A DNA stretch of 64,000 bases, from the IMG/VR virus record IMGVR_UViG_3300028833_000064, positions 32,001 to 96,000 of that record, one strand, 5' to 3'. Source of the stretch: a virus (taxonomy: Duplodnaviria; Caudoviricetes). The notes beneath the pieces were generated by a model, which had not been told where the DNA came from, did no database searches, and was given only the letters and a program-made list of their open reading frames with translations. This document shows, in pieces, positions 1 to 64,000 of the stretch. A program made the position numbers and the translations under genes. The stretch's first letter is position 1. The number at the start of each line of letters is the position of its first letter.

Positions 1-486
1 CTCGACCGGTCCAGAAATAGGATTGTCCTTGTTTTCCTTATGAAGTGGTACGGTTCTGTACATCGAGTTGTTCAACTCATCGGGAACACCCTTGTAGCAC
101 CACACAACATGTCCGTCCTTTATTACAGCGAGATTTGGGTTTCCATCCAACATTTCACAAAGTTTTTTGCAAATACCTGGTTCCATCGGTTCGTCAATGA
201 CATAAACGATGTCTTTATCTACACTGTCAGGACTTCCATGCACATAAGACTTGGTATAGGACTCGATACGGTTTTCACATCTATATCTATTGCATTCTTT
301 CTTATCTGTATATATATATTCCACCTCTCCACTTCTGTTTTTTCCCGTCTTTCTGATTTCTGACATATATTGCAGATGATTGATATAATGAATACACTCA
401 TCACGATGTGGACAAGAAAAATACATATAAAATCCATCATTCAATACAGAGTAATCACCGGTACACATTCTTTTTGATTCTCCCAT
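1..486 (-). CDS. Partial (runs off window) Cys-rich N-terminus + Pol-beta-type nucleotidyltransferase-like domain
   Basis: Own translation from ATG 486, open to position 1: MGESKRMCTG...CPHRDEC...YVHGSPDSVDKDIVYV...CYKGVPDELNNS; hGS-x-D-x-D-like motif. Absent from the ORF track because there is no stop in the window. Confidence 0.6.
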   Translation of the reverse strand, partial: MGESKRMCTGDYSVLNDGFYMYFSCPHRDECIHYINHLQYMSEIRKTGKNRSGEVEYIYTDKKECNRYRCENRIESYTKSYVHGSPDSVDKDIVYVIDEPMEPGICKKLCEMLDGNPNLAVIKDGHVVWCYKGVPDELNNSMYRTVPLHKENKDNPISGPVE

Positions 487-495
487 AACTCTACT

Positions 496-723
496 CTAAT
501 TAAAATAATCTTCATAATTTTCACCATCCCAAGCTTCTGCATAATCAATCTTGTCTTGTGGGGTATTGTTCGGAATATAGAAATCCCATATTCTACACAA
601 GTTGCACATGTCCACGCTTTCAACTGGGACAAGGGTTCCACGTCTCGAACACTCGTAACACTCACAAAGATAATTTGCATCTGCATCGTGGCGACTGAAA
701 TATATACAATCTTCTCTTACCAT
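496..723 (-). CDS. Small Cys-rich hypothetical protein
   Basis: Tiles between neighbours; several Cys. Confidence 0.6.
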   Translation of the reverse strand: MVREDCIYFSRHDADANYLCECYECSRRGTLVPVESVDMCNLCRIWDFYIPNNTPQDKIDYAEAWDGENYEDYFN

Positions 724-725
724 AC

Positions 726-1307
726 TTACTTTATCTTTTCGGCGAGTTCGATGTATTTCTTGATGACATCACGTCTCTCGAAAACACAGTTGGGAACCCA
801 TTTGTTCAACTCATCGTCATCATCCAAAATCATCTGACGGACTTTGGTGGCGGAAATGCCCGAACAAGTCGCCCCACGTGCAAGAAGTTTCAGACTTACA
901 AAGTCCCTCATAATGAAAGTCGGGAACCAAGTCGTGATAATTTCAAATCCGTCTGAATAATAGATGGTGAAATATGGTGTTTCGGCCTCCTTTAAAATTC
1001 TCGTGTAAAGATAGAAACCCCAGTCGTGTGAATTGTCACTCTCGTCTGTCAGGTCGTCGATGGGGATGATTTTCACCTCGGGACAACCGGTGTTGTATTT
1101 CTTCTTCACCGTCTCGATTGCCTCTTCTGCAAGCTGCATACGGAGGTTGATTGGGAGAGGGTTTCTCTTGTTGAATTTGTCTGCACTCCCTATGAACACA
1201 AAAACACGGTCGTTCTCGTCACATGCTTGTTCTATGAGTTCGAGATGCCCGTTGTGGATTGGTTGGAGTCTTGCCAGAATTATACCTGTCTTTGGATTCA
1301 ATATCAT
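726..1307 (-). CDS. nadM: NMN adenylyltransferase (NadM-like, HxGH nucleotidyltransferase)
   Basis: ARLQPIHNGH, GSAD, RNPLP, ISATKVR motifs. Confidence 0.8.
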   Translation of the reverse strand: MILNPKTGIILARLQPIHNGHLELIEQACDENDRVFVFIGSADKFNKRNPLPINLRMQLAEEAIETVKKKYNTGCPEVKIIPIDDLTDESDNSHDWGFYLYTRILKEAETPYFTIYYSDGFEIITTWFPTFIMRDFVSLKLLARGATCSGISATKVRQMILDDDDELNKWVPNCVFERRDVIKKYIELAEKIK

Positions 1308-1311
1308 ATCT

Positions 1312-1671
1312 TTATTCCTCTATAGTAATCTTGTAGTTTGAAAACACATATTCAACTTGAATGGTTTTGTCGGTTCTCACCCAACCACCTTCGACGTATC
1401 TCTCCAGTTTCGACAAGAAGAAACGCTTACCTTCCTTGATAAGCTTCGGATGAGGAGTGTTCCTCCATTCATTCTCCCAAACTTTGTTGTTACTCCCATA
1501 GAAGTCATACACGAGTTTCTTCCCCTTGATGTGCAGGTTTCCTTTGTCGTCGATTTCGGCAGTCACATCCTGTAGAGCGTCTGTGGTACTGCAATTGAAA
1601 TTTAAAGTCAAGTTGTCGAACAAAGTTATGTTCGTACCTTCAACAAAACCGTAGGTGTAATTCTTTTTCAT
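1312..1671 (-). CDS. Hypothetical protein
   Basis: Operon tiling. Confidence 0.7.
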   Translation of the reverse strand: MKKNYTYGFVEGTNITLFDNLTLNFNCSTTDALQDVTAEIDDKGNLHIKGKKLVYDFYGSNNKVWENEWRNTPHPKLIKEGKRFFLSKLERYVEGGWVRTDKTIQVEYVFSNYKITIEE

Positions 1672-1675
1672 ATAT

Positions 1676-2191
1676 CTATTCTTCTAAAAATCCATATTTC
1701 TTATAGTACTCACGCTTCAGCAAGCACACCACATGTACATTTGGAACAAGACACGGGTTTTTGGGATTGGTGTCTTCCACCTTGTACTCATCCGGATGCA
1801 TGTCGAGAAGATACCTTACAACACCCTGACTCCTCGAAATACCGGCCGAACAATGGACCATCACGTTCTTTCCGATATTAGACTCGAGGAACTCGTACAT
1901 CCTCTCTGCATCCTCGTCACTCATACCGTACACGTCTTTGTACGCCTCCTTCTTTTCCGGAGTCCATTCCTCGTTGGGGAGGGCGTCCCACATCCGATAA
2001 CCGGCGATGTCGTCGAAGTCCATGTTTATCACATTCCCACATTCCTTCAACAAATGTGGTTCCTTTCCGTATGACTTATGCTCGCCAATCGAGATAAAAA
2101 CCCAGTCTGACGGAAGATGTCCGTCAGACCACTCATTGTTCAGTAACTCACGTCTGAACCCTTCCCAACTGTAACACATCAGTTTAGCCAT
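1676..2191 (-). CDS. Protein-tyrosine/dual-specificity phosphatase-like
   Basis: VHCSAGISRS (HCx5R) P-loop; upstream FDD; PN motif. Confidence 0.85.
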   Translation of the reverse strand: MAKLMCYSWEGFRRELLNNEWSDGHLPSDWVFISIGEHKSYGKEPHLLKECGNVINMDFDDIAGYRMWDALPNEEWTPEKKEAYKDVYGMSDEDAERMYEFLESNIGKNVMVHCSAGISRSQGVVRYLLDMHPDEYKVEDTNPKNPCLVPNVHVVCLLKREYYKKYGFLEE

Positions 2192-2194
2192 ATA

Positions 2195-2320
2195 TTATTC
2201 TTCTTTATTTTTTTCAGTCTTCATAAATTCGTTCAACACCGAATTTTCATATCCCTTTTCAATCTCGTCCTGAATCTCAGTCTCATTCATCTCCGGACTC
2301 ACGTAAATAAATTCTCCCAT
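2195..2320 (-). CDS. 41-aa hypothetical protein
   Basis: Own translation MGEFIYVSPEMNETEIQDEIEKGY...; directly downstream of motif at 2332. Confidence 0.55.
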   Translation of the reverse strand: MGEFIYVSPEMNETEIQDEIEKGYENSVLNEFMKTEKNKEE

Positions 2321-2331
2321 AACTATATTAT

Positions 2332-2343
2332 AAAGATACTATT
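2332..2343 (-). promoter_or_regulatory. Class II promoter-like motif AATAGTATCTTT
   Basis: Recurrent intergenic 12-mer just upstream of an ATG. Confidence 0.65.
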
Positions 2344-2356
2344 TTTAATAAAAAAA

Positions 2357-2875
2357 ATGAAATCCAACAAACCCCCGTCCGAAAACTGGATACGAGAATT
2401 TCATAAATCGGCAGAATCGGCAACAAACTCATTGAACATAATCCTGTCCCAAATCGGATTGCACGTGGTAGAAGTCCCACACGATTTCTCAAACGGAGAT
2501 TCGAAAAAATACGGAATATTCCTACGGCACGGAAAATCATTCCACGAAAACACCATAGAAATCTCACTCAACCCAACACTCGTTTTCGAAAAACTTTCGG
2601 AACTCGGAAAGACTTCTCTCCGTGATGCACGACAGCAGGCATCTATCCTCACAGCCCACGAGACCTCCCACGGAATTATAGACCATATAAGAAAACACTA
2701 TATGGATTCAGGACTCACATACACGTCAATCGTCTCTAAAATCAAAAATAACTCACAGGAAGAGGAAAGAACTGCAAGAGACTTCTCACTGAACTTCGTC
2801 GACCCCTCCTACAAGTCTCTCCTGAGACTTTCCCTTACAGAAATCCTTGAACTCACGGTACGTGGTGAAACTTAA
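2357..2875 (+). CDS. HExxH zinc metallopeptidase-like protein (only clear plus-strand gene)
   Basis: AHETSHG plus downstream EERTARDFS; fills a gap with no good minus-strand ORF. Confidence 0.6.
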   Translation: MKSNKPPSENWIREFHKSAESATNSLNIILSQIGLHVVEVPHDFSNGDSKKYGIFLRHGKSFHENTIEISLNPTLVFEKLSELGKTSLRDARQQASILTAHETSHGIIDHIRKHYMDSGLTYTSIVSKIKNNSQEEERTARDFSLNFVDPSYKSLLRLSLTEILELTVRGET

Positions 2876-3160
2876 ATCCATGAACCCGTCTTCACCGAGA
2901 TTCCCCCCGTGAAGCATCTCAACGTATTCGTCATCCCCTATCTCGACCCTCGACGACTCGAAACTCTTGTCCAATCCGGTCAACGAATCAACACCGACCC
3001 TCATCCTACGATAGATACCAGAATAGTCGACAAACTCCACGAAAACATCAGGCATCTGACTCACGTCCTGAACGAAACCCTCGAATACCTTTCCTTGGAA
3101 AGGAACTGCAACACGGTCTCCGACATTCACGTCATACTCTATGATAAACTTGGACATCAC
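2786..3160 (-). CDS. Hypothetical protein (SH3/KOW-like N-terminus)
   Basis: VGDRVAV...EGFV pattern. Confidence 0.55.
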   Translation of the reverse strand: MMSKFIIEYDVNVGDRVAVPFQGKVFEGFVQDVSQMPDVFVEFVDYSGIYRRMRVGVDSLTGLDKSFESSRVEIGDDEYVEMLHGGNLGEDGFMDLSFTTYREFKDFCKGKSQERLVGGVDEVQ

Positions 3161-3261
3161 TCCTCCTTCTTTAAGATTTTATCAAGAACCACAGCGGCAA
3201 CATAGAATGCCGACAACGTGGCAGCCGACACTCCGAACAACTTAAATAAAAAATATTTCAT
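3157..3261 (-). CDS. 34-aa membrane peptide
   Basis: Own translation MKYFLFKLFGVSAATLSAFYVAAVVLDKILKKEE; stop overlaps the next start. Confidence 0.5.
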   Translation of the reverse strand: MKYFLFKLFGVSAATLSAFYVAAVVLDKILKKEE

Positions 3262-3265
3262 ATTA

Positions 3266-3571
3266 CTATACTTTATGTTCTTCTACAAATTTCCACCCTA
3301 TGTTCTCATAGACAATTCCTCCCATTAAGGGTGTACAATCAAACGGAACGACATCCTTGTATCCTTCAGACCTCATCCTGTCTGCCTCCTTCTTCACCTC
3401 TTCCACATCATCGTACAGTCCGACAATCCACGGAAGACCTTCTAAGTTCACTCCACTCACATCATCAAGACTACACGGAACACCATCGAAGTCGTATCCA
3501 TTACGGTCTCTATATGCTATACTATAACTTTTCTTCATCTTTTTCTCTGTGTGATTTTTCTCATCCTTCAT
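3266..3571 (-). CDS. Hypothetical protein
   Basis: Operon tiling; TAG-TAA double stop. Confidence 0.65.
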   Translation of the reverse strand: MKDEKNHTEKKMKKSYSIAYRDRNGYDFDGVPCSLDDVSGVNLEGLPWIVGLYDDVEEVKKEADRMRSEGYKDVVPFDCTPLMGGIVYENIGWKFVEEHKV

Positions 3572-3926
3572 ACTTGTTCCTTATGAAAGACTCGACCAAC
3601 CCAATGACAAACCTCTTCATGTTCGCCAATTCATAAATCATCTCCAAGGACTCCATCCTCATCCTCTGTATCCTGTGTTTCTTCGACTCGTCCCACCACT
3701 CGGCACGAAACACCAGAAAACTATCATCGGGCATGAAACTATTCCTTATGAAAAACTCCACAACCCTCCCACTCGGAAACTCCTCGTACTTACACTGAAT
3801 TGCCGGATAATCCAGACTGTGGTCTTTATCGAATACAACCTCAACCATCCTCGTGGTTAGACCACTTATCCCAAGTCCATCCAACTTATCCTTGAAATCA
3901 ACAAGTACAGTCAATCCTCTATACAT
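3561..3926 (-). CDS. Hypothetical protein
   Basis: Operon tiling. Confidence 0.65.
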   Translation of the reverse strand: MYRGLTVLVDFKDKLDGLGISGLTTRMVEVVFDKDHSLDYPAIQCKYEEFPSGRVVEFFIRNSFMPDDSFLVFRAEWWDESKKHRIQRMRMESLEMIYELANMKRFVIGLVESFIRNKYEG

Positions 3927-3951
3927 AATCTATACAAATTTATTTCTTCAA

Positions 3952-4251
3952 CTATATGGAATATTCAATCAACGTGGTTACAAAGTCAAAGTCATACACC
4001 TCTCTCTCGACAACAACCATCTTTTTTTGATAGTCGAATGCCTTCTCTACAAAATCATAACGATAGGAAAAAATCCTATAATATCTGTCCAACAGGAGAT
4101 AATTGAAACCATATATGTCTATGTAAATCCACGCCCTCTCAACCCCAACGACACGAAACTCGTCACCGGTCTCCTTATACACTATCACATCACCTTTCGA
4201 AAATTTCAAACCGTCCTTATCCATTCCCCCTCCTTTTGTTGACAACGTCAA
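3952..4251 (-). CDS. Hypothetical protein (likely start MDKDG)
   Basis: KFSKGDVIV pattern. Confidence 0.6.
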   Translation of the reverse strand: MTLSTKGGGMDKDGLKFSKGDVIVYKETGDEFRVVGVERAWIYIDIYGFNYLLLDRYYRIFSYRYDFVEKAFDYQKKMVVVEREVYDFDFVTTLIEYSI

Positions 4252-4444
4252 TTATCACGAAAATCAATAACATCAAAATAGGACTGAACACTATACAAAA
4301 CAACCAGCACAGCAAATAGTTTATTCCTAACTTGGAACCATAATTACATATAAGGTGATATATCAAAAATACTACGACTATGACAAGAAAACCCAAAAGA
4401 AAGTAAAGTGGTTCCGGATTCACCAAAGTAATATCTTCAATCAT
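4217..4444 (-). CDS. Small 2-TM membrane protein, family A
   Basis: INYLLCWLFCIVFSPIL..IID shared with 6544, 7316, 8159. Confidence 0.7.
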   Translation of the reverse strand: MIEDITLVNPEPLYFLLGFLVIVVVFLIYHLICNYGSKLGINYLLCWLFCIVFSPILMLLIFVIIDVVNKRRGNG

Positions 4445-4447
4445 AAC

Positions 4448-4996
4448 TTACAAATCATCATCAATGGGGAAATTGTATCTATTAACATAAATTATATTGA
4501 TGTTAAACTCATCACTTATCCCTACCATACTCACACACACAGGTTTCATCTTATCACCGTTTTGTATGTACATATTCATATATGTTTTGGAATTGACTAA
4601 CATCTCATAAGAAATGTTTTCATCTTCCCAAATTAAATTACTTTTACATGTTACATACTTGAGACTTCTCTCAAATTGTTTAGATAAATTATTGAATATA
4701 ATTTTCGCCCAACTCTCGTCATAACCAGTAACACCACCAATCACGACAACAATAGCACTCACTTTTTCTTTGTATGTCTTGATTTGTAATAAAACATTAT
4801 ATCCATTGAATTCTCCTTCTAGAAAATCATCAGCTACTTCTACTTCATGGAATCCCTTGTTTTTCAATTTCTGAATCATTTCACTTTTGGTTCCGTCCAC
4901 CGGAATCCCCATGAACTTAGTCACGTCTTTCTTTTCCTGTGCATTACACACCATCACGACCATTAACATGGTCAATAAAACAATAATCTTTTTCAT
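4448..4996 (-). CDS. Secreted protein
   Basis: Signal peptide ending CNA-Q; KFMGIPVDG. Confidence 0.7.
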   Translation of the reverse strand: MKKIIVLLTMLMVVMVCNAQEKKDVTKFMGIPVDGTKSEMIQKLKNKGFHEVEVADDFLEGEFNGYNVLLQIKTYKEKVSAIVVVIGGVTGYDESWAKIIFNNLSKQFERSLKYVTCKSNLIWEDENISYEMLVNSKTYMNMYIQNGDKMKPVCVSMVGISDEFNINIIYVNRYNFPIDDDL

Positions 4997-4997
4997 T

Positions 4998-5579
4998 TTA
5001 TTCGAAAGGTTTATTTAATATAATAACTGTACCCATACCTATAAGAGCACTAATAAAAAAAATCGCTTCATAAGTCCCTTCTTTGTCAACTACTTCAACA
5101 GACTTATCAGGATAAAGATAAGTTATCTTCTTTGTTGGAGAATATTTTCCACATAATCTTTCATATTCTTTAGGATTTGAAGTTTCACATCCTGTTACTT
5201 GAAGATTGGTTACATAGTAGAATCCGTCATAGGCGAAGTCATAGTAGAATCCGTTACTAGTACTTTTATTCAATTGATATGACACTGTATAGTTCATGGT
5301 ATTCCCAAGTGTGTCAGCAAAACTATAAGTGTCACTTGTAATATAATTATTATCCAAACGTGTTCCGTATCCAGAATATTTAGAGTAAGATTGCCCTGTT
5401 ACAGTTACCTCATTCTTTGTGTCGGTACTCGTCCCAGCCGGGTAATAACCTTTACTTTTTAATTCTATGGCTACGTTATCAATAGTTCTATCTAACGATG
5501 TTTTTGATACTACTTTATGAGTAGTATAACAGCTACTAAAAGTAAAGCAACAAATGATTAATACAAATAACTTTTTCAT
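4998..5579 (-). CDS. Lipoprotein with C-terminal TM helix
   Basis: Lipobox FSSC. Confidence 0.7.
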   Translation of the reverse strand: MKKLFVLIICCFTFSSCYTTHKVVSKTSLDRTIDNVAIELKSKGYYPAGTSTDTKNEVTVTGQSYSKYSGYGTRLDNNYITSDTYSFADTLGNTMNYTVSYQLNKSTSNGFYYDFAYDGFYYVTNLQVTGCETSNPKEYERLCGKYSPTKKITYLYPDKSVEVVDKEGTYEAIFFISALIGMGTVIILNKPFE

Positions 5580-5600
5580 CTTTTTATAACTTTTTATTTT

Positions 5601-5981
5601 TTATTCATAATGTTTCCCAAAACTACGGTAATATACACGAGTCCCGTATTTCTCATGTGCTTTCTTATGACACTTTTCACACAAAGTGACCAAGGATTCA
5701 TCGGGATAGTCCCACGGGTCTACAAAATCATTGTTCGGAAATTTTTCATAATATTTGTGGTGTACCTGTAAATTAGAATCCGAACCACACCACGTACATC
5801 TGCAACGGTCACGAGAGATAATCTTTCTCCTTTTCTCTTTCCATCTTTCATCTTGTAACAGTTTTGAATATTCATCTCTCCAACCACCCGAGCACTCTGT
5901 TCGTTTCTCTGTTCGTTTCTCTCGGCATAAAAGAAAAAACAAAAATAACAAACCTATTATAATAGCTAACATGTCTCCCAT
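5601..5981 (-). CDS. HNH endonuclease
   Basis: RD..CTWCG..LQVHH...LVTLCEKCH. Confidence 0.85.
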   Translation of the reverse strand: MGDMLAIIIGLLFLFFLLCREKRTEKRTECSGGWRDEYSKLLQDERWKEKRRKIISRDRCRCTWCGSDSNLQVHHKYYEKFPNNDFVDPWDYPDESLVTLCEKCHKKAHEKYGTRVYYRSFGKHYE

Positions 5982-5992
5982 AATTTTATTTC

Positions 5993-6253
5993 TTAATCCC
6001 GTTCATAAAACTCCTTCCTCTCTCCACATTTCCTGCACTCCCTGTATCCCCCACACTCCCACGTCCAGACCCTCTCCCCGAAATCATGCCCACAATATCT
6101 CCGTCGAAGTCTAACCCTCTAATCATCCATCTTCTCCTTCAGAATACCCTCCTTCTTCCTCTTGAACTTCTCAATCTCATGGGGTATCAAATACTCACAC
6201 CCCTCCACCAGATTTCTCCCGATTTCCAATATCGTCTGAATAGTCTTCCTCAT
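5993..6253 (-). other. Zn-ribbon protein frame interrupted by in-frame TAG (6119-6121)
   Basis: ...KEKMDD(TAG)RVRLRRRYCGHDFGERVWTWECGGYRECRKCGERKEFYERD; start uncertain. Confidence 0.55.
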
Positions 6254-6593
6254 CGTGTATACGTACCCAGAGTACAGAGTACCCCGATTCGGATGACAAC
6301 TTTTTGAGATAAAAATGTATATTGTTCTTCTCAAAGTTATTACGGAAAGGAAAAGGATACCCACCCTCTTTCTCTTTCTTCTCTAATAGACCCAGAATAT
6401 CCCTGAACAACTCATTCCCCCACATACTATACTCATTCGGATAAAACCTTATAAAATACTCATCATCTTTCCTCAAGTCCGAAAGCATCTTGTCAATGAC
6501 CGACAAACTCCCCTCCCTCAAAGCTTCGGCGATTTCAAGGTCTTCACCGGTCAATTCGTATTCTTCCCTTATCTTCATACTTAATATCATCAA
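6195..6593 (-). CDS. Hypothetical protein
   Basis: Operon tiling; may join the downstream frame by frameshift. Confidence 0.6.
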   Translation of the reverse strand: MMILSMKIREEYELTGEDLEIAEALREGSLSVIDKMLSDLRKDDEYFIRFYPNEYSMWGNELFRDILGLLEKKEKEGGYPFPFRNNFEKNNIHFYLKKLSSESGYSVLWVRIHDEEDYSDDIGNREKSGGGV

Positions 6594-6783
6594 TTAACAT
6601 CAGAACTATAAACACAAGAAACGAAGTGAATACCAAACACAAACCAAATGTGACAAACCAATTTATATTAAACAACTCTCCAAGCTCACACACTTTGACT
6701 GTAAAATAAATGTATGAAAATACAATAATTAAACCAATTAAATACAAAACAAAAATTAAAAACTCAGACATAATATATCCCAT
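6544..6783 (-). CDS. Small 2-TM membrane protein, family A
   Basis: INWFVTFGLCLVFTSFL..LID. Confidence 0.7.
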   Translation of the reverse strand: MGYIMSEFLIFVLYLIGLIIVFSYIYFTVKVCELGELFNINWFVTFGLCLVFTSFLVFIVLMLIDDIKYEDKGRIRIDR

Positions 6784-7251
6784 TTATTTTATGTTAAACA
6801 TTTGAAAAAAACTCCCGAAGAAACTCTTCACCACGTACCTGTTGTACGCCCTCGCTCCACTAAACACAATCAGTCTGTTGGAAACAATGTCACCGTTATT
6901 CCCCAAACAATACTCACTCCCCTTCGGAATTATACAAACAGAATTGGTGCAACCTTTCTTCAACATACTGTGAAAACCCTCACTTATAGTACTTATAGTC
7001 GTACACAATACTTCTATCTGTAAGTGATTCACAGGATACTCCTTTTTATAATGATAACAATAACCATTAATTTTATCCTTCTCAACAGCATACGTCCTTA
7101 TCTTCCTGGCGGTCTCCACTTTGTTAAATGAAAACACACCACCGAATAACGGAGGAATCCAATGGTCTCCTTTATTGATTATTTTCTTGTATACCACAAT
7201 GTCTTTCTCGGCGACACGTATGGTTTCACCATGTTTGACTGTTAAACACAT
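6784..7251 (-). CDS. Hypothetical protein, paralog of 7685-8113
   Basis: Shared MCL..VYK..EGFHSMLK..CIIPKGSEYC.G.NGD.VS..LIVF. Confidence 0.8.
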   Translation of the reverse strand: MCLTVKHGETIRVAEKDIVVYKKIINKGDHWIPPLFGGVFSFNKVETARKIRTYAVEKDKINGYCYHYKKEYPVNHLQIEVLCTTISTISEGFHSMLKKGCTNSVCIIPKGSEYCLGNNGDIVSNRLIVFSGARAYNRYVVKSFFGSFFQMFNIK

Positions 7252-7315
7252 CTCCTGTTTCCTATCTTATACTGTCAATTATTACAACAACTAAAAACAA
7301 AACTGAAAGCATAAT

Positions 7316-7507
7316 CTATCTCATTCTAATATTGTCAATTATTATAACAACAAAAAAAACCAGAATCGGAGTGAATACAAGAGAAAGAACAAATACTATG
7401 TATCGGTTAAAACCAACCAAGTACTCTGCAAACTTACCCATATCGTATGCAAACCATACATAAGCACATATCACAAGAATGAGAAAAACTAATGTTATAA
7501 AATCCAT
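7316..7507 (-). CDS. Small 2-TM membrane protein, family A
   Basis: FNRYIVFVLSLVFTPIL..IID. Confidence 0.7.
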   Translation of the reverse strand: MDFITLVFLILVICAYVWFAYDMGKFAEYLVGFNRYIVFVLSLVFTPILVFFVVIIIDNIRMR

Positions 7508-7508
7508 A

Positions 7509-7721
7509 TTATTTCTGTTTTTTATCGTTTAACTTTCTTATAATCCACAATTTCTGCTTCATCAACTTCCTCCAACTATCAGTGTGCATCCTACCTATCT
7601 TCTCCAAAGACTCCATCTTCCTCTTTACCTTATTCAACATATTCCATAAAAATTCACGTTCCTCATCCTCACACTCATCGTTGGTCATATACATCCCACT
7701 CTTCCAATCGTATCTCGCCAT
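7509..7721 (-). CDS. Hypothetical protein
   Basis: Operon tiling. Confidence 0.6.
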   Translation of the reverse strand: MARYDWKSGMYMTNDECEDEEREFLWNMLNKVKRKMESLEKIGRMHTDSWRKLMKQKLWIIRKLNDKKQK

Positions 7722-8113
7722 ATACTCTTTAATTTGAAAACTACATAATCAAACCACGTCTCGAACACAATCAACTTCACACTCACTACATCACCATTAT
7801 CACCTATACAGTACTCACTCCCCTTCGGAATGATACACGTACATACAAGGTTACCCAAATACACATCTTTTTCCTTCAACATACTGTGAAACCCCTCGTG
7901 AATAAATCTTCTATAATCAATAGACAAATGCTCTATAGGAGTTCCCATATTCATCGCCGTCTCAACTTTGTTGTAATCAAAATGTGTATAGAAACAAGGA
8001 CTACGCCAACCCGTTTCATCATCATCATCAAAATCTTCAACTACACCCTTGTATACCTTGATGTTTTTTCTCGCTTTCTCTATCTTTCCATTAATGGGAA
8101 CAAATAAACACAT
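7685..8113 (-). CDS. Hypothetical protein, paralog of 6784-7251
   Basis: Shared motifs as above. Confidence 0.8.
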   Translation of the reverse strand: MCLFVPINGKIEKARKNIKVYKGVVEDFDDDDETGWRSPCFYTHFDYNKVETAMNMGTPIEHLSIDYRRFIHEGFHSMLKEKDVYLGNLVCTCIIPKGSEYCIGDNGDVVSVKLIVFETWFDYVVFKLKSIWRDTIGRVGCI

Positions 8114-8140
8114 ATCTTTAATCTTTTAATCTTTTTTTAT

Positions 8141-8152
8141 AAAGATACTATT
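8141..8152 (-). promoter_or_regulatory. Class II promoter-like motif
   Basis: AATAGTATCTTT upstream of ATG 8113. Confidence 0.65.
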
Positions 8153-8158
8153 TTTTAT

Positions 8159-8413
8159 TTAAATTCTTGAATTAATTACTTGAATTAATATATCAACAAA
8201 AAACATTAATACCGGAGTGAATAATATACACAATAAAAAAGCAACAAGATAATTTAATCTAAACTCTTCGTTAAAATCTTCCGAAACTAGATGGCATAAT
8301 AATAACCATGCAACACATAAAAAAACAATTAATAAAATTTTTATCAAAGTTACCATAATTATATAAGATATTTTATATATAAAATATAACAAATTTCCGG
8401 CAACTTTATACAA
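8159..8413 (-). CDS. Small 2-TM membrane protein, family A (likely start MVTLIK)
   Basis: LNYLVAFLLCILFTPVL. Confidence 0.65.
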   Translation of the reverse strand: MYKVAGNLLYFIYKISYIIMVTLIKILLIVFLCVAWLLLCHLVSEDFNEEFRLNYLVAFLLCILFTPVLMFFVDILIQVINSRI

Positions 8414-8640
8414 TTCTCGACAATAATTTATTTGATTTTTTGGACATCCACTTTTTTAGAACGTTGAATTTTTGAAACTTAAAATAAACATATTGATTTT
8501 CAATAAGTTAAAAATGAATAAATATAATTCACTGAAAATAAAGCATATTCAAAACTGAGCCTTTTAAGTAAAGTCCCCAATATGCCCCATATTCGAAAAA
8601 ACACGATTTTCCCCAAAAAGGGCCTTTTTTGGATATACCC

Positions 8641-8737
8641 CAAAATACCCCTTTTTGGGGGGTCAAAATACCCCTTTTTAGGGGGGTCAAAATACCCCTT
8701 TTTAGGGGGGTCAAAAATAGGCCTTTTTTTAGGGGGT
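8641..8737. repeat. Tandem 23-26 bp palindromic repeats (iteron-like), candidate replication origin
   Basis: CAAAATACCCCTTTTT(A)GGGGGGT at 8641, 8664, 8688 plus a degenerate copy at 8712; lies in a 1.1 kb gene-free AT-rich gap at the skew switch. Confidence 0.7.
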
Positions 8738-9138
8738 GGTAAAAAGGGGCCTATTTTGGGATTTCGAAAAAATAGGGTGTTTTCTGAAATACTCGTTTTT
8801 TATGTATTTTGAGAAAATGCACTTTTTGGCCATTTTTTGGATTTCTATGATTTTTATCATATTCACAAAATTCGTGTTTTTTGGTTTTTTTCATTTTTTC
8901 CTATTTCTGAGTATTTTGTAAAAACACCATATTTTGCAAAATACCGAGTTTTTGTAAAATATTGAGTTTTTATGTTTTATGTAAAAACTCCATATTTCGA
9001 AAATCTATGTTGTTTTTTCAATATATTAATAATGAATATTTGGTGTTTTGTGTAGATATCGGATATCCACGTATATTCATCACATATGGTTTTCCACAAT
9101 TATATCATATATTTCCTTATAACCATCGGTGCCTCATT

Positions 9139-9420
9139 TGGATACCTTTGGCGGTATCCATAAATTTTGACTCGACTGCTGTATGGGGTCATCTGCATCC
9201 GGATGAGTCTTCAACCGGTGGTATCCGGCTGGAGGCCGGTACTGTTTTTCCCAGCTTCCCTGTCCGGACTTTGATACCCACGATGTGGTCAGACAGCTTG
9301 GTGGGTTCGGGTCTTACCTAGAGTAGCTGTAGTCAAAATGCCTAGAGTAGCTATAGTCGAAGTTCAACCACATTGGATGCACGTCACTACCAACCACTAT
9401 GGTGGGTGGAGGTTATTCGA
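9139..9420. ncRNA. Putative structured non-coding element
   Basis: GC-richer than flanks; hairpins TGGATACC/GGTATCCA, TCATC/GATGA, CCGGC/GCCGG; direct repeat CCTAGAGTAGCTRTAGTC x2. Confidence 0.35.
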
Positions 9421-9428
9421 AAATGAAA

Positions 9429-9455
9429 TCGACCCATCTTGGTAAGATGAGTCGA
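9429..9455 (-). terminator. Hairpin terminator after coaD
   Basis: TCGACCCATCTT-GGT-AAGATGAGTCGA with A/T tracts. Confidence 0.55.
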
Positions 9456-9534
9456 AAAAATGGTGATGTAACCGAGTGCCAAATGATTCTACCGAATGAC
9501 CAATAAGTGGGTGGGGTTAGTTGGATACTCGATA

Positions 9535-10029
9535 TTATTTGTCATTTTTATAGAATTTTGAGATGGGTATTTCAAGTGGTTGATGGACGAGACCTTTGAT
9601 GTCCTTTTCATTCTGCACCATCGTCCTTATGAGGGATGAGGAGATTCCACTGAGTTCCGAAGGAGTTGGTATGAATATAGTACGGATAGTTGGGTCTATG
9701 ATTCTATTTGATTCGGCGAGGATAAGTTCCTTTTCGAAATCCAATGTGTTTCGGATACCTCTGAACATAATGGTAATTTCGTTTTGTTGACAAAAATCAA
9801 CAAGGAGACCTTCGGTATATGTTACTTTTATATTTGGTGAGATGTGTTTGACGGACTCTAAAATCCAATTGCTTCTTATGGCGACATCGAGTTGTGTCGG
9901 AGGTGTTTTCTCGGGATTGACGGCGATTACGACGTAGAGTTCGTCGACGAGCTTTGAAGCGACGTTGACCACATACTCATGTCCGAGATGAAATGGGTTG
10001 AATGAACCGGCGAAGATGCCACGAGTCAT
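9535..10029 (-). CDS. coaD: Phosphopantetheine adenylyltransferase
   Basis: GSFNPFHLGH, NPEK, RGIRNTLDFEKE, ISSSLIR. Confidence 0.92.
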   Translation of the reverse strand: MTRGIFAGSFNPFHLGHEYVVNVASKLVDELYVVIAVNPEKTPPTQLDVAIRSNWILESVKHISPNIKVTYTEGLLVDFCQQNEITIMFRGIRNTLDFEKELILAESNRIIDPTIRTIFIPTPSELSGISSSLIRTMVQNEKDIKGLVHQPLEIPISKFYKNDK

Positions 10030-10508
10030 CGGTCGCCTCCTTTTTCCAAATACGACATCAGTCGTCTGTGCAACGAACCGGTATCCAAATGCAGGAAGCT
10101 TTTTCTTACGGCAGGAATATTTTCAGAGTCATCTGAAAGAGTTACTGGAACAAGTTTGTAGAGTTCTATGTTGAGAAACTCTTGGTTATTGTCATCCTTG
10201 GAAAATTTAATGGAGATTGATAATGAACCTTTAATTGTATATATTCTATCCACTTTATTTATCAGACAACTTCTTATAATGTCCCTTACAGCAATTTTGT
10301 CACTGTTGAACGCTTTGAAACTTTCGAAATCAATATATGAATGTTTTTTGTTTTTAGGAAATTCTTCTTTAATAGTTTCAATCAGTGAATTGGTGAATGC
10401 AGAATTATTAATGATTAATTCTTCTGTAATTAATACAGAAAATTTGACAATGACTTTCCTTTTTAATTCTATGGTTTTCATACTATTGTTCTTCTTTACG
10501 AGCATCAT
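10026..10508 (-). CDS. Hypothetical protein (likely start MKTIEL)
   Basis: ATGA overlap with coaD. Confidence 0.65.
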   Translation of the reverse strand: MMLVKKNNSMKTIELKRKVIVKFSVLITEELIINNSAFTNSLIETIKEEFPKNKKHSYIDFESFKAFNSDKIAVRDIIRSCLINKVDRIYTIKGSLSISIKFSKDDNNQEFLNIELYKLVPVTLSDDSENIPAVRKSFLHLDTGSLHRRLMSYLEKGGDR

Positions 10509-10722
10509 TGCCGATGACTTTTAGGATTCTATATACACAATCATCAGTGGGGTTTTCATAGACTCGAATATTTTCTGTTGATATGGAAAAGTTTCCTACA
10601 GTATATATTATTTCCATTTTTTGGTTGATTGTGACTTCGTTGATTCGGCCGTAGATTATGTTGGAGTAGTAGTCGATTACGGACACAATATCTCCAATGT
10701 CATATTTTGTTTTGATTTCCAT
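10483..10722 (-). CDS. Hypothetical protein (KOW-like)
   Basis: IKTKYDIGDIV. Confidence 0.65.
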   Translation of the reverse strand: MEIKTKYDIGDIVSVIDYYSNIIYGRINEVTINQKMEIIYTVGNFSISTENIRVYENPTDDCVYRILKVIGNDARKEEQ

Positions 10723-11255
10723 TGTTTGATTTTTTTAATTGTAAGTTCCTTGAAACCATAACTCTTCAGTTTTTCTACATCTTCATCGGTAATCTTGGTG
10801 ATGTTTGCCCTTTTGAAAGATTGACACAGTTGTTCGACGTATCCGTCTGGGACATTGGACAGAATAAAGATAGTTCCGTTTTTCTTTTCAATCATGTATG
10901 TATTTAAAGTGTCTGTGCATTTCAGTTCCTTTCGAAAAATCTTCCTCACCTTGAAGATTATCACCATCGATTCGACCCAATCTATTATGGGAAATATCAT
11001 AATATCAGATAATATACTACCCATAACATTATAGTTGACCAAGGGAATATAAGTGATGATGTTTATAAAAGTGTATTTATAAGGAAATAAGAATCTTATA
11101 ATTCCAGCACTTTTGTCATTTGCATGTTTGTTGGACATTTGTCGTTTTGACAAATGTTCATATGGTGGACTGAAAATTTGTCGTTTTGACAAATGTGCAT
11201 ATAGCAGACTGATTACGATAGGGATTATATATATAATAAAAAACTTTACAAACAT
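10677..11255 (-). CDS. Membrane protein, family B
   Basis: TM + FPY..YIPLVN; internal duplication HLSKRQ x2. Confidence 0.65.
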   Translation of the reverse strand: MFVKFFIIYIIPIVISLLYAHLSKRQIFSPPYEHLSKRQMSNKHANDKSAGIIRFLFPYKYTFINIITYIPLVNYNVMGSILSDIMIFPIIDWVESMVIIFKVRKIFRKELKCTDTLNTYMIEKKNGTIFILSNVPDGYVEQLCQSFKRANITKITDEDVEKLKSYGFKELTIKKIKQWKSKQNMTLEILCP

Positions 11256-11258
11256 AGT

Positions 11259-11471
11259 TTAAAGATATTTATCCTTGATTGCACACAAGTAGATTATCGT
11301 GAGGATGTTGATGGTAGGCCAAAACACCAAGAAAGCGTTCACAATTGTTCCCAATTTAGGGAATGGTGTAATGAAGTCCTTGAATGTCTTGATGTTCTTT
11401 TTGTTTTTGATGAAATTTATTATTAAGATTATCACCGCCGGAAGCAGTGATGAGATGAGAATCGCTGTCAT
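11259..11471 (-). CDS. Membrane protein, family B
   Basis: TPF..FWPTIN. Confidence 0.65.
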   Translation of the reverse strand: MTAILISSLLPAVIILIINFIKNKKNIKTFKDFITPFPKLGTIVNAFLVFWPTINILTIIYLCAIKDKYL

Positions 11472-11785
11472 TTTATATTTTTGTTAAGAAAGTTTTTGAT
11501 TTTTAAAAAGAATTTGGTATCTTTGGCTCTATCGAGCATCATTTCAATCCCCATATATGTTCCAAGTAGGAATGCCAATAATGTGACCATCGTATTCACT
11601 ATTGGGAAGTATGTCCCGAAAATCGTGGCCCAAATATCATTACCCTCCCATCCGAATGGACACAAGATGTTTCCGATTTTCAAGTCGTTCCAATTGATGA
11701 TAACAGAGGTTATTATCTGTATAAGGATTGTGGCGGCATACACAATTGTGAGAAATAAGATTGTGTGGTTTTCTATGAATTGCAT
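11468..11785 (-). CDS. Membrane protein, family B
   Basis: CPF..YFPIVN. Confidence 0.65.
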   Translation of the reverse strand: MQFIENHTILFLTIVYAATILIQIITSVIINWNDLKIGNILCPFGWEGNDIWATIFGTYFPIVNTMVTLLAFLLGTYMGIEMMLDRAKDTKFFLKIKNFLNKNIK

Positions 11786-12270
11786 AATATTGTTGATTTG
11801 ATTGTTTCTTTCATGAGTTCTTTCGAAAAATTGACGGCCTCGCTCATGGTTAGCATGTATTTTTCACCGATTGTGTCTTCATTTATTGGTTCGAGAATCC
11901 AGCATGCACACTTGACCGGTTCGTCATATGTCCAGCTGTCTTTCATCCAGTCACAGTTTTTACAGTGATGACCGGGTGAACAATGTTCGTCATCGGTTTT
12001 ATCATGGTTTGCACAACTCATCATATTGAGTTGGTAGATTTCATCGACTTTATGAAGAGGCCATTTGTCGATGTCATGCCCATTCCTCCTCAATGCATTC
12101 GGCTGAAGTTTGTCATACTACGAGAGGCATCTATTGTCGTGTGGGGCACCCTCGATGAAGGCGTACTCGATATAGCGCCCGTTTTCATCCTCTCTCAGAT
12201 ATACGAATCTGTCGAGGTTATCTGTGGCGGTCGCCCAAGCTTTCAGTAGGGTTATGTTTTCTTGTTTCAT
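11773..12270 (-). other. Cys-rich protein frame interrupted by in-frame TAG (12118-12120)
   Basis: ATG 12270 overlaps the upstream stop; MKQENITLLKAW...DNRCLS(TAG)YDKLQPNALRRNGHD... continues in frame to 11773. Confidence 0.6.
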
Positions 12271-12680
12271 TTATACACATACTCTAATTTACCGTACTCG
12301 TCCTTCAAGTCATTTTCCAAGTTCCATCCACGTTTCTTGATGGTGCTGTATATTTGGTCAAGTAGTTCCTCTCGGGTGTATTTCCGGCGGACATCATATG
12401 GAACAACTCCGTCGAGTGAATATTCTTGCTCATAGGAGAGAAAGAGATTTTCATCCGGAAGATAGTACAATGTTTTTTCATGCCATTGCAGTCCATTGTC
12501 GGGATGTTTCATCGACCAGTCGAGAGCGTCTTCATAGGAGTCGAAGATGTTAGATTCTCTGTGTCTCCGTATGATTTCTGCATGTTCCTTTTCACGGATT
12601 TCGTCTGCAATTCGTTGCATTTCATTCCGTAAGTCTTCGATAGGTTTTGTGTTTGGACACAGGTCAAAAATTGTCGGCAT
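12267..12680 (-). CDS. Hypothetical protein
   Basis: Operon tiling. Confidence 0.7.
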   Translation of the reverse strand: MPTIFDLCPNTKPIEDLRNEMQRIADEIREKEHAEIIRRHRESNIFDSYEDALDWSMKHPDNGLQWHEKTLYYLPDENLFLSYEQEYSLDGVVPYDVRRKYTREELLDQIYSTIKKRGWNLENDLKDEYGKLEYVYK

Positions 12681-12690
12681 TTTTCGAAAA

Positions 12691-13038
12691 TTATTCGGTA
12701 CTCACTTCTTGAATAGTAAACTCCGCTCTGTCGTCCGAGTATTCAGTTGTTCCTCCGTCAATGTATTTGATGGTAATGATATATCGTCCATTGATAGCAC
12801 GTCTGATGGTTTTTTCCGAAAGGTTCGGTTGTATGAAATTTTTAATGGCGCCCAGTATAGAGTTCTTCAGATTGTCGGACGATTCATCCGAAATGTATAA
12901 GGATTCCATACCTTTTATGATTGCTGTGTAAATGAAGTTGACAAGGACTCTCATCATATCCTTGTATTTAATTAGTTCATCTACTGAGATGATGACCGGT
13001 TCCTTCAGAATTTCTTTTTCTTTTAACTTGATTTCCAT
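12691..13038 (-). CDS. Hypothetical protein
   Basis: Operon tiling. Confidence 0.65.
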   Translation of the reverse strand: MEIKLKEKEILKEPVIISVDELIKYKDMMRVLVNFIYTAIIKGMESLYISDESSDNLKNSILGAIKNFIQPNLSEKTIRRAINGRYIITIKYIDGGTTEYSDDRAEFTIQEVSTE

Positions 13039-13050
13039 AGTATTTGTTTT

Positions 13051-13506
13051 TTAAATTTTATGCAGAGCTTTCTTTATGAGTTCCTTTGGTAAGTCCGAGT
13101 AACTCTCAGTTCCGTCGGTTACATATTCGTAGAATATCACTTCGATGCACTCGTCGTCTTCGTAGTAGACTTCCTCCGCTTCACGGAAAAGCTTCAGATA
13201 GTCGTCTTTGATTCCGAGCATTGTGTATTCGACTATCGGACTGTCAAGGAAATGTTCCATCTCTTTCAGTACCTCTTTTGCCTCCTTTCTACCGGAGGCG
13301 ATGTAGATTCGGCCGAATGACGAGTCGGTTCTTTCGATTTTGGTCTCGATGAAGTAGCGGTTGTCGGAATCCTTTTCAATGGAGATGATGGTGTTTTCCT
13401 CACCATATCCGTTGAACATTTGCACACTTGCAATGGTCTTGGTCTGTGCATTGGACACCAGAGTGGTGACGATTAGCAGAATCAGTGTTACGATATACTT
13501 TTTCAT
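13051..13506 (-). CDS. Secreted protein (start revised to MKKYIV)
   Basis: Signal peptide SNA-Q; the longer start would cross a terminator. Confidence 0.7.
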   Translation of the reverse strand: MKKYIVTLILLIVTTLVSNAQTKTIASVQMFNGYGEENTIISIEKDSDNRYFIETKIERTDSSFGRIYIASGRKEAKEVLKEMEHFLDSPIVEYTMLGIKDDYLKLFREAEEVYYEDDECIEVIFYEYVTDGTESYSDLPKELIKKALHKI

Positions 13507-13535
13507 TTTTCGAAATTGATGTTTTTTTTTTTGGT

Positions 13536-13565
13536 TTGGGGGGAGCGGACTTTGCCGCTCCCCAA
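13536..13565 (-). terminator. GC hairpin
   Basis: TTGGGG(GG)AGCGG...CCGCTCCCCAA. Confidence 0.55.
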
Positions 13566-13661
13566 CAAACACTTGGTACTTAAAGTTTATGAAACATTTT
13601 GTATTATGGGAGGGGTGGTGGTTGTTTGGATACCACCCCATACCCATTTGATGAAAGGAGA

Positions 13662-14078
13662 TTACATTATAATGCCGGTTATTTCGACGGAGACTGGGTG
13701 TTTTACCACAAGGCAGTTGATTTCGACTGTAGTTGCTTGTTTCGATGAAAGGTATCCTTCGACAAAGGCTTTGGCTTCCTCCTTCTCTGTGAAGATGTGC
13801 TGTACATCATTGATGTCCATCACGTTGGTGGATGTTGAATAGACCAAGATATGTTCTCCGTCGGGATGGGCGACGATGAGAGCCGGGATTACAGAGATTT
13901 CATTGGTATCTTCGTTGATGACCGGTGTCCAAACGACGGGGACTTCAAGTTCATCAAGGGGTGTATCGGTCATCTTGGATTCAGTTATTGTAATGGCGGC
14001 GACCAGCGGGGAGACAATTTTCTCCAAGATTGCACGTGCAGTTTCTTTGTCGAGGGGTTTCTGTGTATTGATTCTCAT
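13662..14078 (-). CDS. Hypothetical protein, paralog of 15067-15570
   Basis: EL.VPVVWTPV...IP...ILV.S..TN...DV..IFT...EA..F. Confidence 0.75.
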   Translation of the reverse strand: MRINTQKPLDKETARAILEKIVSPLVAAITITESKMTDTPLDELEVPVVWTPVINEDTNEISVIPALIVAHPDGEHILVYSTSTNVMDINDVQHIFTEKEEAKAFVEGYLSSKQATTVEINCLVVKHPVSVEITGIIM

Positions 14079-14118
14079 AGTTATTATTATTTTTAATGTT
14101 GATATTTGTTTCTTTTTA

Positions 14119-14130
14119 AAAGATACTATT
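14119..14130 (-). promoter_or_regulatory. Class II promoter-like motif
   Basis: AATAGTATCTTT. Confidence 0.65.
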
Positions 14131-14143
14131 TATTTTTGAAAGA

Positions 14144-14416
14144 TTAAAAAGAATTTTGTTTTCTTTGTAAATCATTTCTTTCTTTTTTCATTCTGTGAAT
14201 GTCTTGGCAGGCGTTTGTGAAACTCAGTTTTGCCTCTTCAAGGTCTGAGATGTATTCTCCTATGGTTATCGACTCGTAGGGGTCTGGGTAGAATGTCTGA
14301 ATATTGTGTTTGGAAAGTTCAATCATTCTCATCCAGTAGGCGGCGGCCTCCCTCCTCATAGAAAGTCTTCTTTCAATAGACCTTATCTCTTCTTTGATTT
14401 GTTCCTTTGTTTTCAT
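14144..14416 (-). CDS. Hypothetical coiled-coil protein
   Basis: ATGA overlap. Confidence 0.65.
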   Translation of the reverse strand: MKTKEQIKEEIRSIERRLSMRREAAAYWMRMIELSKHNIQTFYPDPYESITIGEYISDLEEAKLSFTNACQDIHRMKKERNDLQRKQNSF

Positions 14417-14685
14417 ATTTGAATCATCACTTCGTGGTTCTCGAGAATCTTGATGTGAACAATGCTGTCTTCAATTCTGTATTCGACATTTCGAATATCC
14501 CATCTTTCTTTCAGACGTGTCTCCAATTCTTCAAAAGTCATAGGTCCGTTTGGTTGTATCCACACTTTGAGTTCATTGGTTTCAGTGTCTATCAGAAAAC
14601 TATTGAATTTTCCGTAACTCGTGTCAAGAACGTGTATCTCATTCTTGTTTGGAGTTTCTTTGGGGGCGAACAAGACTCTGAACAT
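14413..14685 (-). CDS. Hypothetical protein
   Basis: Operon tiling. Confidence 0.65.
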   Translation of the reverse strand: MFRVLFAPKETPNKNEIHVLDTSYGKFNSFLIDTETNELKVWIQPNGPMTFEELETRLKERWDIRNVEYRIEDSIVHIKILENHEVMIQI

Positions 14686-14691
14686 AGCGTT

Positions 14692-15015
14692 TCATTTTTG
14701 GTAATATTCAGAATACGTGTCAATCCATCCGTTTTCCAGTTCATATAACATCCGTTTGCATTCCTTGACGTAGGGGAAGGCGAGTACGAAGCGTGTTCCG
14801 TACACACAAAAGATATATAAGAATATGAGCAGAATCAAATTAACATCGATTGGTCCGAATGAAGTGTTGATAAGAATCCCGAGATAGATTCCGTCGATGA
14901 CTATCATCAAGATGTACAGTATCACCTGTAACCAGTTCGGAATATAGGTTTCCTTTTTATTGGTGAATGTCATCTGTATGGATTCTGGGATTTTGACCTT
15001 GGTTTTCATTTTCAT
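14692..15015 (-). CDS. 2-TM membrane protein
   Basis: Hydrophobic helices. Confidence 0.65.
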   Translation of the reverse strand: MKMKTKVKIPESIQMTFTNKKETYIPNWLQVILYILMIVIDGIYLGILINTSFGPIDVNLILLIFLYIFCVYGTRFVLAFPYVKECKRMLYELENGWIDTYSEYYQK

Positions 15016-15027
15016 TCTTTTTTTCGA

Positions 15028-15052
15028 AAGAGGGCGGAGTCTCCGCCCTCTT
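15028..15052 (-). terminator. Rho-independent terminator
   Basis: AAGAGGGCGGAG-T-CTCCGCCCTCTT perfect inverted repeat. Confidence 0.7.
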
Positions 15053-15066
15053 CTTGTGTAAAGACC

Positions 15067-15570
15067 TTACATTTTGGCGATGAGACGTGCCAGCAATTTG
15101 ATAACCATCACCATCACAACTTCGATGTCGACTTCGATTTCGTCTTCATCCTCATCCTTGTTTTCTTTATCTTCAAAGATGTCATCGACGTTGGGAAGAT
15201 AAACGACTCGTTCACATCTAGCAACGTCACTGATTTCGCTTTCATCACCATATTCGGGGATGAGGTTTTTGTCGGAGAGAAACTTTGCCGCCTCACTAAA
15301 CTTGGTGAAGATATAGGGGACATCCTCGATGGGGGTCGGGTTTGTGTTCGGAGAACAAACCAAGATGGTCTTTTGGTCGGAAGCGAGTACCAACATTGAT
15401 GGTATGATTTTGACATCACCCTTTCTGTTTCCAACCGGTGTCCAAACGACGGGGACTCCGAGTTCATATAACGGTTTACCTGTTTGGCGATGCATGTACA
15501 TCACATAATTGGCATTGGATGCACTTACGATATAGCAGTTCAATTCTTTGTTGTTTTTTGTGAGTCTCAT
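15067..15570 (-). CDS. Hypothetical protein, paralog of 13662 (start revised to MRLTKN)
   Basis: Upstream extension runs through the promoter cassette. Confidence 0.75.
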   Translation of the reverse strand: MRLTKNNKELNCYIVSASNANYVMYMHRQTGKPLYELGVPVVWTPVGNRKGDVKIIPSMLVLASDQKTILVCSPNTNPTPIEDVPYIFTKFSEAAKFLSDKNLIPEYGDESEISDVARCERVVYLPNVDDIFEDKENKDEDEDEIEVDIEVVMVMVIKLLARLIAKM

Positions 15571-15615
15571 AATTGTTGTTGTTTTAATTATTATTAATTG
15601 TTGTTTGTTTCTTTT

Positions 15616-15756
15616 TTCTGATACAAAAATACAATTTTTTTTTGAATTACCAAACTTTTTTTCAAAAAAATTTTCATTTTTTTCGTAAGTGCTTGATTTA
15701 GTGAGATAAAAAATGAAAATTTTTTTCAACCACCCCAAAAAAAGTCCTGCAAAATT
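15616..15756 (-). promoter_or_regulatory. Repeated promoter cassette, copy 1 (diverged)
   Basis: TTTGGTAATTC-A-tract-TGTATTTTTGTATCAG; homologous to 26850, 28818, 34271, 37257. Confidence 0.75.
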
Positions 15757-15894
15757 GGATTTTTTATCTCCGATTCCAGAAAATTGACCACTTTTAAAAT
15801 CATAGAAAAACAGAAAAACACACAACATACTATTTTATAAGTAGTTATGTGTTTCTCCCTTTTCAAATATCAACTATTTTCGAAAATCTTCGAT

Positions 15895-16131
15895 TTATTT
15901 TTTATTGTATGATACTGATGTGTTCAGTCTGAACAACAGGGTTAATAGAACACTGAGTCCCCAGCTTTGGATGTATGAAATCTGTGGGAGATTGAAGATG
16001 ACTGGCATCAACCAGTTCCACAGCGGCCACACGATGAGAGCGACCACAAATGCAACAACGATTGAAAACAGCAGACTAATCAACATCAAACAAAGGGTTT
16101 GAATAAAAGTTTGGCTCATTTGTAATATCAT
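15895..16131 (-). CDS. Small membrane protein
   Basis: WNWLMPVIFNLPQISYIQSWGL. Confidence 0.7.
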   Translation of the reverse strand: MILQMSQTFIQTLCLMLISLLFSIVVAFVVALIVWPLWNWLMPVIFNLPQISYIQSWGLSVLLTLLFRLNTSVSYNKK

Positions 16132-16160
16132 AATATAAAAGGTTAATAAAAGAAGAATCT

Positions 16161-16607
16161 TTAGAGGTCTGTAAAAAACTGATTTTTATTAGATTCTATA
16201 AGTTCTTTGTTTTTTCGAAATATCTCACTTATTTTTTGAGATATAGTATTTTCACCGAATATAAAATAATCAGCTGCAAATACCATTTCATCATCAGAGT
16301 CTGAAGTCTTCAATTCTATAATTTTTGAGTCGATGAGTTTGACCACCATCTTATCATCAATTGTGATGAGACATTCTTTGAGATATATTGGATTGTCTAT
16401 ACATGAATTTTCAAGTGATTGTCTCAGATAATTTTGTTCTCTGAGTCTTGTCCCTTTTATTGTTAAGAACCCACGTGATAGAACATGGTATGAGTAATGA
16501 TTGAGTTCATCTATAGACTTAGCTTCGTCAATGATGATTTCTTTCAAAGGAATAACTTCACTACCGAGACGTAGTGTTAATCCGTCTTCAATAAACCTGT
16601 GTTCCAT
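16161..16607 (-). CDS. Hypothetical protein
   Basis: TAATG coupling. Confidence 0.65.
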   Translation of the reverse strand: MEHRFIEDGLTLRLGSEVIPLKEIIIDEAKSIDELNHYSYHVLSRGFLTIKGTRLREQNYLRQSLENSCIDNPIYLKECLITIDDKMVVKLIDSKIIELKTSDSDDEMVFAADYFIFGENTISQKISEIFRKNKELIESNKNQFFTDL

Positions 16608-17320
16608 TATGCCTCATATTTCTCTATGATTGGTTTGCACGTTTCAAGTACGGAGACGACTTTATCCAAGTCGAAGTAGTCGTTTGTCCGGACTCCGGAC
16701 TCCATGTCAATCCAAAAGTCTCCCGAGACATTCTCGTAGAGGTACGTAAGTTTCTCTGCACAGTTCTCTGGATTAAATCCACCGGCATACCCCACACATC
16801 CGTCGTAAGGATACAGTTGGATACCGGTATCGATTCCACGCCCACCACTGCCGTCGATGAGAACAGACAATGTGCATTTGTTCCATTCGTATTCCTTCCA
16901 CTTCTCGATGGTATTCTTCAGTATTGAGTCGTTAACTGTATCTTTCTGCTGGATGATGATTTCTTGTCCGGAGAAGATTGGTGCCCAGCAATAGTTCGGG
17001 TTGTCATCTCTTTTGGCGATGTTGAGTTGGATTCGTTTGAAGATTTCGAGATTTCTGCCGATGAGATTATCGACCTCGACCCAGAATCCCTCGGCGGCAT
17101 CACGGGAGATACTCCCACACAAATGGAGGGCGAGGTTGAGTTTCTTATCGTAAAATTTATGTATGAGACTCGGATTCAGATAACGGGGACCGTTTTCATT
17201 CCAATGCTTGCTTGCAAGAATTCCGAATTCAACAATTGGATACTCCCGCTGGATTTCCACCAGTCTGTCGATGTCTGTTTTTGAATCGACACCTGTGAAT
17301 GTTATATGTTTTAGTTTCAT
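16607..17320 (-). CDS. TIM-barrel, phosphoribosylanthranilate-isomerase(TrpF)-like
   Basis: DGSGGRG, GYAGGFNPEN, WIDMESGVR resemble PRAI phosphate-binding motifs. Confidence 0.6.
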   Translation of the reverse strand: MKLKHITFTGVDSKTDIDRLVEIQREYPIVEFGILASKHWNENGPRYLNPSLIHKFYDKKLNLALHLCGSISRDAAEGFWVEVDNLIGRNLEIFKRIQLNIAKRDDNPNYCWAPIFSGQEIIIQQKDTVNDSILKNTIEKWKEYEWNKCTLSVLIDGSGGRGIDTGIQLYPYDGCVGYAGGFNPENCAEKLTYLYENVSGDFWIDMESGVRTNDYFDLDKVVSVLETCKPIIEKYEA

Positions 17321-17658
17321 ATTTCTTTTGATTCGATTTCGTATTCGTATAGTCTGTATTTTTTAAAAGTTATCTTTATGGTTTCTCCGAACCGTGACAT
17401 CTCCACAAGTCCGCCCAATGCTTTTATACCGATGGCCAGAAATAAATTCTTTGTGGTCAGAATACTATAGACGGCTTTGTCGATTTCAGCGACTGCTTCA
17501 TTGATGTCACATTCATCCGATGGTGCCGCTTCATCCAATATCTTTTGGATGAATCCTGCATATTCTTCCGGAGACTCGTTGACTTTTTTCAGATTTTCGA
17601 TGGTTGTATTAAACCTTGTTTTCGGTACTTTGACGTGTATTTGTATGCATTCTTTCAT
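17317..17658 (-). CDS. Hypothetical protein
   Basis: ATGA overlaps. Confidence 0.65.
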   Translation of the reverse strand: MKECIQIHVKVPKTRFNTTIENLKKVNESPEEYAGFIQKILDEAAPSDECDINEAVAEIDKAVYSILTTKNLFLAIGIKALGGLVEMSRFGETIKITFKKYRLYEYEIESKEI

Positions 17659-18164
17659 ATCAGTTCAAATTTGGTGTTTGATGACATAGTTCCCATTGGA
17701 ACGAAGATGGTATCGGATTCGCCGGTATACTCTTTTTTCGATATTGTGAATCGTATATAGTTACTGATATTTCTTTCCTTATATTTTATATTTTGATTGA
17801 TATGAGGATTCTCATCAGTCTCGACTATGGCCGTATATTTTGCCGGAAGAAGTTTCTGAACATAACTACTGTCAGTCTTCTTTAACATGACAATGTAGTA
17901 GAAATCTTCATCTATCTGTGTTTTGGTGAAATATATGTTTTCATTTTGTACAACCTTTGTTGCAATAATCTCATCATGAATGCTTTCCTCTACCGGTTTA
18001 AATCCCCAGTCAATCGTAAAGATTTGAGAAAGCAACCAGATTATAAGACCAATAACGCCGGTAAATGAAACACGTACTACATTGTCACGGTAATCCTTAT
18101 CGAAGTGTCCAATGACACATACAATAATGAAAGCAAATAAAAGTGAACTTAATAAAAATACCAT
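17655..18164 (-). CDS. Membrane-anchored hypothetical protein
   Basis: Two N-terminal TMs. Confidence 0.65.
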   Translation of the reverse strand: MVFLLSSLLFAFIIVCVIGHFDKDYRDNVVRVSFTGVIGLIIWLLSQIFTIDWGFKPVEESIHDEIIATKVVQNENIYFTKTQIDEDFYYIVMLKKTDSSYVQKLLPAKYTAIVETDENPHINQNIKYKERNISNYIRFTISKKEYTGESDTIFVPMGTMSSNTKFELI

Positions 18165-18181
18165 AATTGTTTTGTTTTTTG

Positions 18182-19177
18182 TTATTTACACACTTCGTCC
18201 AAAGATGCACTGAGGTGTTTCGAAAATTCTCTGTATTTCTGTGAGTCGAATATCCATCGACCCCTTTTCTCTGAACCGTAGTCAATATCCATCTCCTCGA
18301 AGATGGTGCAAGGATTGGGTTTGAGAATGAATATCTTGTTACTGATGTAGAGTGCTTCCTCCAGTGAGTGGGTGACGTTGATGATGGTATGCTCGGTCTC
18401 CTCTGCAATCTTGATGATGAGGTCTTGAATCTCACGTTTCATCTTGATGTCCAATGCACCTGTTGCTTCGTCGAGGAAAAATACCTTGCTGTTTGATGTA
18501 AGGCATCGTGCAATGGACACTCTCTGCAACTGTCCTCCGGAAAGCTTCGAAGCGTTGGCGTATTTGCCGGCGTGCTCTTCAAGTCCAACAAGCTTGAGTG
18601 TCTCCATCGCCTTTTCACGTGCATCCTTTTTGTCCATCCCTTTCAGGACCATCGGTAGCGCCACGTTGTCGATGACCGTCATCCAATGGAAAGACGAGTA
18701 ACTCTGAAATACCATCGGTACTGATTTATACTCGTCGATGTGCTGTCCGAATATTCGGATGTCACCTTTCTGTGGGGTCATTAATCCAGCGGCCATCTTC
18801 AAAATGCATGATTTACCACATCCACTACCGCCCATTATGCTGACAACTTCGGAGACCATGGGTTTGTCTTCCACCTTGAGTGAGAAGTCGTTGAAAATCT
18901 TGAACTCGTGTTTAGTACCCTCATCGAAGATATGTGTGAGATGGTCAATTTCGAAAGAATATCGTTTTCCATCATCCACAGATATTTTGGGAGATTTTTC
19001 AACCGGAGTCGAAACTGTAGTTGGAACTGTAGTTGTCACAGGAACTGTAGCCGGAACTGTAGTTGACTGGATGGGTTTCATAAATGGATTGTTGGACACC
19101 GGTACCGTAGTTTTGGTCTCAGTCGAATCCTTACTACCATCTATTGGTTTCGAAAATGCCGAAATATTTTTTTTCAT
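18182..19177 (-). CDS. ABC importer ATPase (TauB/SsuB/NrtD type)
   Basis: GGSGCGKS, MVFQ, LSGGQLQRV, FFLDEA, VTHS; T/P-rich N-terminal extension. Confidence 0.92.
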   Translation of the reverse strand: MKKNISAFSKPIDGSKDSTETKTTVPVSNNPFMKPIQSTTVPATVPVTTTVPTTVSTPVEKSPKISVDDGKRYSFEIDHLTHIFDEGTKHEFKIFNDFSLKVEDKPMVSEVVSIMGGSGCGKSCILKMAAGLMTPQKGDIRIFGQHIDEYKSVPMVFQSYSSFHWMTVIDNVALPMVLKGMDKKDAREKAMETLKLVGLEEHAGKYANASKLSGGQLQRVSIARCLTSNSKVFFLDEATGALDIKMKREIQDLIIKIAEETEHTIINVTHSLEEALYISNKIFILKPNPCTIFEEMDIDYGSEKRGRWIFDSQKYREFSKHLSASLDEVCK

Positions 19178-19179
19178 AG

Positions 19180-19989
19180 TTACTTCTTTGTGTGGGGGAA
19201 TATGATTGGTTTCAAGAAATGGAAGAGTCTGTCTTGCAGTAGTCCTATCATCACGATAACGAAGAGGAGGGCGTATATCTCCGGAGTCCTGCTCTGTCGA
19301 CTGAATGTGGAAATCATTGCACCGATTCCTCCGACTTTGTTGAGACTTTCTGCAATGACGACGTATGTGTAACTGATGGCCACAAGACTTCTGATATCAT
19401 CGTATACCTTTTCCATCACATATGGGAAGTACACATACTTGAAAGTCTGCCAGTTTGACATACCCATGGTCTTGGCCGTCTGAAGATAGACATTATCGTT
19501 CACATTGGTTGGGTTCTGCAAGTCGAGTACCTTACCGACAACGCTTGGAAGGGTGAAGATGAAGATACCGAAAGCAAGGAAGAAAGCTTTCATACCGAAG
19601 GCGAGTCCAAAGATGGAGATGAAGATTCCGGATACTGTTGGTAGCGGGAGGTATCGTAGCGCCTCAAAATATTTCCTGAACAACGAGTTGAACATAGGAA
19701 TCATTCCAATCAAGAATCCAAGCGGTATTGCAAAGAGTACGGCAATGAGGTATCCCGAGATATTCAGTGACACCGTATACCATATATTGTCCAACAAGTG
19801 GTATTTCGAGAACAAGTCCGGAACAATGGAGACAACCTTTACTGGGTTAGGGAGAATACCCGGACTGATGATTTCACCAGTCAATGTCACGAGATACCAT
19901 ATTGTTATAAGAAGTACAGCACCTATCGACCCAATAATCCTACCCTCTTTTTTCGAAATTTCCCCACCTGGTTTGAAGTACTTGTTCAT
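19180..19989 (-). CDS. ABC importer permease (TauC/SsuC type)
   Basis: About 6 TMs, RYLP, EAA-like YLQTAKTMG, YVVIAE. Confidence 0.9.
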   Translation of the reverse strand: MNKYFKPGGEISKKEGRIIGSIGAVLLITIWYLVTLTGEIISPGILPNPVKVVSIVPDLFSKYHLLDNIWYTVSLNISGYLIAVLFAIPLGFLIGMIPMFNSLFRKYFEALRYLPLPTVSGIFISIFGLAFGMKAFFLAFGIFIFTLPSVVGKVLDLQNPTNVNDNVYLQTAKTMGMSNWQTFKYVYFPYVMEKVYDDIRSLVAISYTYVVIAESLNKVGGIGAMISTFSRQSRTPEIYALLFVIVMIGLLQDRLFHFLKPIIFPHTKK

Positions 19990-20003
19990 TTGATTTCTTT
20001 TTT

Positions 20004-20089
20004 AAAAGGGGGTCGTGACTCTGACCCCCTTTTCATGTTAAACCATTTTTACCCTTTTTTTGGAGGGGAGTCAGAACGACCCCCCTCTC
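20004..20089 (-). terminator. Two tandem hairpins between SBP and permease
   Basis: AAAAGGGGGTC..GACCCCCTTTT and GAGGGGGAGTC..GACCCCCTCTC. Confidence 0.6.
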
Positions 20090-20101
20090 TGTTGTATATT
20101 G

Positions 20102-21634
20102 TTATCGTTGAACCAGCTTCATACTTGTGGTACGGTATTTCTGATTGCTTCCGACGACTCCATCCGAGATTGCACGTTTGGGACCGTTACCCTCGACGAT
20201 GAATCGATTTTTATCTACACCTTGACGACTGAGATAGTTTGCCACACTCTGAGCACGCTGCTTGGACAGTTCAATGTTGTGCTGATAGCTGCCGGTGTTG
20301 TCTGTGTTACCCTCGATTCGGACATAGCAGTTGTTGAACTGTTTGATGATAGGAAGCATCTCACGCTCGATGATAGTCTCTGCATCGACGCTCAATTCAC
20401 TCCCATCGACGGGGAACTCGATAACCACTTCCTTGTCAGAGAATGCTTCGGTAGATTTGACTTGCATCGACGGGGCGGCAAACTTACGTTTAGCGGTACC
20501 CTTTGCAGTCTGGTCATTGGTAAGGTTATTGCTTTTCATCAGAGATTCGATGATAGATGTCTCAGAGATTGTACGCCACGGCATGGTTGCCTTTGCAAGA
20601 CCGATTTCACCGTACACCTGACTCATCTTGGTATAGAGTTTCTCACCGGTGATTTCATCGTATTCAGTGTTCAGACCGAACCAGTTGATGTTGTCTTCGA
20701 GAGTAGCGAAGTTAATCTTGCTGCCGACTGTCAGAACATCCTCCTCCGGAACGTCGAACTCTTTGGCGAACACGTGACATACTTCCTTATACGTCTCGGG
20801 GTTGTTCATCTCCGAATTTGCCCACAGAAGTGCTTCCACAATCTTTTTTGCAGTTTCGGGATTTTCTTTCAACCATTCCTCGTGAGCAAGGAAACCATCG
20901 GTTACAAGGGTCTGGATATCTTTGGTGCTTACCAGGACGTGTGTGCCGGTAGGACCATCCTTGATACAAGCGTCGTCATCGGGACAGAATACCACTGCTG
21001 CATCAGCAGTACCCGCCTTGAACGCCGTTGCAACGTCGGAACCATATCCAGTCGTGATAATCTGCACGTCACTGTTGGAAAGACCATTGGCAGCGAGAGT
21101 ATTGAGTAGGAGAGAATGTGATGCTGTACCTTCCGAGCAGACGATTTTCTTTCCCTTCAAATCCGCCACTCTCTTGATGTTCTTGGTTGCCACGATTGCA
21201 TCTGCACCGGCACTGAAGTTGTGAATCATAAAATAACGGGCGTCTGTCATAGTGCCGGACTGGCTTGCCTCCACGGGATACGAGTCAAGGGTGCAGAAAC
21301 GGAGGGCGTTCTTGTGTTCCTTGAAGTAAGCAGTTGCTCCATCGAAGTCATCCATCTGGATAATCTTGAGGCGGATACCGAAACGCTTGTAGAACTCAGA
21401 CTCCTTGCTTCCGTCTTTGCCTCCGTTGAAAGTGACGAATGGTGCCCAACCTGTATAGGTGTCCACGAGCACGTAGGCGTCGTACTTACTGTTACCGCCG
21501 ACAAGTTTGCCGAGATTGATTCCCGAGTTTTTGGTCCCGAAGAAGACTGCTGCACCGAGCAGACCTACAGCGAGAACGATTGTTAATAGACGGCCGAAAC
21601 CCGTCAATTTTGAAAAAGTGCTTTTGATACTCAT
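20102..21634 (-). CDS. ABC substrate-binding protein (NMT1/SsuA-like) fused to C-terminal OmpA peptidoglycan-binding domain
   Basis: N-terminal TM; SAGADAIVA..LKGKKI..GTASH; IEGNTDNTG..NIELSKQRAQSVANYL. Confidence 0.88.
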   Translation of the reverse strand: MSIKSTFSKLTGFGRLLTIVLAVGLLGAAVFFGTKNSGINLGKLVGGNSKYDAYVLVDTYTGWAPFVTFNGGKDGSKESEFYKRFGIRLKIIQMDDFDGATAYFKEHKNALRFCTLDSYPVEASQSGTMTDARYFMIHNFSAGADAIVATKNIKRVADLKGKKIVCSEGTASHSLLLNTLAANGLSNSDVQIITTGYGSDVATAFKAGTADAAVVFCPDDDACIKDGPTGTHVLVSTKDIQTLVTDGFLAHEEWLKENPETAKKIVEALLWANSEMNNPETYKEVCHVFAKEFDVPEEDVLTVGSKINFATLEDNINWFGLNTEYDEITGEKLYTKMSQVYGEIGLAKATMPWRTISETSIIESLMKSNNLTNDQTAKGTAKRKFAAPSMQVKSTEAFSDKEVVIEFPVDGSELSVDAETIIEREMLPIIKQFNNCYVRIEGNTDNTGSYQHNIELSKQRAQSVANYLSRQGVDKNRFIVEGNGPKRAISDGVVGSNQKYRTTSMKLVQR

Positions 21635-21664
21635 AGTTTTTTGATTTTTGAAATGTTGATATTT

Positions 21665-21925
21665 TTATTTGTTGTTATTATGTTTGTTTCTTAAATCTTC
21701 GAGAAACTTCTCATGTTTCTTGTGCTCAGATTTGTTGTGTTTCAACAAAACCAAAAAGATGGTCAATCCGATGGTCAGAAGAATTGCAGCCGTAATCCAT
21801 ATCGGTGATAGCACCCACCACCAAGACCAGTCGATTACATTACAAAGCTTGAGAATGATGAAGGTAATGGTCAAAAGACCGACGAACCCGATTCCACCAC
21901 TTGTTGTTGTTTTTGATTCACTCAT
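21665..21925 (-). CDS. Small membrane protein
   Basis: GGIGFVGLLTI.FI.LKL..VIDWSWWWVLSPIWI. Confidence 0.75.
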   Translation of the reverse strand: MSESKTTTSGGIGFVGLLTITFIILKLCNVIDWSWWWVLSPIWITAAILLTIGLTIFLVLLKHNKSEHKKHEKFLEDLRNKHNNNK

Positions 21926-21954
21926 TTTTTTTTTCTTTTGATTTCTTATATTTA

Positions 21955-21966
21955 AAAGATACTATT
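21955..21966 (-). promoter_or_regulatory. Class II promoter-like motif
   Basis: AATAGTATCTTT heading the ABC operon. Confidence 0.65.
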
Positions 21967-22002
21967 TTTTTTTCGGTATTTTCGAAAAATGAAGAATATT
22001 TT

Positions 22003-23106
22003 TTAAAATAAATCTTCTTGCAGAACCGAGATTGGCATCCACCACTTTACATGAGTCCGGTTATACAACTCCCACTTTCCGTTGCAATAGGTGTTTACCA
22101 GTACAGTATGTCCATCACAGTCAAGCATGGTTATGTAGTCTCCATCAGTATCCGGATATTCGTCCGTCTTCGGATTTCTTGGGTTTGAAACGGTCTTTGT
22201 CCAAGGAATGGATTTTTCGAGACTTTCCTTTTTTATAGAATATGTTTCTTTTAAATTATTGGTTTTATAGATTGAACCATACCCATGAAAAATACCATTC
22301 GTGTATTCAAGTATAAAACCGGTATTACTTTTGAGAATCTGTAAAATCTCAGACGGACTCATCTTTTTGTCTTCAGTCTTGTCCAATAATGCACGTGTAC
22401 ATACGTTCGCCTCGACGATGGAATCGTCTTCATAGAATGTGTAGGCGTCAACTGGTTCTCCCGTCACCTTGTTGTTTTTATACGGATGTTTGACAATCTC
22501 CTTCACGGTGTTGATTCGCTGACCACTCTTGAATGGTTTCCCCGAAAACTTTACAACCTTGTCGCCGGGTTCAACGACTATGGATTGCTCACGAATGGCT
22601 TTCTTTTCGGATTTCGAAAATCTATGCTCCAAAATATGACTTTTGATTTCATTGACTTTTTTATCGATTTGGTCAATTTCATCATATAAATCTTTAGCGT
22701 CTATGGCGATACCGGCTTCGATGAGATTTTCGAAATCGAATTTGTTTTCGTAGAACCACTTCACGATTTTTCCAATTCCCATTGGACTGAAAAACGAGTC
22801 ATTGGGGAATACCTTATCATACTCAAGTTCCTCCTTATTGGTCATCGACATCATCCGTCTAAGATAGGGTCGAACCAAAACTTCGTCGAGTTTGATGGTT
22901 GTACGGAAAATGTCAAATATATTCGTAACGGTTATTTCCTTCTTCCTTATATCAACGGATACAAGTTTGGCTTTCTCCCATACCACACTTCCGTCATTCC
23001 ATTCGATATGGAGGATAAGGCCGTAGGGCATTCTTGCAGACAACTGCTGCAATAAGATTTCCTGTCTATCTTCTTGTTTCATAATTTTATAGATAATGGT
23101 TAACAT
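22003..23106 (-). CDS. Multi-module hypothetical protein
   Basis: LSARMPYG module, SGKPFKSG module, C-terminal WWMP module. Confidence 0.7.
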   Translation of the reverse strand: MLTIIYKIMKQEDRQEILLQQLSARMPYGLILHIEWNDGSVVWEKAKLVSVDIRKKEITVTNIFDIFRTTIKLDEVLVRPYLRRMMSMTNKEELEYDKVFPNDSFFSPMGIGKIVKWFYENKFDFENLIEAGIAIDAKDLYDEIDQIDKKVNEIKSHILEHRFSKSEKKAIREQSIVVEPGDKVVKFSGKPFKSGQRINTVKEIVKHPYKNNKVTGEPVDAYTFYEDDSIVEANVCTRALLDKTEDKKMSPSEILQILKSNTGFILEYTNGIFHGYGSIYKTNNLKETYSIKKESLEKSIPWTKTVSNPRNPKTDEYPDTDGDYITMLDCDGHTVLVNTYCNGKWELYNRTHVKWWMPISVLQEDLF

Positions 23107-23426
23107 TTTGACAGATATCCTGCCGGATTAATTGATATTGAAACGTCTTCAATTGTCGCTTCGTTCAAGTTAATAACTTCCGATGAATAGGGGTAGTGAC
23201 GCTTCCCTGTGAAATAGTCGGTAAATCCCCAATGACCTTCATCATCTTGTTTGAAAAATTTACCTATGTGGATTTTCTTTCCTGAATAGAAAAGGTAGAC
23301 ATCACCATCCTTTATGCTCGGGTCTTCTGGATTGAACTCCTTGAATCCACCTAAATAAACAGCTCTTTTCATATTTTTATTTTTTAAGTTTCCAACAGTC
23401 TCCAACCGTTTCTGCACCCGATTCAA
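23100..23426 (-). CDS. Hypothetical protein
   Basis: Operon tiling. Confidence 0.6.
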   Translation of the reverse strand: MNRVQKRLETVGNLKNKNMKRAVYLGGFKEFNPEDPSIKDGDVYLFYSGKKIHIGKFFKQDDEGHWGFTDYFTGKRHYPYSSEVINLNEATIEDVSISINPAGYLSKC

Positions 23427-23970
23427 GTTCTGACAAAGCCGATACTGCCCATTTCTTCATTGGGTTTTCATCTCTCAGATGCAAGTACCTCTCGATTTTT
23501 TTTCTGACAATACTTCTTTCTTTCTCCGTATCCGGACGGATATTGTACGCTTTCCAAGTTCCGTCTTCTTTTTGAAAGGCTTGGTACTTTATATATTCTC
23601 CACAATATGGGGCGTAGGCGACGACATTGCCTCCACTCCATGGTTCATGTCCGTCGATAAGGGCATGGACATTCTGCAAGAAAACTTGTAGAACCATTAT
23701 GATGTCTCCTTTGTCAAGATAATAACTCAATGGTTTTTCATCACAATATAATTTGTAAAGCATTGTATTTATATCATGTGTCACACATCTCAATACTACA
23801 TAGTAAGGATTCGATTCGTCGGATGAATTCCATATATTGTCCACAATTGTCCGATAATGTCCAATAAGGTCTTTGAACAACGAGTCGTCCATTGTAATCC
23901 AGAATGGATGTTCCTTTATGGCATCATGCTCGGTTCTCAGAATACCGAGTATTTCTTCTCTTGTTTTCAT
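23377..23970 (-). CDS. Hypothetical protein
   Basis: Operon tiling. Confidence 0.7.
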   Translation of the reverse strand: MKTREEILGILRTEHDAIKEHPFWITMDDSLFKDLIGHYRTIVDNIWNSSDESNPYYVVLRCVTHDINTMLYKLYCDEKPLSYYLDKGDIIMVLQVFLQNVHALIDGHEPWSGGNVVAYAPYCGEYIKYQAFQKEDGTWKAYNIRPDTEKERSIVRKKIERYLHLRDENPMKKWAVSALSELESGAETVGDCWKLKK

Positions 23971-23971
23971 T

Positions 23972-24424
23972 TTACTGTGAAACTTTAAAACCGGATTGCT
24001 CTACAAGTTTGATTGCTTGTTCGAGAGATTTTCTTTTCTGTCTCTCTTCATCCTCTTTTTTCTTTCGTTCTATTTCGATACCTTGGTCAATACGACTCTT
24101 AATCTTCTCGATTCTTTTTTTCGCTTCTTCTTCTGTTTCCGGTTCTGGCCATGAAAGCTCTGTTTCAAACGAAGCTTCCCAATCTGCTCCGTTTGGGTTA
24201 TATTGCTCACTTTCACCAGTCATCACAACCGTTACACAGATGTCGTCATGAGGGATTACACTTGACTCAAGTTCTTTCTTTTTTCTCTTGACGGCATTCA
24301 GTAATTTCCTCAAGTCTCCACTCGTGAGACTGATGATGTTTGAATTATCACAACAATGTTTCTGAAGACGAGTGGTCTTATAGACATTTATTCTATCGTC
24401 GATATTATATCCTCTGTAATTCAT
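23972..24424 (-). CDS. Hypothetical protein, paralog of 24647
   Basis: MNY.G..ID..NV..SNI..F.TEL.W.E.E. Confidence 0.75.
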   Translation of the reverse strand: MNYRGYNIDDRINVYKTTRLQKHCCDNSNIISLTSGDLRKLLNAVKRKKKELESSVIPHDDICVTVVMTGESEQYNPNGADWEASFETELSWPEPETEEEAKKRIEKIKSRIDQGIEIERKKKEDEERQKRKSLEQAIKLVEQSGFKVSQ

Positions 24425-24642
24425 TTTAACAATGCTTTTAAATCTTCGATTATTGTTTGATTAGTTTCATCCATAGGAAGCATTTTGACAAGGCTGAGTA
24501 GTTCTTTTTTCTCTTCAGCGTATTGTTTGTCTTTCCACTCCGCCATCATGAGAGCCGACAGATAACACTCCATCGAACTACATGCTACATGGTATTGTTT
24601 GTTTTTTTCACTCAGTTCCTGAGCTTTTTCTTCGTTTGTCAT
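24421..24642 (-). CDS. Hypothetical protein
   Basis: MTNEEKAQE..MAEWKD. Confidence 0.7.
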   Translation of the reverse strand: MTNEEKAQELSEKNKQYHVACSSMECYLSALMMAEWKDKQYAEEKKELLSLVKMLPMDETNQTIIEDLKALLK

Positions 24643-24646
24643 ATCT

Positions 24647-25096
24647 TTAAAATTTTACTGTTCCACCATTTTCTTCGATTGTTTTCACCGCTTCTGCAAT
24701 CTTCTCACGTCTGGCTCGTTCAGCCATTGCTTCGCTGGCAATCCTGCTTTCGATAATCATATCGATTCTGTCTTTTTCCCACTGAATTCGTCTATTTCTT
24801 TCCGCCACACTTTCCATCTCCTCCCAGCACAGTTCGGTGATAAACTCGGCACTTTTGTATTTACCATTCATGGTGATACATTGTTCATCACAACCAGTCA
24901 GTTCTATCTTAACATCACCATGCTTGATTCCTTTCTCATTGAGTTCGGCTTCTTTCTTTATAATGAGTTCCTTCAATTTATCGAGGTCCTCTATTCCGAG
25001 TTCAATATTGTTGGAGTAGTCGTAGGTGAATTTATCCAACTTCTCGTGTCTTATAACATTTTTTGTGTTATCAATATGCTGTCCCTTGTAATTCAT
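24647..25096 (-). CDS. Hypothetical protein, paralog of 23972
   Basis: Shared motifs. Confidence 0.75.
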   Translation of the reverse strand: MNYKGQHIDNTKNVIRHEKLDKFTYDYSNNIELGIEDLDKLKELIIKKEAELNEKGIKHGDVKIELTGCDEQCITMNGKYKSAEFITELCWEEMESVAERNRRIQWEKDRIDMIIESRIASEAMAERARREKIAEAVKTIEENGGTVKF

Positions 25097-25099
25097 ATC

Positions 25100-25795
25100 T
25101 TATTCGTTATAACGGTTATAACTAATTTTGTTATCGATGAACCACTTGGCCGCCGCCTCGGCTTCAGCCTTGGTGTTCCATTTCATATTGCCATCTTTGT
25201 CCTTAATGTCGAGATTGCCTATCTTGGCATACCAGTGGTTTCCACCGTAGTGCTTGCAACTCTCCGGAAGTCCCAACGCCAAGTAGTCCATCTTCCCCCA
25301 CTGCATATACCGGACTTCTTCGAGACGGCATTGGGTTTCGATTGGGAACTCCAGTGTATCCTTGACGACCTCATCGACAATCTCATCACCCTCCACCAAC
25401 ATGGTCTCAACCACACCGTTGTCAAGATACATTTCGTGACCTTTTCGAAAATCATTGACTCTGTTGTTGAGGGTCTCGTTTTCCAACCGTACCGCCGCCT
25501 CAATCCAAGAGCACCCCCATACGGATTTATAGACATCGACGGCTTTTGCCCAAGGTGTGATGGCGTGCTCTGTATACACCCAGTTTCCATCGGGTTTTGA
25601 TTCGTCCGGTATAAGATGACTGTGTTCGATATGGTCGTGAACACCGTCACGAATCTCACTTCCGAAGATTTTCTTGAAGTGTTCAACCACCTGCTCTTCA
25701 GTCTCGGGTTTGAAAAACCAGTGACCATCATTTGAACCCTTTCTCCGTATCTTGACAAACTTGTACATGGTATCAGATGTTGATTGATTTGACAA
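25100..25795 (-). CDS. Hypothetical protein
   Basis: Long ORF, tiling. Confidence 0.7.
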   Translation of the reverse strand: MSNQSTSDTMYKFVKIRRKGSNDGHWFFKPETEEQVVEHFKKIFGSEIRDGVHDHIEHSHLIPDESKPDGNWVYTEHAITPWAKAVDVYKSVWGCSWIEAAVRLENETLNNRVNDFRKGHEMYLDNGVVETMLVEGDEIVDEVVKDTLEFPIETQCRLEEVRYMQWGKMDYLALGLPESCKHYGGNHWYAKIGNLDIKDKDGNMKWNTKAEAEAAAKWFIDNKISYNRYNE

Positions 25796-26354
25796 ACTCT
25801 ATGTGTTCCTTGCTCATTGGAACTCCGGTGAAGTTCACGTTGAGGAAAGCTCTTTTTACTTTCTCGTCCGAACAGTTCTCACGGAGGAAATAGAATGTGA
25901 GGCAGTTTCTTCCCTTGAAGAATCTCTGGGCGGGCTTGCTGAAATCTTTCCAATAGTTGCCGTTGCTGTCGGGGAACTTATTTTCGAAAAAGTCCATGAG
26001 GCAGTTAAGTCTCTGTTTTCCGTCGACCACATCGTGTTCATATCCGGTTTCCTCGAATTTCTTGTAGTCGTTTGTCTTCAACACAATGTATCCACAGTTA
26101 ATCCCGAGATAAATCGAGTCGATGAAGTTCTGCTTATCTTGGAGTGTCCAGCAAAGAGGTCTTTGGTAGAAAACCTTTTTACCGTCTTTATCCACGATGT
26201 ATGGGTCGAAGTTGAATTCCTCACGGGACTGACCATAAACCCAATCAAGTGTCAGTTGGGATACTTGCATGTCGTCATGCCAAGTTCCATTTACTAACGG
26301 ATTAACCCCGTTTTCTGTGAACCTCTTACGTTCAATATTGATATTGTCTTCCAT
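25773..26354 (-). CDS. DUF262 (GmrS/ParB-Srx-like) domain protein
   Basis: YQRPLCW, FIDSI, VVDGKQRL, FLNVN; start revised to MEDNIN. Confidence 0.8.
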   Translation of the reverse strand: MEDNINIERKRFTENGVNPLVNGTWHDDMQVSQLTLDWVYGQSREEFNFDPYIVDKDGKKVFYQRPLCWTLQDKQNFIDSIYLGINCGYIVLKTNDYKKFEETGYEHDVVDGKQRLNCLMDFFENKFPDSNGNYWKDFSKPAQRFFKGRNCLTFYFLRENCSDEKVKRAFLNVNFTGVPMSKEHIEFVKSINI

Positions 26355-26355
26355 T

Positions 26356-26466
26356 TTATTTTCTTTTAAGTTTATCTTTGATGTCTTCAAGAGTGGTCTT
26401 AATTAAAATGAGTTCAATTAAGATTAAACAAAGAAGAATCTAAATACAAAAATTAATAAAATTCAT
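26356..26466 (-). other. Small membrane peptide frame with in-frame TAG (26440-26442)
   Basis: MNFINFCI(TAG)ILLCLILIELILIKTTLEDIKDKLKRK-TAA, ending 1 nt before the next ATG. Confidence 0.5.
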
Positions 26467-26484
26467 AATTTATTATTTTTAAGA

Positions 26485-26832
26485 TTATTTTTTAACAACC
26501 ACCCATACATTTCCTTCCTTTACATACATTCCCTTCTCGATGGCGTGGCGTGTGAGCTGTCCGGCGTACTTCCCAATCTTCTTGAAGAGTATCTGAATCT
26601 GTTTCTCTGAGAGTCTCCCATACTTCTGATACTGCTTGCAGAAAGAGGTGAGTATTCCGGAATCGGTACCGGCGAACCCTACACCGTTGAACTCACTGAC
26701 ATCACCACTCTCCTGTTCACTCTCGGTCTGATGCTCATATATTCTGAGCATTGCCTTGATTGCTTTCTGTGGGTCAGTCGTGATTGCTGCCCTGATGGCC
26801 GATTCTATTGCTGATTTAGATTTGTATTCCAT
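26485..26832 (-). CDS. Hypothetical protein (first gene after cassette)
   Basis: QT..EQ..NGVGF..D..LSEKQ..KY..QL. Confidence 0.75.
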   Translation of the reverse strand: MEYKSKSAIESAIRAAITTDPQKAIKAMLRIYEHQTESEQESGDVSEFNGVGFAGTDSGILTSFCKQYQKYGRLSEKQIQILFKKIGKYAGQLTRHAIEKGMYVKEGNVWVVVKK

Positions 26833-26849
26833 TTTTCCTTTTATTTTCT

Positions 26850-26986
26850 TGATGCAAAGATACGAACTTTTTTTGAATTACAAAACTTTTTTTTCAAAAA
26901 AAATTAATTTTTTTCGTAACTACTTCATTTAGTGAAAGTAAAAAATGAAATTTTTTTATCGCTTATAGAAAAATCCCTTGCAAAAT
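26850..26986 (-). promoter_or_regulatory. Repeated promoter cassette, copy 2
   Basis: -33 TTTG / -7 TATCTTTG Bacteroidota primary-sigma consensus; palindrome TACTTTCA-CTAAA-TGAAGTA. Confidence 0.85.
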
Positions 26987-26990
26987 CTCC

Positions 26991-27677
26991 TTATTTTTTA
27001 TTTTTTTTTTTCTTATTTTCGGCACTACGGTCTCTTATTCCACGGAAAAGAGCCATGCTCCATTCGGAGATTTGCTGTGGAGTGATGGGGACAATCTCAC
27101 GGTTCAACCATTCGTCTTCCGTCATCCCGTCGATGTTGATGAACATATCGTGCTTAAGATTCTTTACAATGGTTTCCGAGTGGGTGATGACAACAACCCC
27201 GTAGCAGTTGCCGAGATATTTTTCGAAAATTTCGTTGAGATAATTGCAGATACCCACTTGCATCTCACGGCTCATTCCGATTTCAATCTCATCTATGACG
27301 ATGAATGCTTTTTTATTGTCACGGTTTTTTTCGTCTTCCTTGATGACGAGACTGTTCATCATGCTGACGATTGTACCTACCGAGGCGTTGGAAGTGCTGT
27401 CCCATGGGAGGTCGGACAGCATGTGGTCGAGTCCGGTTCCAAACAGTGAACTGCATCCGTTGGTTCTTTTCTCCATCGAGATGGTGGCGATTGGACTCTT
27501 GTCGAGTCCGAGTTTCTCCATTATGGTAAATACGAGTTGTTTTCTAACTACAGATTTACCTGACGAGTTGCTTCCTGTCAGGATGGTCACTTTACCCGGT
27601 TCGATTGATTTGGTGACATCGACGATTCGGTCGATGTGGTTGCTAATATGTTCTGACGATAAATTTGTATAATCCAT
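26991..27677 (-). CDS. Stand-alone ABC/SMC-type ATPase
   Basis: GSNSSGKS, IVIDEIE, VITHS. Confidence 0.75.
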   Translation of the reverse strand: MDYTNLSSEHISNHIDRIVDVTKSIEPGKVTILTGSNSSGKSVVRKQLVFTIMEKLGLDKSPIATISMEKRTNGCSSLFGTGLDHMLSDLPWDSTSNASVGTIVSMMNSLVIKEDEKNRDNKKAFIVIDEIEIGMSREMQVGICNYLNEIFEKYLGNCYGVVVITHSETIVKNLKHDMFINIDGMTEDEWLNREIVPITPQQISEWSMALFRGIRDRSAENKKKKNKK

Positions 27678-27679
27678 TT

Positions 27680-28417
27680 TTATATATATTTTTCAGTTAA
27701 TCTTCTTTCTGTGATATGTCTTTCTCCGGACATAAAATACTCCATTTGGTTTTCGAAAACCATATCTTTTCTGACAAATGTAGTGAGAACTCTATATTCT
27801 TTCTTTCGTGTTCCAAATCCAACTCCATCATCCATACTCCAGAATATAGAGTTCTCATGGTCTGGACACTGATAGTTCACACTGGAAAGTATTCTATTCT
27901 TAGTGAAGAAATTGGTTATCAAACCAAGACGGTTGTCAAACTCACACTGGCCTAACCTTTCCACATATCTGTCGAAAAAATGTGGGGCGATGAACAAGAA
28001 TTTGTCACCTTTATTGTGGAGTGAGCAAACCCACACTCTGTTGTTTCTTCTAAACGTAGAGAATGTGAGGGTTTTCAACCCATTCTTCAAATAGTCCCGC
28101 TTTCCATATGTGGAGATTATCAGATGGTACTCAATACCCGAGTTCTTGCTTGTGAAGTCAACCCTGTTGAAATACCGAAGGTCGTCTCCCGTCATTTTAA
28201 GGCAAGCCTTTCTGTACTTAGAATCCGAAATAACAGAGATAACCTTTCTATGAACATAGTCCATTTCTGAAATAATCAGATTCTTAATTTCATCCAATGT
28301 CATTGTGTCTACATACATGGCTCGGTCGGATTTAAAGTTTGACAATACTTTTAACCGCCTGTGCAAGGTAGTCGTAGTGGAGGAACATGTATGAACTCGG
28401 TTCAACTGGTTCACCAC
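27680..28417 (-). CDS. Hypothetical protein (likely start MYVDTM)
   Basis: PHFFDRYVER motif. Confidence 0.65.
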   Translation of the reverse strand: MVNQLNRVHTCSSTTTTLHRRLKVLSNFKSDRAMYVDTMTLDEIKNLIISEMDYVHRKVISVISDSKYRKACLKMTGDDLRYFNRVDFTSKNSGIEYHLIISTYGKRDYLKNGLKTLTFSTFRRNNRVWVCSLHNKGDKFLFIAPHFFDRYVERLGQCEFDNRLGLITNFFTKNRILSSVNYQCPDHENSIFWSMDDGVGFGTRKKEYRVLTTFVRKDMVFENQMEYFMSGERHITERRLTEKYI

Positions 28418-28820
28418 CGTCGTACTGCATTTCGTAGAACGTCTTGTACCCGTCTTCCGTTTCCTTTATCGAAAAGACCGAGAACACATGGTCATTTAAA
28501 GTTGAAAGACTCTTTGCTTTCCTCAAAGCCTTCTCATAGTCGTCTGTGAGATAAAGGGTGTCCATTAACGATTCGGACAATACACAATAGTCAAAGTTGG
28601 GATTCACATACTCTCTACCCAGTGTCATCATAAACTCGTCATGGTCTGACATTTTGTAGTCGGGTTTGTTGGCGATATTAAGAAGTGCTTCAATACACTG
28701 CTCTGTGGTCATTTCCAAATCGGCGGGAGGGTCAATACTCGTTTCAGGGTTATGGAAAAACCTTACTCCATTTGCTGCCCAAATGATGAGTCTTAGTTCT
28801 TTGTCGTCTATTATTTTCAT
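28332..28820 (-). CDS. Hypothetical protein (first gene after cassette)
   Basis: ATG follows the cassette UTR. Confidence 0.7.
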   Translation of the reverse strand: MKIIDDKELRLIIWAANGVRFFHNPETSIDPPADLEMTTEQCIEALLNIANKPDYKMSDHDEFMMTLGREYVNPNFDYCVLSESLMDTLYLTDDYEKALRKAKSLSTLNDHVFSVFSIKETEDGYKTFYEMQYDGGEPVEPSSYMFLHYDYLAQAVKSIVKL

Positions 28821-28977
28821 TTTGTTTCCTTTTTAATTTCTGATGCAAAGATACGAACTTTTTTTGAATTACAAAACTTTTTTTTCAAAAAAAATTAATT
28901 TTTTTCGTAACTACTTCATTTAGTGAAAGTAAAAAATGAAATTTTTTTACTTAGAATAAAAAAATCCTTTGTAAAAT
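28818..28977 (-). promoter_or_regulatory. Repeated promoter cassette, copy 3
   Basis: About 110 bp near-identical to copy 2; UTR identical to copy 4. Confidence 0.85.
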
Positions 28978-29022
28978 GATAAAAAAGAAACCGGTTTTTC
29001 AAAAAATAGACACCTTTAAAAA

Positions 29023-29061
29023 GAATCAGACAACTCGTCTCGGTAAGAGGGAGTTATCTGA
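29023..29061 (-). terminator. Hairpin terminator
   Basis: AATCAGACAACTC...GAGTTATCTGATT. Confidence 0.5.
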
Positions 29062-29096
29062 TTTTCGAAAAAAAAAGGAAAACAAGTATGTAGACA

Positions 29097-29288
29097 TCAA
29101 CCTACGTTTTCAAGTATGTATTGTATCAATATTTCTTTTGGAATTTGGTCAAGCATTTCCCTTGCTTTCTTTTTGTTTGCTTCGATGCCTTCAATTGGGA
29201 GACGCTGAGCCACGATAGCAGAACCCTCTTCTACAACCTTATGTTCTCTTCTGTATAGAGATACTGCTGCTTTTATCTTGTCGTTCAT
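29097..29288 (-). CDS. Hypothetical protein
   Basis: ATGA overlap. Confidence 0.6.
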   Translation of the reverse strand: MNDKIKAAVSLYRREHKVVEEGSAIVAQRLPIEGIEANKKKAREMLDQIPKEILIQYILENVG

Positions 29289-29836
29289 TTGATTACGTTT
29301 TTTTCGAGTATATCCAAATCAAGGTTTTCGAAAATCTGCATGAATTTTTCAAACTCCGGATTTCTCCAAGCGTTCATGCAGTATGGTCTTGGTTTAGAAT
29401 AGTGGTACCAATTTGTTTTGATGTGTTCTTCGGCCGCTCGTTTAGTCAGGAAGCAACCGGTTTTGTCTGATATTTTTTCATACGCCTCATACTCGTGGGT
29501 ATCGACGATTCTATTGAGGTATTGTCGTGCAAATCCAAGTACATCTTCTTCGAATACTTTATTGATGTGTTTCCATTTGATGCAGATGTCTGCCGGCATG
29601 TCTGACAGGAAATTCTCTTCGATGTATTCGGCATAATCCTCAATCGAGTTGAAAACTCTGATGTCGTGTGTCGAATCTATAATCTTGATACAATCTCCAC
29701 AACCTTCTTCGGTGGGGCGCTCCCCCGATTCCATTATTCCCCAGAATCGGGGGGCGGCCGTACCTTCTGTGCTCTGTTCTCTGAGTTCCTTCTGTAGGGA
29801 TTTCAGAAAGTCAAGCTCTTCTTTTGTCATAATCAA
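29285..29836 (-). CDS. Hypothetical phage protein
   Basis: TAAPRFW..FLTKRAAEEHI..AWRNPE. Confidence 0.7.
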   Translation of the reverse strand: MIMTKEELDFLKSLQKELREQSTEGTAAPRFWGIMESGERPTEEGCGDCIKIIDSTHDIRVFNSIEDYAEYIEENFLSDMPADICIKWKHINKVFEEDVLGFARQYLNRIVDTHEYEAYEKISDKTGCFLTKRAAEEHIKTNWYHYSKPRPYCMNAWRNPEFEKFMQIFENLDLDILEKNVIK

Positions 29837-30939
29837 CCTCCGAAATATGACGACTTGTGAGTTTCTCCTGATGTGGAGGCGGGAATAGATTCCGGGGTTT
29901 TAACCTCGGAGAACTCTATCGTCTCGGGTTGAGTTCCGGCACCGATGGCCTGATGGGTGAAACTGATGTTACCGGTGTCTTCAACTGGTTTGTCAAAAAT
30001 TCCAAACCCATTCTTTTCAAAGTCGGCCATAATCTGATTGGCCTTGTCCAAGTTAATGTCGGAGTTGATTTCGAAATTCATCAGGATGTCGTTACTTCCG
30101 TCGATGAGTCTGTTGATTTCGGCAATTGACTGATTGATGGTATCGTTCACAGTCTTCATGGCGAGTTCCTGTTCCATAGAGGAAGTAAGAATACCATGCA
30201 TGATGGAGTTGATGTTTTTCATCGCCGTGCTCTGTGCCACTGCTTGCTCATACTCCTCCACTCGGAAGTCGTGTTCATTCTGAGCATCCTGCACTTTATA
30301 TCCAACAGCAATTTGGAGTTTCTGCATCACTTTCAGATACTTCTCCGAAGTCTGAATTCTTGCACGCTGATTCTCGATTTGCTTCTTGCCTCGGACAATT
30401 TCGTTAGAGACTAATTGAAGCTGAGCCATGAGTTTGGTTCTCTCACTCTGGTCGGTAGTACTCCTGAGTTTGTTTTCGATTGCTGTTTTTTTACGGACGT
30501 TGTTTTCGAAATTCTCTTCGTACTCTTTCAACTTCCGTTTCATTCTTACAAGGATGCTGCCGAGATTCGTCACATTCTTATCTATGATTTGAAGTTTTTC
30601 CTTCATCTCACGGATACCGTTTTCAAGGATGGCGATGGGGTCGATATTGACCACAAGTCCATATACTTTCCTCATAATCTGTAACCACAACAGACTGATA
30701 AGTCTTCGAGTCTTCTTGTTGGTCACGATATAGACGATGGCGGCGATGGCGGCAAGTTCGGCGACGAAAAGAAGCAGGTTTGCTGTTGCTGCAATGAGGA
30801 ACGGGAGTGCAAACTTGAAAAATGCATATCCGATTCCGAGCATTGCCAGTATACCGGTCAGTTTAGCGAACCCACCACCGGGTCTTTTCCACAATTCCTT
30901 GAATTTGTCTTTGGGTTGAAGGGCTACACTGTTGTCCAT
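29833..30939 (-). CDS. Membrane-anchored PspA/IM30 (ESCRT-III)-like coiled-coil protein
   Basis: N-terminal TMs, then IDPIAILENGIREMKEKL (PspA DPxxxLEQxIREM-like) and a long coiled coil. Confidence 0.55.
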   Translation of the reverse strand: MDNSVALQPKDKFKELWKRPGGGFAKLTGILAMLGIGYAFFKFALPFLIAATANLLLFVAELAAIAAIVYIVTNKKTRRLISLLWLQIMRKVYGLVVNIDPIAILENGIREMKEKLQIIDKNVTNLGSILVRMKRKLKEYEENFENNVRKKTAIENKLRSTTDQSERTKLMAQLQLVSNEIVRGKKQIENQRARIQTSEKYLKVMQKLQIAVGYKVQDAQNEHDFRVEEYEQAVAQSTAMKNINSIMHGILTSSMEQELAMKTVNDTINQSIAEINRLIDGSNDILMNFEINSDINLDKANQIMADFEKNGFGIFDKPVEDTGNISFTHQAIGAGTQPETIEFSEVKTPESIPASTSGETHKSSYFGG

Positions 30940-30957
30940 ATTTTTCCTTTCTTGTGT

Positions 30958-31641
30958 TTAAATTGTTAATGATTCGATTTTCTGACGGTCAGTGTTCAGA
31001 ACATCCAGCACAGACTGGATGGAGGCGTTGAACGTCATTCGGTTGTTGTTGATTTCAACCTTTGCTGCTTGCATTGCCATGTTCTTCTGACCGATTTCAT
31101 CCATGAGGGCATCATATTCTGCCTTCATCTGCTGGGCATGGGTTTGCATCTCTGCTATCTCTGCCTCCACACTGGAAACTCTTTCGTGCTCCAATTTGTC
31201 CAACTCACCGAGTCCTGTCTGTTTCTCGGTCTCCACCACACCAAGGTAGAAGTCGATTGCCTGTAGGATGGCGGTCTTGTCGAAGTTCGGGTATTGTCCT
31301 TTCAACACATTGAAGGCTGCCGAAATCTTCTGCTCCAATGTGATTGGGAGACTGTCCAAACTTTGCAGGGTCGTCTTGAGTTCGAGATAGTCGGGACCCG
31401 GCCGGTTCTGGGCGATGATTGCATTCCAAATTCTGTCGATGATGTTTTTGTCTGCCACTGCTGTCGGGGCGGCCCCAGTCTGCTCGATGGTCGCTGTCGG
31501 GGCGAAACTTGTCGAAATTGAACCCATTGAACTCACCGGAATCTGAGCACTTACATTTGTGTTGTCTTGGACAACCTCTTTCGATACTGGTGGGTCTTCC
31601 TTGATGAGAGCTCTTTTGATTGCTTTTCCTATTGATGCCAT
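30958..31641 (-). CDS. Coiled-coil protein, putative partner of the PspA-like gene
   Basis: Disordered N-terminus, PGPDYLEL motif, C-terminal coiled coil. Confidence 0.7.
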   Translation of the reverse strand: MASIGKAIKRALIKEDPPVSKEVVQDNTNVSAQIPVSSMGSISTSFAPTATIEQTGAAPTAVADKNIIDRIWNAIIAQNRPGPDYLELKTTLQSLDSLPITLEQKISAAFNVLKGQYPNFDKTAILQAIDFYLGVVETEKQTGLGELDKLEHERVSSVEAEIAEMQTHAQQMKAEYDALMDEIGQKNMAMQAAKVEINNNRMTFNASIQSVLDVLNTDRQKIESLTI

Positions 31642-31679
31642 TTTATTTCTTTTTAATCGTTAGACAATTGTGTTGATTG

Positions 31680-32342
31680 TTAGAAAGCGAGGCGGGCGAC
31701 CAACCAGGGCTGGAAGTTCCAACTACCTTTTCCGTGAATGGAGAGTTTGGCAGGATTGTCGGTCACGTTGAAGAGCATGAGATTCACACCAACATGTACC
31801 ATAGGGGTAATCTTGTAATACACCTTCTGCTCGGTACAGAGATTGAATGTGTTCGGACCCCACGTGTCGAGATAACCCTCGTAGTAGATGTGGTCGAAGT
31901 CGGCGCTGCTATTGATGGAAAACTGCCAATTGTGGCCGCTGCCAAAGTCGTATCGGTACATAGGGGTGAGACTGAAACAGAAGTTACCCAGCAAGAGTTC
32001 GTATGCAAAACCGGCGTTAATCATATTATGGTCGGGCCAGTACATGGCGGTGGGAACCTTGAAGTCTGGAAAATCTGATGTCCGGAATCGGGTCTCCAAG
32101 TGTCCGAGGAAGTGGGAACCGGCGATTCGGTACTCTCCGTAGAGGATGCCGTAACCCACGGCCTGGTTGTTGGTCACTGTGAACTCATTGTACGAATACA
32201 CGTTGAAGTTGCTGTCTGACTTGAAAAAGTCGGCGACGAATTTCTGATTCCCGTCATAGGACTGATGCCACTGAATACTCTGGGCGTTTGCTGCTGTTGC
32301 CATCACAAAGACGGCGATGATTGTGAAAAGAACTTTCTTCAT
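31680..32342 (-). CDS. Outer-membrane beta-barrel (DUF5020/Tsx-like channel?)
   Basis: Signal peptide ANA-Q, aromatic alternating strands, C-terminal Phe (ARLAF). Confidence 0.65.
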   Translation of the reverse strand: MKKVLFTIIAVFVMATAANAQSIQWHQSYDGNQKFVADFFKSDSNFNVYSYNEFTVTNNQAVGYGILYGEYRIAGSHFLGHLETRFRTSDFPDFKVPTAMYWPDHNMINAGFAYELLLGNFCFSLTPMYRYDFGSGHNWQFSINSSADFDHIYYEGYLDTWGPNTFNLCTEQKVYYKITPMVHVGVNLMLFNVTDNPAKLSIHGKGSWNFQPWLVARLAF

Positions 32343-32386
32343 TTTTTTGTGTTTTTTGATGTTTGTTATTTTATTTTTTTCGAAAA

Positions 32387-32716
32387 TTATCCGATGTTAT
32401 CGACTTCGATTTCTTCTTCCCTAACGAAAGTCACACTTTGACTCTTCACCCAGAGGGGGGCGTCTACATCCTGTTGCAGATGATGTCCGTCCCATTGAAG
32501 ACAGTTGTCGAAAGGAAGACCAGGAAGATGGTTGTCAAGCGGGATGATGCAGGGTGTACCTTGTACGATGATGAGTTGACCCTCTATCCATTCGTTGTTC
32601 CAACGTTGTGCCTTGAATATTTGAACCTTTATTTTCATTTGTCTTTCCTTTCGTTTAAAAGATACTATTATTTTTCGAAAGATTAGAATTTTTTTTTTTC
32701 TCATTGAAGTCCCCAT
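32387..32716 (-). CDS. YopX-N-like hypothetical protein (likely start MKIKVQ)
   Basis: FKAQR..NEWIEGQL. Confidence 0.55.
   Translation of the reverse strand: MGTSMRKKKILIFRKIIVSFKRKERQMKIKVQIFKAQRWNNEWIEGQLIIVQGTPCIIPLDNHLPGLPFDNCLQWDGHHLQQDVDAPLWVKSQSVTFVREEEIEVDNIG
32658..32669 (-). promoter_or_regulatory. Class II promoter-like motif
   Basis: AATAGTATCTTT heading the OMP/PspA operon. Confidence 0.65.
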
Positions 32717-32733
32717 CGTGAGACGGGGACTTC
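32706..32733 (-). terminator. Rho-independent terminator
   Basis: GAAGTCCCC-ATCGTGAGAC-GGGGACTTC. Confidence 0.7.
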
Positions 32734-32745
32734 AGTATAGAGATA

Positions 32746-33555
32746 TTATTTACATCTACGGCACTTGGTGGTGAGTTCACCGGAACACATCAAGAAGTAG
32801 TTATCCCAAGCTTTTACTGCCGGACTGTTAGCGGTACTGGGACCACTCTTGTGTTTGGCGATGGCCTTCAACCACTTGTCCATAGGATGGTTATCACGGT
32901 ATTTGTACCACGACTTGGCCATTGCCTCAAGGTTGGCTCTGGTGGGCATCCAACCGATGGTCTTGAGGATGAGTTTGAGTTCGTCATGTACTTGGTCGGC
33001 CAGAGGAACATCATTTATGGGGAAGACGTATTGTTTGTTTTTCAACTGATTTTCTTTACGTCCTTTTCCGAGAAGGGCTGCACCGGCACGATACCTAGGT
33101 ACGTTGTTTTCGTCGTGCAGCAGTTCATGTTCCAAGCAGAACGTCTGAAGCATTCTATAGTTCTCGTTACCAGCTGTGATGTTTGAAATCACAAAGTCTT
33201 CAGTTGTCCAACCAGTTCTGTCTTTGTTGATGGTTTGGATGTACTCCACTTCTTGTTCGGCTGGAATCTTCACGAAGCGTACTGGTACGGTCGTATCGGA
33301 TGGTAGACCACCGTCGTTGACCTTTGTTATGAAACCAACCTTTCGTCCTGCACCATCGGTGATGTTGTTGGTCATAAGATTGACTTCGATGGGCTGGACC
33401 TGTGCCCAGACTTTGTTCTCGGCGTCATATATCTTCTTGATAATACTCCTCACCCTTGCAGGCTTGACCTGACGATTTTGGGGGTTAAAATTGAATTGGT
33501 TCAATTCTTCGGCTGTGCAACGAGCGTCACCACAATATTCAACTTGGATATTCAT
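32746..33555 (-). CDS. ParB/Srx-like N-terminal domain protein
   Basis: NPQNR.V..RV..I, PIEVN, ITDGAGR, IN..RTGW. Confidence 0.6.
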   Translation of the reverse strand: MNIQVEYCGDARCTAEELNQFNFNPQNRQVKPARVRSIIKKIYDAENKVWAQVQPIEVNLMTNNITDGAGRKVGFITKVNDGGLPSDTTVPVRFVKIPAEQEVEYIQTINKDRTGWTTEDFVISNITAGNENYRMLQTFCLEHELLHDENNVPRYRAGAALLGKGRKENQLKNKQYVFPINDVPLADQVHDELKLILKTIGWMPTRANLEAMAKSWYKYRDNHPMDKWLKAIAKHKSGPSTANSPAVKAWDNYFLMCSGELTTKCRRCK

Positions 33556-33592
33556 AGGTTCAATTTTTTATTTGTTTTTTTACTTATGTTTA

Positions 33593-33604
33593 AAAGATAC
33601 TATT
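33593..33604 (-). promoter_or_regulatory. Class II promoter-like motif
   Basis: AATAGTATCTTT. Confidence 0.65.
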
Positions 33605-33658
33605 TTATTTTTATTTTATTTGAAAATCTTATTTTTTTTTTTGTAAGAATTTTCGAAA

Positions 33659-34063
33659 TTAGTCGATTTTCCCAACCTCAGTCAGAAGTATCTCTGGGTT
33701 CTCATAGGATACTGTGCCTCCCCAGTAGTCAAGTTCCTTCATTTCCATATTGTCGATGTCGAGTTCCACGACACTCAGACGGAATGAGATTGCTTTACGG
33801 CCAGCACCAAATTCACCGATTCTATAAATTTCGAATGGGGGATATTTTTTCCCATCACTCAACAATGCCGGTTTCTCATTGATGATACTCTTGATAATTT
33901 CGACAGCATCCTTTCTTGATTCTATAATATGGGCATCGGCTAATTTTGCCGTATTCCACCACCCGTAGGTAAATGAAAGGAATCCCGTTTCGGTCTCATT
34001 GTTAGCCTTATCATAGACATATACTCTGATGAAGTAAGACTTCTTTGCTCTCTTGTTTCTCAT
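33659..34063 (-). CDS. Hypothetical protein
   Basis: Tiling. Confidence 0.65.
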   Translation of the reverse strand: MRNKRAKKSYFIRVYVYDKANNETETGFLSFTYGWWNTAKLADAHIIESRKDAVEIIKSIINEKPALLSDGKKYPPFEIYRIGEFGAGRKAISFRLSVVELDIDNMEMKELDYWGGTVSYENPEILLTEVGKID

Positions 34064-34096
34064 GGTTGTTAGTTTTTGTTGTTTCCTTTCTATGTT

Positions 34097-34273
34097 TTAC
34101 ATTAAGTCTTCGTTTGCTTTGACGAGTTCGTTGATGATTTCTTCTTTGGTCTCGAATCCCTCATACCAATATCTTGGTTTGAATGGGAATTCTTCACGAA
34201 GAATGTCCATAAGGTATTCGATGCTATGCTCGTTGAGTTCGTCTCTCAGTGTTTGTTCCTTTATGTTTTCCAT
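34097..34273 (-). CDS. 58-aa acidic protein (first gene after cassette)
   Basis: Own translation MENIKEQTLRDELNEHSIEYLMDILREEF... Confidence 0.65.
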   Translation of the reverse strand: MENIKEQTLRDELNEHSIEYLMDILREEFPFKPRYWYEGFETKEEIINELVKANEDLM

Positions 34274-34453
34274 TTTGTTTCCTTTTTAATTTCTGATGCA
34301 AAGATACGAACTTTTTTTGAATTACCAAACTTTTTTTTCAAAAAAATTTTATTTTTTTCGTAACTACTTCATTTAGTGAAACTAAAAAATGAAAATTTTT
34401 TTATTGTTTATAGAAAATCCCTTGTAAAATTGGTTTTTCACAAGGGATTTTTT
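34271..34453 (-). promoter_or_regulatory. Repeated promoter cassette, copy 4 with terminator hairpin
   Basis: TTTG/TATCTTTG plus AAAATCCCTTGT...ACAAGGGATTTT. Confidence 0.85.
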
Positions 34454-34494
34454 TGATTTTTGTTGGTTTTTTTGTTTTCGAAAATTTTGATTGT

Positions 34495-34938
34495 TTATTC
34501 ACCCCACGGACTCTCACACCAGTCATCGTCGTGCCACTCCTGTTCCTTGATGGTGAGCATGTCGGTCATGGGGTCGATGTGTCTTCTCCAACCCATTCTG
34601 TCGATATAGTAACCGTCACCCAAGACCTCCAAACAACCGTCGGGATAATTGGGCTGAGGTGATTTCAAACCTTCTGAGACGTTTCCGTTGACGTATCCTT
34701 TGGTGAATCCACGTTCAAGTCTTTCGGGGTGTGCTTGATTGTAGTCGTGGTAGTAACCCTTACGATGACGGTCTTTCTTCTTGGATTTCTTCTTGGACTT
34801 GGGTTTTTCGAAAGTTTCTGAAGTTCCTTTCTGTTCCTCCCATCTTTTCTTCCAATACTCGTGACGGTCGGGAGTGGTGGAGGACTCTTTCTGTTCCCTC
34901 CACCTCTTTGCCCAATATTCGTGTCTGTCGGTTGCCAT
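34495..34938 (-). CDS. Basic protein with duplicated DRHEYWxKRWxEQK motif
   Basis: Internal repeat. Confidence 0.7.
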   Translation of the reverse strand: MATDRHEYWAKRWREQKESSTTPDRHEYWKKRWEEQKGTSETFEKPKSKKKSKKKDRHRKGYYHDYNQAHPERLERGFTKGYVNGNVSEGLKSPQPNYPDGCLEVLGDGYYIDRMGWRRHIDPMTDMLTIKEQEWHDDDWCESPWGE

Positions 34939-34942
34939 AGTC

Positions 34943-35329
34943 TTAATTATTGTATATTGTTAGTGAGTTACTTTCTTTACTAGGTCTGAATGGGACACAC
35001 TCTTCAAGATAGGTTGTTCTTACCACTGTCGTGTAACGGACCACATAGGTGAAAATTGTGTTGACACCACATATTTTGAGAGCCATCTTTCTTGCTGCTT
35101 CGACACTCTTGTACTTCTTTGCAAGTCTTAATTCACTCGTATAGTTTGGTACAACCTTTGATGATTCCGTCCAGAAGTATTCTTCTCCGTCTTTCTTCAA
35201 CTTGATGACGTAGAACTCTTTTGTGACTTTGGTCACGTCTTCATCTTCTCTGTGTGCTTCCATAACTTTATTTTCTTTTCTTTGATTGTTGTTCGTAAAG
35301 TTCTTCTCTGATGATTGATGTGATGGCAA
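34943..35329 (-). CDS. Hypothetical protein (likely start MEAHRE)
   Basis: Tiling. Confidence 0.6.
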   Translation of the reverse strand: MPSHQSSEKNFTNNNQRKENKVMEAHREDEDVTKVTKEFYVIKLKKDGEEYFWTESSKVVPNYTSELRLAKKYKSVEAARKMALKICGVNTIFTYVVRYTTVVRTTYLEECVPFRPSKESNSLTIYNN

Positions 35330-35468
35330 ATATCACCATACTCACAAGTCCGACAATCCTTTCTGTTTTGGTTAGTCCGGCACCGAGTAGTCCAGACATA
35401 CCGACACTGAATGATATGATGATTATCCAAGTCAAGATTGCTTCCCTCTTATCTGCAAACACTTTCAT
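35268..35468 (-). CDS. Small 2-TM protein
   Basis: Hydrophobic. Confidence 0.6.
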   Translation of the reverse strand: MKVFADKREAILTWIIIISFSVGMSGLLGAGLTKTERIVGLVSMVIFAITSIIREELYEQQSKKRK

Positions 35469-35472
35469 CGTT

Positions 35473-35892
35473 TTAGTTCATTACGTTTCCAATGATGACA
35501 ACTTTGTCATAGTTTTCGAAAAGAAATTCGTCCAAGGTGTCGAATCTGCTGCCGACAAACCAACCACCCGGTTCCTCGTAGAAGACATTTCCATATTCTG
35601 TTATGTTTCCGTCATTCTGAAGTAGTCCGAGAGTATCTCCCTCGTAGATTTTATGTCCGGAACAAACCTCTCCGTTGTCGTCTTTGGTGTTGGCGTGATA
35701 ATCGGTGGCATACTCCAATGTATGGATATCGATTTCTTCAATCGAGATTGAACGTCCCTCCGAATCATACTCAGAGCATTGGTCGATACCGTATTTTTGC
35801 TCCTCACCCTTCGGAGTCCACAGTTCGATGAGATATCCGTAAAACCATTGATTGGTTCTAATACTCTTTGCTCTGCAAGTCTGGATTTTCAT
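35473..35892 (-). CDS. YopX family protein
   Basis: RAK..W.YG.L, IYEGD, VIIGN. Confidence 0.75.
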   Translation of the reverse strand: MKIQTCRAKSIRTNQWFYGYLIELWTPKGEEQKYGIDQCSEYDSEGRSISIEEIDIHTLEYATDYHANTKDDNGEVCSGHKIYEGDTLGLLQNDGNITEYGNVFYEEPGGWFVGSRFDTLDEFLFENYDKVVIIGNVMN

Positions 35893-35907
35893 AGGAAGGA
35901 ATCTTTT

Positions 35908-36156
35908 TTATTGTTTCACATAGATGATAACCCTGTCGTCCTCAAATTCTGCATCACACATCATCGCCCAGGCACGATATTCATTGTCCCATTGTTTCAT
36001 TTCGGCGGGGGTTGCATCGCCTTGCACATACCCATCTGCTTCCATACATTCGATGATGTTATTGATGGCGTTTTCCTCGTTTCCTTCTGTTGTGAGTCCA
36101 ACGGGTATTTCTGTGGTCTCACCAAGAGTTCTTTTAAAGATTTCAAGTTGTTTCAT
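35908..36156 (-). CDS. Hypothetical acidic protein
   Basis: Tiling. Confidence 0.65.
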   Translation of the reverse strand: MKQLEIFKRTLGETTEIPVGLTTEGNEENAINNIIECMEADGYVQGDATPAEMKQWDNEYRAWAMMCDAEFEDDRVIIYVKQ

Positions 36157-36183
36157 TTTCGAAAATTTTTATGTGTTAGTAAC

Positions 36184-37059
36184 TTATTTGTTTGCTGCTG
36201 CACTACGGAGTTTCTCCATAGCTGAATTGTACAGTCTATTCACCGTGTAGATAGTTATTTTGAGCTCTTCGGCAATATCCTTGTCGTTCTTCTCATATTC
36301 CTCACCAATGCCGAATTTCATACATACAATCTTTCTCTCACGAGAAGTGAGTACCGAAAGATAAAGTTGAATCTCTTTATTCTTGTCTTCCTCGACAAGA
36401 TTTTTGTCTGCTCTGTCACCACCGTCGATTGTGTCGGCAAGGGTGGATTCGTTGGTGTTGTTGTTCCCATCAAAACTGATGGGGGTGCTCATCGAGAGGA
36501 TATTTGTTTCAGTTGCAAAGACGGTTGCAACCATCTCTGGAGTAAGACCTGCCATTTTGGCGATGTCTTCGGTTGAGAGTCCGAAAGTGTCTCCGTTGAG
36601 TTTGTCGATGACCTTCCTCACCTTTTGGGCGGCGATGGTCACGTCGTGGCTCCTACGAACCAAGTGACCCTCTGTCTCGATGGCGTCGACGATGGCTTTA
36701 CGGATGTACCACACAGCGTAGGTGTTGAAACGGTTCTGCTTGTAGTAGTCTTCGTGAGCCACGTATGCACGGGCGGCTTCAAGAAGACCCATGTTCCCAT
36801 TCTGGATAAGGTCGTCCAGTTCGAGACCGAGGTGCATGAAGTGGCGTGCTGACTTCACAACCAAAAGGAGATTGTGATTGACAAAGTTGTCGAAACTATT
36901 CTTGCTTTTCCTGGCGAGTTCGACTGCCTCAATCTCTTCTTCACGAGTGAAGGCGGGATACTTACGTATAACGCTAATATATGTGTTATATATGTCACCC
37001 ATCTGCTCGAATGATGAGGCGTTGTTAAGATGTCCGTTATTCAAATTAACTCTTTTCAT
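36184..37059 (-). CDS. Phage RNA polymerase sigma-70 family factor
   Basis: NLLLVVKSA, DLIQNGNMGL, RFNTYAVWYIR, region 4 LTSRER..DIAEEL. Confidence 0.9.
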   Translation of the reverse strand: MKRVNLNNGHLNNASSFEQMGDIYNTYISVIRKYPAFTREEEIEAVELARKSKNSFDNFVNHNLLLVVKSARHFMHLGLELDDLIQNGNMGLLEAARAYVAHEDYYKQNRFNTYAVWYIRKAIVDAIETEGHLVRRSHDVTIAAQKVRKVIDKLNGDTFGLSTEDIAKMAGLTPEMVATVFATETNILSMSTPISFDGNNNTNESTLADTIDGGDRADKNLVEEDKNKEIQLYLSVLTSRERKIVCMKFGIGEEYEKNDKDIAEELKITIYTVNRLYNSAMEKLRSAAANK

Positions 37060-37085
37060 TTTTTTAAGATTTTAAAAGTTCAACT

Positions 37086-37247
37086 TTATATTATTTCACA
37101 TTCTACATCAATGATGGTCTCGGGGTCGTAGGGAAGTTTTTCACCCGGCATATAGATGGTGTATATTGTCTGGGCTTCAAGTTTCTTTCCCTCTCCTTTG
37201 AGAGCGGCCTTGATGATGATTCCGATGATTCTTAATAAAGTTTTCAT
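37086..37247 (-). CDS. 53-aa protein (first gene after cassette)
   Basis: Own translation MKTLLRIIGIIIKAALKGEG... Confidence 0.6.
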   Translation of the reverse strand: MKTLLRIIGIIIKAALKGEGKKLEAQTIYTIYMPGEKLPYDPETIIDVECEII

Positions 37248-37256
37248 GTTTTTATC

Positions 37257-37427
37257 TTTTTAATTTCTGATGCAAAGATACGAACTTTTTTTGAATTACC
37301 AAACTTTTTTTTCAAAAAAATTTTATTTTTTTCGTAACTGCTTGATTTTGTGTAATAAAAAAATGAAAAAAATTTTAATCAGAATAAAAAATCCCTTGCA
37401 AAATTAGATTTTTACAAAGGATTTTTT
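37257..37427 (-). promoter_or_regulatory. Repeated promoter cassette, copy 5 with hairpin
   Basis: TTTG/TATCTTTG; AAAAAATCCCTTG...CAAAGGATTTTTT. Confidence 0.85.
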
Positions 37428-37432
37428 AGAAT

Positions 37433-37846
37433 TTATGCATTGTTGTCGTAGAATATTTCGACCTTATCTCTTTTGTTGTCTTGTGGTTTGATGGTGGCGT
37501 ATCCTATACGTTTCATCTTAACTGGGCACGTAATCCACTTCTCTTTCGTGTCTTTCACATCCGGAACCTCGTCTTCGGTGGGTTTGAAGATGTGTTTAGA
37601 AATCTTTTTTCTTCCATGTTGTACTGGTTCGTACAACCAAGCGAAAGCACTTGAACCGGACCCATAATACGATAGGGCTTTGAAACAACCGGTGACAGAA
37701 GTTGACACACAGACTCTTTTTGTCTTTTCGTCTTCACCCTCGATAGTGTTGTCCGGAACACGTGGATAGAATATGGTGTTATCATCCCACTTTAAAAAAG
37801 ATAAGTGATAGAGTTTCACTGTTTTACTTAGCTTATACCTTCTCAT
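37433..37846 (-). CDS. Possible ADP-ribosyltransferase-fold protein
   Basis: LYHLS..PRVP..RVCVSTS..T.EKW pattern. Confidence 0.4.
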   Translation of the reverse strand: MRRYKLSKTVKLYHLSFLKWDDNTIFYPRVPDNTIEGEDEKTKRVCVSTSVTGCFKALSYYGSGSSAFAWLYEPVQHGRKKISKHIFKPTEDEVPDVKDTKEKWITCPVKMKRIGYATIKPQDNKRDKVEIFYDNNA

Positions 37847-37850
37847 GTTT

Positions 37851-38852
37851 TTAATTTTCGAAAATAACTGAGATTTCTTTCAAACATCTGACGGGTTGTC
37901 CGTTCTTGGTTCCGGGATTCCACTTGGGCATGCTATTGATTACTTGTATTGCTGCATCACCACATCCGGCTCCGATGTCTTGCAGTACCTTGACGCCTGA
38001 AATTGTTCCGTCCTTTTCGACTATTACCGATACGATGACTTCACCCGATATGTTATATTGTCTAGCGAGGGGTGGATACTCGAGATTAGACTTGATGAAC
38101 TTTTTCAAGGCAACCTTCCCTCCGACAAATGTTGGATACTTGTCTGGGTTCTGACAGATTTCGTCTTTCGAAAAAAACGAAGAATCTTTTTCAACAACCA
38201 TAGAGTCTGACGGACTTGTGTATTCCATCTCGATAGAATCACTTTTGGACATCTTTTCTACCATATCCGTTTTGAACCTGTTTTTCTTGTAGATGAAAAA
38301 CTCACCGAGGTAGTACAAGTCACTATTATACATCCATATCTTTTCGAACTTTGACGAAGATAGTTCTATACACGTGTCTGCATCCTCCAAGTATGGGTAT
38401 TCCTTATTGGCAACAGAAGACGGTACCGGAGTTATCAACGAGTATCCAATTTTTATATTTACATCACTTTCAATATTATATGATGTAATAATCAAGTATT
38501 TACGGAACTCTCCGAACTCACCGCTTTCGTCGGACGAGACATAGTTGGCGATAGTTCTGCACATCAACACCGATGGCCGTTTTTCATAATCTATTGTTGA
38601 AAATTTGAATCCGGCATCCTTGGCGAATGATATACTCTTTGTCATAGTGTCGGCGAACTTGTGTTGCAACTCCCTCCAATTATCTTCTGATTTATACCAG
38701 TCGATATTGCCTTGTTCGTATTTACATTTATAGTACTCGTCGAGAAAGTTGATTATAGTTTCCCGTTTCATTTCATCCATGTACTCCTCATTCGTCATAC
38801 ATGACGAACAAAGAATAGAAATAAGCATTGATACTAAAAAAATCCTTTTCAT
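37851..38852 (-). CDS. Lipoprotein with C-terminal TonB-C domain
   Basis: Lipobox CSSC; P.F.GG..L.YP..A..I.G.V.V...DG...MPKWNPG..NG.PV. Confidence 0.8.
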   Translation of the reverse strand: MKRIFLVSMLISILCSSCMTNEEYMDEMKRETIINFLDEYYKCKYEQGNIDWYKSEDNWRELQHKFADTMTKSISFAKDAGFKFSTIDYEKRPSVLMCRTIANYVSSDESGEFGEFRKYLIITSYNIESDVNIKIGYSLITPVPSSVANKEYPYLEDADTCIELSSSKFEKIWMYNSDLYYLGEFFIYKKNRFKTDMVEKMSKSDSIEMEYTSPSDSMVVEKDSSFFSKDEICQNPDKYPTFVGGKVALKKFIKSNLEYPPLARQYNISGEVIVSVIVEKDGTISGVKVLQDIGAGCGDAAIQVINSMPKWNPGTKNGQPVRCLKEISVIFEN

Positions 38853-38853
38853 T

Positions 38854-39957
38854 TTATTTTATGTTTAAAGTGATTGACAAACCGACAAAACATTTTACTT
38901 GTTTTCCATTCACCGAACCGGGATTCCACTTGGGCATCGACTCTATAATTTTTTTGAAATTCTCTCCATATCCTCCACAGTCCTTGATGACATTGACGTT
39001 GAAAACCTTTCCGTCCTTGTCGACAAAGAATCCGATATAAATGTCTCCGGACGTTTTCACTTTCGGCTCGATTGACGAACTTTGCTCTTTAAGATATTCA
39101 AACAATGAGTCGAAGTAGTCACCATATTGTGGAGCTTCCTTTATGGACACATACCAGTCTTCTTCTTTGATGAAAGGTTTGAGAGATTCCTCATACTCTT
39201 CCATAGAAAATATCTTTCCACTGATGTCTTCGACTGCTGTCACCGTGAGATTGTTGGTGGAGTCTTTAGTCGTTTGTGTGTTGTCTTGACTATTTCCATC
39301 TCTCCATCCAATATTTAAATCGGTGAAATCCAAATCCAGCATAGACGTTTTATCAGCAAAAATGTATGTACCCAATCGGAGTATAGTTACGGACTTATGA
39401 CAATTACAATTTGAATCTATCCAATTTTCTATTTCCAAATTAGATACTTTGTTTTCAACACAAGTGTCTCTGTATATGTATGGAATATGTTTAAATTTTC
39501 TTTTTTTAAATTCAGCTGCCGGTGTAAGGGATATTATATTGTAACTCACCATAAGTGAGTTTTTACCGTCTGGCGTTAGGTTCTTCATTCTAATTCTTGA
39601 GTGAATTTCAAATTGTATTACTTGACCATATTCGATAACCTTACCACCATCGTCGTGTTTCTCATAATATCCGAGAACTTTTGTTTTGTGGACATAATTA
39701 GAATTTAGGTTGCCGAGGTTTTCGGCCATAGATTTTGCAAAACAGATGTCAGATGTCATCTTCTCAGCAAAGGCTTCCTTTATGTTTACACATCTTCTGG
39801 ATGTGTCCCACCAAATTGGATTTGTGTCGGTGTATCCGTCTATAAATTCCGACATATTTTTGTGACCCTCACCTTCACATGAGACAAGGAATAATGCAGT
39901 CAGAGACAAAAGTATCAAAGATAGTTTTTTCATTTTTTTAGAATCTATTCTCCCCAA
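38854..39957 (-). CDS. Lipoprotein with C-terminal TonB-C domain (start MKKLSL 39933), paralog
   Basis: Lipobox LVSC; FFVDKDG..MPKWNPGSVNGKQV. Confidence 0.75.
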   Translation of the reverse strand: MGRIDSKKMKKLSLILLSLTALFLVSCEGEGHKNMSEFIDGYTDTNPIWWDTSRRCVNIKEAFAEKMTSDICFAKSMAENLGNLNSNYVHKTKVLGYYEKHDDGGKVIEYGQVIQFEIHSRIRMKNLTPDGKNSLMVSYNIISLTPAAEFKKRKFKHIPYIYRDTCVENKVSNLEIENWIDSNCNCHKSVTILRLGTYIFADKTSMLDLDFTDLNIGWRDGNSQDNTQTTKDSTNNLTVTAVEDISGKIFSMEEYEESLKPFIKEEDWYVSIKEAPQYGDYFDSLFEYLKEQSSSIEPKVKTSGDIYIGFFVDKDGKVFNVNVIKDCGGYGENFKKIIESMPKWNPGSVNGKQVKCFVGLSITLNIK

Positions 39958-40385
39958 ATGGTTTCGAAAACTTTTTCGAGGAAAGGTTTGTTAATGTTGT
40001 AGGTTTTATTTTTCAAGATTATTTTAGGATTCTGAATCTCGGTTCCGTCTTCTTTATAGAGCAGTGAATGAATCGTTGACTCCCACGATAAGGGAGTTTT
40101 TTGTGAAAGGTATTGCATCAAGAGGTCAGTCTGGTTTCTCCAGCTATTGTACTCTACGGACCAGTCTCTGTTATTGTCGGCTACGAAGTCGGAGAACTTT
40201 GCTATTCTGATTCTCAATCCATTTTTATTTTTTTCTTCCGGTTGGTGTTTCGAAACAATATCGTCCATCACACCACGGATGATTTCTTTCATCTTTTCTT
40301 CGGCTTCCAATCTTTCCCTTTCGAGAATTTTACATTTGGATGTAATGTCACGGATTTGCTGTCCGAGTTCTTTTAATTTTTCCAT
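39945..40385 (-). CDS. Hypothetical protein
   Basis: Tiling; TAG stop. Confidence 0.65.
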   Translation of the reverse strand: MEKLKELGQQIRDITSKCKILERERLEAEEKMKEIIRGVMDDIVSKHQPEEKNKNGLRIRIAKFSDFVADNNRDWSVEYNSWRNQTDLLMQYLSQKTPLSWESTIHSLLYKEDGTEIQNPKIILKNKTYNINKPFLEKVFETIWGE

Positions 40386-40458
40386 ATTCTATTTGTTTAT
40401 TGTATTGTAGTATCTTTCATCTAAAGACACAACTTTCTATATTTATTAGTAAGTTTCT

Positions 40459-40755
40459 TTAAAGTGTTAAGATGAATTTCCAAACATATTCGTGACCTGA
40501 AGAGGTTAAAATGGCATCAACTTTGGAGTATCCGGATTTTTTATACTTATCAACAAGTTCGTACACAAACTTTTCTTTGTGAGAACCGTGTATTGTGAAA
40601 GACCATTTTTTGGGAGGCATACCACAACGGCTCACCCGGATGTATTCTTCTACTCCTTTTCTTTCAGCGGACTCAACCTCTTTGTTGAAACAGTCTCTTT
40701 CAATTTCTTCATTGGTCACATAGACCATCTGAATGAATTGTTCAGGTGTTATCAT
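40459..40755 (-). CDS. Hypothetical protein
   Basis: After class II motif. Confidence 0.65.
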   Translation of the reverse strand: MITPEQFIQMVYVTNEEIERDCFNKEVESAERKGVEEYIRVSRCGMPPKKWSFTIHGSHKEKFVYELVDKYKKSGYSKVDAILTSSGHEYVWKFILTL

Positions 40756-40772
40756 ATCTTTAACTTTTTTAT

Positions 40773-40784
40773 AAAGATACTATT
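40773..40784 (-). promoter_or_regulatory. Class II promoter-like motif
   Basis: AATAGTATCTTT. Confidence 0.65.
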
Positions 40785-40800
40785 ATTTTTTTAAATAAAT

Positions 40801-40830
40801 AAAAAACCCCCGTCTCACGACGAGGGTTTA
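40801..40830 (-). terminator. Rho-independent terminator
   Basis: AAACCCCCGTCTCACGACGAGGGTTT with U-tract on the minus strand. Confidence 0.65.
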
Positions 40831-40855
40831 AAAATATGAATAAAATTAATAGATA

Positions 40856-42676
40856 TTAATATGTTCCATTTTTATCAAATCGTTTCTCATACGAATTTAA
40901 GTCGCCGATAATCATATTGGTGGTTTCAACCAAATCGTTTACATCTTTTTGACGACCGTATGACTTTTTGGCATCGAAGATGTGTTTTACGTTGGCGATG
41001 TGAAAACCTTCCGAACATTTCAATTCACTGTCAAATTCCGAATCTGGTTCCTGCACCCATATGTTAAACTCGATATTGTTATATGGGAATATATATGGTT
41101 TATGTTTGATATGTGGAATTTTTATCTCTGGTTTTTGAGAAAACTGGAGTTTTTCAATTCCTCCATACATTTCAGTAAACACCTTTAGTTTATTTTCTGT
41201 TTCCTCATCACATTTTATTACAATATCGATGTCGTGGACGAATCTTCCAACGGGGAGAAGTCCTTGTTTCAAGAGGGCGATACTTCCAGTGACCATCACG
41301 TTTTCCGGAGATATTTTGAATCTTTTGGTAAAGGATGTAAGAGTTTTCAACATGAAGTCTGCATTTCTTTTTTGTGAGTCATAGAAGTTGTTCTTTGACT
41401 TTTCAATATCTTCCACCCTCTTTCTCTTGAAAAAGTTGTTTCGAAAACATATTGTGATATGTTTCACCCAATCTTCATCAACAGAATCACTGATGGTAGA
41501 ATTTTTACATTCGGTCTCCATCCTTTTAACCATATCTGATAGTCGAGCGTCAAGTTCCGAATACTTAAACTTACGTCTCCGGACATCGAGTAGGAAGTCA
41601 CGGTCTATGTTGGTTCTGTCGAGCAAGAGTCCCTTACCTTGTGCAATTTCTATGCACATTGCCACATTTCGAAAACAATGATACATATTCTTGACATCGT
41701 ACTTGTAATCTGGGTTTCCTTGTTTTTCGGCGACCATATTGGATTCGTAGCGTGCTTTGTTTCTCTTCTGCTTCCACTCCTCATACTCCTTGTATTTCCG
41801 GCAGTGTGTGCCGTATCCGTCGGCGTTATATGTCATCATGCAGATTGGTTCTTCCTCCTTTTGGGTCGAGCAAAGTCTGACTGTGTTAGACGTTCCGTCG
41901 TTGTTGATGATTCCACAATGACCTCCGAAAGGTTTTTCGGTCATCTTTACAACATAGTCAACCATGACACTGTATTCAGTCTGTTTTTGAAATCTATCCA
42001 TGAAATGAGAAACAGCGAACTTACCAAAACTTGTTTGTTTGTTTATCTCATCACCCATGTTTACGTTGGCGAGTCTCAGATGCTGACCGAAGTCATAGTA
42101 CATCAAGTAACAGTCTTTCATGTTCGTGAGGTTTGTCAGACCACAGCAATCTTGACGAAGACCGTTTCTTTTGAGCCATTCTTGGATGTTTATACTTCCT
42201 TGACGACCATCAAAGGTGAAACAGAAATCAAGTGGAGTCTTTCTCTCCATGTTCTCCATATCCCAATGAATTTTTTTCTCCTGTCCACGAGCCTTCTTTA
42301 CCTGAGATGAAGCGTATTCACCGAATGGTTTGAAACATTTCTTCGTTAAGAATTTGTAACCTATATTTCTGATATGTTCCTTGAACAACGGATGTTCATA
42401 CAGAATTTTATCATCGGGGACAAAAAAGGCTTCGAGTACTGCTGGGTTGGAATTCATGGCAAGTTTCATAAATTTGCCGAGTTCCCACCATTTGTTGTCG
42501 TTCTTCTCATCGGAGACTTCATCTTCGAAACCAAAGTCGAAATTGTTGTCCATGATATAAACTCCACCGGTGTCTATATCTGCACTTCCGTCGTCAAGAC
42601 TTGTGTTATATAGGTGACTTCCTCTCACATATTCAAAGAGAAGAAGACCTCTATTTCTTATATCTTCAAATGTCAT
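40856..42676 (-). CDS. RlaP/NrdC.11-like nucleotidyltransferase fused to a second nucleotidyltransferase domain
   Basis: RGSHLYNT..ADIDTGGVY..NPAVLE..KNMYHCFR; second TGSIAL..HDIDI..RQKDVND. Confidence 0.8.
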   Translation of the reverse strand: MTFEDIRNRGLLLFEYVRGSHLYNTSLDDGSADIDTGGVYIMDNNFDFGFEDEVSDEKNDNKWWELGKFMKLAMNSNPAVLEAFFVPDDKILYEHPLFKEHIRNIGYKFLTKKCFKPFGEYASSQVKKARGQEKKIHWDMENMERKTPLDFCFTFDGRQGSINIQEWLKRNGLRQDCCGLTNLTNMKDCYLMYYDFGQHLRLANVNMGDEINKQTSFGKFAVSHFMDRFQKQTEYSVMVDYVVKMTEKPFGGHCGIINNDGTSNTVRLCSTQKEEEPICMMTYNADGYGTHCRKYKEYEEWKQKRNKARYESNMVAEKQGNPDYKYDVKNMYHCFRNVAMCIEIAQGKGLLLDRTNIDRDFLLDVRRRKFKYSELDARLSDMVKRMETECKNSTISDSVDEDWVKHITICFRNNFFKRKRVEDIEKSKNNFYDSQKRNADFMLKTLTSFTKRFKISPENVMVTGSIALLKQGLLPVGRFVHDIDIVIKCDEETENKLKVFTEMYGGIEKLQFSQKPEIKIPHIKHKPYIFPYNNIEFNIWVQEPDSEFDSELKCSEGFHIANVKHIFDAKKSYGRQKDVNDLVETTNMIIGDLNSYEKRFDKNGTY

Positions 42677-42680
42677 TGTC

Positions 42681-43115
42681 TTATTGTATTTGATTGACTA
42701 AAATATTTTTGAGAGTCTTTCTCATATTCGGAAAGTACCTGTCCAATGTTAGTCCGTATGTGAATCCATCCATTTCGGTCAAGGTGTTTCCGTAGTTGTC
42801 GACAAATGTCGACGTACATTTCATCTTCTTTAAGTCTGGTGTATCTTCGAGTTCTATATAGAAGATGTGGAGGTCTTTATTCTGATTGTACTTTTGTCTT
42901 CCACAATCTTTAAAGAACTTAACGTTCAAATCTTTATAATCAAGACCCGTCTCTTCTTTCAATTCACGACATGCAGTATCAAACGGGTCTTCACCATCTT
43001 CGACATGACCTTTGGGAATATCCCAAAAACCATTATCTACAGGTTTGGCCGTAGGGTGACATTGGAGATACCCAACAGGTGTCTTTATAAGGAATCCAGC
43101 ACTTAATTGTTTCAT
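42681..43115 (-). CDS. NUDIX hydrolase
   Basis: GHVEDGEDPFDTACRELKEETGL. Confidence 0.92.
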   Translation of the reverse strand: MKQLSAGFLIKTPVGYLQCHPTAKPVDNGFWDIPKGHVEDGEDPFDTACRELKEETGLDYKDLNVKFFKDCGRQKYNQNKDLHIFYIELEDTPDLKKMKCTSTFVDNYGNTLTEMDGFTYGLTLDRYFPNMRKTLKNILVNQIQ

Positions 43116-43129
43116 TGTTTAGTGTTTAG

Positions 43130-43495
43130 TTATTTTTCGAGTTTTGTTATTTTTTCATTTAATTCTTTTATTTCTTTGTCTAATTTTTCATTCTGCAATT
43201 TGATTCTCAGAATACTGAGAATAGTCATATAGCATTTATGAAACATAGGTGTTTCTCGGCGTGTTTTTCTTGATACATAACAATATGCAATCATAATATT
43301 TATCTGTTCCTGGTCGAGGAACTTATACATCTTTGCTTTACCGAGTTGGTAACTTCTCTTGTACCAAAGATATGGGTATGGGTCTAGACCGAGGTGCATC
43401 CTTGAAATGTTACATTCTTTTGTTATTTCAAGGATGTTACTTTGTTTCACTCTTGGTAAATACGTGGTTTTCTTATGTTTTCTTATGTTTTTCAT
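43130..43495 (-). CDS. Basic hypothetical protein
   Basis: ATG 43495 in ATGA overlap. Confidence 0.6.
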   Translation of the reverse strand: MKNIRKHKKTTYLPRVKQSNILEITKECNISRMHLGLDPYPYLWYKRSYQLGKAKMYKFLDQEQINIMIAYCYVSRKTRRETPMFHKCYMTILSILRIKLQNEKLDKEIKELNEKITKLEK

Positions 43496-43768
43496 TTTAT
43501 GATTGTTGAATCTTCCCAAATTTTCTCTGGGGTCAAACCGAGTTCGTTTTTACTCCAATAAGGTGTGATTGTAACGATTTGTATGGCTTCGAGTTTGTTG
43601 AGTTTATTTTCGTTGCACTCAAAATTAACACGTACATCAGTGACCTCATTAAGACCACCCCAGAAATCAAAAGAGTTCGCCTTTTTTAAACACCCAATCG
43701 GTGTAGAACTGACCGACGATTCGGATGTTATCTTCGTAGTCTTTCCATCTAAACTGTATTATACTCAT
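43492..43768 (-). pseudogene. Frameshifted ORF (+1 nt near 43670-43690)
   Basis: MSIIQFRWKD...FKKGELF then DFWGGLNEV...TIIK-TGA in the next frame; 277 nt. Confidence 0.5.
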
Positions 43769-43783
43769 ATCTTTTTTTTTTTC

Positions 43784-43795
43784 AAAGATACTATT
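43784..43795 (-). promoter_or_regulatory. Class II promoter-like motif
   Basis: AATAGTATCTTTG. Confidence 0.65.
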
Positions 43796-43809
43796 ATTTT
43801 TTTGAAAAA

Positions 43810-44994
43810 TCAAATTTCGAAAATATCTTTCATTTTTTCAATAAGGTCGAGGTTTTCCCAAGGAAAGTATTTTATTCCGTCTTTTACATAACTTTTTCTT
43901 CCGAAGTGACCGTACTTTGCTGTCTCGAGATAGATTGGGTTGAGTAATTGCAATTTATCGATGATACCTCTTGGTGTGAAATCGAAATGCTTATGGAGTC
44001 TGTCTGCAATTTCAGCATCACTTATATCGATTTTGCAAGTTCCGTTGGTATTCACAAAGATTGAGATGGGTTGTGCCATGCCGATTGCATACGACACTTG
44101 GATTGTAACCTCGTCTGCAATTCCGGCAGCGACAAGGTTCTTGGCGATATATCTGCAAAAGTATGCAGCGCTTCTATCGACTTTGGATGGGTCTTTACCA
44201 GAGAACGCTCCCCCGCCATGAGGGCAGTGACCACCATAGGTGTCGACGATAATCTTACGTCCGGTCAAACCGGTATCACCGTGTGGACCTCCGATTACAA
44301 ATCTACCCGTTGGGTTTATATATAATTTATAATCATTGAAAAGGTCTGATACCCAAGATGGTACATCTTTTCGTACAATCAAGATTGCTTCTTGTATCAA
44401 TTCTCCGAGAACTTCCATAGAAAGTTTAGGAGAATGCTGTTGGGATATGATGATTGTATCGATTTTTACAGGTTTGTTGTTATCGTCATATTCTATGGTG
44501 ACTTGTGATTTGGCATCGGGGCGTAATCCGATTTCAGGATAGTTACGTCTCAACGTCTCCATTGTTTGGAGAAGTTTATGTGAGAGCATTATCTCAAGTG
44601 GCATATACTCTATTCCATCCTTGATGGCGTATCCGAACATTATACCTTGGTCTCCGGCACCTTGGTTGGGTTTGTTTACTCCTATGGCGATGTCGGGTGA
44701 CTGCTCGTGTATTGTGTTGATGACTGCACAGGAATGTCCGTCGAAATACAAATCTCCGTTGTCATATCCGATGTCTATGATTGTGTCTCTTACGGTTTTC
44801 TGTATATCGATATAACCGGTGGTCGTTACTTCACCGGAGACTACGGCGAGACCCGTTGTAACGAGTGTTTCACAGGCGACATGGGCGTTATTGTCTTGTT
44901 TCAACATTTCGTCAAGTATGGCATCAGATATTTGGTCTGCAACTTTGTCTGGGTGTCCGGACGACACTGATTCTGAAGTAAAAAATTTTGACAT
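43810..44994 (-). CDS. metK: S-adenosylmethionine synthetase
   Basis: [35 protein letters not shown]. Confidence 0.97.
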
Positions 44995-45000
44995 TATTCT

Positions 45001-45183
45001 TTATTCTTTATGTGGTTTTATTTCATACACATCGTCAGAGCAATCTTGATAAGATTCCTTTATCTTCTGATGTTTTACTCTTTTGGCCTCAGAGTGTGAT
45101 TCGAAAGTACAGACGTATATTCCGTTTTCAAATAAATCATACCATTTTGGTTTATAGAGTTCTTGTTTTTCTTCTTTAGTCAT
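45001..45183 (-). CDS. Hypothetical protein
   Basis: Start MTKEEK. Confidence 0.55.
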   Translation of the reverse strand: MTKEEKQELYKPKWYDLFENGIYVCTFESHSEAKRVKHQKIKESYQDCSDDVYEIKPHKE

Positions 45184-45457
45184 TTGTGTTGTTTTCGTTA
45201 GAAATGTGATAAAGACCATCATCACCCTTGAATAGATAACGAGTATCATAACGTTTCGGAAACATCACCGAACTTGGTGACACATTGTCTAGATATGAAA
45301 TACCCCAATGCTCATCATTGAGGTTACGACCCGCTACCATAAGGACCAGTTGATGGAGGTCACTCCATCTTTGGGGACCGTTTGCTGCAACAAAGTTGCA
45401 AATAATTTTATGAATATTGTGTTTCTGTCTCATTTTAGATATGGTATTATATTCCAA
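45176..45457 (-). CDS. Hypothetical protein
   Basis: Tiling. Confidence 0.6.
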   Translation of the reverse strand: MEYNTISKMRQKHNIHKIICNFVAANGPQRWSDLHQLVLMVAGRNLNDEHWGISYLDNVSPSSVMFPKRYDTRYLFKGDDGLYHISNENNTND

Positions 45458-45723
45458 CTATTTTTTGATATTTTAATAAATTTCCCAGTATCTTTATTCA
45501 ATACTTTTAAATCTGGGCTCACACAACCTGGTCGGTATAATATATTGAAATTATACTTAATGGTTTTTAATTCATATATATAATAACTATCATTATGACC
45601 TATTCTCTTAATGTCATTAGTGTTTTTGAAAATTTCGTTCCACACTTCATCATTCTTTCTTTTTAAGTGTAATAGGTAGAAGATTATGACTAAAAATAAT
45701 AATACTATAATTACAAATAACAT
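45430..45723 (-). CDS. Membrane-anchored hypothetical protein
   Basis: N-terminal TM. Confidence 0.6.
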   Translation of the reverse strand: MLFVIIVLLFLVIIFYLLHLKRKNDEVWNEIFKNTNDIKRIGHNDSYYIYELKTIKYNFNILYRPGCVSPDLKVLNKDTGKFIKISKNSWNIIPYLK

Positions 45724-45735
45724 TTCAACCTCCTT

Positions 45736-46029
45736 TTATAAAGAATTTGTGATTACTGAACAAAGATTAAAAGTACTTGTTGTATGACAACGAATTCTCG
45801 CTTCCATGTCTTGACATTCTTTTCCGAAAGGACATTCTGAACATCCCATTTGATAAAAATACTGTTGGATAGTATTTTTAGAAATTTGAACACCTTCAAC
45901 AGAATATACTTTTTTGGAATTTTCGTTGTACGTGTTGAGTTCTTTTTGGTGATTTTCAGCAAGTGCTTCATCTGTGAATTGTTTTCCATCTGAAGTTTCA
46001 AATATTGTTTTGATTTTAAGTTCTTTCAT
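45736..46029 (-). CDS. Hypothetical protein, Cys motif
   Basis: TSDGKQF..A..HQ; CSECPF..C. Confidence 0.65.
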   Translation of the reverse strand: MKELKIKTIFETSDGKQFTDEALAENHQKELNTYNENSKKVYSVEGVQISKNTIQQYFYQMGCSECPFGKECQDMEARIRCHTTSTFNLCSVITNSL

Positions 46030-46037
46030 GTTATTTT

Positions 46038-46481
46038 TTATTTTAGTTCTTTTATCATATAATAATGGTCATTATCAGAATGGTTATAACCCATTTGTTC
46101 CCAAAATCTTTTTGATATTCCGTAGTCATCATTTTCATCACGATGCTGTAAGATAATGAAATCAACCGGAGTTTTTTCTAGGTACTCTATCATTAATTTA
46201 CCATATCCTTGATGTCTGAATTTCCTTGACACTTCAAACGCTTCAATATACATACAGTATTTGGGTAAGGGTATTTGTAAATCGGTAAAAACATTGAAGA
46301 GAAAAAAGAAATCAAAATCTTCAATCATTATACTCACCCCACCGACAAATTGTCCCTTTTCGTTGTAAAACTCTATTTTTTTACGTATGTCTGAATTGAC
46401 ACCGTTGAACAAAACATCGGGGCAGTGCCTTATGGCTTCTATTGAAAACGTGTCAACTTTTTTTGGAAAGATTTTCATCAC
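46038..46481 (-). CDS. GNAT acetyltransferase
   Basis: FEV..FRHQGYGK, FWEQMGY. Confidence 0.8.
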   Translation of the reverse strand: MMKIFPKKVDTFSIEAIRHCPDVLFNGVNSDIRKKIEFYNEKGQFVGGVSIMIEDFDFFFLFNVFTDLQIPLPKYCMYIEAFEVSRKFRHQGYGKLMIEYLEKTPVDFIILQHRDENDDYGISKRFWEQMGYNHSDNDHYYMIKELK

Positions 46482-47299
46482 TCATCTATTAAGTCTTTTT
46501 CACGAAGTATGTCGTACAGTTTTTTAACGTCGAGACGGTATCTTGACTTGTACTCGGTTCCTCCATAGTAATCTGATAACCAAAATTCATCGATGTCTAC
46601 ACACTCGGAGAAAATTTTCTTGTATTGCAAGAACGTTATTGTTGGACAAATCTTTTCAAGTAATTCATCAAACTCTTCAAATGATTCTGGTTGTTCGTCT
46701 GGTTCTATGGTTTCTTCATAACCACCCCACGAACATAATGTTCCACCACGTGACCATTCCTTACTATATATATATTTTCCATTATCGTTGTCAATCAATG
46801 GTAAAAAGTTGTTGTTCCAGTTATTGTCCTTGAAAACATATCTGTGTTTGAACGAAAGATGAACATTTTTGTCCATATTATAGACAAATCCTCTTATTCT
46901 GTCTTCATCAACTTCCTCGAATTGGATATTGTTGATTGTTACAGAAACATTTCTGCCGTCTGCTCTACGGTTGATGTTTTCACGACAAGCATCTCTGTCT
47001 TCGTTCCAGTAGACAATCGTCAAATCGTGTCTAGCACCACCACATCTTTCAAAAAAATCGTGGGTTTCCTTTATGATGTCTTCTAGTTTTTTCTGTGTCG
47101 TTATAAGTGAGTCTATTACCAAGTTTCGTTTTAAGATACCCTTCAAACTGGATAAGACTTCACTGATTGGTTTGTACTTTCCATCGACAATGTAGTCGTC
47201 CATATGAACGATGGTAGTCCAGTCGTTCTCTAATCTTTTCGTATAGAACGTCTTTCCACTACCTGGTAGACCGTATAATATTGTTATATTCTTTGGCAT
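46478..47299 (-). CDS. Polynucleotide-kinase-like P-loop kinase + C-terminal domain
   Basis: GLPGSGKT, VIDS, lid C.ENINRR. Confidence 0.75.
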   Translation of the reverse strand: MPKNITILYGLPGSGKTFYTKRLENDWTTIVHMDDYIVDGKYKPISEVLSSLKGILKRNLVIDSLITTQKKLEDIIKETHDFFERCGGARHDLTIVYWNEDRDACRENINRRADGRNVSVTINNIQFEEVDEDRIRGFVYNMDKNVHLSFKHRYVFKDNNWNNNFLPLIDNDNGKYIYSKEWSRGGTLCSWGGYEETIEPDEQPESFEEFDELLEKICPTITFLQYKKIFSECVDIDEFWLSDYYGGTEYKSRYRLDVKKLYDILREKDLIDE

Positions 47300-47301
47300 A
47301 G

Positions 47302-48462
47302 TTATTCCTCTCTTTCTTCTTTTTTTCTTTTTATAGTTTCAAGTATGATTTCTGCAAACTTTATGTGCTCGTCATAGTTTACATCTTGTGAATGGTGTGT
47401 TGCATCCCCCCAAGTGAGTTGTAGTGACCAGAGTCCTCTTATCAAGGCGGCGATTTCAATAACTTCTTTTCTATATTTTGGACGGAAGTGTTCAAGAGAA
47501 TCCTCAAATTGACAAAGAATAAGTTCCGGCAATAGTATATAGTCTTGGTAGAAAAGTCCGTGAAATGGTTTTCGAATAAATGTGTACTCATAGTTGTTTT
47601 GCTTTCTACCATCACCATCACTTCCAGACGCCAAAAGAGTCGTTATTATGAAATCACGAACTTCTTTATCCTCTACATTACCATACTTTTTCAAAAGTTC
47701 ATTTTTTTTCTCCTCATCGTTGAACAGTATACTTTCTCGTTCCAACACAAATTCTAGGAATGATTTCCTATACTGCTCTGGAACCTCAACACCAATTGTT
47801 GAGCACAGTTCCTTTAAGTTTCTAATGGTTTTTCCATAATCATTAAAATTCTCCGGCAACCACACATAACACCGTTCCTTTAACATGGGAAGTGAATCGT
47901 GAGTCCAGTCAATTATCTCATAGTCGTGGTCATCTTTTCCAACACAATTTTTCTTATATCCGAGACTTTCGATGATTTCATGGGGTATTCTCCAAAATTC
48001 ATGGTCTTCGAGCATCTCATTTCCTACCGATACAAGATAGTCGAAAATATTCTCATGTTCCATGATAAAATCAAAAGTAATGTCGAAGTCTTTTCTATAG
48101 TTTAACTGTGCTTTGAAAAAATTTGTTTCTTTTATCTTTCTGATGATATCTTCCATTTTTTGTGAAAACGGTTCTCTATTTGAACGGTCATCACTTATAC
48201 TATTGACTATACTTTCGATATTCATTCCACAGAAAAAAGTTTCAAGACGTTTGACACCGGGTGTCATATCTACATTCTCAATTCCACCATAGTCGTTATA
48301 CTCTCCTCGAATTGGGACAGATATTGGTGTGAATGAATAACCTGGTGAAAATTCATCGGGTTCATTCATTGTGGTTGGCCGTATACCGACAATGACAACT
48401 ATTCTGTCACCATAAGTGATAGGTAAGTTTGAAAAATTTGCCGTAAAATTAAAACATCCCAT
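47302..48462 (-). CDS. Hypothetical phage protein
   Basis: MGCFN..SNLPI..G.YNDYG. Confidence 0.75.
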   Translation of the reverse strand: MGCFNFTANFSNLPITYGDRIVVIVGIRPTTMNEPDEFSPGYSFTPISVPIRGEYNDYGGIENVDMTPGVKRLETFFCGMNIESIVNSISDDRSNREPFSQKMEDIIRKIKETNFFKAQLNYRKDFDITFDFIMEHENIFDYLVSVGNEMLEDHEFWRIPHEIIESLGYKKNCVGKDDHDYEIIDWTHDSLPMLKERCYVWLPENFNDYGKTIRNLKELCSTIGVEVPEQYRKSFLEFVLERESILFNDEEKKNELLKKYGNVEDKEVRDFIITTLLASGSDGDGRKQNNYEYTFIRKPFHGLFYQDYILLPELILCQFEDSLEHFRPKYRKEVIEIAALIRGLWSLQLTWGDATHHSQDVNYDEHIKFAEIILETIKRKKEEREE

Positions 48463-48478
48463 TTGTTAATCTTTTTTT

Positions 48479-48490
48479 AAAGATACTATT
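48479..48490 (-). promoter_or_regulatory. Class II promoter-like motif
   Basis: AATAGTATCTTT. Confidence 0.65.
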
Positions 48491-48511
48491 TTTTATTGAA
48501 AAATAAAAAAA

Positions 48512-49600
48512 TTATACCTTTGGACTATCGTTGGTTATTACTTTCGAAAAAGATTTCTTGAACTCACTCTCTCTGTCCATCTCATCACAATGTGTGATTT
48601 CAACAATATAACTCTCTTCTCCACAATCTTCTTCAATCCTTTCTTTTAGTTCTCCAATATCAAGTTTAGAGTATTTGAACTCACCTTGTCCATCGTTAAA
48701 ATGATTTGTCCGGTCTTCTTTGATTCCAGTTGATATTACTGCTCGGTTTAACTGTGAAAACTCACCGTCACCATGTCGTGTAAGGTATGGTCTTGTTACA
48801 TAGTGTAGAAGAGTGTTGCAATTTTTTTCGGTCAATCCCATTTGATTCATTATTATTTTTGAATAACTTATTCCAGTATCTGATGGGGTTGTATCATAAG
48901 TATCTTTACCAGTGTCTTTTAAAAGTAACCCTTGACCATTTTCGAAAATAAAGTTGTCAAATTTAAATAGTCTTTCACTCTCTGCTGAAACGGGAACAGT
49001 GTTCTCGAACATGAATGTGCAGTCATTGATGAAGTGCCAAACTAGATTTGGGTCGTTCCATATTTTTTTCCATCCATCGGGTATGGTTATCTTTTTTTCG
49101 TAGTAACTCTTGACTTTCATCAAGTAGTCAAATCTCATCCGAACAGGAATATCATCACAAAAGTGGTCGAAACCCATTGTTGATGTTTCTTTGTATCTTG
49201 TGATTGTGTTCCATATTCCCATCCGACAGGAAGCGTGGGAACCTTTTAGTTCCTCCATTATAGAGTTTGCAATCATATCGAATGGGGTCGACCAGCGACA
49301 ATTTACGTCACGATAAGTCACAACCGGTTTAACAACCAACTCGTTCCATTCTTTTACAAATTGCATTGGGTTCAATATGAAAAAAGAAGAATAGTAGTTG
49401 GCTGCCCCGTAATATGTTCCGGAACCGAAGTGTTGAAAGGTGTGTTCTCCAACATCTGTTATCACGGAATGACCTCTTTGGGAACCTCCGTTTGTTAAGA
49501 TATTAAGGACTTTTTCACTTTCTTTGGTGTATTTCGCCACCACAGTTCCCTTTCCTTCGTCACCGTTGTTGCTGCCGACTACTATTCTTGCTGTTTTCAT
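48512..49600 (-). CDS. Divergent adenylosuccinate-synthetase (PurA)-family protein
   Basis: GDEGKG, GGSQRGH, FENGQG, TRHGDG, ITHCD. Confidence 0.85.
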   Translation of the reverse strand: MKTARIVVGSNNGDEGKGTVVAKYTKESEKVLNILTNGGSQRGHSVITDVGEHTFQHFGSGTYYGAANYYSSFFILNPMQFVKEWNELVVKPVVTYRDVNCRWSTPFDMIANSIMEELKGSHASCRMGIWNTITRYKETSTMGFDHFCDDIPVRMRFDYLMKVKSYYEKKITIPDGWKKIWNDPNLVWHFINDCTFMFENTVPVSAESERLFKFDNFIFENGQGLLLKDTGKDTYDTTPSDTGISYSKIIMNQMGLTEKNCNTLLHYVTRPYLTRHGDGEFSQLNRAVISTGIKEDRTNHFNDGQGEFKYSKLDIGELKERIEEDCGEESYIVEITHCDEMDRESEFKKSFSKVITNDSPKV

Positions 49601-49612
49601 TTGTTTGTTATT

Positions 49613-50491
49613 TTACCAAGTAATTTCACCGTTCTCGTTAATCATATTTTGAGCAGGAACGGTTTCATTTAAATTTGAACTACCTTCAATGGATTCATCA
49701 ATACATTCTTCAATTGTTTTTGACAAATTATTGATAGTAGAAACTTTAAGTCTATCTCCAAGTATTTGACCGAATGTGTTTTCAATTCCATTTTTATGAT
49801 GATAATATGAATTTGCATTATCGTCAACAGCAATATGGAAAACATCAAACTTTTCAATCACTGACTTATAGAGTTCCGGAGTTTCGATATCATTTTGTTC
49901 AGTCGAACCAATGATATTGTTAAGTTGTTTTTTGGGCAAATAAGGATTAAGTTCCTCGTCACCCATGGTGATAATGATACCCTTACGACCTTGTTCGTTG
50001 GCGTCGAGTTTGGTACGATTCAGTCCCATGTACCATGCTGCCGTGTAACTTTCGAAAGAATTGCCACCGCCGCCTTTTTCCATATAGATTTTGTCGAGAC
50101 TCTCGGCAATTCTTACATCACTCTCGAACTGAGACATCTGAATCGGTGCTTCATCATAGGCGAGGTCTCCAATACCCATCACACAAAATTCGATATCCTT
50201 ATACTTTTTGTATAAGTTAGACATAATCACTCCGAGAGCTTCGGCACACTCCTTACACGAGTTACCCATACTTCCTGTCACATCAAGCGCCAAGATTACT
50301 GGAATGGTATTAGGGTGTTCGTCAGAATTGACACACTCACGAATGGAGAATTTACATGGGTCGAGACTTGGGTCAAGGTATCTCATGGTGTATTCTTGAC
50401 CGGATACTCTACCCGATGAGGTGTCATAACTTTTGCCCAACGATGTACTGTAAATAGCATATGCTTTGGTTGACCAAGTTCCTGAACCCAT
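49613..50491 (-). CDS. vWA-domain protein
   Basis: MIDAS-like DVTGSM, GIGD, GGGGNSFESY, MGDE. Confidence 0.85.
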   Translation of the reverse strand: MGSGTWSTKAYAIYSTSLGKSYDTSSGRVSGQEYTMRYLDPSLDPCKFSIRECVNSDEHPNTIPVILALDVTGSMGNSCKECAEALGVIMSNLYKKYKDIEFCVMGIGDLAYDEAPIQMSQFESDVRIAESLDKIYMEKGGGGNSFESYTAAWYMGLNRTKLDANEQGRKGIIITMGDEELNPYLPKKQLNNIIGSTEQNDIETPELYKSVIEKFDVFHIAVDDNANSYYHHKNGIENTFGQILGDRLKVSTINNLSKTIEECIDESIEGSSNLNETVPAQNMINENGEITW

Positions 50492-50493
50492 AC

Positions 50494-51120
50494 TTAACCC
50501 TCCTCTTCATTAGTGTTAGTGGTGGTAGTGTCTTCATCTTCATCATCTTCGATGTTGAAGTCGAAATCAAACATTCCATCAAATGGGTTAGATGCCTTGT
50601 TACCCATCATCATGGACATCGCCATCATCTGTCCAAAGTTACCCATACCATTGGTGTTTCCACCACCCATCATCTGGGTCATCATCATCATCTTGACCAT
50701 GTTAGAAAGACCCTTACCATTCTTGAAGGCGTTGCCGAACATCGAGACAATCTTACCGTAGAAGTAAGTACTGCCCATGAAGATGTGGCGCTCAGGAATA
50801 ACCTCACGAATCTCGGAGTTCTCATAGTCGATGACCTTGATGGTCTTCTTTGTTGCCTCGATGACACATTTGGGTTTACCACCAACGAGGATGATGTCTC
50901 CAACCTCTACCTTATTAGTAGGAATAACGAAGAACATCTCATCACCAATATTAAAGCAGAAATTGGTGACATTGGTGAGTATACCCTTTTTGACATTGTA
51001 GGTCTTGTACTGACCATTACTGCACTGAACGGCGATACCGCCATTCATAGTTAGACGACATTTACCTGGTTCGGTCTTACCGAACATTCCGTTGAAAGAT
51101 TTTTGAACGTTTTCAAACAT
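50494..51120 (-). CDS. Hypothetical protein with Met/Gly-rich low-complexity tail
   Basis: MMMMTQMMGGG..MMAMSMMMG; 2 nt from the vWA gene. Confidence 0.75.
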   Translation of the reverse strand: MFENVQKSFNGMFGKTEPGKCRLTMNGGIAVQCSNGQYKTYNVKKGILTNVTNFCFNIGDEMFFVIPTNKVEVGDIILVGGKPKCVIEATKKTIKVIDYENSEIREVIPERHIFMGSTYFYGKIVSMFGNAFKNGKGLSNMVKMMMMTQMMGGGNTNGMGNFGQMMAMSMMMGNKASNPFDGMFDFDFNIEDDEDEDTTTTNTNEEEG

Positions 51121-51150
51121 AACTTTAAATTTTGATTGTTTATATGTTTT

Positions 51151-51357
51151 TTATAAAATTTCCTCGATTGTAACATTTTCATCAATCCAAAGTGAAGCCT
51201 CTTCTGCTTTCTTTCTTGATGAAAATATTGCCTTATGTTTTTGTGAAGAAGCATAATATGTGAAAATGAGTTTTCCAGTATTAATGTTTCTTAACACAAA
51301 GAGTTTTTCGTATTCTGTTTTCATTTGAAGTTTGGTGGTTTTGGGAGTTTCCTCCAA
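51151..51357 (-). CDS. Hypothetical protein
   Basis: Tiling. Confidence 0.55.
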   Translation of the reverse strand: MEETPKTTKLQMKTEYEKLFVLRNINTGKLIFTYYASSQKHKAIFSSRKKAEEASLWIDENVTIEEIL

Positions 51358-51596
51358 TGAGTTACTTCACACTGGTTGTTAATATAGATTTCATCAACTC
51401 TGTCATCATTATCGAGAAGCCATTTCTCGAATTGCCATGAATATTCTGCAATTGATGGAAGTCCTACAAACCTACCATCTTTCTCTCTATGTGCAATGAG
51501 TACCCAATCCCATCTACATCTGTCTGGTAGGTGTTTCTTACATGGAATCCAAAACCCCAATAGGGCAAGAAATTCCCAAAATGCATTCTTTATCAT
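51321..51596 (-). CDS. DUF551-like protein
   Basis: WIPC..LP...VTHWRKLPKPP. Confidence 0.65.
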   Translation of the reverse strand: MIKNAFWEFLALLGFWIPCKKHLPDRCRWDWVLIAHREKDGRFVGLPSIAEYSWQFEKWLLDNDDRVDEIYINNQCEVTHWRKLPKPPNFK

Positions 51597-51608
51597 AACT
51601 TACTTTTT

Positions 51609-52346
51609 TTAGAACAATGCCTCACCATAGTTTTGGTCTACATCTGGTTGTTTGATTCCGAGTATAAAGTCACATATCCAGTTCCTTGCATAGTCCTTTG
51701 AAATCATACTCCGGTCCTCAGAACACAAACCCGCTTGACCACTACTCTTAGATGAAAGAATGTTTTTAATAACTTTACTTTGTTGTCGTGTCTCACCGTC
51801 AAGAGGTTCACAGTTGATGAAAAAATATGCCGTAGGTTTCTTGAAGAAATCACCACGTTTTGTCCTGTCCATATCGACGAGTGTCGGAGCCATCACGAAG
51901 TTTGCTTTCAAGAATGTCTGCTCACTCCAAGGGTTTTCCATTATGAGTCTCAGACCCCTCATCTGTGCAACAGCAAGCATCTTTACAGCAAGACTGAAGA
52001 AGTATTCCCTGTTGTGGCTCCTCTCAAGAATCAAGTCTGTCTTTTCCTTCATTGTTTTCTTCCGATAATTCACACACGTCCAATACATAGACATCTGTGA
52101 CAAGGCGGAGAAGTAGATGCAAGGGAAGAAAGCCACTATCAAGTCATCCTTTGTTATGTTATCGAAGATAGAAGGTTTGTCATCGTAGGCATTCTCTATC
52201 TCCTTGAATAAATCATCTTGGTGGTCAGTCTCACCGAAATTGTTCTGAATGTCATAGTCTTCGGCCGGTATTCCGAGTTTAATAAACTCGTTTTTGAAAG
52301 TTCCGGACTGCTCGAAGAAACAATGAACCTTTCCTTTTATTACCAT
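51609..52346 (-). CDS. DNA cytosine-5 methyltransferase-like protein
   Basis: FEQSG (motif I variant), YDI, FPC, ENP, KKPT. Confidence 0.65.
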   Translation of the reverse strand: MVIKGKVHCFFEQSGTFKNEFIKLGIPAEDYDIQNNFGETDHQDDLFKEIENAYDDKPSIFDNITKDDLIVAFFPCIYFSALSQMSMYWTCVNYRKKTMKEKTDLILERSHNREYFFSLAVKMLAVAQMRGLRLIMENPWSEQTFLKANFVMAPTLVDMDRTKRGDFFKKPTAYFFINCEPLDGETRQQSKVIKNILSSKSSGQAGLCSEDRSMISKDYARNWICDFILGIKQPDVDQNYGEALF

Positions 52347-53347
52347 TAGAATTTTCTTTTGATTATATCTACAGCGAGCCGGTTGAGTTCTTTATTGACG
52401 ACTCTTTGCTCATTAGATGAAAGGTCGTTATACTCGGGATGGTCTTTTGTAAATTCCTCAAGAGTATCTGCTGAGAACTCTTTGATAAGAAGACCCATCT
52501 GCTTGGGTATCTCAATCTCACCGAGGTGTGACACGACATTGTTGATTCGTGCCTCAGTCACATACTGACCAATCACTGAGACGAGTTTGTTGCAAGTATC
52601 AGAGTACTCAACTTGAACCTTCTCTTTCTTTTCACTTTTCTCAAATTCGTTGAACTTCGGGTTCTTATTCTTGATGATGATTCTCTCACCGTTGGCGAAT
52701 CTGATGTCCTCAATGGGTTTGATTACAACACCTTCTGCATAGTTGTTCTCGAGTCTTGGATAACCGAGACGTTCACCAATCGTGCTGATGAAAATTGGGT
52801 CGTAAGCGAGACACTCATCAAGTGTACCACGGAAGAGTTCCTTGTTGTAGAAGAAACCGAACTCTTCGAAAAGACGGTTGCACTTATCAACACCGAGGTA
52901 GATATTCTTCTCACCGTCACTTACGAGAATATCAAAGGCATAGAACTGATGGTCTGGGCAGTACTGAATACCTTTCTGAATCTTCGGAACATTACTCTTA
53001 TACCCGTCATATCCACCACCAAAAAACTCACCGAACACTTGGATTTGGTTGATGTCCATCTCTTTCTTGAGTGTATTCATAATACTAATGACACCACCTT
53101 TTAGATTACATTCAGCAAAGTCCTGAAAACCATAGAACTTATCTTCTGGTGCAAGAACCGAACCACGTTTACCGGTCATAATTTGTCCAGAGTCATCTGT
53201 GATTACTGACGTGTTACACCCGTCAACTTTCTCCGATATGGAGAAAAGCATATTTGGACAACCAAGGAAGTTGAGACTCTCACGTACTTTCTCAATGTAT
53301 GCTTCCCTGTAACTATTTTCAATTGAGGTATATTTCTTAAAATCCAT
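52346..53347 (-). CDS. RNA ligase 2 (Rnl2 family)
   Basis: EKVDG, FGEFFG, FYAFDI, EGVVIKP, IKNKN..F.E, R..NV.S. Confidence 0.9.
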   Translation of the reverse strand: MDFKKYTSIENSYREAYIEKVRESLNFLGCPNMLFSISEKVDGCNTSVITDDSGQIMTGKRGSVLAPEDKFYGFQDFAECNLKGGVISIMNTLKKEMDINQIQVFGEFFGGGYDGYKSNVPKIQKGIQYCPDHQFYAFDILVSDGEKNIYLGVDKCNRLFEEFGFFYNKELFRGTLDECLAYDPIFISTIGERLGYPRLENNYAEGVVIKPIEDIRFANGERIIIKNKNPKFNEFEKSEKKEKVQVEYSDTCNKLVSVIGQYVTEARINNVVSHLGEIEIPKQMGLLIKEFSADTLEEFTKDHPEYNDLSSNEQRVVNKELNRLAVDIIKRKF

Positions 53348-53360
53348 AACTAAACTATAT

Positions 53361-54395
53361 TTAAACTTTAGTTTCTTTTTTCTTCACTATTAAAGATAAC
53401 AAAATTGAACCAAAAAGTATTCCTAAAATTATAAAAAGTGAAGATAATGTTGTAATTTCTATTCCAAATATCTCGTGGTTTATCATCTTTACTCCGACAA
53501 ACACAAGTAGAAATCCAAGTCCGTACTTCAACATCCAGAATTTGTCATTGACACCGCTAAACAAGAAGAACAACGACCTGAGACCCATGATTGCAAAAAT
53601 GTTGGAGAAATATATGACAAACGTATCTCTCGTCACCGAAAATGCCGCCGGTATGGAGTCGACTGCAAACACAAGGTCTGAGAACTCAATGACGAGTAGG
53701 ACGAGTAACAACGGGGTCATATGCAACATTCCATCGATGTCTGTAAGAAATTTGTGTCCGTCAAGTTTTTTCGATACATAAAAATGTTTGTTGGCGAACT
53801 TGACGATGGGATGGTCTTCTGTTTTCACATCACCATCGTCTTTACTATAAAACATTTTCACACCACTGAAGATGAGTACCACACCGAAGATTGCAAGTAT
53901 TATAGAGAATTTAGAAACAATTGTACCGAGTAAGAAGATGAATATAAATCTCATCACGATGGCGACCAAGATACCCCAAAACAAGACTCTGTGGTAGTAT
54001 ATCCGGTCGATTCCGAAACTGATGAACACCATCAACATCACAAATATATTGTCAATCGACAGTGATTTCTCCAACCAATAACCGGCCATATACTGCTCGA
54101 AGATTTCCCTTCTGTATATCTTCAGTGCTTCCGAATATTCCATACCAGGTTGGATAAGTTTTTCAAGTCCTGCATCCTTTGCATAATTCAAAAGACTCTC
54201 CATGTCGGTTATTCCATGAACCCACTCTGCATGGAACAACAAGACAAGACTGAACAGCATTGCCATTCCAATCCAAATTCCGGTCCAGATGGCCGCTTCC
54301 TTGATTCCAATCACATGGTCTTTTTTGTGGAAGACACCGAGGTCGAGGGCGAGCATTGCCGTTATAAATACCAAAAATATGATAAAAAATGTCAT
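53361..54395 (-). CDS. TerC/Alx family membrane protein
   Basis: EKSLSIDNIFV, DLVFAVDSIPA, SNIFAIMGLRSL. Confidence 0.93.
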   Translation of the reverse strand: MTFFIIFLVFITAMLALDLGVFHKKDHVIGIKEAAIWTGIWIGMAMLFSLVLLFHAEWVHGITDMESLLNYAKDAGLEKLIQPGMEYSEALKIYRREIFEQYMAGYWLEKSLSIDNIFVMLMVFISFGIDRIYYHRVLFWGILVAIVMRFIFIFLLGTIVSKFSIILAIFGVVLIFSGVKMFYSKDDGDVKTEDHPIVKFANKHFYVSKKLDGHKFLTDIDGMLHMTPLLLVLLVIEFSDLVFAVDSIPAAFSVTRDTFVIYFSNIFAIMGLRSLFFLFSGVNDKFWMLKYGLGFLLVFVGVKMINHEIFGIEITTLSSLFIILGILFGSILLSLIVKKKETKV

Positions 54396-54739
54396 GTCGT
54401 TATTGATTCTTCTTTTTTAATTGGAATGAATATTGCATAATCGTTATCGTCTTCAAAGTGATTGATGGTGTCCAAAAATGAGTTACCACACTTGAAACGA
54501 ATGTATTCAAATTCTTTACCGTTCCATCTTGCATGTGTTGTGTTCCGTGTGTCTCCAAGATACCAAGAACCAATCTCAAGGTCTTTCTTAGATATTGCAC
54601 CACAACGGATTAGATTCGGTATTATAACATCTTTGTAGAATGTTCTCTCTTCTTCGGTTCTGCAAAGAGGAATGTCTGGGATGTCGTGTTCATTTTCGAA
54701 AGGTTTTAGACTTTCCCAGTATTCTTTATTTTGGTTCAT
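54392..54739 (-). CDS. Hypothetical protein
   Basis: ATGA overlap. Confidence 0.7.
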   Translation of the reverse strand: MNQNKEYWESLKPFENEHDIPDIPLCRTEEERTFYKDVIIPNLIRCGAISKKDLEIGSWYLGDTRNTTHARWNGKEFEYIRFKCGNSFLDTINHFEDDNDYAIFIPIKKEESITT

Positions 54740-55077
54740 TATCTTAGTTTAGTTTCACGTTTCCAATGTTCACACGTATGACAGTAGTGACAGAACCTAT
54801 CCTTACCGTTTTGGTTTGATGGGTGTCCACACACAATCCCTTCGGGAATTTTGAAGTCACGGTCGGCAATACGGTTTGCACAGACAATGCAGTGTTTGTT
54901 CTCAACGTGGTTAAAATAGATACTCATACCACGACTCTCATTTTCTATGAGTTCTATCTGTCTGTCAACTTTATTCATCAATCTGTCAACTTTACCCATA
55001 AACTTTTGAAGAAGACTCTTCTTTAAATTGAGTTTACGGAGACGTGCATTTTTTTTACACATTGTATTTTCGTTCAT
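54739..55077 (-). CDS. Coiled-coil + Cys-rich protein
   Basis: CxxC motifs. Confidence 0.65.
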   Translation of the reverse strand: MNENTMCKKNARLRKLNLKKSLLQKFMGKVDRLMNKVDRQIELIENESRGMSIYFNHVENKHCIVCANRIADRDFKIPEGIVCGHPSNQNGKDRFCHYCHTCEHWKRETKLR

Positions 55078-55321
55078 TCCACTTATCCATTATTCTCGTT
55101 GCTATTGGTTGGACGCCAAGCACTCTTCCACTCTTTTTCATTTCAACACCACATTGGGGACATTTGATAACAATAGTCCTACTCGGTGTATAATCGTTTC
55201 CTTTAAGGTGCCAAATTGGTGTTGTTCCACAAAACGGACATGGTTTCAAAAGAGGATTTTCTGAGTCGTAGTTGTGGATTTCAACTTTTACTTCGGGTTC
55301 AAAACCAAGATTGATTTCCAT
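55055..55321 (-). CDS. Lar-like restriction-alleviation Zn-finger
   Basis: LKPCPFCG..CPQCG..WNER. Confidence 0.7.
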   Translation of the reverse strand: MEINLGFEPEVKVEIHNYDSENPLLKPCPFCGTTPIWHLKGNDYTPSRTIVIKCPQCGVEMKKSGRVLGVQPIATRIMDKWNERKYNV

Positions 55322-55322
55322 A

Positions 55323-55814
55323 CTAAGCGAGTCTTAAACCATTGAGAACCTCTTTTTTAACAGCGTTCTCTATCCCACCGACGAAGGATATGAACTCTTT
55401 TTCAAGAATTTCTTCGTCTGTTACACCTTCACCGGCACGTTTTAACTTGTATATGTCAAACGTAGGGTAGTTTTCACGGTCCCACACTCTTTCGTCTGCA
55501 AGGACACAAATCGATGTCGTAAGATTTCCAAGGTCTTCCTCCTCGAATGTCTCAAACTTGATACCGTGTTCTTTGAAGACTTCCATTATGGTGGACATAT
55601 CGGACACAGTACCGCCTGACAACATAACGAGGGTTTTGTCTGTGTTCAACCACTGCTGCAAGTCCTCATCGTCCCAATGTTTTCTGACATACTCACACAC
55701 ACCGTGTGTTGTCTGGACACCTTTGTTTTGACCGTCGAGATGTCTCAAGACAAGGCTGTACATTTTATAACCGGTTTTCCTGTATATTTTGTAACCTATT
55801 TTTTCCTCTTCCAT
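55323..55814 (-). CDS. Peptidyl-tRNA hydrolase 2-like protein
   Basis: MY.LV..GVQTTH..W..KTLVML..F.E.DL..LTTSI. Confidence 0.6.
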   Translation of the reverse strand: MEEEKIGYKIYRKTGYKMYSLVLRHLDGQNKGVQTTHGVCEYVRKHWDDEDLQQWLNTDKTLVMLSGGTVSDMSTIMEVFKEHGIKFETFEEEDLGNLTTSICVLADERVWDRENYPTFDIYKLKRAGEGVTDEEILEKEFISFVGGIENAVKKEVLNGLRLA

Positions 55815-55815
55815 T

Positions 55816-56397
55816 TTATTCTGTTAATTCTTCGATTTCTTTTGATATTTGTTCTTGTACTTCCTTAATGATGTTTGGTGCAACAATCTCTGGTGTAATC
55901 GGTTCTAGTGTGATGTCTTCCGTTTTATCACCTTTTTCGTTATTGCAGACAACACACATCGTCTGATAGTTATCGAGTTTATCTTTCCCACCTTTGGAGC
56001 GTGGTATAATATGGTCTTTTGTCATAAGGACATACTGACCATCGGGTTTCTGACCGATAAGTTCAAGATGGTAGTGTGGGTTGGGTGTACCTTTTTTACC
56101 TTTGTTTTTTACCATGATGAAGAATTTTCCTTCTGCACCACAGACCACACACTTCATTCCCTTTGTGAAGAATAGTTGCAGTCTCTGTGAGTTCGCTTTC
56201 ACTTCCTCACCGTCGATTTCCACTCGTTTCCTACATCCGGTCAAGTATTTTTTCCCCTTTTTGTTCTCCCTACATTCGATATAGTTTGAGAACAAACTGT
56301 CTTTCACTGCTTCATGTACTTCCTCAATCGAGTATATTTTGTCACGAACTATGACACTATCGGGAACTCCGAAAACTTCAATTCCGTTGATATTCAT
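55816..56397 (-). CDS. HNH endonuclease
   Basis: CVVCG; DHIIPRSKGG..N..CVVCNNEKG. Confidence 0.88.
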   Translation of the reverse strand: MNINGIEVFGVPDSVIVRDKIYSIEEVHEAVKDSLFSNYIECRENKKGKKYLTGCRKRVEIDGEEVKANSQRLQLFFTKGMKCVVCGAEGKFFIMVKNKGKKGTPNPHYHLELIGQKPDGQYVLMTKDHIIPRSKGGKDKLDNYQTMCVVCNNEKGDKTEDITLEPITPEIVAPNIIKEVQEQISKEIEELTE

Positions 56398-56981
56398 ATT
56401 TTACACTCTTTCAAGATGTTTAACGTTATAATATCGTTGTTCTGATGAGCCATATCGTTCAGTTTTTCCAAATCAAATTCTTCCTTTTGGAATTTGAACT
56501 GAATCCAGTTCGGCTCATGTTCACGGTAATCGAGACGAGATTTTGGTTCGTCTGTTTCCAGAACAAGTTTCACCATTCTGAGAAGTCTTTCACCGGCGAG
56601 TTTCGATTTCACAAAACCAGAAAGGTCGTAACTGACTCCACGAGATACCCAATACTCACCTTCTTCTGGTCTTTCGTCTGGGGCGACGTAATGGATACGC
56701 TGATTATACTCTCCCGTAAAATTGGTATTTAGTCTGAATGTCATACCGATTCTTGAACCAAAGGCAGTAGATGTGTAATCCACACAGAACAATTCATTAT
56801 CTGATTCTATGAATACGGGTGTTTCATATATGTTTCTGTTGTTTCGGTTTGCTGTTTGTATAGCGCCTTCAACATATTCAAACAATTCACCTAGTGATAA
56901 AGTTTTAATACCTTTATCCTTTTCATCCTCACTTTTATATTGAGAACATTCGTAGTTTTTATATTTTTCACCTAAATACAT
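56394..56981 (-). CDS. Hypothetical protein B
   Basis: ATGA overlap. Confidence 0.7.
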   Translation of the reverse strand: MYLGEKYKNYECSQYKSEDEKDKGIKTLSLGELFEYVEGAIQTANRNNRNIYETPVFIESDNELFCVDYTSTAFGSRIGMTFRLNTNFTGEYNQRIHYVAPDERPEEGEYWVSRGVSYDLSGFVKSKLAGERLLRMVKLVLETDEPKSRLDYREHEPNWIQFKFQKEEFDLEKLNDMAHQNNDIITLNILKECKI

Positions 56982-57042
56982 AGCTAATTAATCATTTTAA
57001 TCATTTGATATACAACTGACCCCATAATTTTAATCATCTTCA

Positions 57043-57303
57043 TCATATAATGAATTTTACAGTGTCTCCAATATGGTATGATGAATTTTTAGTTTCAAAA
57101 AAGAACTCTTTACCAGCAAGTTCAAAGAAATCATAACAGAATAATAATTGTTCATTGATGTCTCTTAGATATACGTTATAAGTTCCTTCTTGATAAGAAT
57201 ACTCAACTCTAATAACAATACCTTTATCATTCTTTAAATGCTGAGTACAACTACTAAAACAAATTATTACTAAAAGTAATAGTAAAAATTTAATCTTTTT
57301 CAT
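57043..57303 (-). CDS. Lipoprotein
   Basis: Lipobox FSSC. Confidence 0.7.
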   Translation of the reverse strand: MKKIKFLLLLLVIICFSSCTQHLKNDKGIVIRVEYSYQEGTYNVYLRDINEQLLFCYDFFELAGKEFFFETKNSSYHIGDTVKFII

Positions 57304-57343
57304 TTTTATATTTTCTTATATGTTTCCCAATGTTTTTTTTTTA

Positions 57344-57353
57344 AAAGATACTA
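57344..57353 (-). promoter_or_regulatory. Class II motif variant CCTAGTATCTTT
   Basis: Core TAGTATCTTT. Confidence 0.5.
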
Positions 57354-57369
57354 GGTAGTGTGAAACTAC

Positions 57370-57773
57370 TCACATCTCATTGTCTTCCACCAAAGAACTA
57401 TGGTTATGTTTGAATTCATTACTTTCTACACAATCCATAATGTAGTCCATAGAATATATGGTAAACATTTTTTTGGCCTTTTCGGCCTCTTTTTTTGTAT
57501 TGAAAAGAAAAATTGATTTGCAGTAGTTTGTTATTTTTTTCCAAGCGAAATAATCAATTTCGTGTACTGCAATACCTTTGTCTGTGGTTTCACTGAATGA
57601 GAGAATCCACTTTGATGGTGCCGCTGCAAGATTTATCTCATCCTCTTCAATATCTCTCTTTTCAATTTCATTGTACAACACATAAGTGACATGGTTCTGA
57701 TACCTTCATCCTTTTCCTCATCGGACTTATACTGGTCACAATGATAGTTTTGAAATCTTTTACCGAGAATCAT
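57370..57773 (-). pseudogene. Chimeric remnant: N-terminus of a B paralog joined out of frame to the C-terminus of an A paralog
   Basis: MILGKRFQNYHCDQYKSDEEKDEGIRTMSL ~ 56981 N-terminus; WILSFS..IAVHEID..FLFNT..EA ~ 58385 C-terminus. Confidence 0.65.
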
Positions 57774-57776
57774 AAT

Positions 57777-58385
57777 CTATCCCTCCACTTGATTAATTTT
57801 TGAACTTTTCTTGCCGTGGTTCACGTAGTTGATGATGTGCCCCATACTTGTTGATGCAAACATTTCGGAAACTTGGACGGCCTCGGCGAGTGTGTCGAAC
57901 ACAAACATCTCTTTCCACGTACCTTGAATCTTGTTCTCAAAACTAAGTTGGTCGATTTGGTGGATGGCAGGTCGTGCATTTGTACGTGAGTTTGAGAAGG
58001 ATATGATATACCTTTCTTTGGCCTCTCGTAGAGAACTCTCCGAGACGATGAGACCTTTGTCGTTTGAGTTTATGCCAACAACCTTATATTTAGTATAGAG
58101 CATGTTGTTTTTGATTTCGTGGATGACCTCTTTCACCTCATATATAGAGTGGAGATACTTGTTTCTTTCGTTTGGATTGAAACACACCTTGTCTCCAACC
58201 TTGTAGAGGTCTGGAACGTTGCTCTCGTATGAGATTTCAAAGTAGTCTTTGTTGTTGAAGTCAATGAACGGATAATTTCTCTTGAGTTCCTCAAGTCTGA
58301 ATTTCTTACCTTTTGTTATGGTACCGTCAATGTCACGTTTTACGGTGACAACCGATATATACTTTTTTCCTTTTGGTTCTTTCAT
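57777..58385 (-). CDS. Hypothetical protein A
   Basis: YKVGDKV; tiling. Confidence 0.7.
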   Translation of the reverse strand: MKEPKGKKYISVVTVKRDIDGTITKGKKFRLEELKRNYPFIDFNNKDYFEISYESNVPDLYKVGDKVCFNPNERNKYLHSIYEVKEVIHEIKNNMLYTKYKVVGINSNDKGLIVSESSLREAKERYIISFSNSRTNARPAIHQIDQLSFENKIQGTWKEMFVFDTLAEAVQVSEMFASTSMGHIINYVNHGKKSSKINQVEG

Positions 58386-58406
58386 TTCTTTTTTATTTTT
58401 GTGTGT

Positions 58407-58601
58407 TTATTTTTCTGCTATTGCTTCTGCTTGTATTTTTTCAATAATCTCGTCGGCAGACTCTTTCACCTCCACATTACCCATCCCATATATGAGAACG
58501 GTTGTTGGGTCTGTGTAGTTCTTTTTTCTCGGAACGGCAGCAATTTTACGGCTGCTATCGAGTTTAATGGGGTTTCCATTCAAATCGTGTAAAACAATCA
58601 T
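58407..58601 (-). CDS. FlbD-like small protein
   Basis: MI.L..LNG..I.L...VKES.DEI.EKI. Confidence 0.55.
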   Translation of the reverse strand: MIVLHDLNGNPIKLDSSRKIAAVPRKKNYTDPTTVLIYGMGNVEVKESADEIIEKIQAEAIAEK

Positions 58602-58615
58602 AGTGTTATTTTTTT

Positions 58616-58957
58616 TTATTCGTTTAAGGCAATTTCTTGAGATGGATGAGGTTCGGGTGTACCCTGTGATTCATCAAACGAGGGGTGTTTCTTATTCTGT
58701 TCTTTTTTGAATGGACACCAGTCTGGAATATCACATTTTTCACTCCAATGAACAGTCGTGTCAATATACTTCCCGAAATTGTTGTTGAATTTTGATTGTT
58801 CGGTATGACTATTGTCGGTTTTGTCAGACTTGCAATAGAACTCATAGTTGGGTTCGTCAAAACTGTCGAAACAGCAACGCCTATCTTCTTTCTTGTGGCA
58901 GAAAGGGCACTCGTTGCAATATTCAACATTGGTTGTTTGTGTCACTATAACTCCCAT
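58616..58957 (-). CDS. Cys-rich hypothetical protein
   Basis: CNECPF..IPDWCP. Confidence 0.7.
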   Translation of the reverse strand: MGVIVTQTTNVEYCNECPFCHKKEDRRCCFDSFDEPNYEFYCKSDKTDNSHTEQSKFNNNFGKYIDTTVHWSEKCDIPDWCPFKKEQNKKHPSFDESQGTPEPHPSQEIALNE

Positions 58958-58969
58958 ATTCTTATTCTT

Positions 58970-59848
58970 TTAAATTGTTTCTAAAATACTTTTCACATAA
59001 TCAAGATGTTCCTGAGTCATCTGCTTACCAGCATAATTGACAAGGAGGAATGTCTTGAGGACATCATCGTCAGTCGTTCTGCAATTCATAGTCGCCAGTG
59101 TGAAGCATGTAACGAAGCGAAAATCATGTCTGGCAATTAACGACATATCTGAGAAGTACTTACCATTAAGGTCGGGATACTTGTCATTTACAAACTCAAT
59201 AAGAGCATTCAGACGCTGTTTTCCATCCACGATGTCGTAGAAAGCAATTTCTTCATCATCGTTTTTCAAAGTTTTCTCAACTTCGTCGTATGAATGTTCC
59301 CTTAATACAATCTTACCACAGTCTACACCACGGTAGACTGACTCAATGAGTTGTTTTTTCTCATCAAGAGACCAACAGAAGTCACGCTGGTAATATTGCT
59401 TTTCACCATCTTTGTTGATAACGTATGGATTCCAATTCAGAAACTTGACTGGCAAGATTCTTCCAGTTTTGGATTTTACTGTCCATTCATTCTCGGGTCT
59501 TTGACCATATTCTCCAATCGTGTTGAGTAAAGAACTGATACAACAAGGCATAAAATTTATTTTCGGCATTTGAATTGTTTCCGAGAATGGATTGTAACCC
59601 ACATACCAAGGGTCTTTCTCCAAGTCCGATATATTCAACTCAAAGGTTTCCTCGTTACATGTTATAGAACTATCTTTGATTCTTACAATACATTTTCCAT
59701 TTGATAAAATTTCTTCAACAATGGCGTGTATCGTCTTATTCTTTTCTTCAAACGGTTTAACCAATTCAAGTGGAAACTCAACATAGTCACCAACTTGTAT
59801 TGGAGTATCCATATATTCCTTAGCCTCTTTTGATAGTTTGTCTGCCAT
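58970..59848 (-). CDS. DUF262 domain protein with extra N-terminal domain
   Basis: YQRDFCW, IVDGKQRL, FLLVN; paralog of 25773. Confidence 0.8.
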   Translation of the reverse strand: MADKLSKEAKEYMDTPIQVGDYVEFPLELVKPFEEKNKTIHAIVEEILSNGKCIVRIKDSSITCNEETFELNISDLEKDPWYVGYNPFSETIQMPKINFMPCCISSLLNTIGEYGQRPENEWTVKSKTGRILPVKFLNWNPYVINKDGEKQYYQRDFCWSLDEKKQLIESVYRGVDCGKIVLREHSYDEVEKTLKNDDEEIAFYDIVDGKQRLNALIEFVNDKYPDLNGKYFSDMSLIARHDFRFVTCFTLATMNCRTTDDDVLKTFLLVNYAGKQMTQEHLDYVKSILETI

Positions 59849-59866
59849 AATTTTTTCCTTTTTTTA

Positions 59867-59878
59867 AAAGATACTATT
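59867..59878 (-). promoter_or_regulatory. Class II promoter-like motif
   Basis: AATAGTATCTTT. Confidence 0.65.
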
Positions 59879-59895
59879 TTTAATTGAGAAAATAA

Positions 59896-59927
59896 AAAAA
59901 AGGAGGATTTTTTTAAATCCTCCTTTT
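59896..59927 (-). terminator. Rho-independent terminator
   Basis: AAAAGGAGGATTT...AAATCCTCCTTTT. Confidence 0.7.
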
Positions 59928-60294
59928 AATACGTTTCATCATTGTCGGTTTCTTCTTCTACTTTTGGTGGCAACTTTATAACACCCAAAGACCTTATGAA
60001 GTCATACGACCACAAACCATTGGCAGAAAGTGTGCATAAAACGAATGTGATTACAAAATTAAACCAACTTTTAAAAGAATTAACTTGGAAATCTGCAAAC
60101 ATTCCTGTTTCGTAGAAGTGACCCATTAAAAGTGCAAGACCACAACATACTATTGATACAACTAGACTAAGAATTTGTTTCGGCAATTTCTTGTTGGGAA
60201 ATTTTTCGTCAAGTTTCAATTTGTTTTTCAATAACTGTGTGAGTGCAATCACCAATGCAGTGACACCGGCAAAACTAAAGTCAAGTTCAATCAT
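59926..60294 (-). CDS. Holin-like 3-TM protein
   Basis: TQLLK..SANGLWS, charged tail. Confidence 0.5.
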   Translation of the reverse strand: MIELDFSFAGVTALVIALTQLLKNKLKLDEKFPNKKLPKQILSLVVSIVCCGLALLMGHFYETGMFADFQVNSFKSWFNFVITFVLCTLSANGLWSYDFIRSLGVIKLPPKVEEETDNDETY

Positions 60295-60314
60295 TGTTTT
60301 TATTTATTGTTGTA

Positions 60315-60539
60315 TCAGAAGAAATTTGACAATCTACTGAAAATATTCTTTATCCATTTAGGATACAACTCACCGTGTCTTTTGATATGTCTTTCGATAC
60401 AGTCTTCAATTATGTTGCTTATAATAAAGAACATAATCCAAAGACATGCAAGGAAAACATATAGTGTAATAAACGGCAGTGATACAATTATTAGCAATAT
60501 CGTCAAAAATCTAAAAAATATTATCTTTATCTTATTCAT
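60315..60539 (-). CDS. Small membrane protein
   Basis: Hydrophobic. Confidence 0.6.
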   Translation of the reverse strand: MNKIKIIFFRFLTILLIIVSLPFITLYVFLACLWIMFFIISNIIEDCIERHIKRHGELYPKWIKNIFSRLSNFF

Positions 60540-60541
60540 AT

Positions 60542-60802
60542 TTATGGACGTATATATTTTATAATTTTGTCGGTCGTAGATGTCACCACTTCTACAATTT
60601 CCAATTCAAGATTGATTGGATTCACACGATGTTCTGCATGAAGACATAATGATAGACAAGCAACTTTTGCACCAGCGATATTTTTGAATATTTTTGCTCT
60701 TTTAAAATCACCGAATGAAGAATGATAAAATGTATCCGAACCATTATAATAGTCCTTTTCTTCGACTCTTCTTATAACATATCTATTTTTAATCTCTTCC
60801 AT
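60542..60802 (-). CDS. Hypothetical protein
   Basis: Tiling. Confidence 0.6.
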   Translation of the reverse strand: MEEIKNRYVIRRVEEKDYYNGSDTFYHSSFGDFKRAKIFKNIAGAKVACLSLCLHAEHRVNPINLELEIVEVVTSTTDKIIKYIRP

Positions 60803-61043
60803 AACTTAAAGCTTTTGTTCTTGTTATAATGAAATAAGATTTTTCATCGTTATCACCACACTTTGTAACTATTTTTAAAAGATTATCATCTATTCTTTTC
60901 ATTTCTATATATTTATAGTTGAGATAAAGATGATACAATGCATCACCAATTTTTTCGAAAAATAATTGATTTGTAAGTCCGAAAGAATTTATGTAAACAC
61001 TTCCATCTTCATTCGTCCGTTCTAAATATATTATATCATTCAT
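60789..61043 (-). CDS. Hypothetical protein
   Basis: Tiling. Confidence 0.6.
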   Translation of the reverse strand: MNDIIYLERTNEDGSVYINSFGLTNQLFFEKIGDALYHLYLNYKYIEMKRIDDNLLKIVTKCGDNDEKSYFIITRTKALSYGRD

Positions 61044-61650
61044 CTTCGTCGTCGTTTAAAAAATCACAAATTATTTCATCATTTAGTTCCCAATTGTGTA
61101 TCTTACCATTTTCGTCTATGTTTATTATGATATAGTCACCATAACCACTATCTTCTATCGATAAGAAGTCTGGGACATAACACCAATGTACTTCTCTGAG
61201 TAGATTTCCACCGAGTCCGAAAAATGAAATATTATTCTCATCACAAGATTTATAATGCACTTGTGCAGTCATGCCGGTTGGCCAGTTTTTAATCACTCCT
61301 GTATTTGCATCGATGTCGATTGTCCAAAGCACTTCATCTTCATCTACTTTTTCAATGAAAGGCATTCTTGGATGGTTTTCGTCATCATCTTCACCATTGA
61401 TGGTTGTATCTCCAACATATCTTATATTTGAATGTAATCTGATGAATCCGATTTCTGACATGTGTGGGATATATTTATTTTTTTCATCGTCTTTTCTATT
61501 AATATATTCGTCTGGTGTTTCGAAATATTTTGGAGACACACACCATCCTGAGTCTTTTAGGACTTTTATTTCTTTATTGTTCGATAAAAAGGTGTCAAGG
61601 TCATCTTTTGTCGTACATTCGGCAATAATTGTTATAATTTTTTCATTCAT
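61036..61650 (-). CDS. Hypothetical phage protein
   Basis: NWP..VHYKSCDE..YVP..GYGDYI.INID. Confidence 0.75.
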   Translation of the reverse strand: MNEKIITIIAECTTKDDLDTFLSNNKEIKVLKDSGWCVSPKYFETPDEYINRKDDEKNKYIPHMSEIGFIRLHSNIRYVGDTTINGEDDDENHPRMPFIEKVDEDEVLWTIDIDANTGVIKNWPTGMTAQVHYKSCDENNISFFGLGGNLLREVHWCYVPDFLSIEDSGYGDYIIINIDENGKIHNWELNDEIICDFLNDDEDE

Positions 61651-61653
61651 ATT

Positions 61654-61914
61654 TTACTGTTTATTTGTTTCATTAATTTTTTCTGAAAATCCAACCTTTT
61701 CGGCATCGATAACTTCGATAGAAACGATTGGATAATAACCGTTTAATTTTTCCCAATACACTTTTTCCGCTTCTGAGAAATTTTGTGCAAGTACAATGTA
61801 TGTACTACAATCACAATAATTACAATTCTTCGTTGTAATCCTAAATGCTCTGTTAAAGTCTTTATACATTTTTTCCATTATAAAATTTTTATATCTATAT
61901 TCTAAATATAACAA
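61654..61914 (-). CDS. Hypothetical protein (likely start MEKMYK)
   Basis: Tiling. Confidence 0.55.
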   Translation of the reverse strand: MLYLEYRYKNFIMEKMYKDFNRAFRITTKNCNYCDCSTYIVLAQNFSEAEKVYWEKLNGYYPIVSIEVIDAEKVGFSEKINETNKQ

Positions 61915-61949
61915 AAAAGTTGGTGAAATTTTAATCTCACCAACTTTTT
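61913..61949 (-). terminator. Rho-independent terminator
   Basis: AAAAAGTTGGTGA...TCACCAACTTTTT. Confidence 0.7.
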
Positions 61950-61964
61950 ATTTTTCTTTAATAT

Positions 61965-62387
61965 TCAAGATTCAATCTGAGAAAGACTATACAACAAATC
62001 ATTCATTCTTTTCCTTCTATTTTCAAAATAATCAATCTGAGCTCTCAGTTCTTTCACTCTATAATGTAACGAAGATGATAGTTTTTCAATTTTATTCTTT
62101 TTGTACTCATCTTCAGTATAACCAAATGTTACCCAATAATACATTCGGTGACATTCGGTATTGTTGAAGACAACGAGTTCCTTTTTATTATCGGATAAAT
62201 CATAGATTGTATAATCAGAAAAATTACAAGTATCTTCTGTTATTTTTTCTTTGTCTTCAAAACACTCCTCTATAATGTCTTTAATGATAGGATTACTTCT
62301 CAACTTCTCATCGATGGAATTCAATATTTCCATATCCCAATCTATAATTCTGTTATATTGTTCGGCAAATTCTTGTATCGTTGTCAT
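61965..62387 (-). CDS. Hypothetical protein
   Basis: After class II motif. Confidence 0.65.
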   Translation of the reverse strand: MTTIQEFAEQYNRIIDWDMEILNSIDEKLRSNPIIKDIIEECFEDKEKITEDTCNFSDYTIYDLSDNKKELVVFNNTECHRMYYWVTFGYTEDEYKKNKIEKLSSSLHYRVKELRAQIDYFENRRKRMNDLLYSLSQIES

Positions 62388-62406
62388 ATATTTTTTCTTT
62401 TTTTAA

Positions 62407-62418
62407 AAAGATACTATT
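62407..62418 (-). promoter_or_regulatory. Class II promoter-like motif
   Basis: AATAGTATCTTT. Confidence 0.65.
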
Positions 62419-62422
62419 TTTT

Positions 62423-63445
62423 TTAGAAAAGTTTTCTACATTCATTGGTATATTTCTCGTCCATCGATATGAAGTTATATTTATCGGAATTGTATACCTC
62501 ATTTCTTAAAACTAACGGAGAATGAGAAATTACAATTATCTGGCAACCGTATTTGTCTATGATGGATGGAAATATTTTTGTATACAATTCGTTTACATTG
62601 AGAATGTCAGTCGATTTGTCAATCTCATCGAACAAATATGTGTTCTGACCATTTGGGTCAAACGCCATCGGAAAAGATTTGAAATACTCTTCTTGTGCAA
62701 GAAAACAATTTTTCCAACAGTCATTTGAGTGAATATGTTTTCGATTAGGTTCCAAAATCTCCTTGTATGTTATGGTCTTTGACATAAATTTCATCAACTT
62801 TGAAAACTGATAAAACATTTTTTGACCATTAGAAAACTTATTTTTGGATATCATCCAAGACATTTCTTCTCCTATCGATTCAATAATTGAACCACTTAAA
62901 TCTCCAATCTGACCATAATTTTGTCGATTTTCGAAATTATGGTAATAAATTGGACTACCGTCCCAATCGACTTGGGATGACGTGCCACTCATTCTGAGTA
63001 TTATTTTCGCTATATTTTTTTTATATACTTCTAAAGACCTATCTTCATCAAACCCAAGTCTAAAGTCCATTGGTTGTTGGAATGAAGAAAATCCATCCGT
63101 GCAAAAGGCGTGTGAGGCAATAGACTTTAATATGGTGGATTTTCCTGAAGCGTTGGGTCCGAAGATTAGGTTTATTTTGTCAGAAGAAAATTCAAACACA
63201 CGGCCGACAAGAAGTTTTGAACACTCGACCTTGTATTGACCTTTGTGTTTTTTATAGAATTCCATATCTTCTTTATATCTCTTCATGTCTTGTGAGAATT
63301 TTTCTTCATCCAGAATCCGAATGTGATTTTTGTCATATTTGCTATAACGAAAATCATTCTTATTCGGTTTTTCTGGTTTATCGGCGGTTGTATATTTTTC
63401 ACCGATATAACCCTTTTCTCCGTCAAATAATATACTCTTAATCAT
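62423..63445 (-). CDS. Stand-alone ABC/SMC-type ATPase
   Basis: GPNASGKST, FSNGQ, LFDEID, ISHS. Confidence 0.8.
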   Translation of the reverse strand: MIKSILFDGEKGYIGEKYTTADKPEKPNKNDFRYSKYDKNHIRILDEEKFSQDMKRYKEDMEFYKKHKGQYKVECSKLLVGRVFEFSSDKINLIFGPNASGKSTILKSIASHAFCTDGFSSFQQPMDFRLGFDEDRSLEVYKKNIAKIILRMSGTSSQVDWDGSPIYYHNFENRQNYGQIGDLSGSIIESIGEEMSWMISKNKFSNGQKMFYQFSKLMKFMSKTITYKEILEPNRKHIHSNDCWKNCFLAQEEYFKSFPMAFDPNGQNTYLFDEIDKSTDILNVNELYTKIFPSIIDKYGCQIIVISHSPLVLRNEVYNSDKYNFISMDEKYTNECRKLF

Positions 63446-63717
63446 CTTCTTCCGTGTTTTATTCCTTTTTCTTTTTTTCTTTTTTTCTTGGCTCTATCAA
63501 CCTTATATTTCGCCATATTACCTTTTGTGGTATCCTTATATATGATGTTCGGGACAACTGATGATAAGAAAGACGAGAATTGTGAATTTTCATTGTAATC
63601 CCCACAAGTTTCTGCATTCATATTGTCTGTGTGTCCTGCATTGCACCACCATCTACCAAGGTTTATCTGACAACCGTAATTTGAGCATTTGATACAACGT
63701 TTTTCGTTATCTTCCAT
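63442..63717 (-). CDS. Cys-rich, basic-tail hypothetical protein
   Basis: ATGA overlap. Confidence 0.6.
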   Translation of the reverse strand: MEDNEKRCIKCSNYGCQINLGRWWCNAGHTDNMNAETCGDYNENSQFSSFLSSVVPNIIYKDTTKGNMAKYKVDRAKKKRKKEKGIKHGRR

Positions 63718-63943
63718 CTTTTATTATTTTTATTGCTATCATGTTTGGATGTATTCCGATAATTTCCTTGTTCACGTTACACAACCATATTGTATTTGTC
63801 TTAAATATGTATCTTGATTTTACGATATTGTATGTTGCACCAGCATCATCTTCATCAATCTTATTAATGAGAATGTCAAAATTGTTGACCATAGAGTTGT
63901 GTACTTTATCTACAACACCCTCGTATATTATATCTATATACAC
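63707..63943 (-). CDS. Hypothetical protein
   Basis: Tiling. Confidence 0.55.
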   Translation of the reverse strand: MYIDIIYEGVVDKVHNSMVNNFDILINKIDEDDAGATYNIVKSRYIFKTNTIWLCNVNKEIIGIHPNMIAIKIIKDGR

Positions 63944-64000
63944 ATAACAGTCATTTCCGGTGATTTTTAAAATTTCATCAAGTAGTTTGTCTGAACCATC

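Follow-up and report, generated by a model that had tools for sequence, protein, structure and literature searches.

PspA and Vipp1 (IM30, PF04012) are the bacterial ESCRT-III proteins, and nearly all mechanistic work on them has been carried out on soluble forms. They attach peripherally to the membrane via an amphipathic helix, alpha0, and are otherwise soluble. In the LiaI-LiaH and PspBC-PspA systems, it is a separate small integral membrane element that tethers the PspA-type polymer.

Bacterial operons that contain PspA, a membrane-anchored divergent Snf7, PBPB+OmpA and ABC genes have been described (Ravi lab, mSystems 2024, PMC11237479; section 18 and Table S3; example accessions OGG56892.1, AKJ06548.1 and CBH24266.1), and a link between remodelling and solute transport was proposed for them. 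In huge phages (>200 kb, mostly gut), PspA has been reported in 184 genomes (Yuan & Chen, October 2026, bioRxiv 10.64898/2026.10.24.761521), with 15 of the PspA genes beside complete ABC transporters and ten beside a two-TM transporter binding protein; the largest groups were Bacillota-like PspAs beside Ca-ATPase/TerD or SPFH genes, and 18% of huge phages, Lak phages among them, had outer-membrane barrels. Both themes of the present work, the bacterial operon type and huge-phage PspA beside ABC transporters, are already published in these two sources.

Here, we analyse a 64,000-nucleotide stretch of DNA (the window) from a huge Bacteroidales phage, in which a 368-aa membrane-anchored PspA/IM30-like protein is encoded directly downstream of a 227-aa helical protein, hereafter the partner. 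With PspA and Vipp1 the 368-aa protein shares a colinear match from alpha1 to alpha5 and a long hairpin followed by two shorter helices, but it is predicted to be integral to the membrane via an N-terminal hairpin, is about 140 aa longer than PspA and falls below the Pfam threshold. It has no PspF/PspBC, LiaI or Band-7 partner and is accompanied instead by the dedicated 227-aa protein. The functional logic would be that of LiaI-LiaH and PspBC-PspA, except that anchor and PspA-like domain are joined in one polypeptide; domain scans returned no LiaI, PspB or PspC homology.

By their description, the operons of PMC11237479 resemble the window family in encoding a protein whose ESCRT-III-like domain is preceded by two hydrophobic segments at the N-terminus, and in linking it to genes for an ABC permease, an ATPase and a solute-binding protein fused to OmpA; Salinibacter has, in addition, an Rmar_0091-like coiled-coil protein encoded immediately before the anchored one, as the partner is here. 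They differ in gene order and in that a canonical PspA and a double AAA+ ATPase are adjacent, whereas in the 94 loci compared here no canonical PspA ORF lay within about 7 kb, no double AAA+ ATPase within 7 kb, and no AAA+ gene in the called neighbourhoods. The candidates of Yuan & Chen were Pfam-confirmed; the 368-aa protein fails Pfam and could have been either included in that set or missed, and their text makes no mention of a membrane anchor, the partner family or a chromosomal Bacteroidota cassette.

Organization of the locus

A first-pass annotation of the window had described a run of three genes for a putative outer-membrane barrel, a GPDYLE coiled-coil protein and a TM protein, and three minus-strand genes were confirmed exactly where it had placed them: 220 aa (32342..31680), 227 aa (31641..30958) and 368 aa (30939..29833), in this order, with intergenic gaps of 38 nt and 18 nt. 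They are taken to be real genes because many homologues were found for all three. GPDYLE occupies residues 82-87 of the 227-aa protein and DPIAILENGIREM residues 100-112 of the 368-aa protein, and the roughly 200 aa of coiled coil ascribed to the latter agree with an AlphaFold2 (AF2) model that is helical over 101-316. A 183-aa ORF (29285..29836, minus strand) overlaps the 368-aa gene by 4 nt; it has no Pfam match, and its homologues occur only in the closest relatives (loci L006 and L009). A blastn search with the region found no match among deposited phages.

The phage-specific motif AATAGTATCTTT is found 11 times, as exact copies on the minus strand of the window, where 0.67 would be expected, and is likely to be a phage promoter or operator element. 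One copy (32658..32669, minus strand) heads the PspA run, 19 nt ahead of the ATG of an 83-aa ORF that is the run's first gene (32387..32638, minus strand; in-frame ATG at 32638) and is contained within a listed 109-aa ORF. Another (21955..21966, minus strand) is upstream of an ABC operon. As nine other operons are also headed by AATAGTATCTTT, its presence at both the PspA-run and the ABC operon indicates shared timing at most. Both operons have a GC content of 0.43-0.46, above most of the window. Between 28.8 and 33 kb, scanning for sigma-70 promoters and terminators returned fewer sites than shuffled sequence; such a scan is uninformative for a Bacteroidota phage.

The ABC genes lie about 8 kb downstream of the PspA pair, with small genes between, and form in one operon a NitT/TauT-type importer set. 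These are a 510-aa NMT1/SsuA-like binding protein with a C-terminal, peptidoglycan-binding OmpA domain (SBP-OmpA; 20102..21634, minus strand; PF09084 at 4.8e-18, PF00691 at 3.1e-16, NCBIfam SsuA/Tau/urea-type), a 269-aa BPD_transp_1 permease, TauC/SaoP-like (19180..19989, minus strand; PF00528 at 2.7e-07), and a 331-aa ATPase of NitT/TauT type (18182..19177, minus strand; PF00005 at 1.4e-26). The NCBIfam matches of the three genes are SsuA/Tau/Sao-type and all stay under the equivalog cut-offs.

Homology of the 368-aa protein to PspA/IM30

On profile evidence, the 368-aa protein is a genuine, though divergent, homologue of PspA/IM30 and belongs to the ESCRT-III superfamily. A 52-sequence alignment of its family (the TM-PspA family) was compared by hhalign with 26 canonical PspAs from Bacteroidota and E. 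coli genes; plasmid-borne PspA homologues were too uniform to be used. The two alignments matched with a probability of 96.0% (score 69.0, E 4.2e-9) in 189 columns that are colinear, family positions 96-299 falling on PspA 34-230. The match covers alpha1 to alpha5, from the conserved DP with which alpha1 begins as far as PspA residue 215. Controls gave 1.5-20% overall and reversed alignments 1.5-3%, while 40 heptad-block shuffles had a mean score of 20.1 (sd 4.2, maximum 31.7) against the real 69.0. A multi-sequence PspA alignment was needed because E. coli PspA alone gave 2% against the family. The residues D100 and P101 of the 368-aa protein are invariant or nearly so across the TM family, in which P20, G22 and P46 are also conserved.

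A Bacteroidota PspA HMM run against every ORF of the 94 loci returned 41 matches (best 9e-7), all of them to the gene of the 368-aa family, and matched no other coiled-coil ORF. The window protein itself gave no PF04012 match at E<=1. Among family members the best PF04012 scores were 16.7-24.5 bits, none reaching the gathering score of 33.9 bits; cellular members gave matches between 4e-5 and 2e-3 that began, without exception, at profile position 22-23, and the sub-threshold matches kept an identical register every time. PDB sequences, searched both with a single sequence and with a profile, yielded nothing but noise of the keratin, SNARE and tropomyosin type, Vipp1 coming in at E 0.27. The TM-PspA family has no model in Pfam, NCBIfam or PHROGs. 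An affinity to Snf7 was not found: in five carrier genomes no family gene matched PF03357 at E<=1, nor did this model appear in the Pfam scans, and the Pfam models lean to PspA over Snf7.

Predicted fold and membrane anchor

The AF2 model of the 368-aa protein, of moderate confidence (pLDDT 69.7, pTM 0.46), contains a long alpha1-alpha2/3 hairpin (helices 101-160 and 164-244) and two further helices (254-290 and 294-316), then a disordered tail. Foldseek searches with this model placed Vipp1 at ranks 1, 2, 3, 5, 6 and 9, covering the whole chain, at weak E-values of 2e-3 to 1e-2 and with SMC, YscO and axonemal long hairpins close behind. With VIA-align, CHMP4B, Shrub and Snf7 reached Z 10.0-10.8, tied with many unrelated hairpins, and wide searches with the models of the 368-aa protein and the partner returned generic hairpins only, among which ESCRT-III was indistinguishable from the others. 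The first-pass annotation had made its PspA/ESCRT-III-like assignment depend on an alpha1-alpha2 hairpin in the predicted fold and on polymerisation. That hairpin is present in the model and, with the hhalign probability and the leading rank of Vipp1, supports the assignment.

The claimed membrane anchoring is likewise borne out: the PspA-like domain is preceded by two hydrophobic stretches (residues 25-45 and 51-73, approximately) with 5 and 6 basic residues at their flanks. They are predicted to form a TM hairpin (25-73) followed by a basic juxtamembrane helix in the alpha0 position (75-96), which has 6 K/R, no D/E and a hydrophobic moment of 0.4-0.5.

The partner and the putative barrel

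The partner gene that had been proposed is real and conserved, being found directly upstream of the TM-PspA gene in 56 of 72 cellular loci (78%) and in 13 of 14 phage/metagenome loci. Its product is modelled by AF2 (pLDDT 84.5, about 95 over residues 61-227) as an N-terminal amphipathic helix (1-12), a disordered linker (13-60), three short helices bearing the G-DY-E motif and a C-terminal long helical hairpin (122-171/176-224). Across the partner family, D84, E87, Y132, E139 and F204 are invariant and G82 and Y85 are conserved at 90% or more. Foldseek found nothing significant for the partner, the best being MakE/AhlC at E 0.065-0.17. That the partner might itself be a PspA was considered and rejected (hhalign 3%, the same as the reversed control); aligned with the TM-PspA family, it gave 52.6% (E 1.4e-4) over 72 columns.

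The 220-aa protein is probably a small outer-membrane beta-barrel, as suggested by a C-terminal Phe (...ARLAF), 19% aromatic residues and a signal peptide of Sec type that ends ANA|Q. Its language-model neighbours, at 0.95-0.97, are DUF5020, DUF6733 and KdgM/NanC porin clusters, with 11% of the members of the DUF5020 neighbour cluster carrying DUF5020. There were 37 homologue clusters, no Pfam match in 18 homologues and no PDB sequence match. Homologues were present in 7 of 14 phage/metagenome loci and in none of 80 cellular loci; five loci have the homologue placed between the SBP-OmpA and permease genes, and those of other phages adjoin the ABC binding protein. The first-pass reading of this gene as an outer-membrane barrel thus has indirect support. 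The putative barrel was rejected as an original member of the cassette on its absence from the 80 cellular loci, and is a phage-lineage addition.

Distribution and gene context

At 50% identity, the TM-PspA family falls into at least 1,264 clusters. It is chromosomal in at least 557 Bacteroidota/Chlorobiota species, where the neighbours of the cassette are ordinary housekeeping genes, and it was also found in 15 of 15 Lak megaphage records, in Ralstonia phage RsoM2USA and in a 735-kb phage. In profile scans of genome contigs, a mid-range family alignment gave matches and a close-family alignment found nothing; the broad family alignment had no conserved stretch with which to seed the scan. Canonical PspA is present as a separate gene in some carrier genomes, and at least one carrier, Flavilitoribacter nigricans DSM 23189, is in culture. 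The genes RsoM2USA_54 and RsoM2USA_55 are currently annotated 'hypothetical protein'. Phage TM-PspA copies fall on long branches, apart from most cellular ones, which may be rate artefacts.

The family is not a phage invention. The view that PspA-type proteins are normally soluble and host-encoded, on which the first-pass annotation relied, misses this large chromosomal membrane-anchored family, and because the anchored form is chromosomal there, the anchor is inherited rather than a phage innovation. Also missed was the most consistent context of the pair, a peptidoglycan-tethered binding protein with an ABC permease and ATPase. SBP-OmpA is downstream of the TM-PspA gene in 28 of 70 cellular loci (40%) and 12 of 14 phage/metagenome loci, immediately so in Lak-A1, Lak-B2, LR756501 and most related loci, and the full colinear cassette (pair, SBP-OmpA, permease, ATPase) occurs in Lak-A1, Lak-B2 and LR756501. 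The permease and ATPase are not nearby in 75% of assessable cellular loci, and in Flavilitoribacter the TM-PspA gene is followed by holA, without transporter genes. The pair can work without a transporter, since SBP-OmpA is adjacent in only 40% of cellular loci. No linkage to defence or anti-defence genes was seen in the conserved neighbourhood.

Discussion

The explanation that we favour, and hold to be probable, is that an anchored divergent PspA and its dedicated partner form the core of a captured Bacteroidota/Chlorobiota cassette and shape the inner membrane near an importer. An N-terminal two-helix hairpin (N-in, C-in) would keep the 368-aa protein permanently on the cytoplasmic side of the inner membrane, with its basic amphipathic helix taking the place of PspA alpha0, and the protein would work with the helical partner encoded immediately upstream. 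The pair would be the core of an old chromosomal cassette that often continues with an NMT1-OmpA fusion and a NitT/TauT-type permease and ATPase, and that appears to have been captured by huge phages (the window phage, all Lak megaphages, the 735-kb phage and RsoM2USA). One phage lineage would have added the small secreted putative outer-membrane barrel, and in the window genome about 8 kb of small genes would have come to split the pair from the ABC genes. Homology, gene linkage, distribution and the signals of topology are direct results of the analysis; by analogy with PspA/Vipp1, the 368-aa protein may polymerise on the membrane, and the polymer may stabilise or reshape the inner membrane around the importer during a long infection cycle, with the partner regulating or nucleating assembly and the PspA-pair and ABC operons acting together.

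It could be argued instead that the pair is mainly an accessory of the ABC importer, an anchored scaffold and adaptor that cluster, gate or position the binding protein and permease and that, in phages with the added putative barrel, serve trans-envelope uptake of a sulfonate-, nitrate- or urea-class solute. The position of SBP-OmpA directly after the TM-PspA gene in Lak-A1, Lak-B2, LR756501 and 12 of the 14 phage/metagenome loci, the five loci with a barrel homologue between SBP-OmpA and permease, the AATAGTATCTTT common to both operons and the remodelling-transport link proposed in PMC11237479 all speak for this, but SBP-OmpA is not adjacent in 60% of the assessable cellular loci and in 75% there is no permease and ATPase nearby, and we consider it rather unlikely. 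We know of no ABC importer that needs an ESCRT-III-like subunit. That the PspA likeness is coiled-coil convergence, and the protein a generic anchored coiled coil without ESCRT-III ancestry or behaviour, appears highly improbable. The absent Pfam match of the window protein, the coiled-coil noise of the PDB searches and the 52.6% hhalign value against the unrelated coiled-coil partner do point to a coiled-coil background that is not negligible; none of the 40 heptad-preserving shuffles, however, came near the real score, the match is colinear over 189 columns, all independent sub-threshold Pfam matches share one register, the PspA HMM picks the TM-PspA gene alone among the ORFs of 94 loci, and Vipp1 heads the Foldseek list.

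PspA/Vipp1 proteins are able to seal membranes that leak and to remodel lipid bilayers, which would suit a role in counter-defence or takeover, along the lines first proposed: a putative module would help the infected cell to stay energised despite pore-forming effectors of abortive infection or holin-like damage, or would build an internal membrane compartment. Retention of the gene in many independent huge-phage lineages agrees with such a role, and long phage branches apart from most cellular copies are as expected of phage-adapted genes, but these branches may be rate artefacts, the conserved neighbourhood carries no defence or anti-defence linkage, and at least 557 bacterial species carry this cassette on the chromosome among housekeeping genes; we regard this role as quite unlikely. 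Also unlikely, in our estimate, is a bolder arrangement in which huge phages install a self-encoded trans-envelope device, composed of an added outer-membrane channel, a tethered binding protein, an ABC permease/ATPase and an ESCRT-III-type polymer, anchored in the inner membrane, that together with its adaptor would organise or shape the membrane patch housing the device. If true, an ESCRT-III-like protein would for the first time be seen to organise a transporter structurally, and the phage would have built an envelope domain of its own.

Under the favoured explanation of a captured cassette, the TM-PspA pair belongs to a little-studied bacterial cassette that is usually linked to a cell-wall-tethered ABC importer. 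A defensible name is now available for 'hypothetical protein' genes such as the two of RsoM2USA. The family is large, permanently anchored by prediction and has an obligate-looking partner, and a cultured carrier makes experiments tractable. Its retention in independent huge-phage lineages suggests that envelope maintenance or uptake may be limiting during infection.

Genome setting and operon organization

The three genes form a run on the minus strand that encodes, in order, a putative 220-aa barrel protein (31680-32342), a 227-aa partner (30958-31641) and a 368-aa PspA-like protein (29833-30939). The ORF listing of the window confirmed the three ORFs and the order given in the first-pass annotation, as well as both of the motifs quoted there (GPDYLE at partner residues 82-87 and a second motif at residues 100-112 of the 368-aa protein). 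The intergenic gaps within the run are 38 and 18 nt and the next gene overlaps by 4 nt, a spacing that points to a single transcription unit. A terminator scan found no terminator-like site on the coding strand of this operon.

The window covers bases 32001-96000 of its source IMG/VR virus record, which is 185,388 bp in length and about 63% complete (CheckV). Nearly all ORFs of the window lie on the minus strand, tRNAs are absent from it, and no nucleotide match to it was found among deposited phages. The record is regarded as a fragment of a huge phage because close relatives of the studied genes occur on contigs of 100-400 kb. The nearest named relatives of the 368-aa gene belong to the Lak megaphages of Prevotella and one member of the anchored family is filed under a Prevotella MAG, from which we infer a Bacteroidales host.

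A phage-specific 12-mer, AATAGTATCTTT, occurs in 11 exact copies on the minus strand (window positions 2332, 8141, 14119, 21955, 32658, 33593, 40773, 43784, 48479, 59867 and 62407), which is the coding strand in each case; 0.67 copies would be expected by chance. The copy at 32658 lies 19 nt ahead of the ATG of an 83-aa ORF, itself followed by the barrel gene, and another is located ahead of the ABC transporter genes of the window. The element is probably a promoter or other regulatory signal of the phage that serves one temporal class. The GC content of the ABC and PspA-like operons (18001-22000 and 30001-34000) is 0.43-0.46, compared to 0.30-0.40 across much of the window, which is compatible with either acquisition from a GC-richer source or different constraints.

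Relationship of the 368-aa protein to PspA

Standard searches with the 368-aa protein spoke against a relationship to PspA: Pfam family PF04012 gave no match, PHROGs returned nothing useful and PDB sequence searches returned coiled-coil noise. Within the anchored family, sub-threshold PF04012 matches were obtained for 7 of 23 members in one set and for more in further sets, in which the invariant Asp-Pro always coincides with the start of alpha1 (profile position 22-23). Cellular members were picked by PF04012 in the same register at 4e-5 to 2e-3 in whole-genome scans. A family alignment of 52 sequences was then compared using hhalign with 26 canonical PspA sequences, comprising E. coli PspA, YjfJ and 24 Bacteroidota genes found with PF04012. 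The match had a probability of 96.0% (E 4.2e-9) over 189 colinear columns and extended to residue 215 of the 222 in E. coli PspA. Reversed alignments gave 1.5-3%, and 40 alignments shuffled in 7-column blocks, a procedure that preserves coiled-coil character, had a mean score of 20.1 (sd 4.2) and reached at most 31.7, while the unshuffled alignment scored 69.0. When all ORFs of at least 80 aa in 94 loci were searched with the PspA HMM, the anchored PspA-like gene alone was matched and the other coiled-coil ORFs were not.

The AlphaFold2 model (pLDDT 69.7) contains a long hairpin (residues 101-160 and 164-244) followed by helices at 254-290 and 294-316. Vipp1 chains, covered end to end, occupied Foldseek ranks 1, 2, 3, 5, 6 and 9, with E values of only 2e-3 to 1e-2; in VIA-align, hairpins of various families scored against the model without separation. 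Snf7 (PF03357) did not match the anchored family. Since several of the deeper comparisons agree, namely hhalign above its controls, the PF04012 register, the PspA HMM, Foldseek and the predicted fold, the relationship to PspA proposed in the first-pass annotation is upheld, and sequence profiles and modelling together identify the protein as a genuine though divergent homologue in the PspA/IM30 branch of the ESCRT-III superfamily.

Ahead of the PspA-like domain are two hydrophobic segments (residues 25-45 and 51-73) linked by a conserved Leu-Pro-Phe turn, with 5 and 6 basic residues on either side. These basic flanks predict an N-in/C-in hairpin, which would leave the PspA-like domain in the cytoplasm. 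In place of the alpha0 of PspA, residues 75-96 form a basic helix that has no acidic residue.

Distribution of the anchored family

A word-based search recovered 79 clusters of the anchored family and an exhaustive profile search recovered 1,264 representatives at 50% identity, 927 of them at E ≤ 1e-10. Nearly all are full-length proteins of 320-360 aa, and none of those examined has a useful name. When one genome was scanned for each species, at least 557 of them proved to carry the family. The carriers include Saprospiraceae, Lewinellaceae, Bacteroidales, Chitinophagales, Cytophagales, Marinifilaceae and Chlorobiota, and one is the isolate Flavilitoribacter nigricans DSM 23189. An even sample of Bacteroidota yielded 10 carriers in 301 genomes, six of which (sampled genomes G003, G072, G076, G136, G148 and G212) have two paralogues at separate places. 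Canonical PspA was present in 43 of 121 sampled genomes, and some genomes hold both forms.

Among deposited phages, the anchored gene is carried by all 15 Lak records (~27% identity, E ~5e-27), by Ralstonia phage RsoM2USA (gene 54) and by a 735-kb uncultured phage. A quick maximum-likelihood analysis separated most phage copies, as a single group with long branches, from 80 cellular sequences (SH-aLRT 89 and 95) and placed LR756501 and locus L015 within Saprospiraceae; both placements are unsure because of the long branches.

The partner protein

Counting only loci where the contig allows judgement, the anchored gene is immediately preceded by a partner homologue in 56 of 72 cellular loci and in 13 of the 14 loci from phages or metagenomes, four of these 14 being near-identical places with the same protein. 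Residues D84, E87, Y132, E139 and F204 are invariant down to 17% identity, and G82 and Y85 nearly so. In the confident structure model (pLDDT 84.5), an N-terminal amphipathic helix (hydrophobic moment 0.69) is connected by a disordered linker to three short motif-bearing helices, which are followed by a long hairpin. Pfam and NCBIfam hold no family for the partner, and its model had no significant structural match. The possibility that the partner is itself PspA-like was rejected, as its probability of 3% was the same as that of its own reversed control.

The pair is also encoded by genes 55 and 54 of RsoM2USA (L137, positions 6257-7822; partner E 6.6e-11, anchored PspA-like protein E 5.9e-77). 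Both are annotated as 'hypothetical protein', and the host of this phage is proteobacterial. Gene 52 of the same phage has a weak match (9.6e-5) to the substrate-binding protein described below.

The ABC transporter cassette and the putative barrel

In close and distant relatives alike, the genes after the anchored one encode a binding protein of the NMT1/SsuA type fused to an OmpA domain (SBP-OmpA), a BPD_transp_1 permease and an ABC ATPase. Using family HMMs, SBP-OmpA was located within 1.2 kb in 28/70 cellular and 12/14 phage loci, and the permease with the ATPase in 14/56 cellular and 4/4 phage loci. The whole colinear set is present in LR756501 and in Lak-A1 and Lak-B2, the latter two read with TAG as Gln. 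In the window, the three transporter genes (18182-21634, minus strand) lie about 8 kb downstream of the PspA-like operon. The 8-kb insert encodes a 228-aa protein (26991-27677, minus strand) with weak AAA_15/AAA_21 (AbiEii-like/ABC-type ATPase) matches. Just past the ABC operon lies a gene for a 237-aa protein (16607-17320, minus strand) with a weak, sub-threshold match to PRA isomerase (PF00697, E 2.2e-4).

The flanks of the cassette were also inspected on related contigs. On the 106-kb contig L008 (1-4239 and 10714-11077) they are densely packed with genes for envelope and uptake functions: a TonB-dependent receptor, an AAA_28 protein, an NMN transporter, a VWA protein and Band_7 (SPFH). The cassette itself is identical in L002/L005 and L003/L004, and the region upstream is variable (1-3123 vs 1-3229), encoding an EcoRI-type restriction enzyme, a D12 methyltransferase and an HATPase_c_3 protein in some contigs and a ClpP-like protease with a different methyltransferase in others. 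In L007, genes for thymidylate synthase, DNA methylase, DHFR, a DUF4406 protein and dUTPase/dCTP deaminase lie just upstream (1-3389) and an IF-1-like gene lies downstream, a gene content typical of huge phages.

The 220-aa protein is a putative barrel on the basis of its signal peptide, C-terminal Phe, composition and language-model neighbours; Pfam and PDB searches with it returned nothing. Of 14 phage or metagenome loci, 7 encode a homologue, compared with none of the 80 cellular loci. The barrel gene comes before the partner gene in L006 and L009, as in the window, and lies between SBP-OmpA and the permease in L002-L005 and L008. These counts and positions indicate that the barrel was added in a phage lineage and accompanies the cassette rather than the PspA-like gene itself. 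The first-pass interpretation is upheld in part: the PspA homology, the anchor and the conserved partner stand, but the barrel does not belong to the ancestral cassette.

Comparison with published systems and proposed role

A survey of huge phages reported 189 pspA genes in 184 phages, with 15 of them adjacent to a complete ABC transporter, and found barrels in 18% of huge phages; its text does not mention the anchor, the partner or the Bacteroidota cassette (Yuan & Chen, bioRxiv 10.64898/2026.10.24.761521). The cassette is likewise not described by Popp et al. (PMC9239133), and no experimental work on the anchored PspA-like cassette was found in the literature. Compared by description with the published bacterial operons (Ravi lab, mSystems 2024, PMC11237479), the present cassette differs in gene order, has no separate PspA or AAA+ ATPase nearby, and its anchored protein leans to PspA over Snf7. 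This kind of system has already been noted twice in surveys, and the present cassette adds a member.

Having established the homology, topology signals, linkage and distribution of the cassette, we propose that the cytoplasmic domain would polymerise on the inner membrane in the manner of PspA and Vipp1. The built-in anchor would make membrane association constitutive instead of stress-triggered, and the partner may control or seed assembly of the polymer. The role in counter-defence or in building a membrane compartment suggested by the first-pass annotation is possible but less likely. Over the course of a long infection by the phage, the pair may serve to keep the inner membrane sound, or to organise it around the imported transporter.

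Follow-up and report, generated by a model that had tools for sequence, protein, structure and literature searches.

A phage gene module of a PurA-fold protein with an exchanged aspartate loop and a vWA/MIDAS partner, flanked in some lineages by NAD+/ADP-ribose genes

The window (the whole 64,000-nucleotide stretch of phage DNA analyzed here) carries three closely spaced genes for a Met-rich protein, a vWA/MIDAS protein, and a PurA-like enzyme. What does a PurA-fold protein do once its aspartate-binding loop has been replaced, and why is it encoded beside a vWA protein? All three genes are on the minus strand, and their ORF coordinates (Table 1) agree with the spacing given in the first-pass annotation. 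The gap between the Met-rich and vWA genes is 2 nt (50492-50493), and that between the vWA and PurA-like genes is 12 nt (49601-49612). A scan of the triad found no terminator-like site within it. The AATAGTATCTTT motif downstream, as read from the DNA, marks the transcription unit of the triad at its 3′ edge. A sigma-70 promoter and terminator scan gave nothing above shuffles, with a model ill-suited to a Bacteroidota phage. The neighbors of the triad in the window are RNA-repair, methylation, and SAM genes, including a DNA methyltransferase and a SAM synthetase. The carrier is a large gut phage. A 12-kb query had no megablast match among cultured phages.

Table 1. Features of the three-gene locus, with positions in the window.
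Feature	Nucleotides	Residues	Strand	Remark
Met-rich protein gene	50494..51120		(-)	208 aa ORF
Met-rich N-domain	50719-51120	1-134	(-)	conserved
Met/Gly/Asn-rich low-complexity stretch	50566-50718	135-185	(-)	
FDGMFDF motif and acidic tail	50497-50565	186-208	(-)	
vWA/MIDAS protein gene	49613..50491		(-)	292 aa ORF
vWA N-terminal extension		1-57	(-)	invariant MGxG
vWA fold		58-277	(-)	AF2 model
MIDAS-type motif D70-x-T72-x-S74	50270-50284		(-)	invariant columns, vWA alignment
vWA motifs GGGGN and MGDE		140-144; 176-179	(-)	invariant columns
vWA C-terminal tail GEITW-COOH			(-)	IxW type; invariant terminus in alignment
PurA-like enzyme gene	48512..49600		(-)	362 aa ORF
PurA-like P-loop	49547-49567	12-18	(-)	
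PurA-like rewritten "aspartate" loop	48674-48715	296-309	(-)	
AATAGTATCTTT motif	48479..48490		(-)	between PurA-like stop codon and ATG of next gene (47302-48462); read from sequence

The same gene order is kept in about 120 loci from 58 lineages (79 IMG/VR loci and 40 MAG contigs), with different flanking genes. The identity of the PurA-like proteins across the conserved loci is 31-93%, and the flanks are unrelated. The triad is therefore far beyond chance, because the order of all three genes is conserved over this range. Clustering of 1774 neighboring ORFs left only the three triad families as widespread. The genes had been read earlier as one unit, and its conservation, the vWA linkage included, is what these loci display. 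Searches of cultured phages with the vWA and with the PurA-like protein each match 219 records, and the two sets have the same make-up: Mycobacterium (200 or 201 by search; cluster C), Rhizobium (10), and Vibrio (6). In metagenomes the PurA-like family forms 2125 clusters at 50% identity (E<1e-30). A cellular origin of this branch was considered and set aside, as all 40 genome-contig matches are gut or rumen MAG contigs, mostly with the phage-type triad. The Lachnospiraceae subset, which has NrtR and host-like neighbors, may be chromosomal. Literature searches with limited coverage of subscription journals returned no description of a Met-rich/vWA/PurA-like module, and PADLOC models of anti-phage defense gave no match to any of five proteins at E≤0.01.

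The residues of the PurA-like protein were mapped by alignment with E. coli PurA, PurZ, and PurZ0, and the motifs cited for it earlier were all located: GDEGKG (13-18), QRGH (41-44), ASCRMGIW (123-130), ENGQG (at 220), TNHFNDGQGEFK (298-309), and THCD (336-339). The PurA catalytic residues Asp13, Lys16, His41, and Gln224 are all kept and are invariant in the family alignment. This bears out the earlier observations that the Asp of GDEGKG and the His of GxxxxGH are retained, and the Asp stands where PurZ has Ser. The aspartate loop T300-T301-G-R303-x-R305 (TTGRRRR) is replaced by TNHFNDGQGEFK, which aligns with it only at the first Thr and possibly at one basic position; the family consensus is TNxxNxxQGxx(R/K)Y. 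GTTGRGIG has become ASCRMGIW, so that T128-T129 is S-C. Among the contacts to the IMP 5′-phosphate, N38 is Q and T129 is C, and T239 aligns with a conserved TPS. Elsewhere in the family the T129 position is T in the Vibrio phage and V in two members. The guanine-specificity motif TKLD (K331, D333) is THCD here and TH.(D/N)E in the family, without the Lys and with either Asp or Asn at the Asp position. The three replacements listed in the first-pass annotation thus hold in the alignment, and its truncated C-terminus holds in part. The protein ends about 5 residues past the position of E. coli S414-P417, where E. coli PurA continues for about 15; most of the 70-residue deficit comes from shorter internal loops.

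Profile scores and the predicted structure place the protein within the PurA fold. The match to PF00709 scores 63.6 bits (cut-off 27; E 1.9e-17) and spans no more than positions 1-273 of the 416 in the profile. The NCBIfam equivalog models for PurA, with cut-offs of 368-700, give 31-48 bits; TIGR00184 (42.7 versus 395.55) and NF002223 (47.9 versus 402) are below their equivalog cut-offs. The AF2 model has a pTM of 0.79, and Foldseek matches it best to canonical PurA (E 4e-14, TM about 0.67), with PurZ weaker. The substrate pocket is unreadable in the model, because both substrate loops (39-61 and 276-308) have pLDDT below 50. In a quick maximum-likelihood tree, computed without the archaeal short PurA and unrooted as to the clade's origin, the PurA-like proteins are a third clade apart from PurA and PurZ (SH-aLRT 99), which accords with the earlier statement that this is not a PurZ. 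A PurZ search of cultured phages gave 204 records, disjoint from the PurA-like carriers. We are nearly certain that the module is real and its PurA-like clade separate. The function is very probably neither that of PurA nor that of PurZ.

No Pfam vWA model matches the second protein, and sequence and profile searches against PDB sequences returned nothing; its recorded match is phrog_2971 (E 1.4e-47). The vWA assignment was nevertheless confirmed by the predicted structure. The AF2 model (pLDDT 80, pTM 0.84) gave 386 Foldseek matches at E≤1e-3, all of them vWA or integrin I domains. The VIA matches are likewise all vWA domains, the best with Z 15.0 and an rmsd of 3.6 over 197 residues, and they include those of BchD, NorD, and BatB (Z 11-12). 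Judged from the sequence and the predicted fold, the strands expected for a MIDAS carry DVTGS (DxTxS), GGGGN..ES, and MGDE as invariant motifs. In Mycobacterium phage Alice the vWA protein (gp247) has an intein-like insert of about 290 aa just before the GDE strand, with sub-threshold Hint/intein Pfam matches. The first gene there (gp246) is J-domain/kinase-like, with a Pkinase match and a visible HPD motif.

The composition of the first protein agrees with its earlier description as Met-rich: 21 of its 208 residues are Met, and 15 of these fall within the 51-residue stretch 135-185, which is followed by the acidic tail. Its alignment has 54 invariant columns, nearly all within the N-domain. 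Pfam, NCBIfam, and PADLOC gave no match, and feature searches returned only its own unnamed viral clusters. Of 114 loci judged, 104 have the gene upstream of vWA, and proteins of the same architecture take this place in Vibrio phage pv27 and in a Rhizobium phage. The IxW tail of the vWA protein is present in all 104 loci with this type of Met-rich protein and in none of the 10 without it, a co-occurrence that represents 3-4 independent clades. Several unrelated small ORFs within or beside the module bear the same C-terminal tail. The tail is probably received by the Met-rich N-domain. A Met-rich::NAMPT chimera (P0408) was considered as a genuine domain fusion and set aside, since the L064-type island described below, altered by deletion or in assembly, explains it better.

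The context that now weighs most is the embedding among NAD+/ADP-ribose genes. Such genes lie within 6 kb of the triad in at least 19 of 58 lineages by raw count; in 39 of the 58, BLAST found no NAD neighbor. Three lineages have a Prs-like/NAMPT-like pair around or beside the triad; the pair is of the NARP1 type, known from phage NAD+ reconstitution (bioRxiv 10.1101/2024.02.11.579819). The order in L064 is PncA, triad, Prs-like, o122, and NAMPT-like, followed farther on by KptA, NADAR, NadE, and NMNAT. In L034 the triad is between the Prs-like and NAMPT-like genes, and in L049 it follows Prs-like, NAMPT-like, NadE, and NADAR. The Prs-like match is just under the Pfam cut-off (26.7 versus 27 bits). 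NrtR-like genes (NUDIX and NrtR_WHD) are directly downstream of the triad in 16 loci from 13 lineages, and Lachnospiraceae-type loci have NrtR in this place. NADAR is the second gene upstream in Vibrio pv27, and PRTase-like and NMNAT/NUDIX genes precede the module in the Rhizobium phage. In the window's own lineage (the window and L007) there is no NAD gene within 6 kb. The 185-kb record encodes neither a NAPRTase nor a Macro protein; all it offers is a NADAR gene far from the triad and two CTP_transf_like genes. The NAD/ADP-ribose association, the NARP1-type pair, the downstream NrtR, and the co-occurrence of the IxW tail with the Met-rich protein are new here.

We propose that the triad of the window is one example of a module that is widespread but undescribed. 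The PurA-fold enzyme would retain the first half-reaction, in which the ring carbonyl of a bound nucleotide is phosphorylated at the expense of an NTP, with Asp13, Lys16, His41, and Gln224 in place. Its aspartate pocket appears to have been exchanged for another, equally conserved loop. As the pocket is swapped, the enzyme would join a different, non-aspartate nucleophile, and would therefore be neither adenylosuccinate synthetase nor PurZ. Activation of the purine 6-oxo group followed by attack of a non-aspartate amine is a tentative version of this chemistry, and a rather doubtful one. The purine-nucleotide acceptor, the small-molecule or protein amine, the targeting by the vWA protein, and the Met-rich scaffold of the first-pass annotation are putative. 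We infer that the enzyme works in a physical complex with its obligate vWA/MIDAS partner, to which the gut-phage branch would add the Met-rich protein as a third subunit. The module's most likely place would be in the infected cell's economy of adenine nucleotides, NAD+, and ADP-ribose, where it would assist in the rebuilding of NAD+ destroyed by host defenses. We hold an NAD/ADP-ribose-linked role to be somewhat favored, and the explanation as a whole, a PurA-fold ligase with a vWA partner as an NAD-linked accessory, to have an even chance. Counter-defense is a reasonable setting for the module, and the benefit would then fall to the phage.

A ligase that acts on proteins is an unlikely alternative. 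Such an enzyme would join a purine nucleotide to a protein amine, the N-terminal Gly of the vWA protein or a client with an IxW tail, and the vWA and Met-rich proteins would be substrate or adaptor. The loss of the dicarboxylate-binding arginines in favor of a conserved polar N/N/Q loop is consistent with this, as are the invariant vWA termini (MGxG..., ...IxW-COOH), the tail shared with the small ORFs, the obligate vWA partnership, and the intein-like insert at the MIDAS strand, the usual kind of intein site. However, the near-invariant vWA N-terminus rules out the use of covariation, and the gene context favors small-molecule NAD metabolism. A further form of this idea, which we also regard as unlikely and give no better chance, is that a 6-oxo-phosphorylated purine nucleotide is linked to the vWA N-terminal Gly, or to an IxW-tail client docked on the Met-rich protein, and that the N6-linked adduct is used by phages and some bacteria in the NAD+/ADP-ribose contest. 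Less probable again is a non-catalytic or regulatory role, analogous to that of the MoxR AAA+/vWA pairs, in which a dimerizing SIMIBI-type GTPase/ATPase would drive vWA-dependent assembly or remodeling and the Met-rich protein would be a holdase or client binder. vWA proteins are commonly paired with NTPases, as the VIA matches to BchD, NorD, and BatB recall, and the J-domain/kinase-like first gene of other branches suggests chaperone recruitment. Met-rich segments bind hydrophobic peptides. Against this reading, Asp13, His41, and Gln224 serve substrate attack and not NTP hydrolysis alone, and they are invariant in a divergent family, where the nucleotide-phosphate contacts appear conservatively substituted rather than lost.

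The protein is a phage PurA paralogue whose PHROG 1211 match carries a PurZ label, and the window has the DNA methyltransferase and SAM synthetase near the triad; a non-standard purine (N6-substituted or 2-amino) made for the phage genome would account for these features. We consider it very unlikely. Asp13 is kept where all PurZ and PurZ0 have Ser (PMC12884076), the clade is separate, and no phage belongs to both sets. The conserved neighbors include no DatZ/MazZ/DpoZ-type gene, and in Lachnospiraceae MAG contigs the pair adjoins NrtR and host-type genes, a misfit with virion DNA chemistry. The base-modification role entertained in the first-pass annotation thus found no support, as nothing in this analysis points to modified bases in virion DNA. 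The least probable reading is an ordinary auxiliary PurA that raises AMP synthesis from IMP, Asp, and GTP. The PF00709 score above cut-off and the canonical PurA structures as best matches fit it; the replaced Asp loop, T129, and K331 do not, nor do about 45 bits against equivalog cut-offs of about 400, a C-terminal third outside the Pfam match, the lack of an accompanying purB, and the obligate vWA partner.

By the counts obtained here, this is the largest phage-encoded group of PurA homologues, with 219 cultured phages compared to 204 with PurZ and more than 2000 metagenome clusters at 50% identity. The superfamily behind PurZ and Z-DNA would therefore hold a third chemistry, one with an obligate vWA partner. 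The module repeatedly adjoins, and in one lineage lies between, the phage genes that rebuild NAD+ after the action of immune NADases. Working out the reaction could add a step to NAD+ counter-defense or uncover a new way of modifying nucleotides or proteins. M. smegmatis mc2 155 is a host for about 200 of the carriers, all mycobacteriophages, which makes the module directly testable.

With PurA itself (EC 6.3.4.4; PF00709, TIGR00184; PDB 1ADE/1CG1) the PurA-like protein shares the fold, GDEGKG with Asp13 and Lys16, the GH with His41, E.GQG with Gln224, the TR.G.G motif, and a T239-like Thr. It differs in its TNxxNxxQGxx(R/K)Y loop, in S-C/GIW(E/N) for T128-T129/GIGP, in N38 to Q and K331 to H, in being 70 aa shorter with an equivalog score about one tenth of the cut-off, and in always occurring with a vWA partner. 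The PurZ and PurZ0 proteins of 2-aminoadenine phages (S-2L, phiVC8, SH-Ab 15497, Arthrobacter phages) are also short, phage-borne PurA paralogues. They have Ser13 and a TT...RR aspartate loop, whereas here the Asp is kept and the loop is lost; they occur in small siphoviruses and podoviruses with datZ, mazZ, or dutZ, and the PurA-like proteins occur in large phages.

The J-domain pseudokinase/vWA/PurA-like variant of Mycobacterium cluster C shares the vWA and PurA-like families and their order (Alice gp247, gp249). Its first gene is J-domain/kinase-like and not Met-rich, its vWA protein lacks the IxW tail, and that of Alice has the intein-like insert. In the MoxR AAA+/vWA pairs (BchI-BchD, NorQ-NorD, CbbQ-CbbO, RavA-ViaA) the gene of an NTP-binding protein likewise stands beside a MIDAS vWA gene. 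However, the NTPase here has a PurA fold with substrate-attack residues and no AAA+ ring, and no MoxR-type AAA+ gene is among the conserved neighbors in 123 loci. The likeness to NARP1 (Adps and Namat) and NARP2 (Nampt and Nmnat) is confined to the gene neighbors of the triad: the Prs-like/NAMPT-like pair in three lineages, and PncA, NadE, NMNAT, NADAR, and NrtR beside it in others. No triad protein matches Adps (PF14572), Namat/Nampt (PF18127 and PF04095), or Nmnat, and none is homologous to the NARP enzymes, whose published reactions need no such enzyme. Many triad carriers, the window included, have no NARP gene nearby.

The Met-rich, vWA and PurA-like genes form a real conserved unit. They lie in a 185-kb viral record of a large gut phage (63% complete by CheckV), whose relatives are found in Bacteroidales MAG bins. 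The intergenic gaps of 2 and 12 nt reported in the first-pass annotation were reproduced on re-measurement, and each motif quoted there was found in place in the triad proteins. No terminator-like site was detected inside the unit in our scan. The triad ends at the PurA-like gene, because the recurrent phage motif AATAGTATCTTT separates its stop codon from the next gene. The 386-aa product of that gene is conserved in the nearest lineages only (L007 and L009-L011; 44-47% identity). The triad neighbours in the window encode Rnl2, a DNA methyltransferase, TerC, MetK, GNAT, a P-loop kinase-like protein and a NUDIX/RlaP pair.

Scanning IMG/VR with a profile gave 79 loci, nearly all with the order Met-rich, vWA, PurA-like and usually with abutting genes. 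PurA-like identity across these loci is 33-93%, and the flanking genes differ. A further 40 loci come from MAGs, on gut or rumen contigs assigned to Bacteroidales, Treponema and Lachnospiraceae bins. Clustering of 1774 neighbouring ORFs from 123 loci left only the three triad families widespread (58, 56 and 49 lineages). Among cultured phages, the PurA-like and vWA queries retrieved 219 records apiece, with the same composition (Mycobacterium 201 and 200, respectively, Rhizobium 10, Vibrio 6, plus a single gut phage); here, too, the vWA gene immediately precedes the PurA-like gene. At E<1e-30, a profile run against 1.84 billion representatives returned 2125 clusters.

Features of the module and its surroundings (window positions unless prefixed by a record or locus handle)
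Feature	Position	Strand	Remarks
Met-rich ORF	50494-51120	-	208 aa
vWA ORF	49613-50491	-	292 aa
PurA-like ORF	48512-49600	-	362 aa
Recurrent phage motif AATAGTATCTTT	48479-48490	-	16 nt ahead of the ATG of the 386-aa gene
386-aa protein	47302-48462	-	directly downstream of PurA-like; only family match phrog_5960, first 67 residues
273-aa protein, then GNAT acetyltransferase-like 147-aa protein	46038-47299	-	N-terminal P-loop in the first (AAA_33-like, sub-cut-off)
RNA-repair-type genes either side of triad	40856-43115 and 52346-53347	-	T4 Rnl2-like RNA ligase, 606-aa RlaP-type nucleotidyltransferase, 144-aa NUDIX
TerC-family membrane protein; S-adenosylmethionine synthetase (MetK)	53361-54395; 43810-44994	-	phage-encoded; MetK full-length
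292-aa phage-borne protein	58970-59848	-	GmrSD_N (DUF262-type) domain
NADAR-domain gene, same phage record	G000:C1:157032-157421		outside window; E 1.1e-27; 75 kb from triad
Other small tail-bearing ORFs	L075:7127-7363; L035:5542-5982; L049:5340-5684		I-x-W-COOH as on vWA
Intein-like insert, Mycobacterium phage Alice gp247 (vWA)	L003:2942-4726		~290 aa; just ahead of MIDAS 'GDE' strand (RKGY/C...SSN/CIFIGDE)

The PurA-like enzyme is neither PurA nor PurZ. PF00709 scores 63.6 bits, with the match confined to the N-terminal two thirds of the profile; curated PurA equivalog models, whose cut-offs are 368-700, give 31-48 bits. Modelled with AlphaFold from 14 homologues (pLDDT 74.8, pTM 0.79; pocket loops of low confidence), the protein best matches canonical PurA (E 4e-14, TM ~0.67). 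PurZ and PurZ0 match more weakly, and CTP synthase only marginally. We aligned the protein with E. coli PurA, four MAG PurAs, four PurZ/PurZ0 and 32 other family members. Asp13, Lys16, His41, Gln224, TR.G.G and a T239-like Thr are kept across the family. N38 of PurA is replaced by Q, T128-T129-x-x-GIGP by S-C-x-x-GIW(E/N), the aspartate loop TTGRxRR by TNxxNxxQGxx(R/K)Y, and TKLD by TH.(D/N)E. Since these four replacements are nearly invariant, though the family diverges to ~25% identity, the alignment speaks for another specific substrate and against decay.

A quick maximum-likelihood tree (LG+C20) of 42 rows, 33 of them PurA-like (those of Alice and of the Rhizobium and Vibrio phages among them), separates all 33 from PurA plus PurZ by a branch with SH-aLRT 99. 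PurZ thus falls with PurA, across that branch, and the retained Asp13 also agrees with the earlier view that the protein is not PurZ. The phiVC8 PurZ query matched 204 cultured-phage records (Arthrobacter, small Vibrio phages, Microbacterium, Acinetobacter), with zero overlap with the PurA-like set. A 2026 survey assigned 147 of 481 phage PF00709 homologues to PurZ/PurZ0 and used the remainder solely as root (PMC12884076); on these figures, the PurA-like family is the largest phage clade of PF00709 homologues.

The vWA protein matched no sequence model in Pfam or in PDB sequence and profile searches. Its predicted structure (pLDDT 80, pTM 0.84) places a vWA domain at residues 58-277; 386 Foldseek matches, all to vWA domains, and a VIA match at Z 15.0 confirm the original assignment of the fold. 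DxTxS, GGGGN..ES and MGDE are invariant at the MIDAS positions, as are the extreme ends, MGxG and I-x-W-COOH. The C-terminal (I/L/V/M)-x-W is present in 90 of 106 vWA ORFs. The same tail occurs on unrelated small ORFs in or beside the module, namely all eight members of a 105-aa family and ORFs of 78, 114 and 146 aa; Trp-terminal ORFs number 138 of 1774 (~21 expected). The 105-aa family was seen at loci L004, L030, L031, L035 and L049. Within the window phage's own genome the tail is confined to the vWA protein. The vWA protein has the tail in 104/104 loci that carry a Met-rich gene of this type and lacks it in 10/10 loci that do not, a weak statistic as those ten represent just 3-4 clades. 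This co-occurrence suggests that the tail docks on the Met-rich N-domain. The Alice insert has weak Pfam matches to Hint and Intein_splicing. Insert-free alleles exist, since BeanWater and other cluster C phages align unbroken across the site.

The Met-rich N-domain (130 residues) is strongly conserved. It is followed by a Met/Gly/Asn-rich stretch of 51 residues, 15 of them Met, then by an FDGMFDF motif and finally an acidic tail. Vibrio and Rhizobium phages carry a similarly built protein upstream of the pair (16% and 13% Met); Alice has the J-domain/kinase-like gp246 in its place. Longer relatives are Bacillus phage G gp39 (L083:3599-4639), vB_BceM_WH1 gp208 (L084:3269-4744; annotated as virion structural protein) and P0391 (406 aa), with 130-250 aa ahead of the N-domain and Met-rich tail. 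The family ranges wider than the triad, because at E<=1e-5 the vWA and PurA-like queries matched neither Bacillus phage. On a single metagenomic contig, P0408 (L144:8001-9221) fuses Met-rich residues 1-185 of the L064 type to the C-terminal half of a NAMPT-like gene. It is a ~4.9-kb deletion or an assembly artefact, with vWA, PurA-like and Prs-like lost from an otherwise intact NAD island.

By raw count, at least 19 of the 58 lineages have an NAD/ADP-ribose neighbour within 6 kb of the triad. In the L064 lineage (17 loci) the order is PncA, Met-rich, vWA, PurA-like, Prs-like (PF14572, 26.7 bits), a 122-aa product and NAMPT-like (PF18127 and PF04095), with KptA, NADAR, NadE and NMNAT further on. 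This island is all on one strand, and the PurA-like stop codon abuts the Prs-like start codon. Prs-like and NAMPT-like genes flank the triad on either side in L034; in L049, Prs-like, NAMPT-like, NadE and NADAR immediately precede it. Such a Prs-like and Nampt-like pair is the NARP1 operon as published (bioRxiv 10.1101/2024.02.11.579819). A gene with NUDIX and NrtR_WHD directly follows PurA-like in 16 loci (13 lineages) of Lachnospiraceae/Clostridiales type. NADAR is two genes upstream of the module in Vibrio pv27, and PRTase-like and NMNAT/NUDIX genes are upstream in a Rhizobium phage. The window's own lineage has no NAD gene within 6 kb of the triad; the whole record has only the distant NADAR and two CTP_transf_like genes.

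The base, acid and O6 contacts for phosphoryl transfer to a ring carbonyl are all kept in the PurA-like protein, and the residues binding the two carboxylates of aspartate are lost. On these residues, the simplest reading is that the enzyme would activate an oxo group of a nucleotide, and that a nucleophile other than aspartate would then attack the activated position. The best-supported setting, and one slightly favored overall, is that the module acts in the NAD+/ADP-ribose/adenylate economy of the infected cell, because it repeatedly adjoins NARP1-type, Preiss-Handler, NADAR and NrtR genes in varying arrangements. A ligase directed at protein is unlikely. That the two proteins are an NTPase-vWA remodelling pair is a little less probable again, given the intact ring-carbonyl contacts. 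DNA base modification is quite improbable, as PurZ and PurA-like phage records do not overlap. A plain PurA is the least credible, with its aspartate loop replaced and equivalog scores below cut-off.

Our literature searches found no paper on the module. New here are the Met-rich variant as conserved third gene of the vWA/PurA-like module, its occurrence in Proteobacteria phages, the co-occurrence of the IxW tail with the Met-rich gene, the NARP1-flanked arrangements and, in the mycobacteriophage vWA gene, an intein-like insert at the MIDAS strand. NARP1-type Prs-like and NAMPT-like genes are triad neighbours in some lineages, but none is within 6 kb of the triad in the window's lineage. The PurA-like enzyme shares Asp13, Lys16, His41 and Gln224 with PurA, whereas its aspartate loop is swapped. 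PurZ phages are other records, and PurZ structures match it less well than canonical PurA does.
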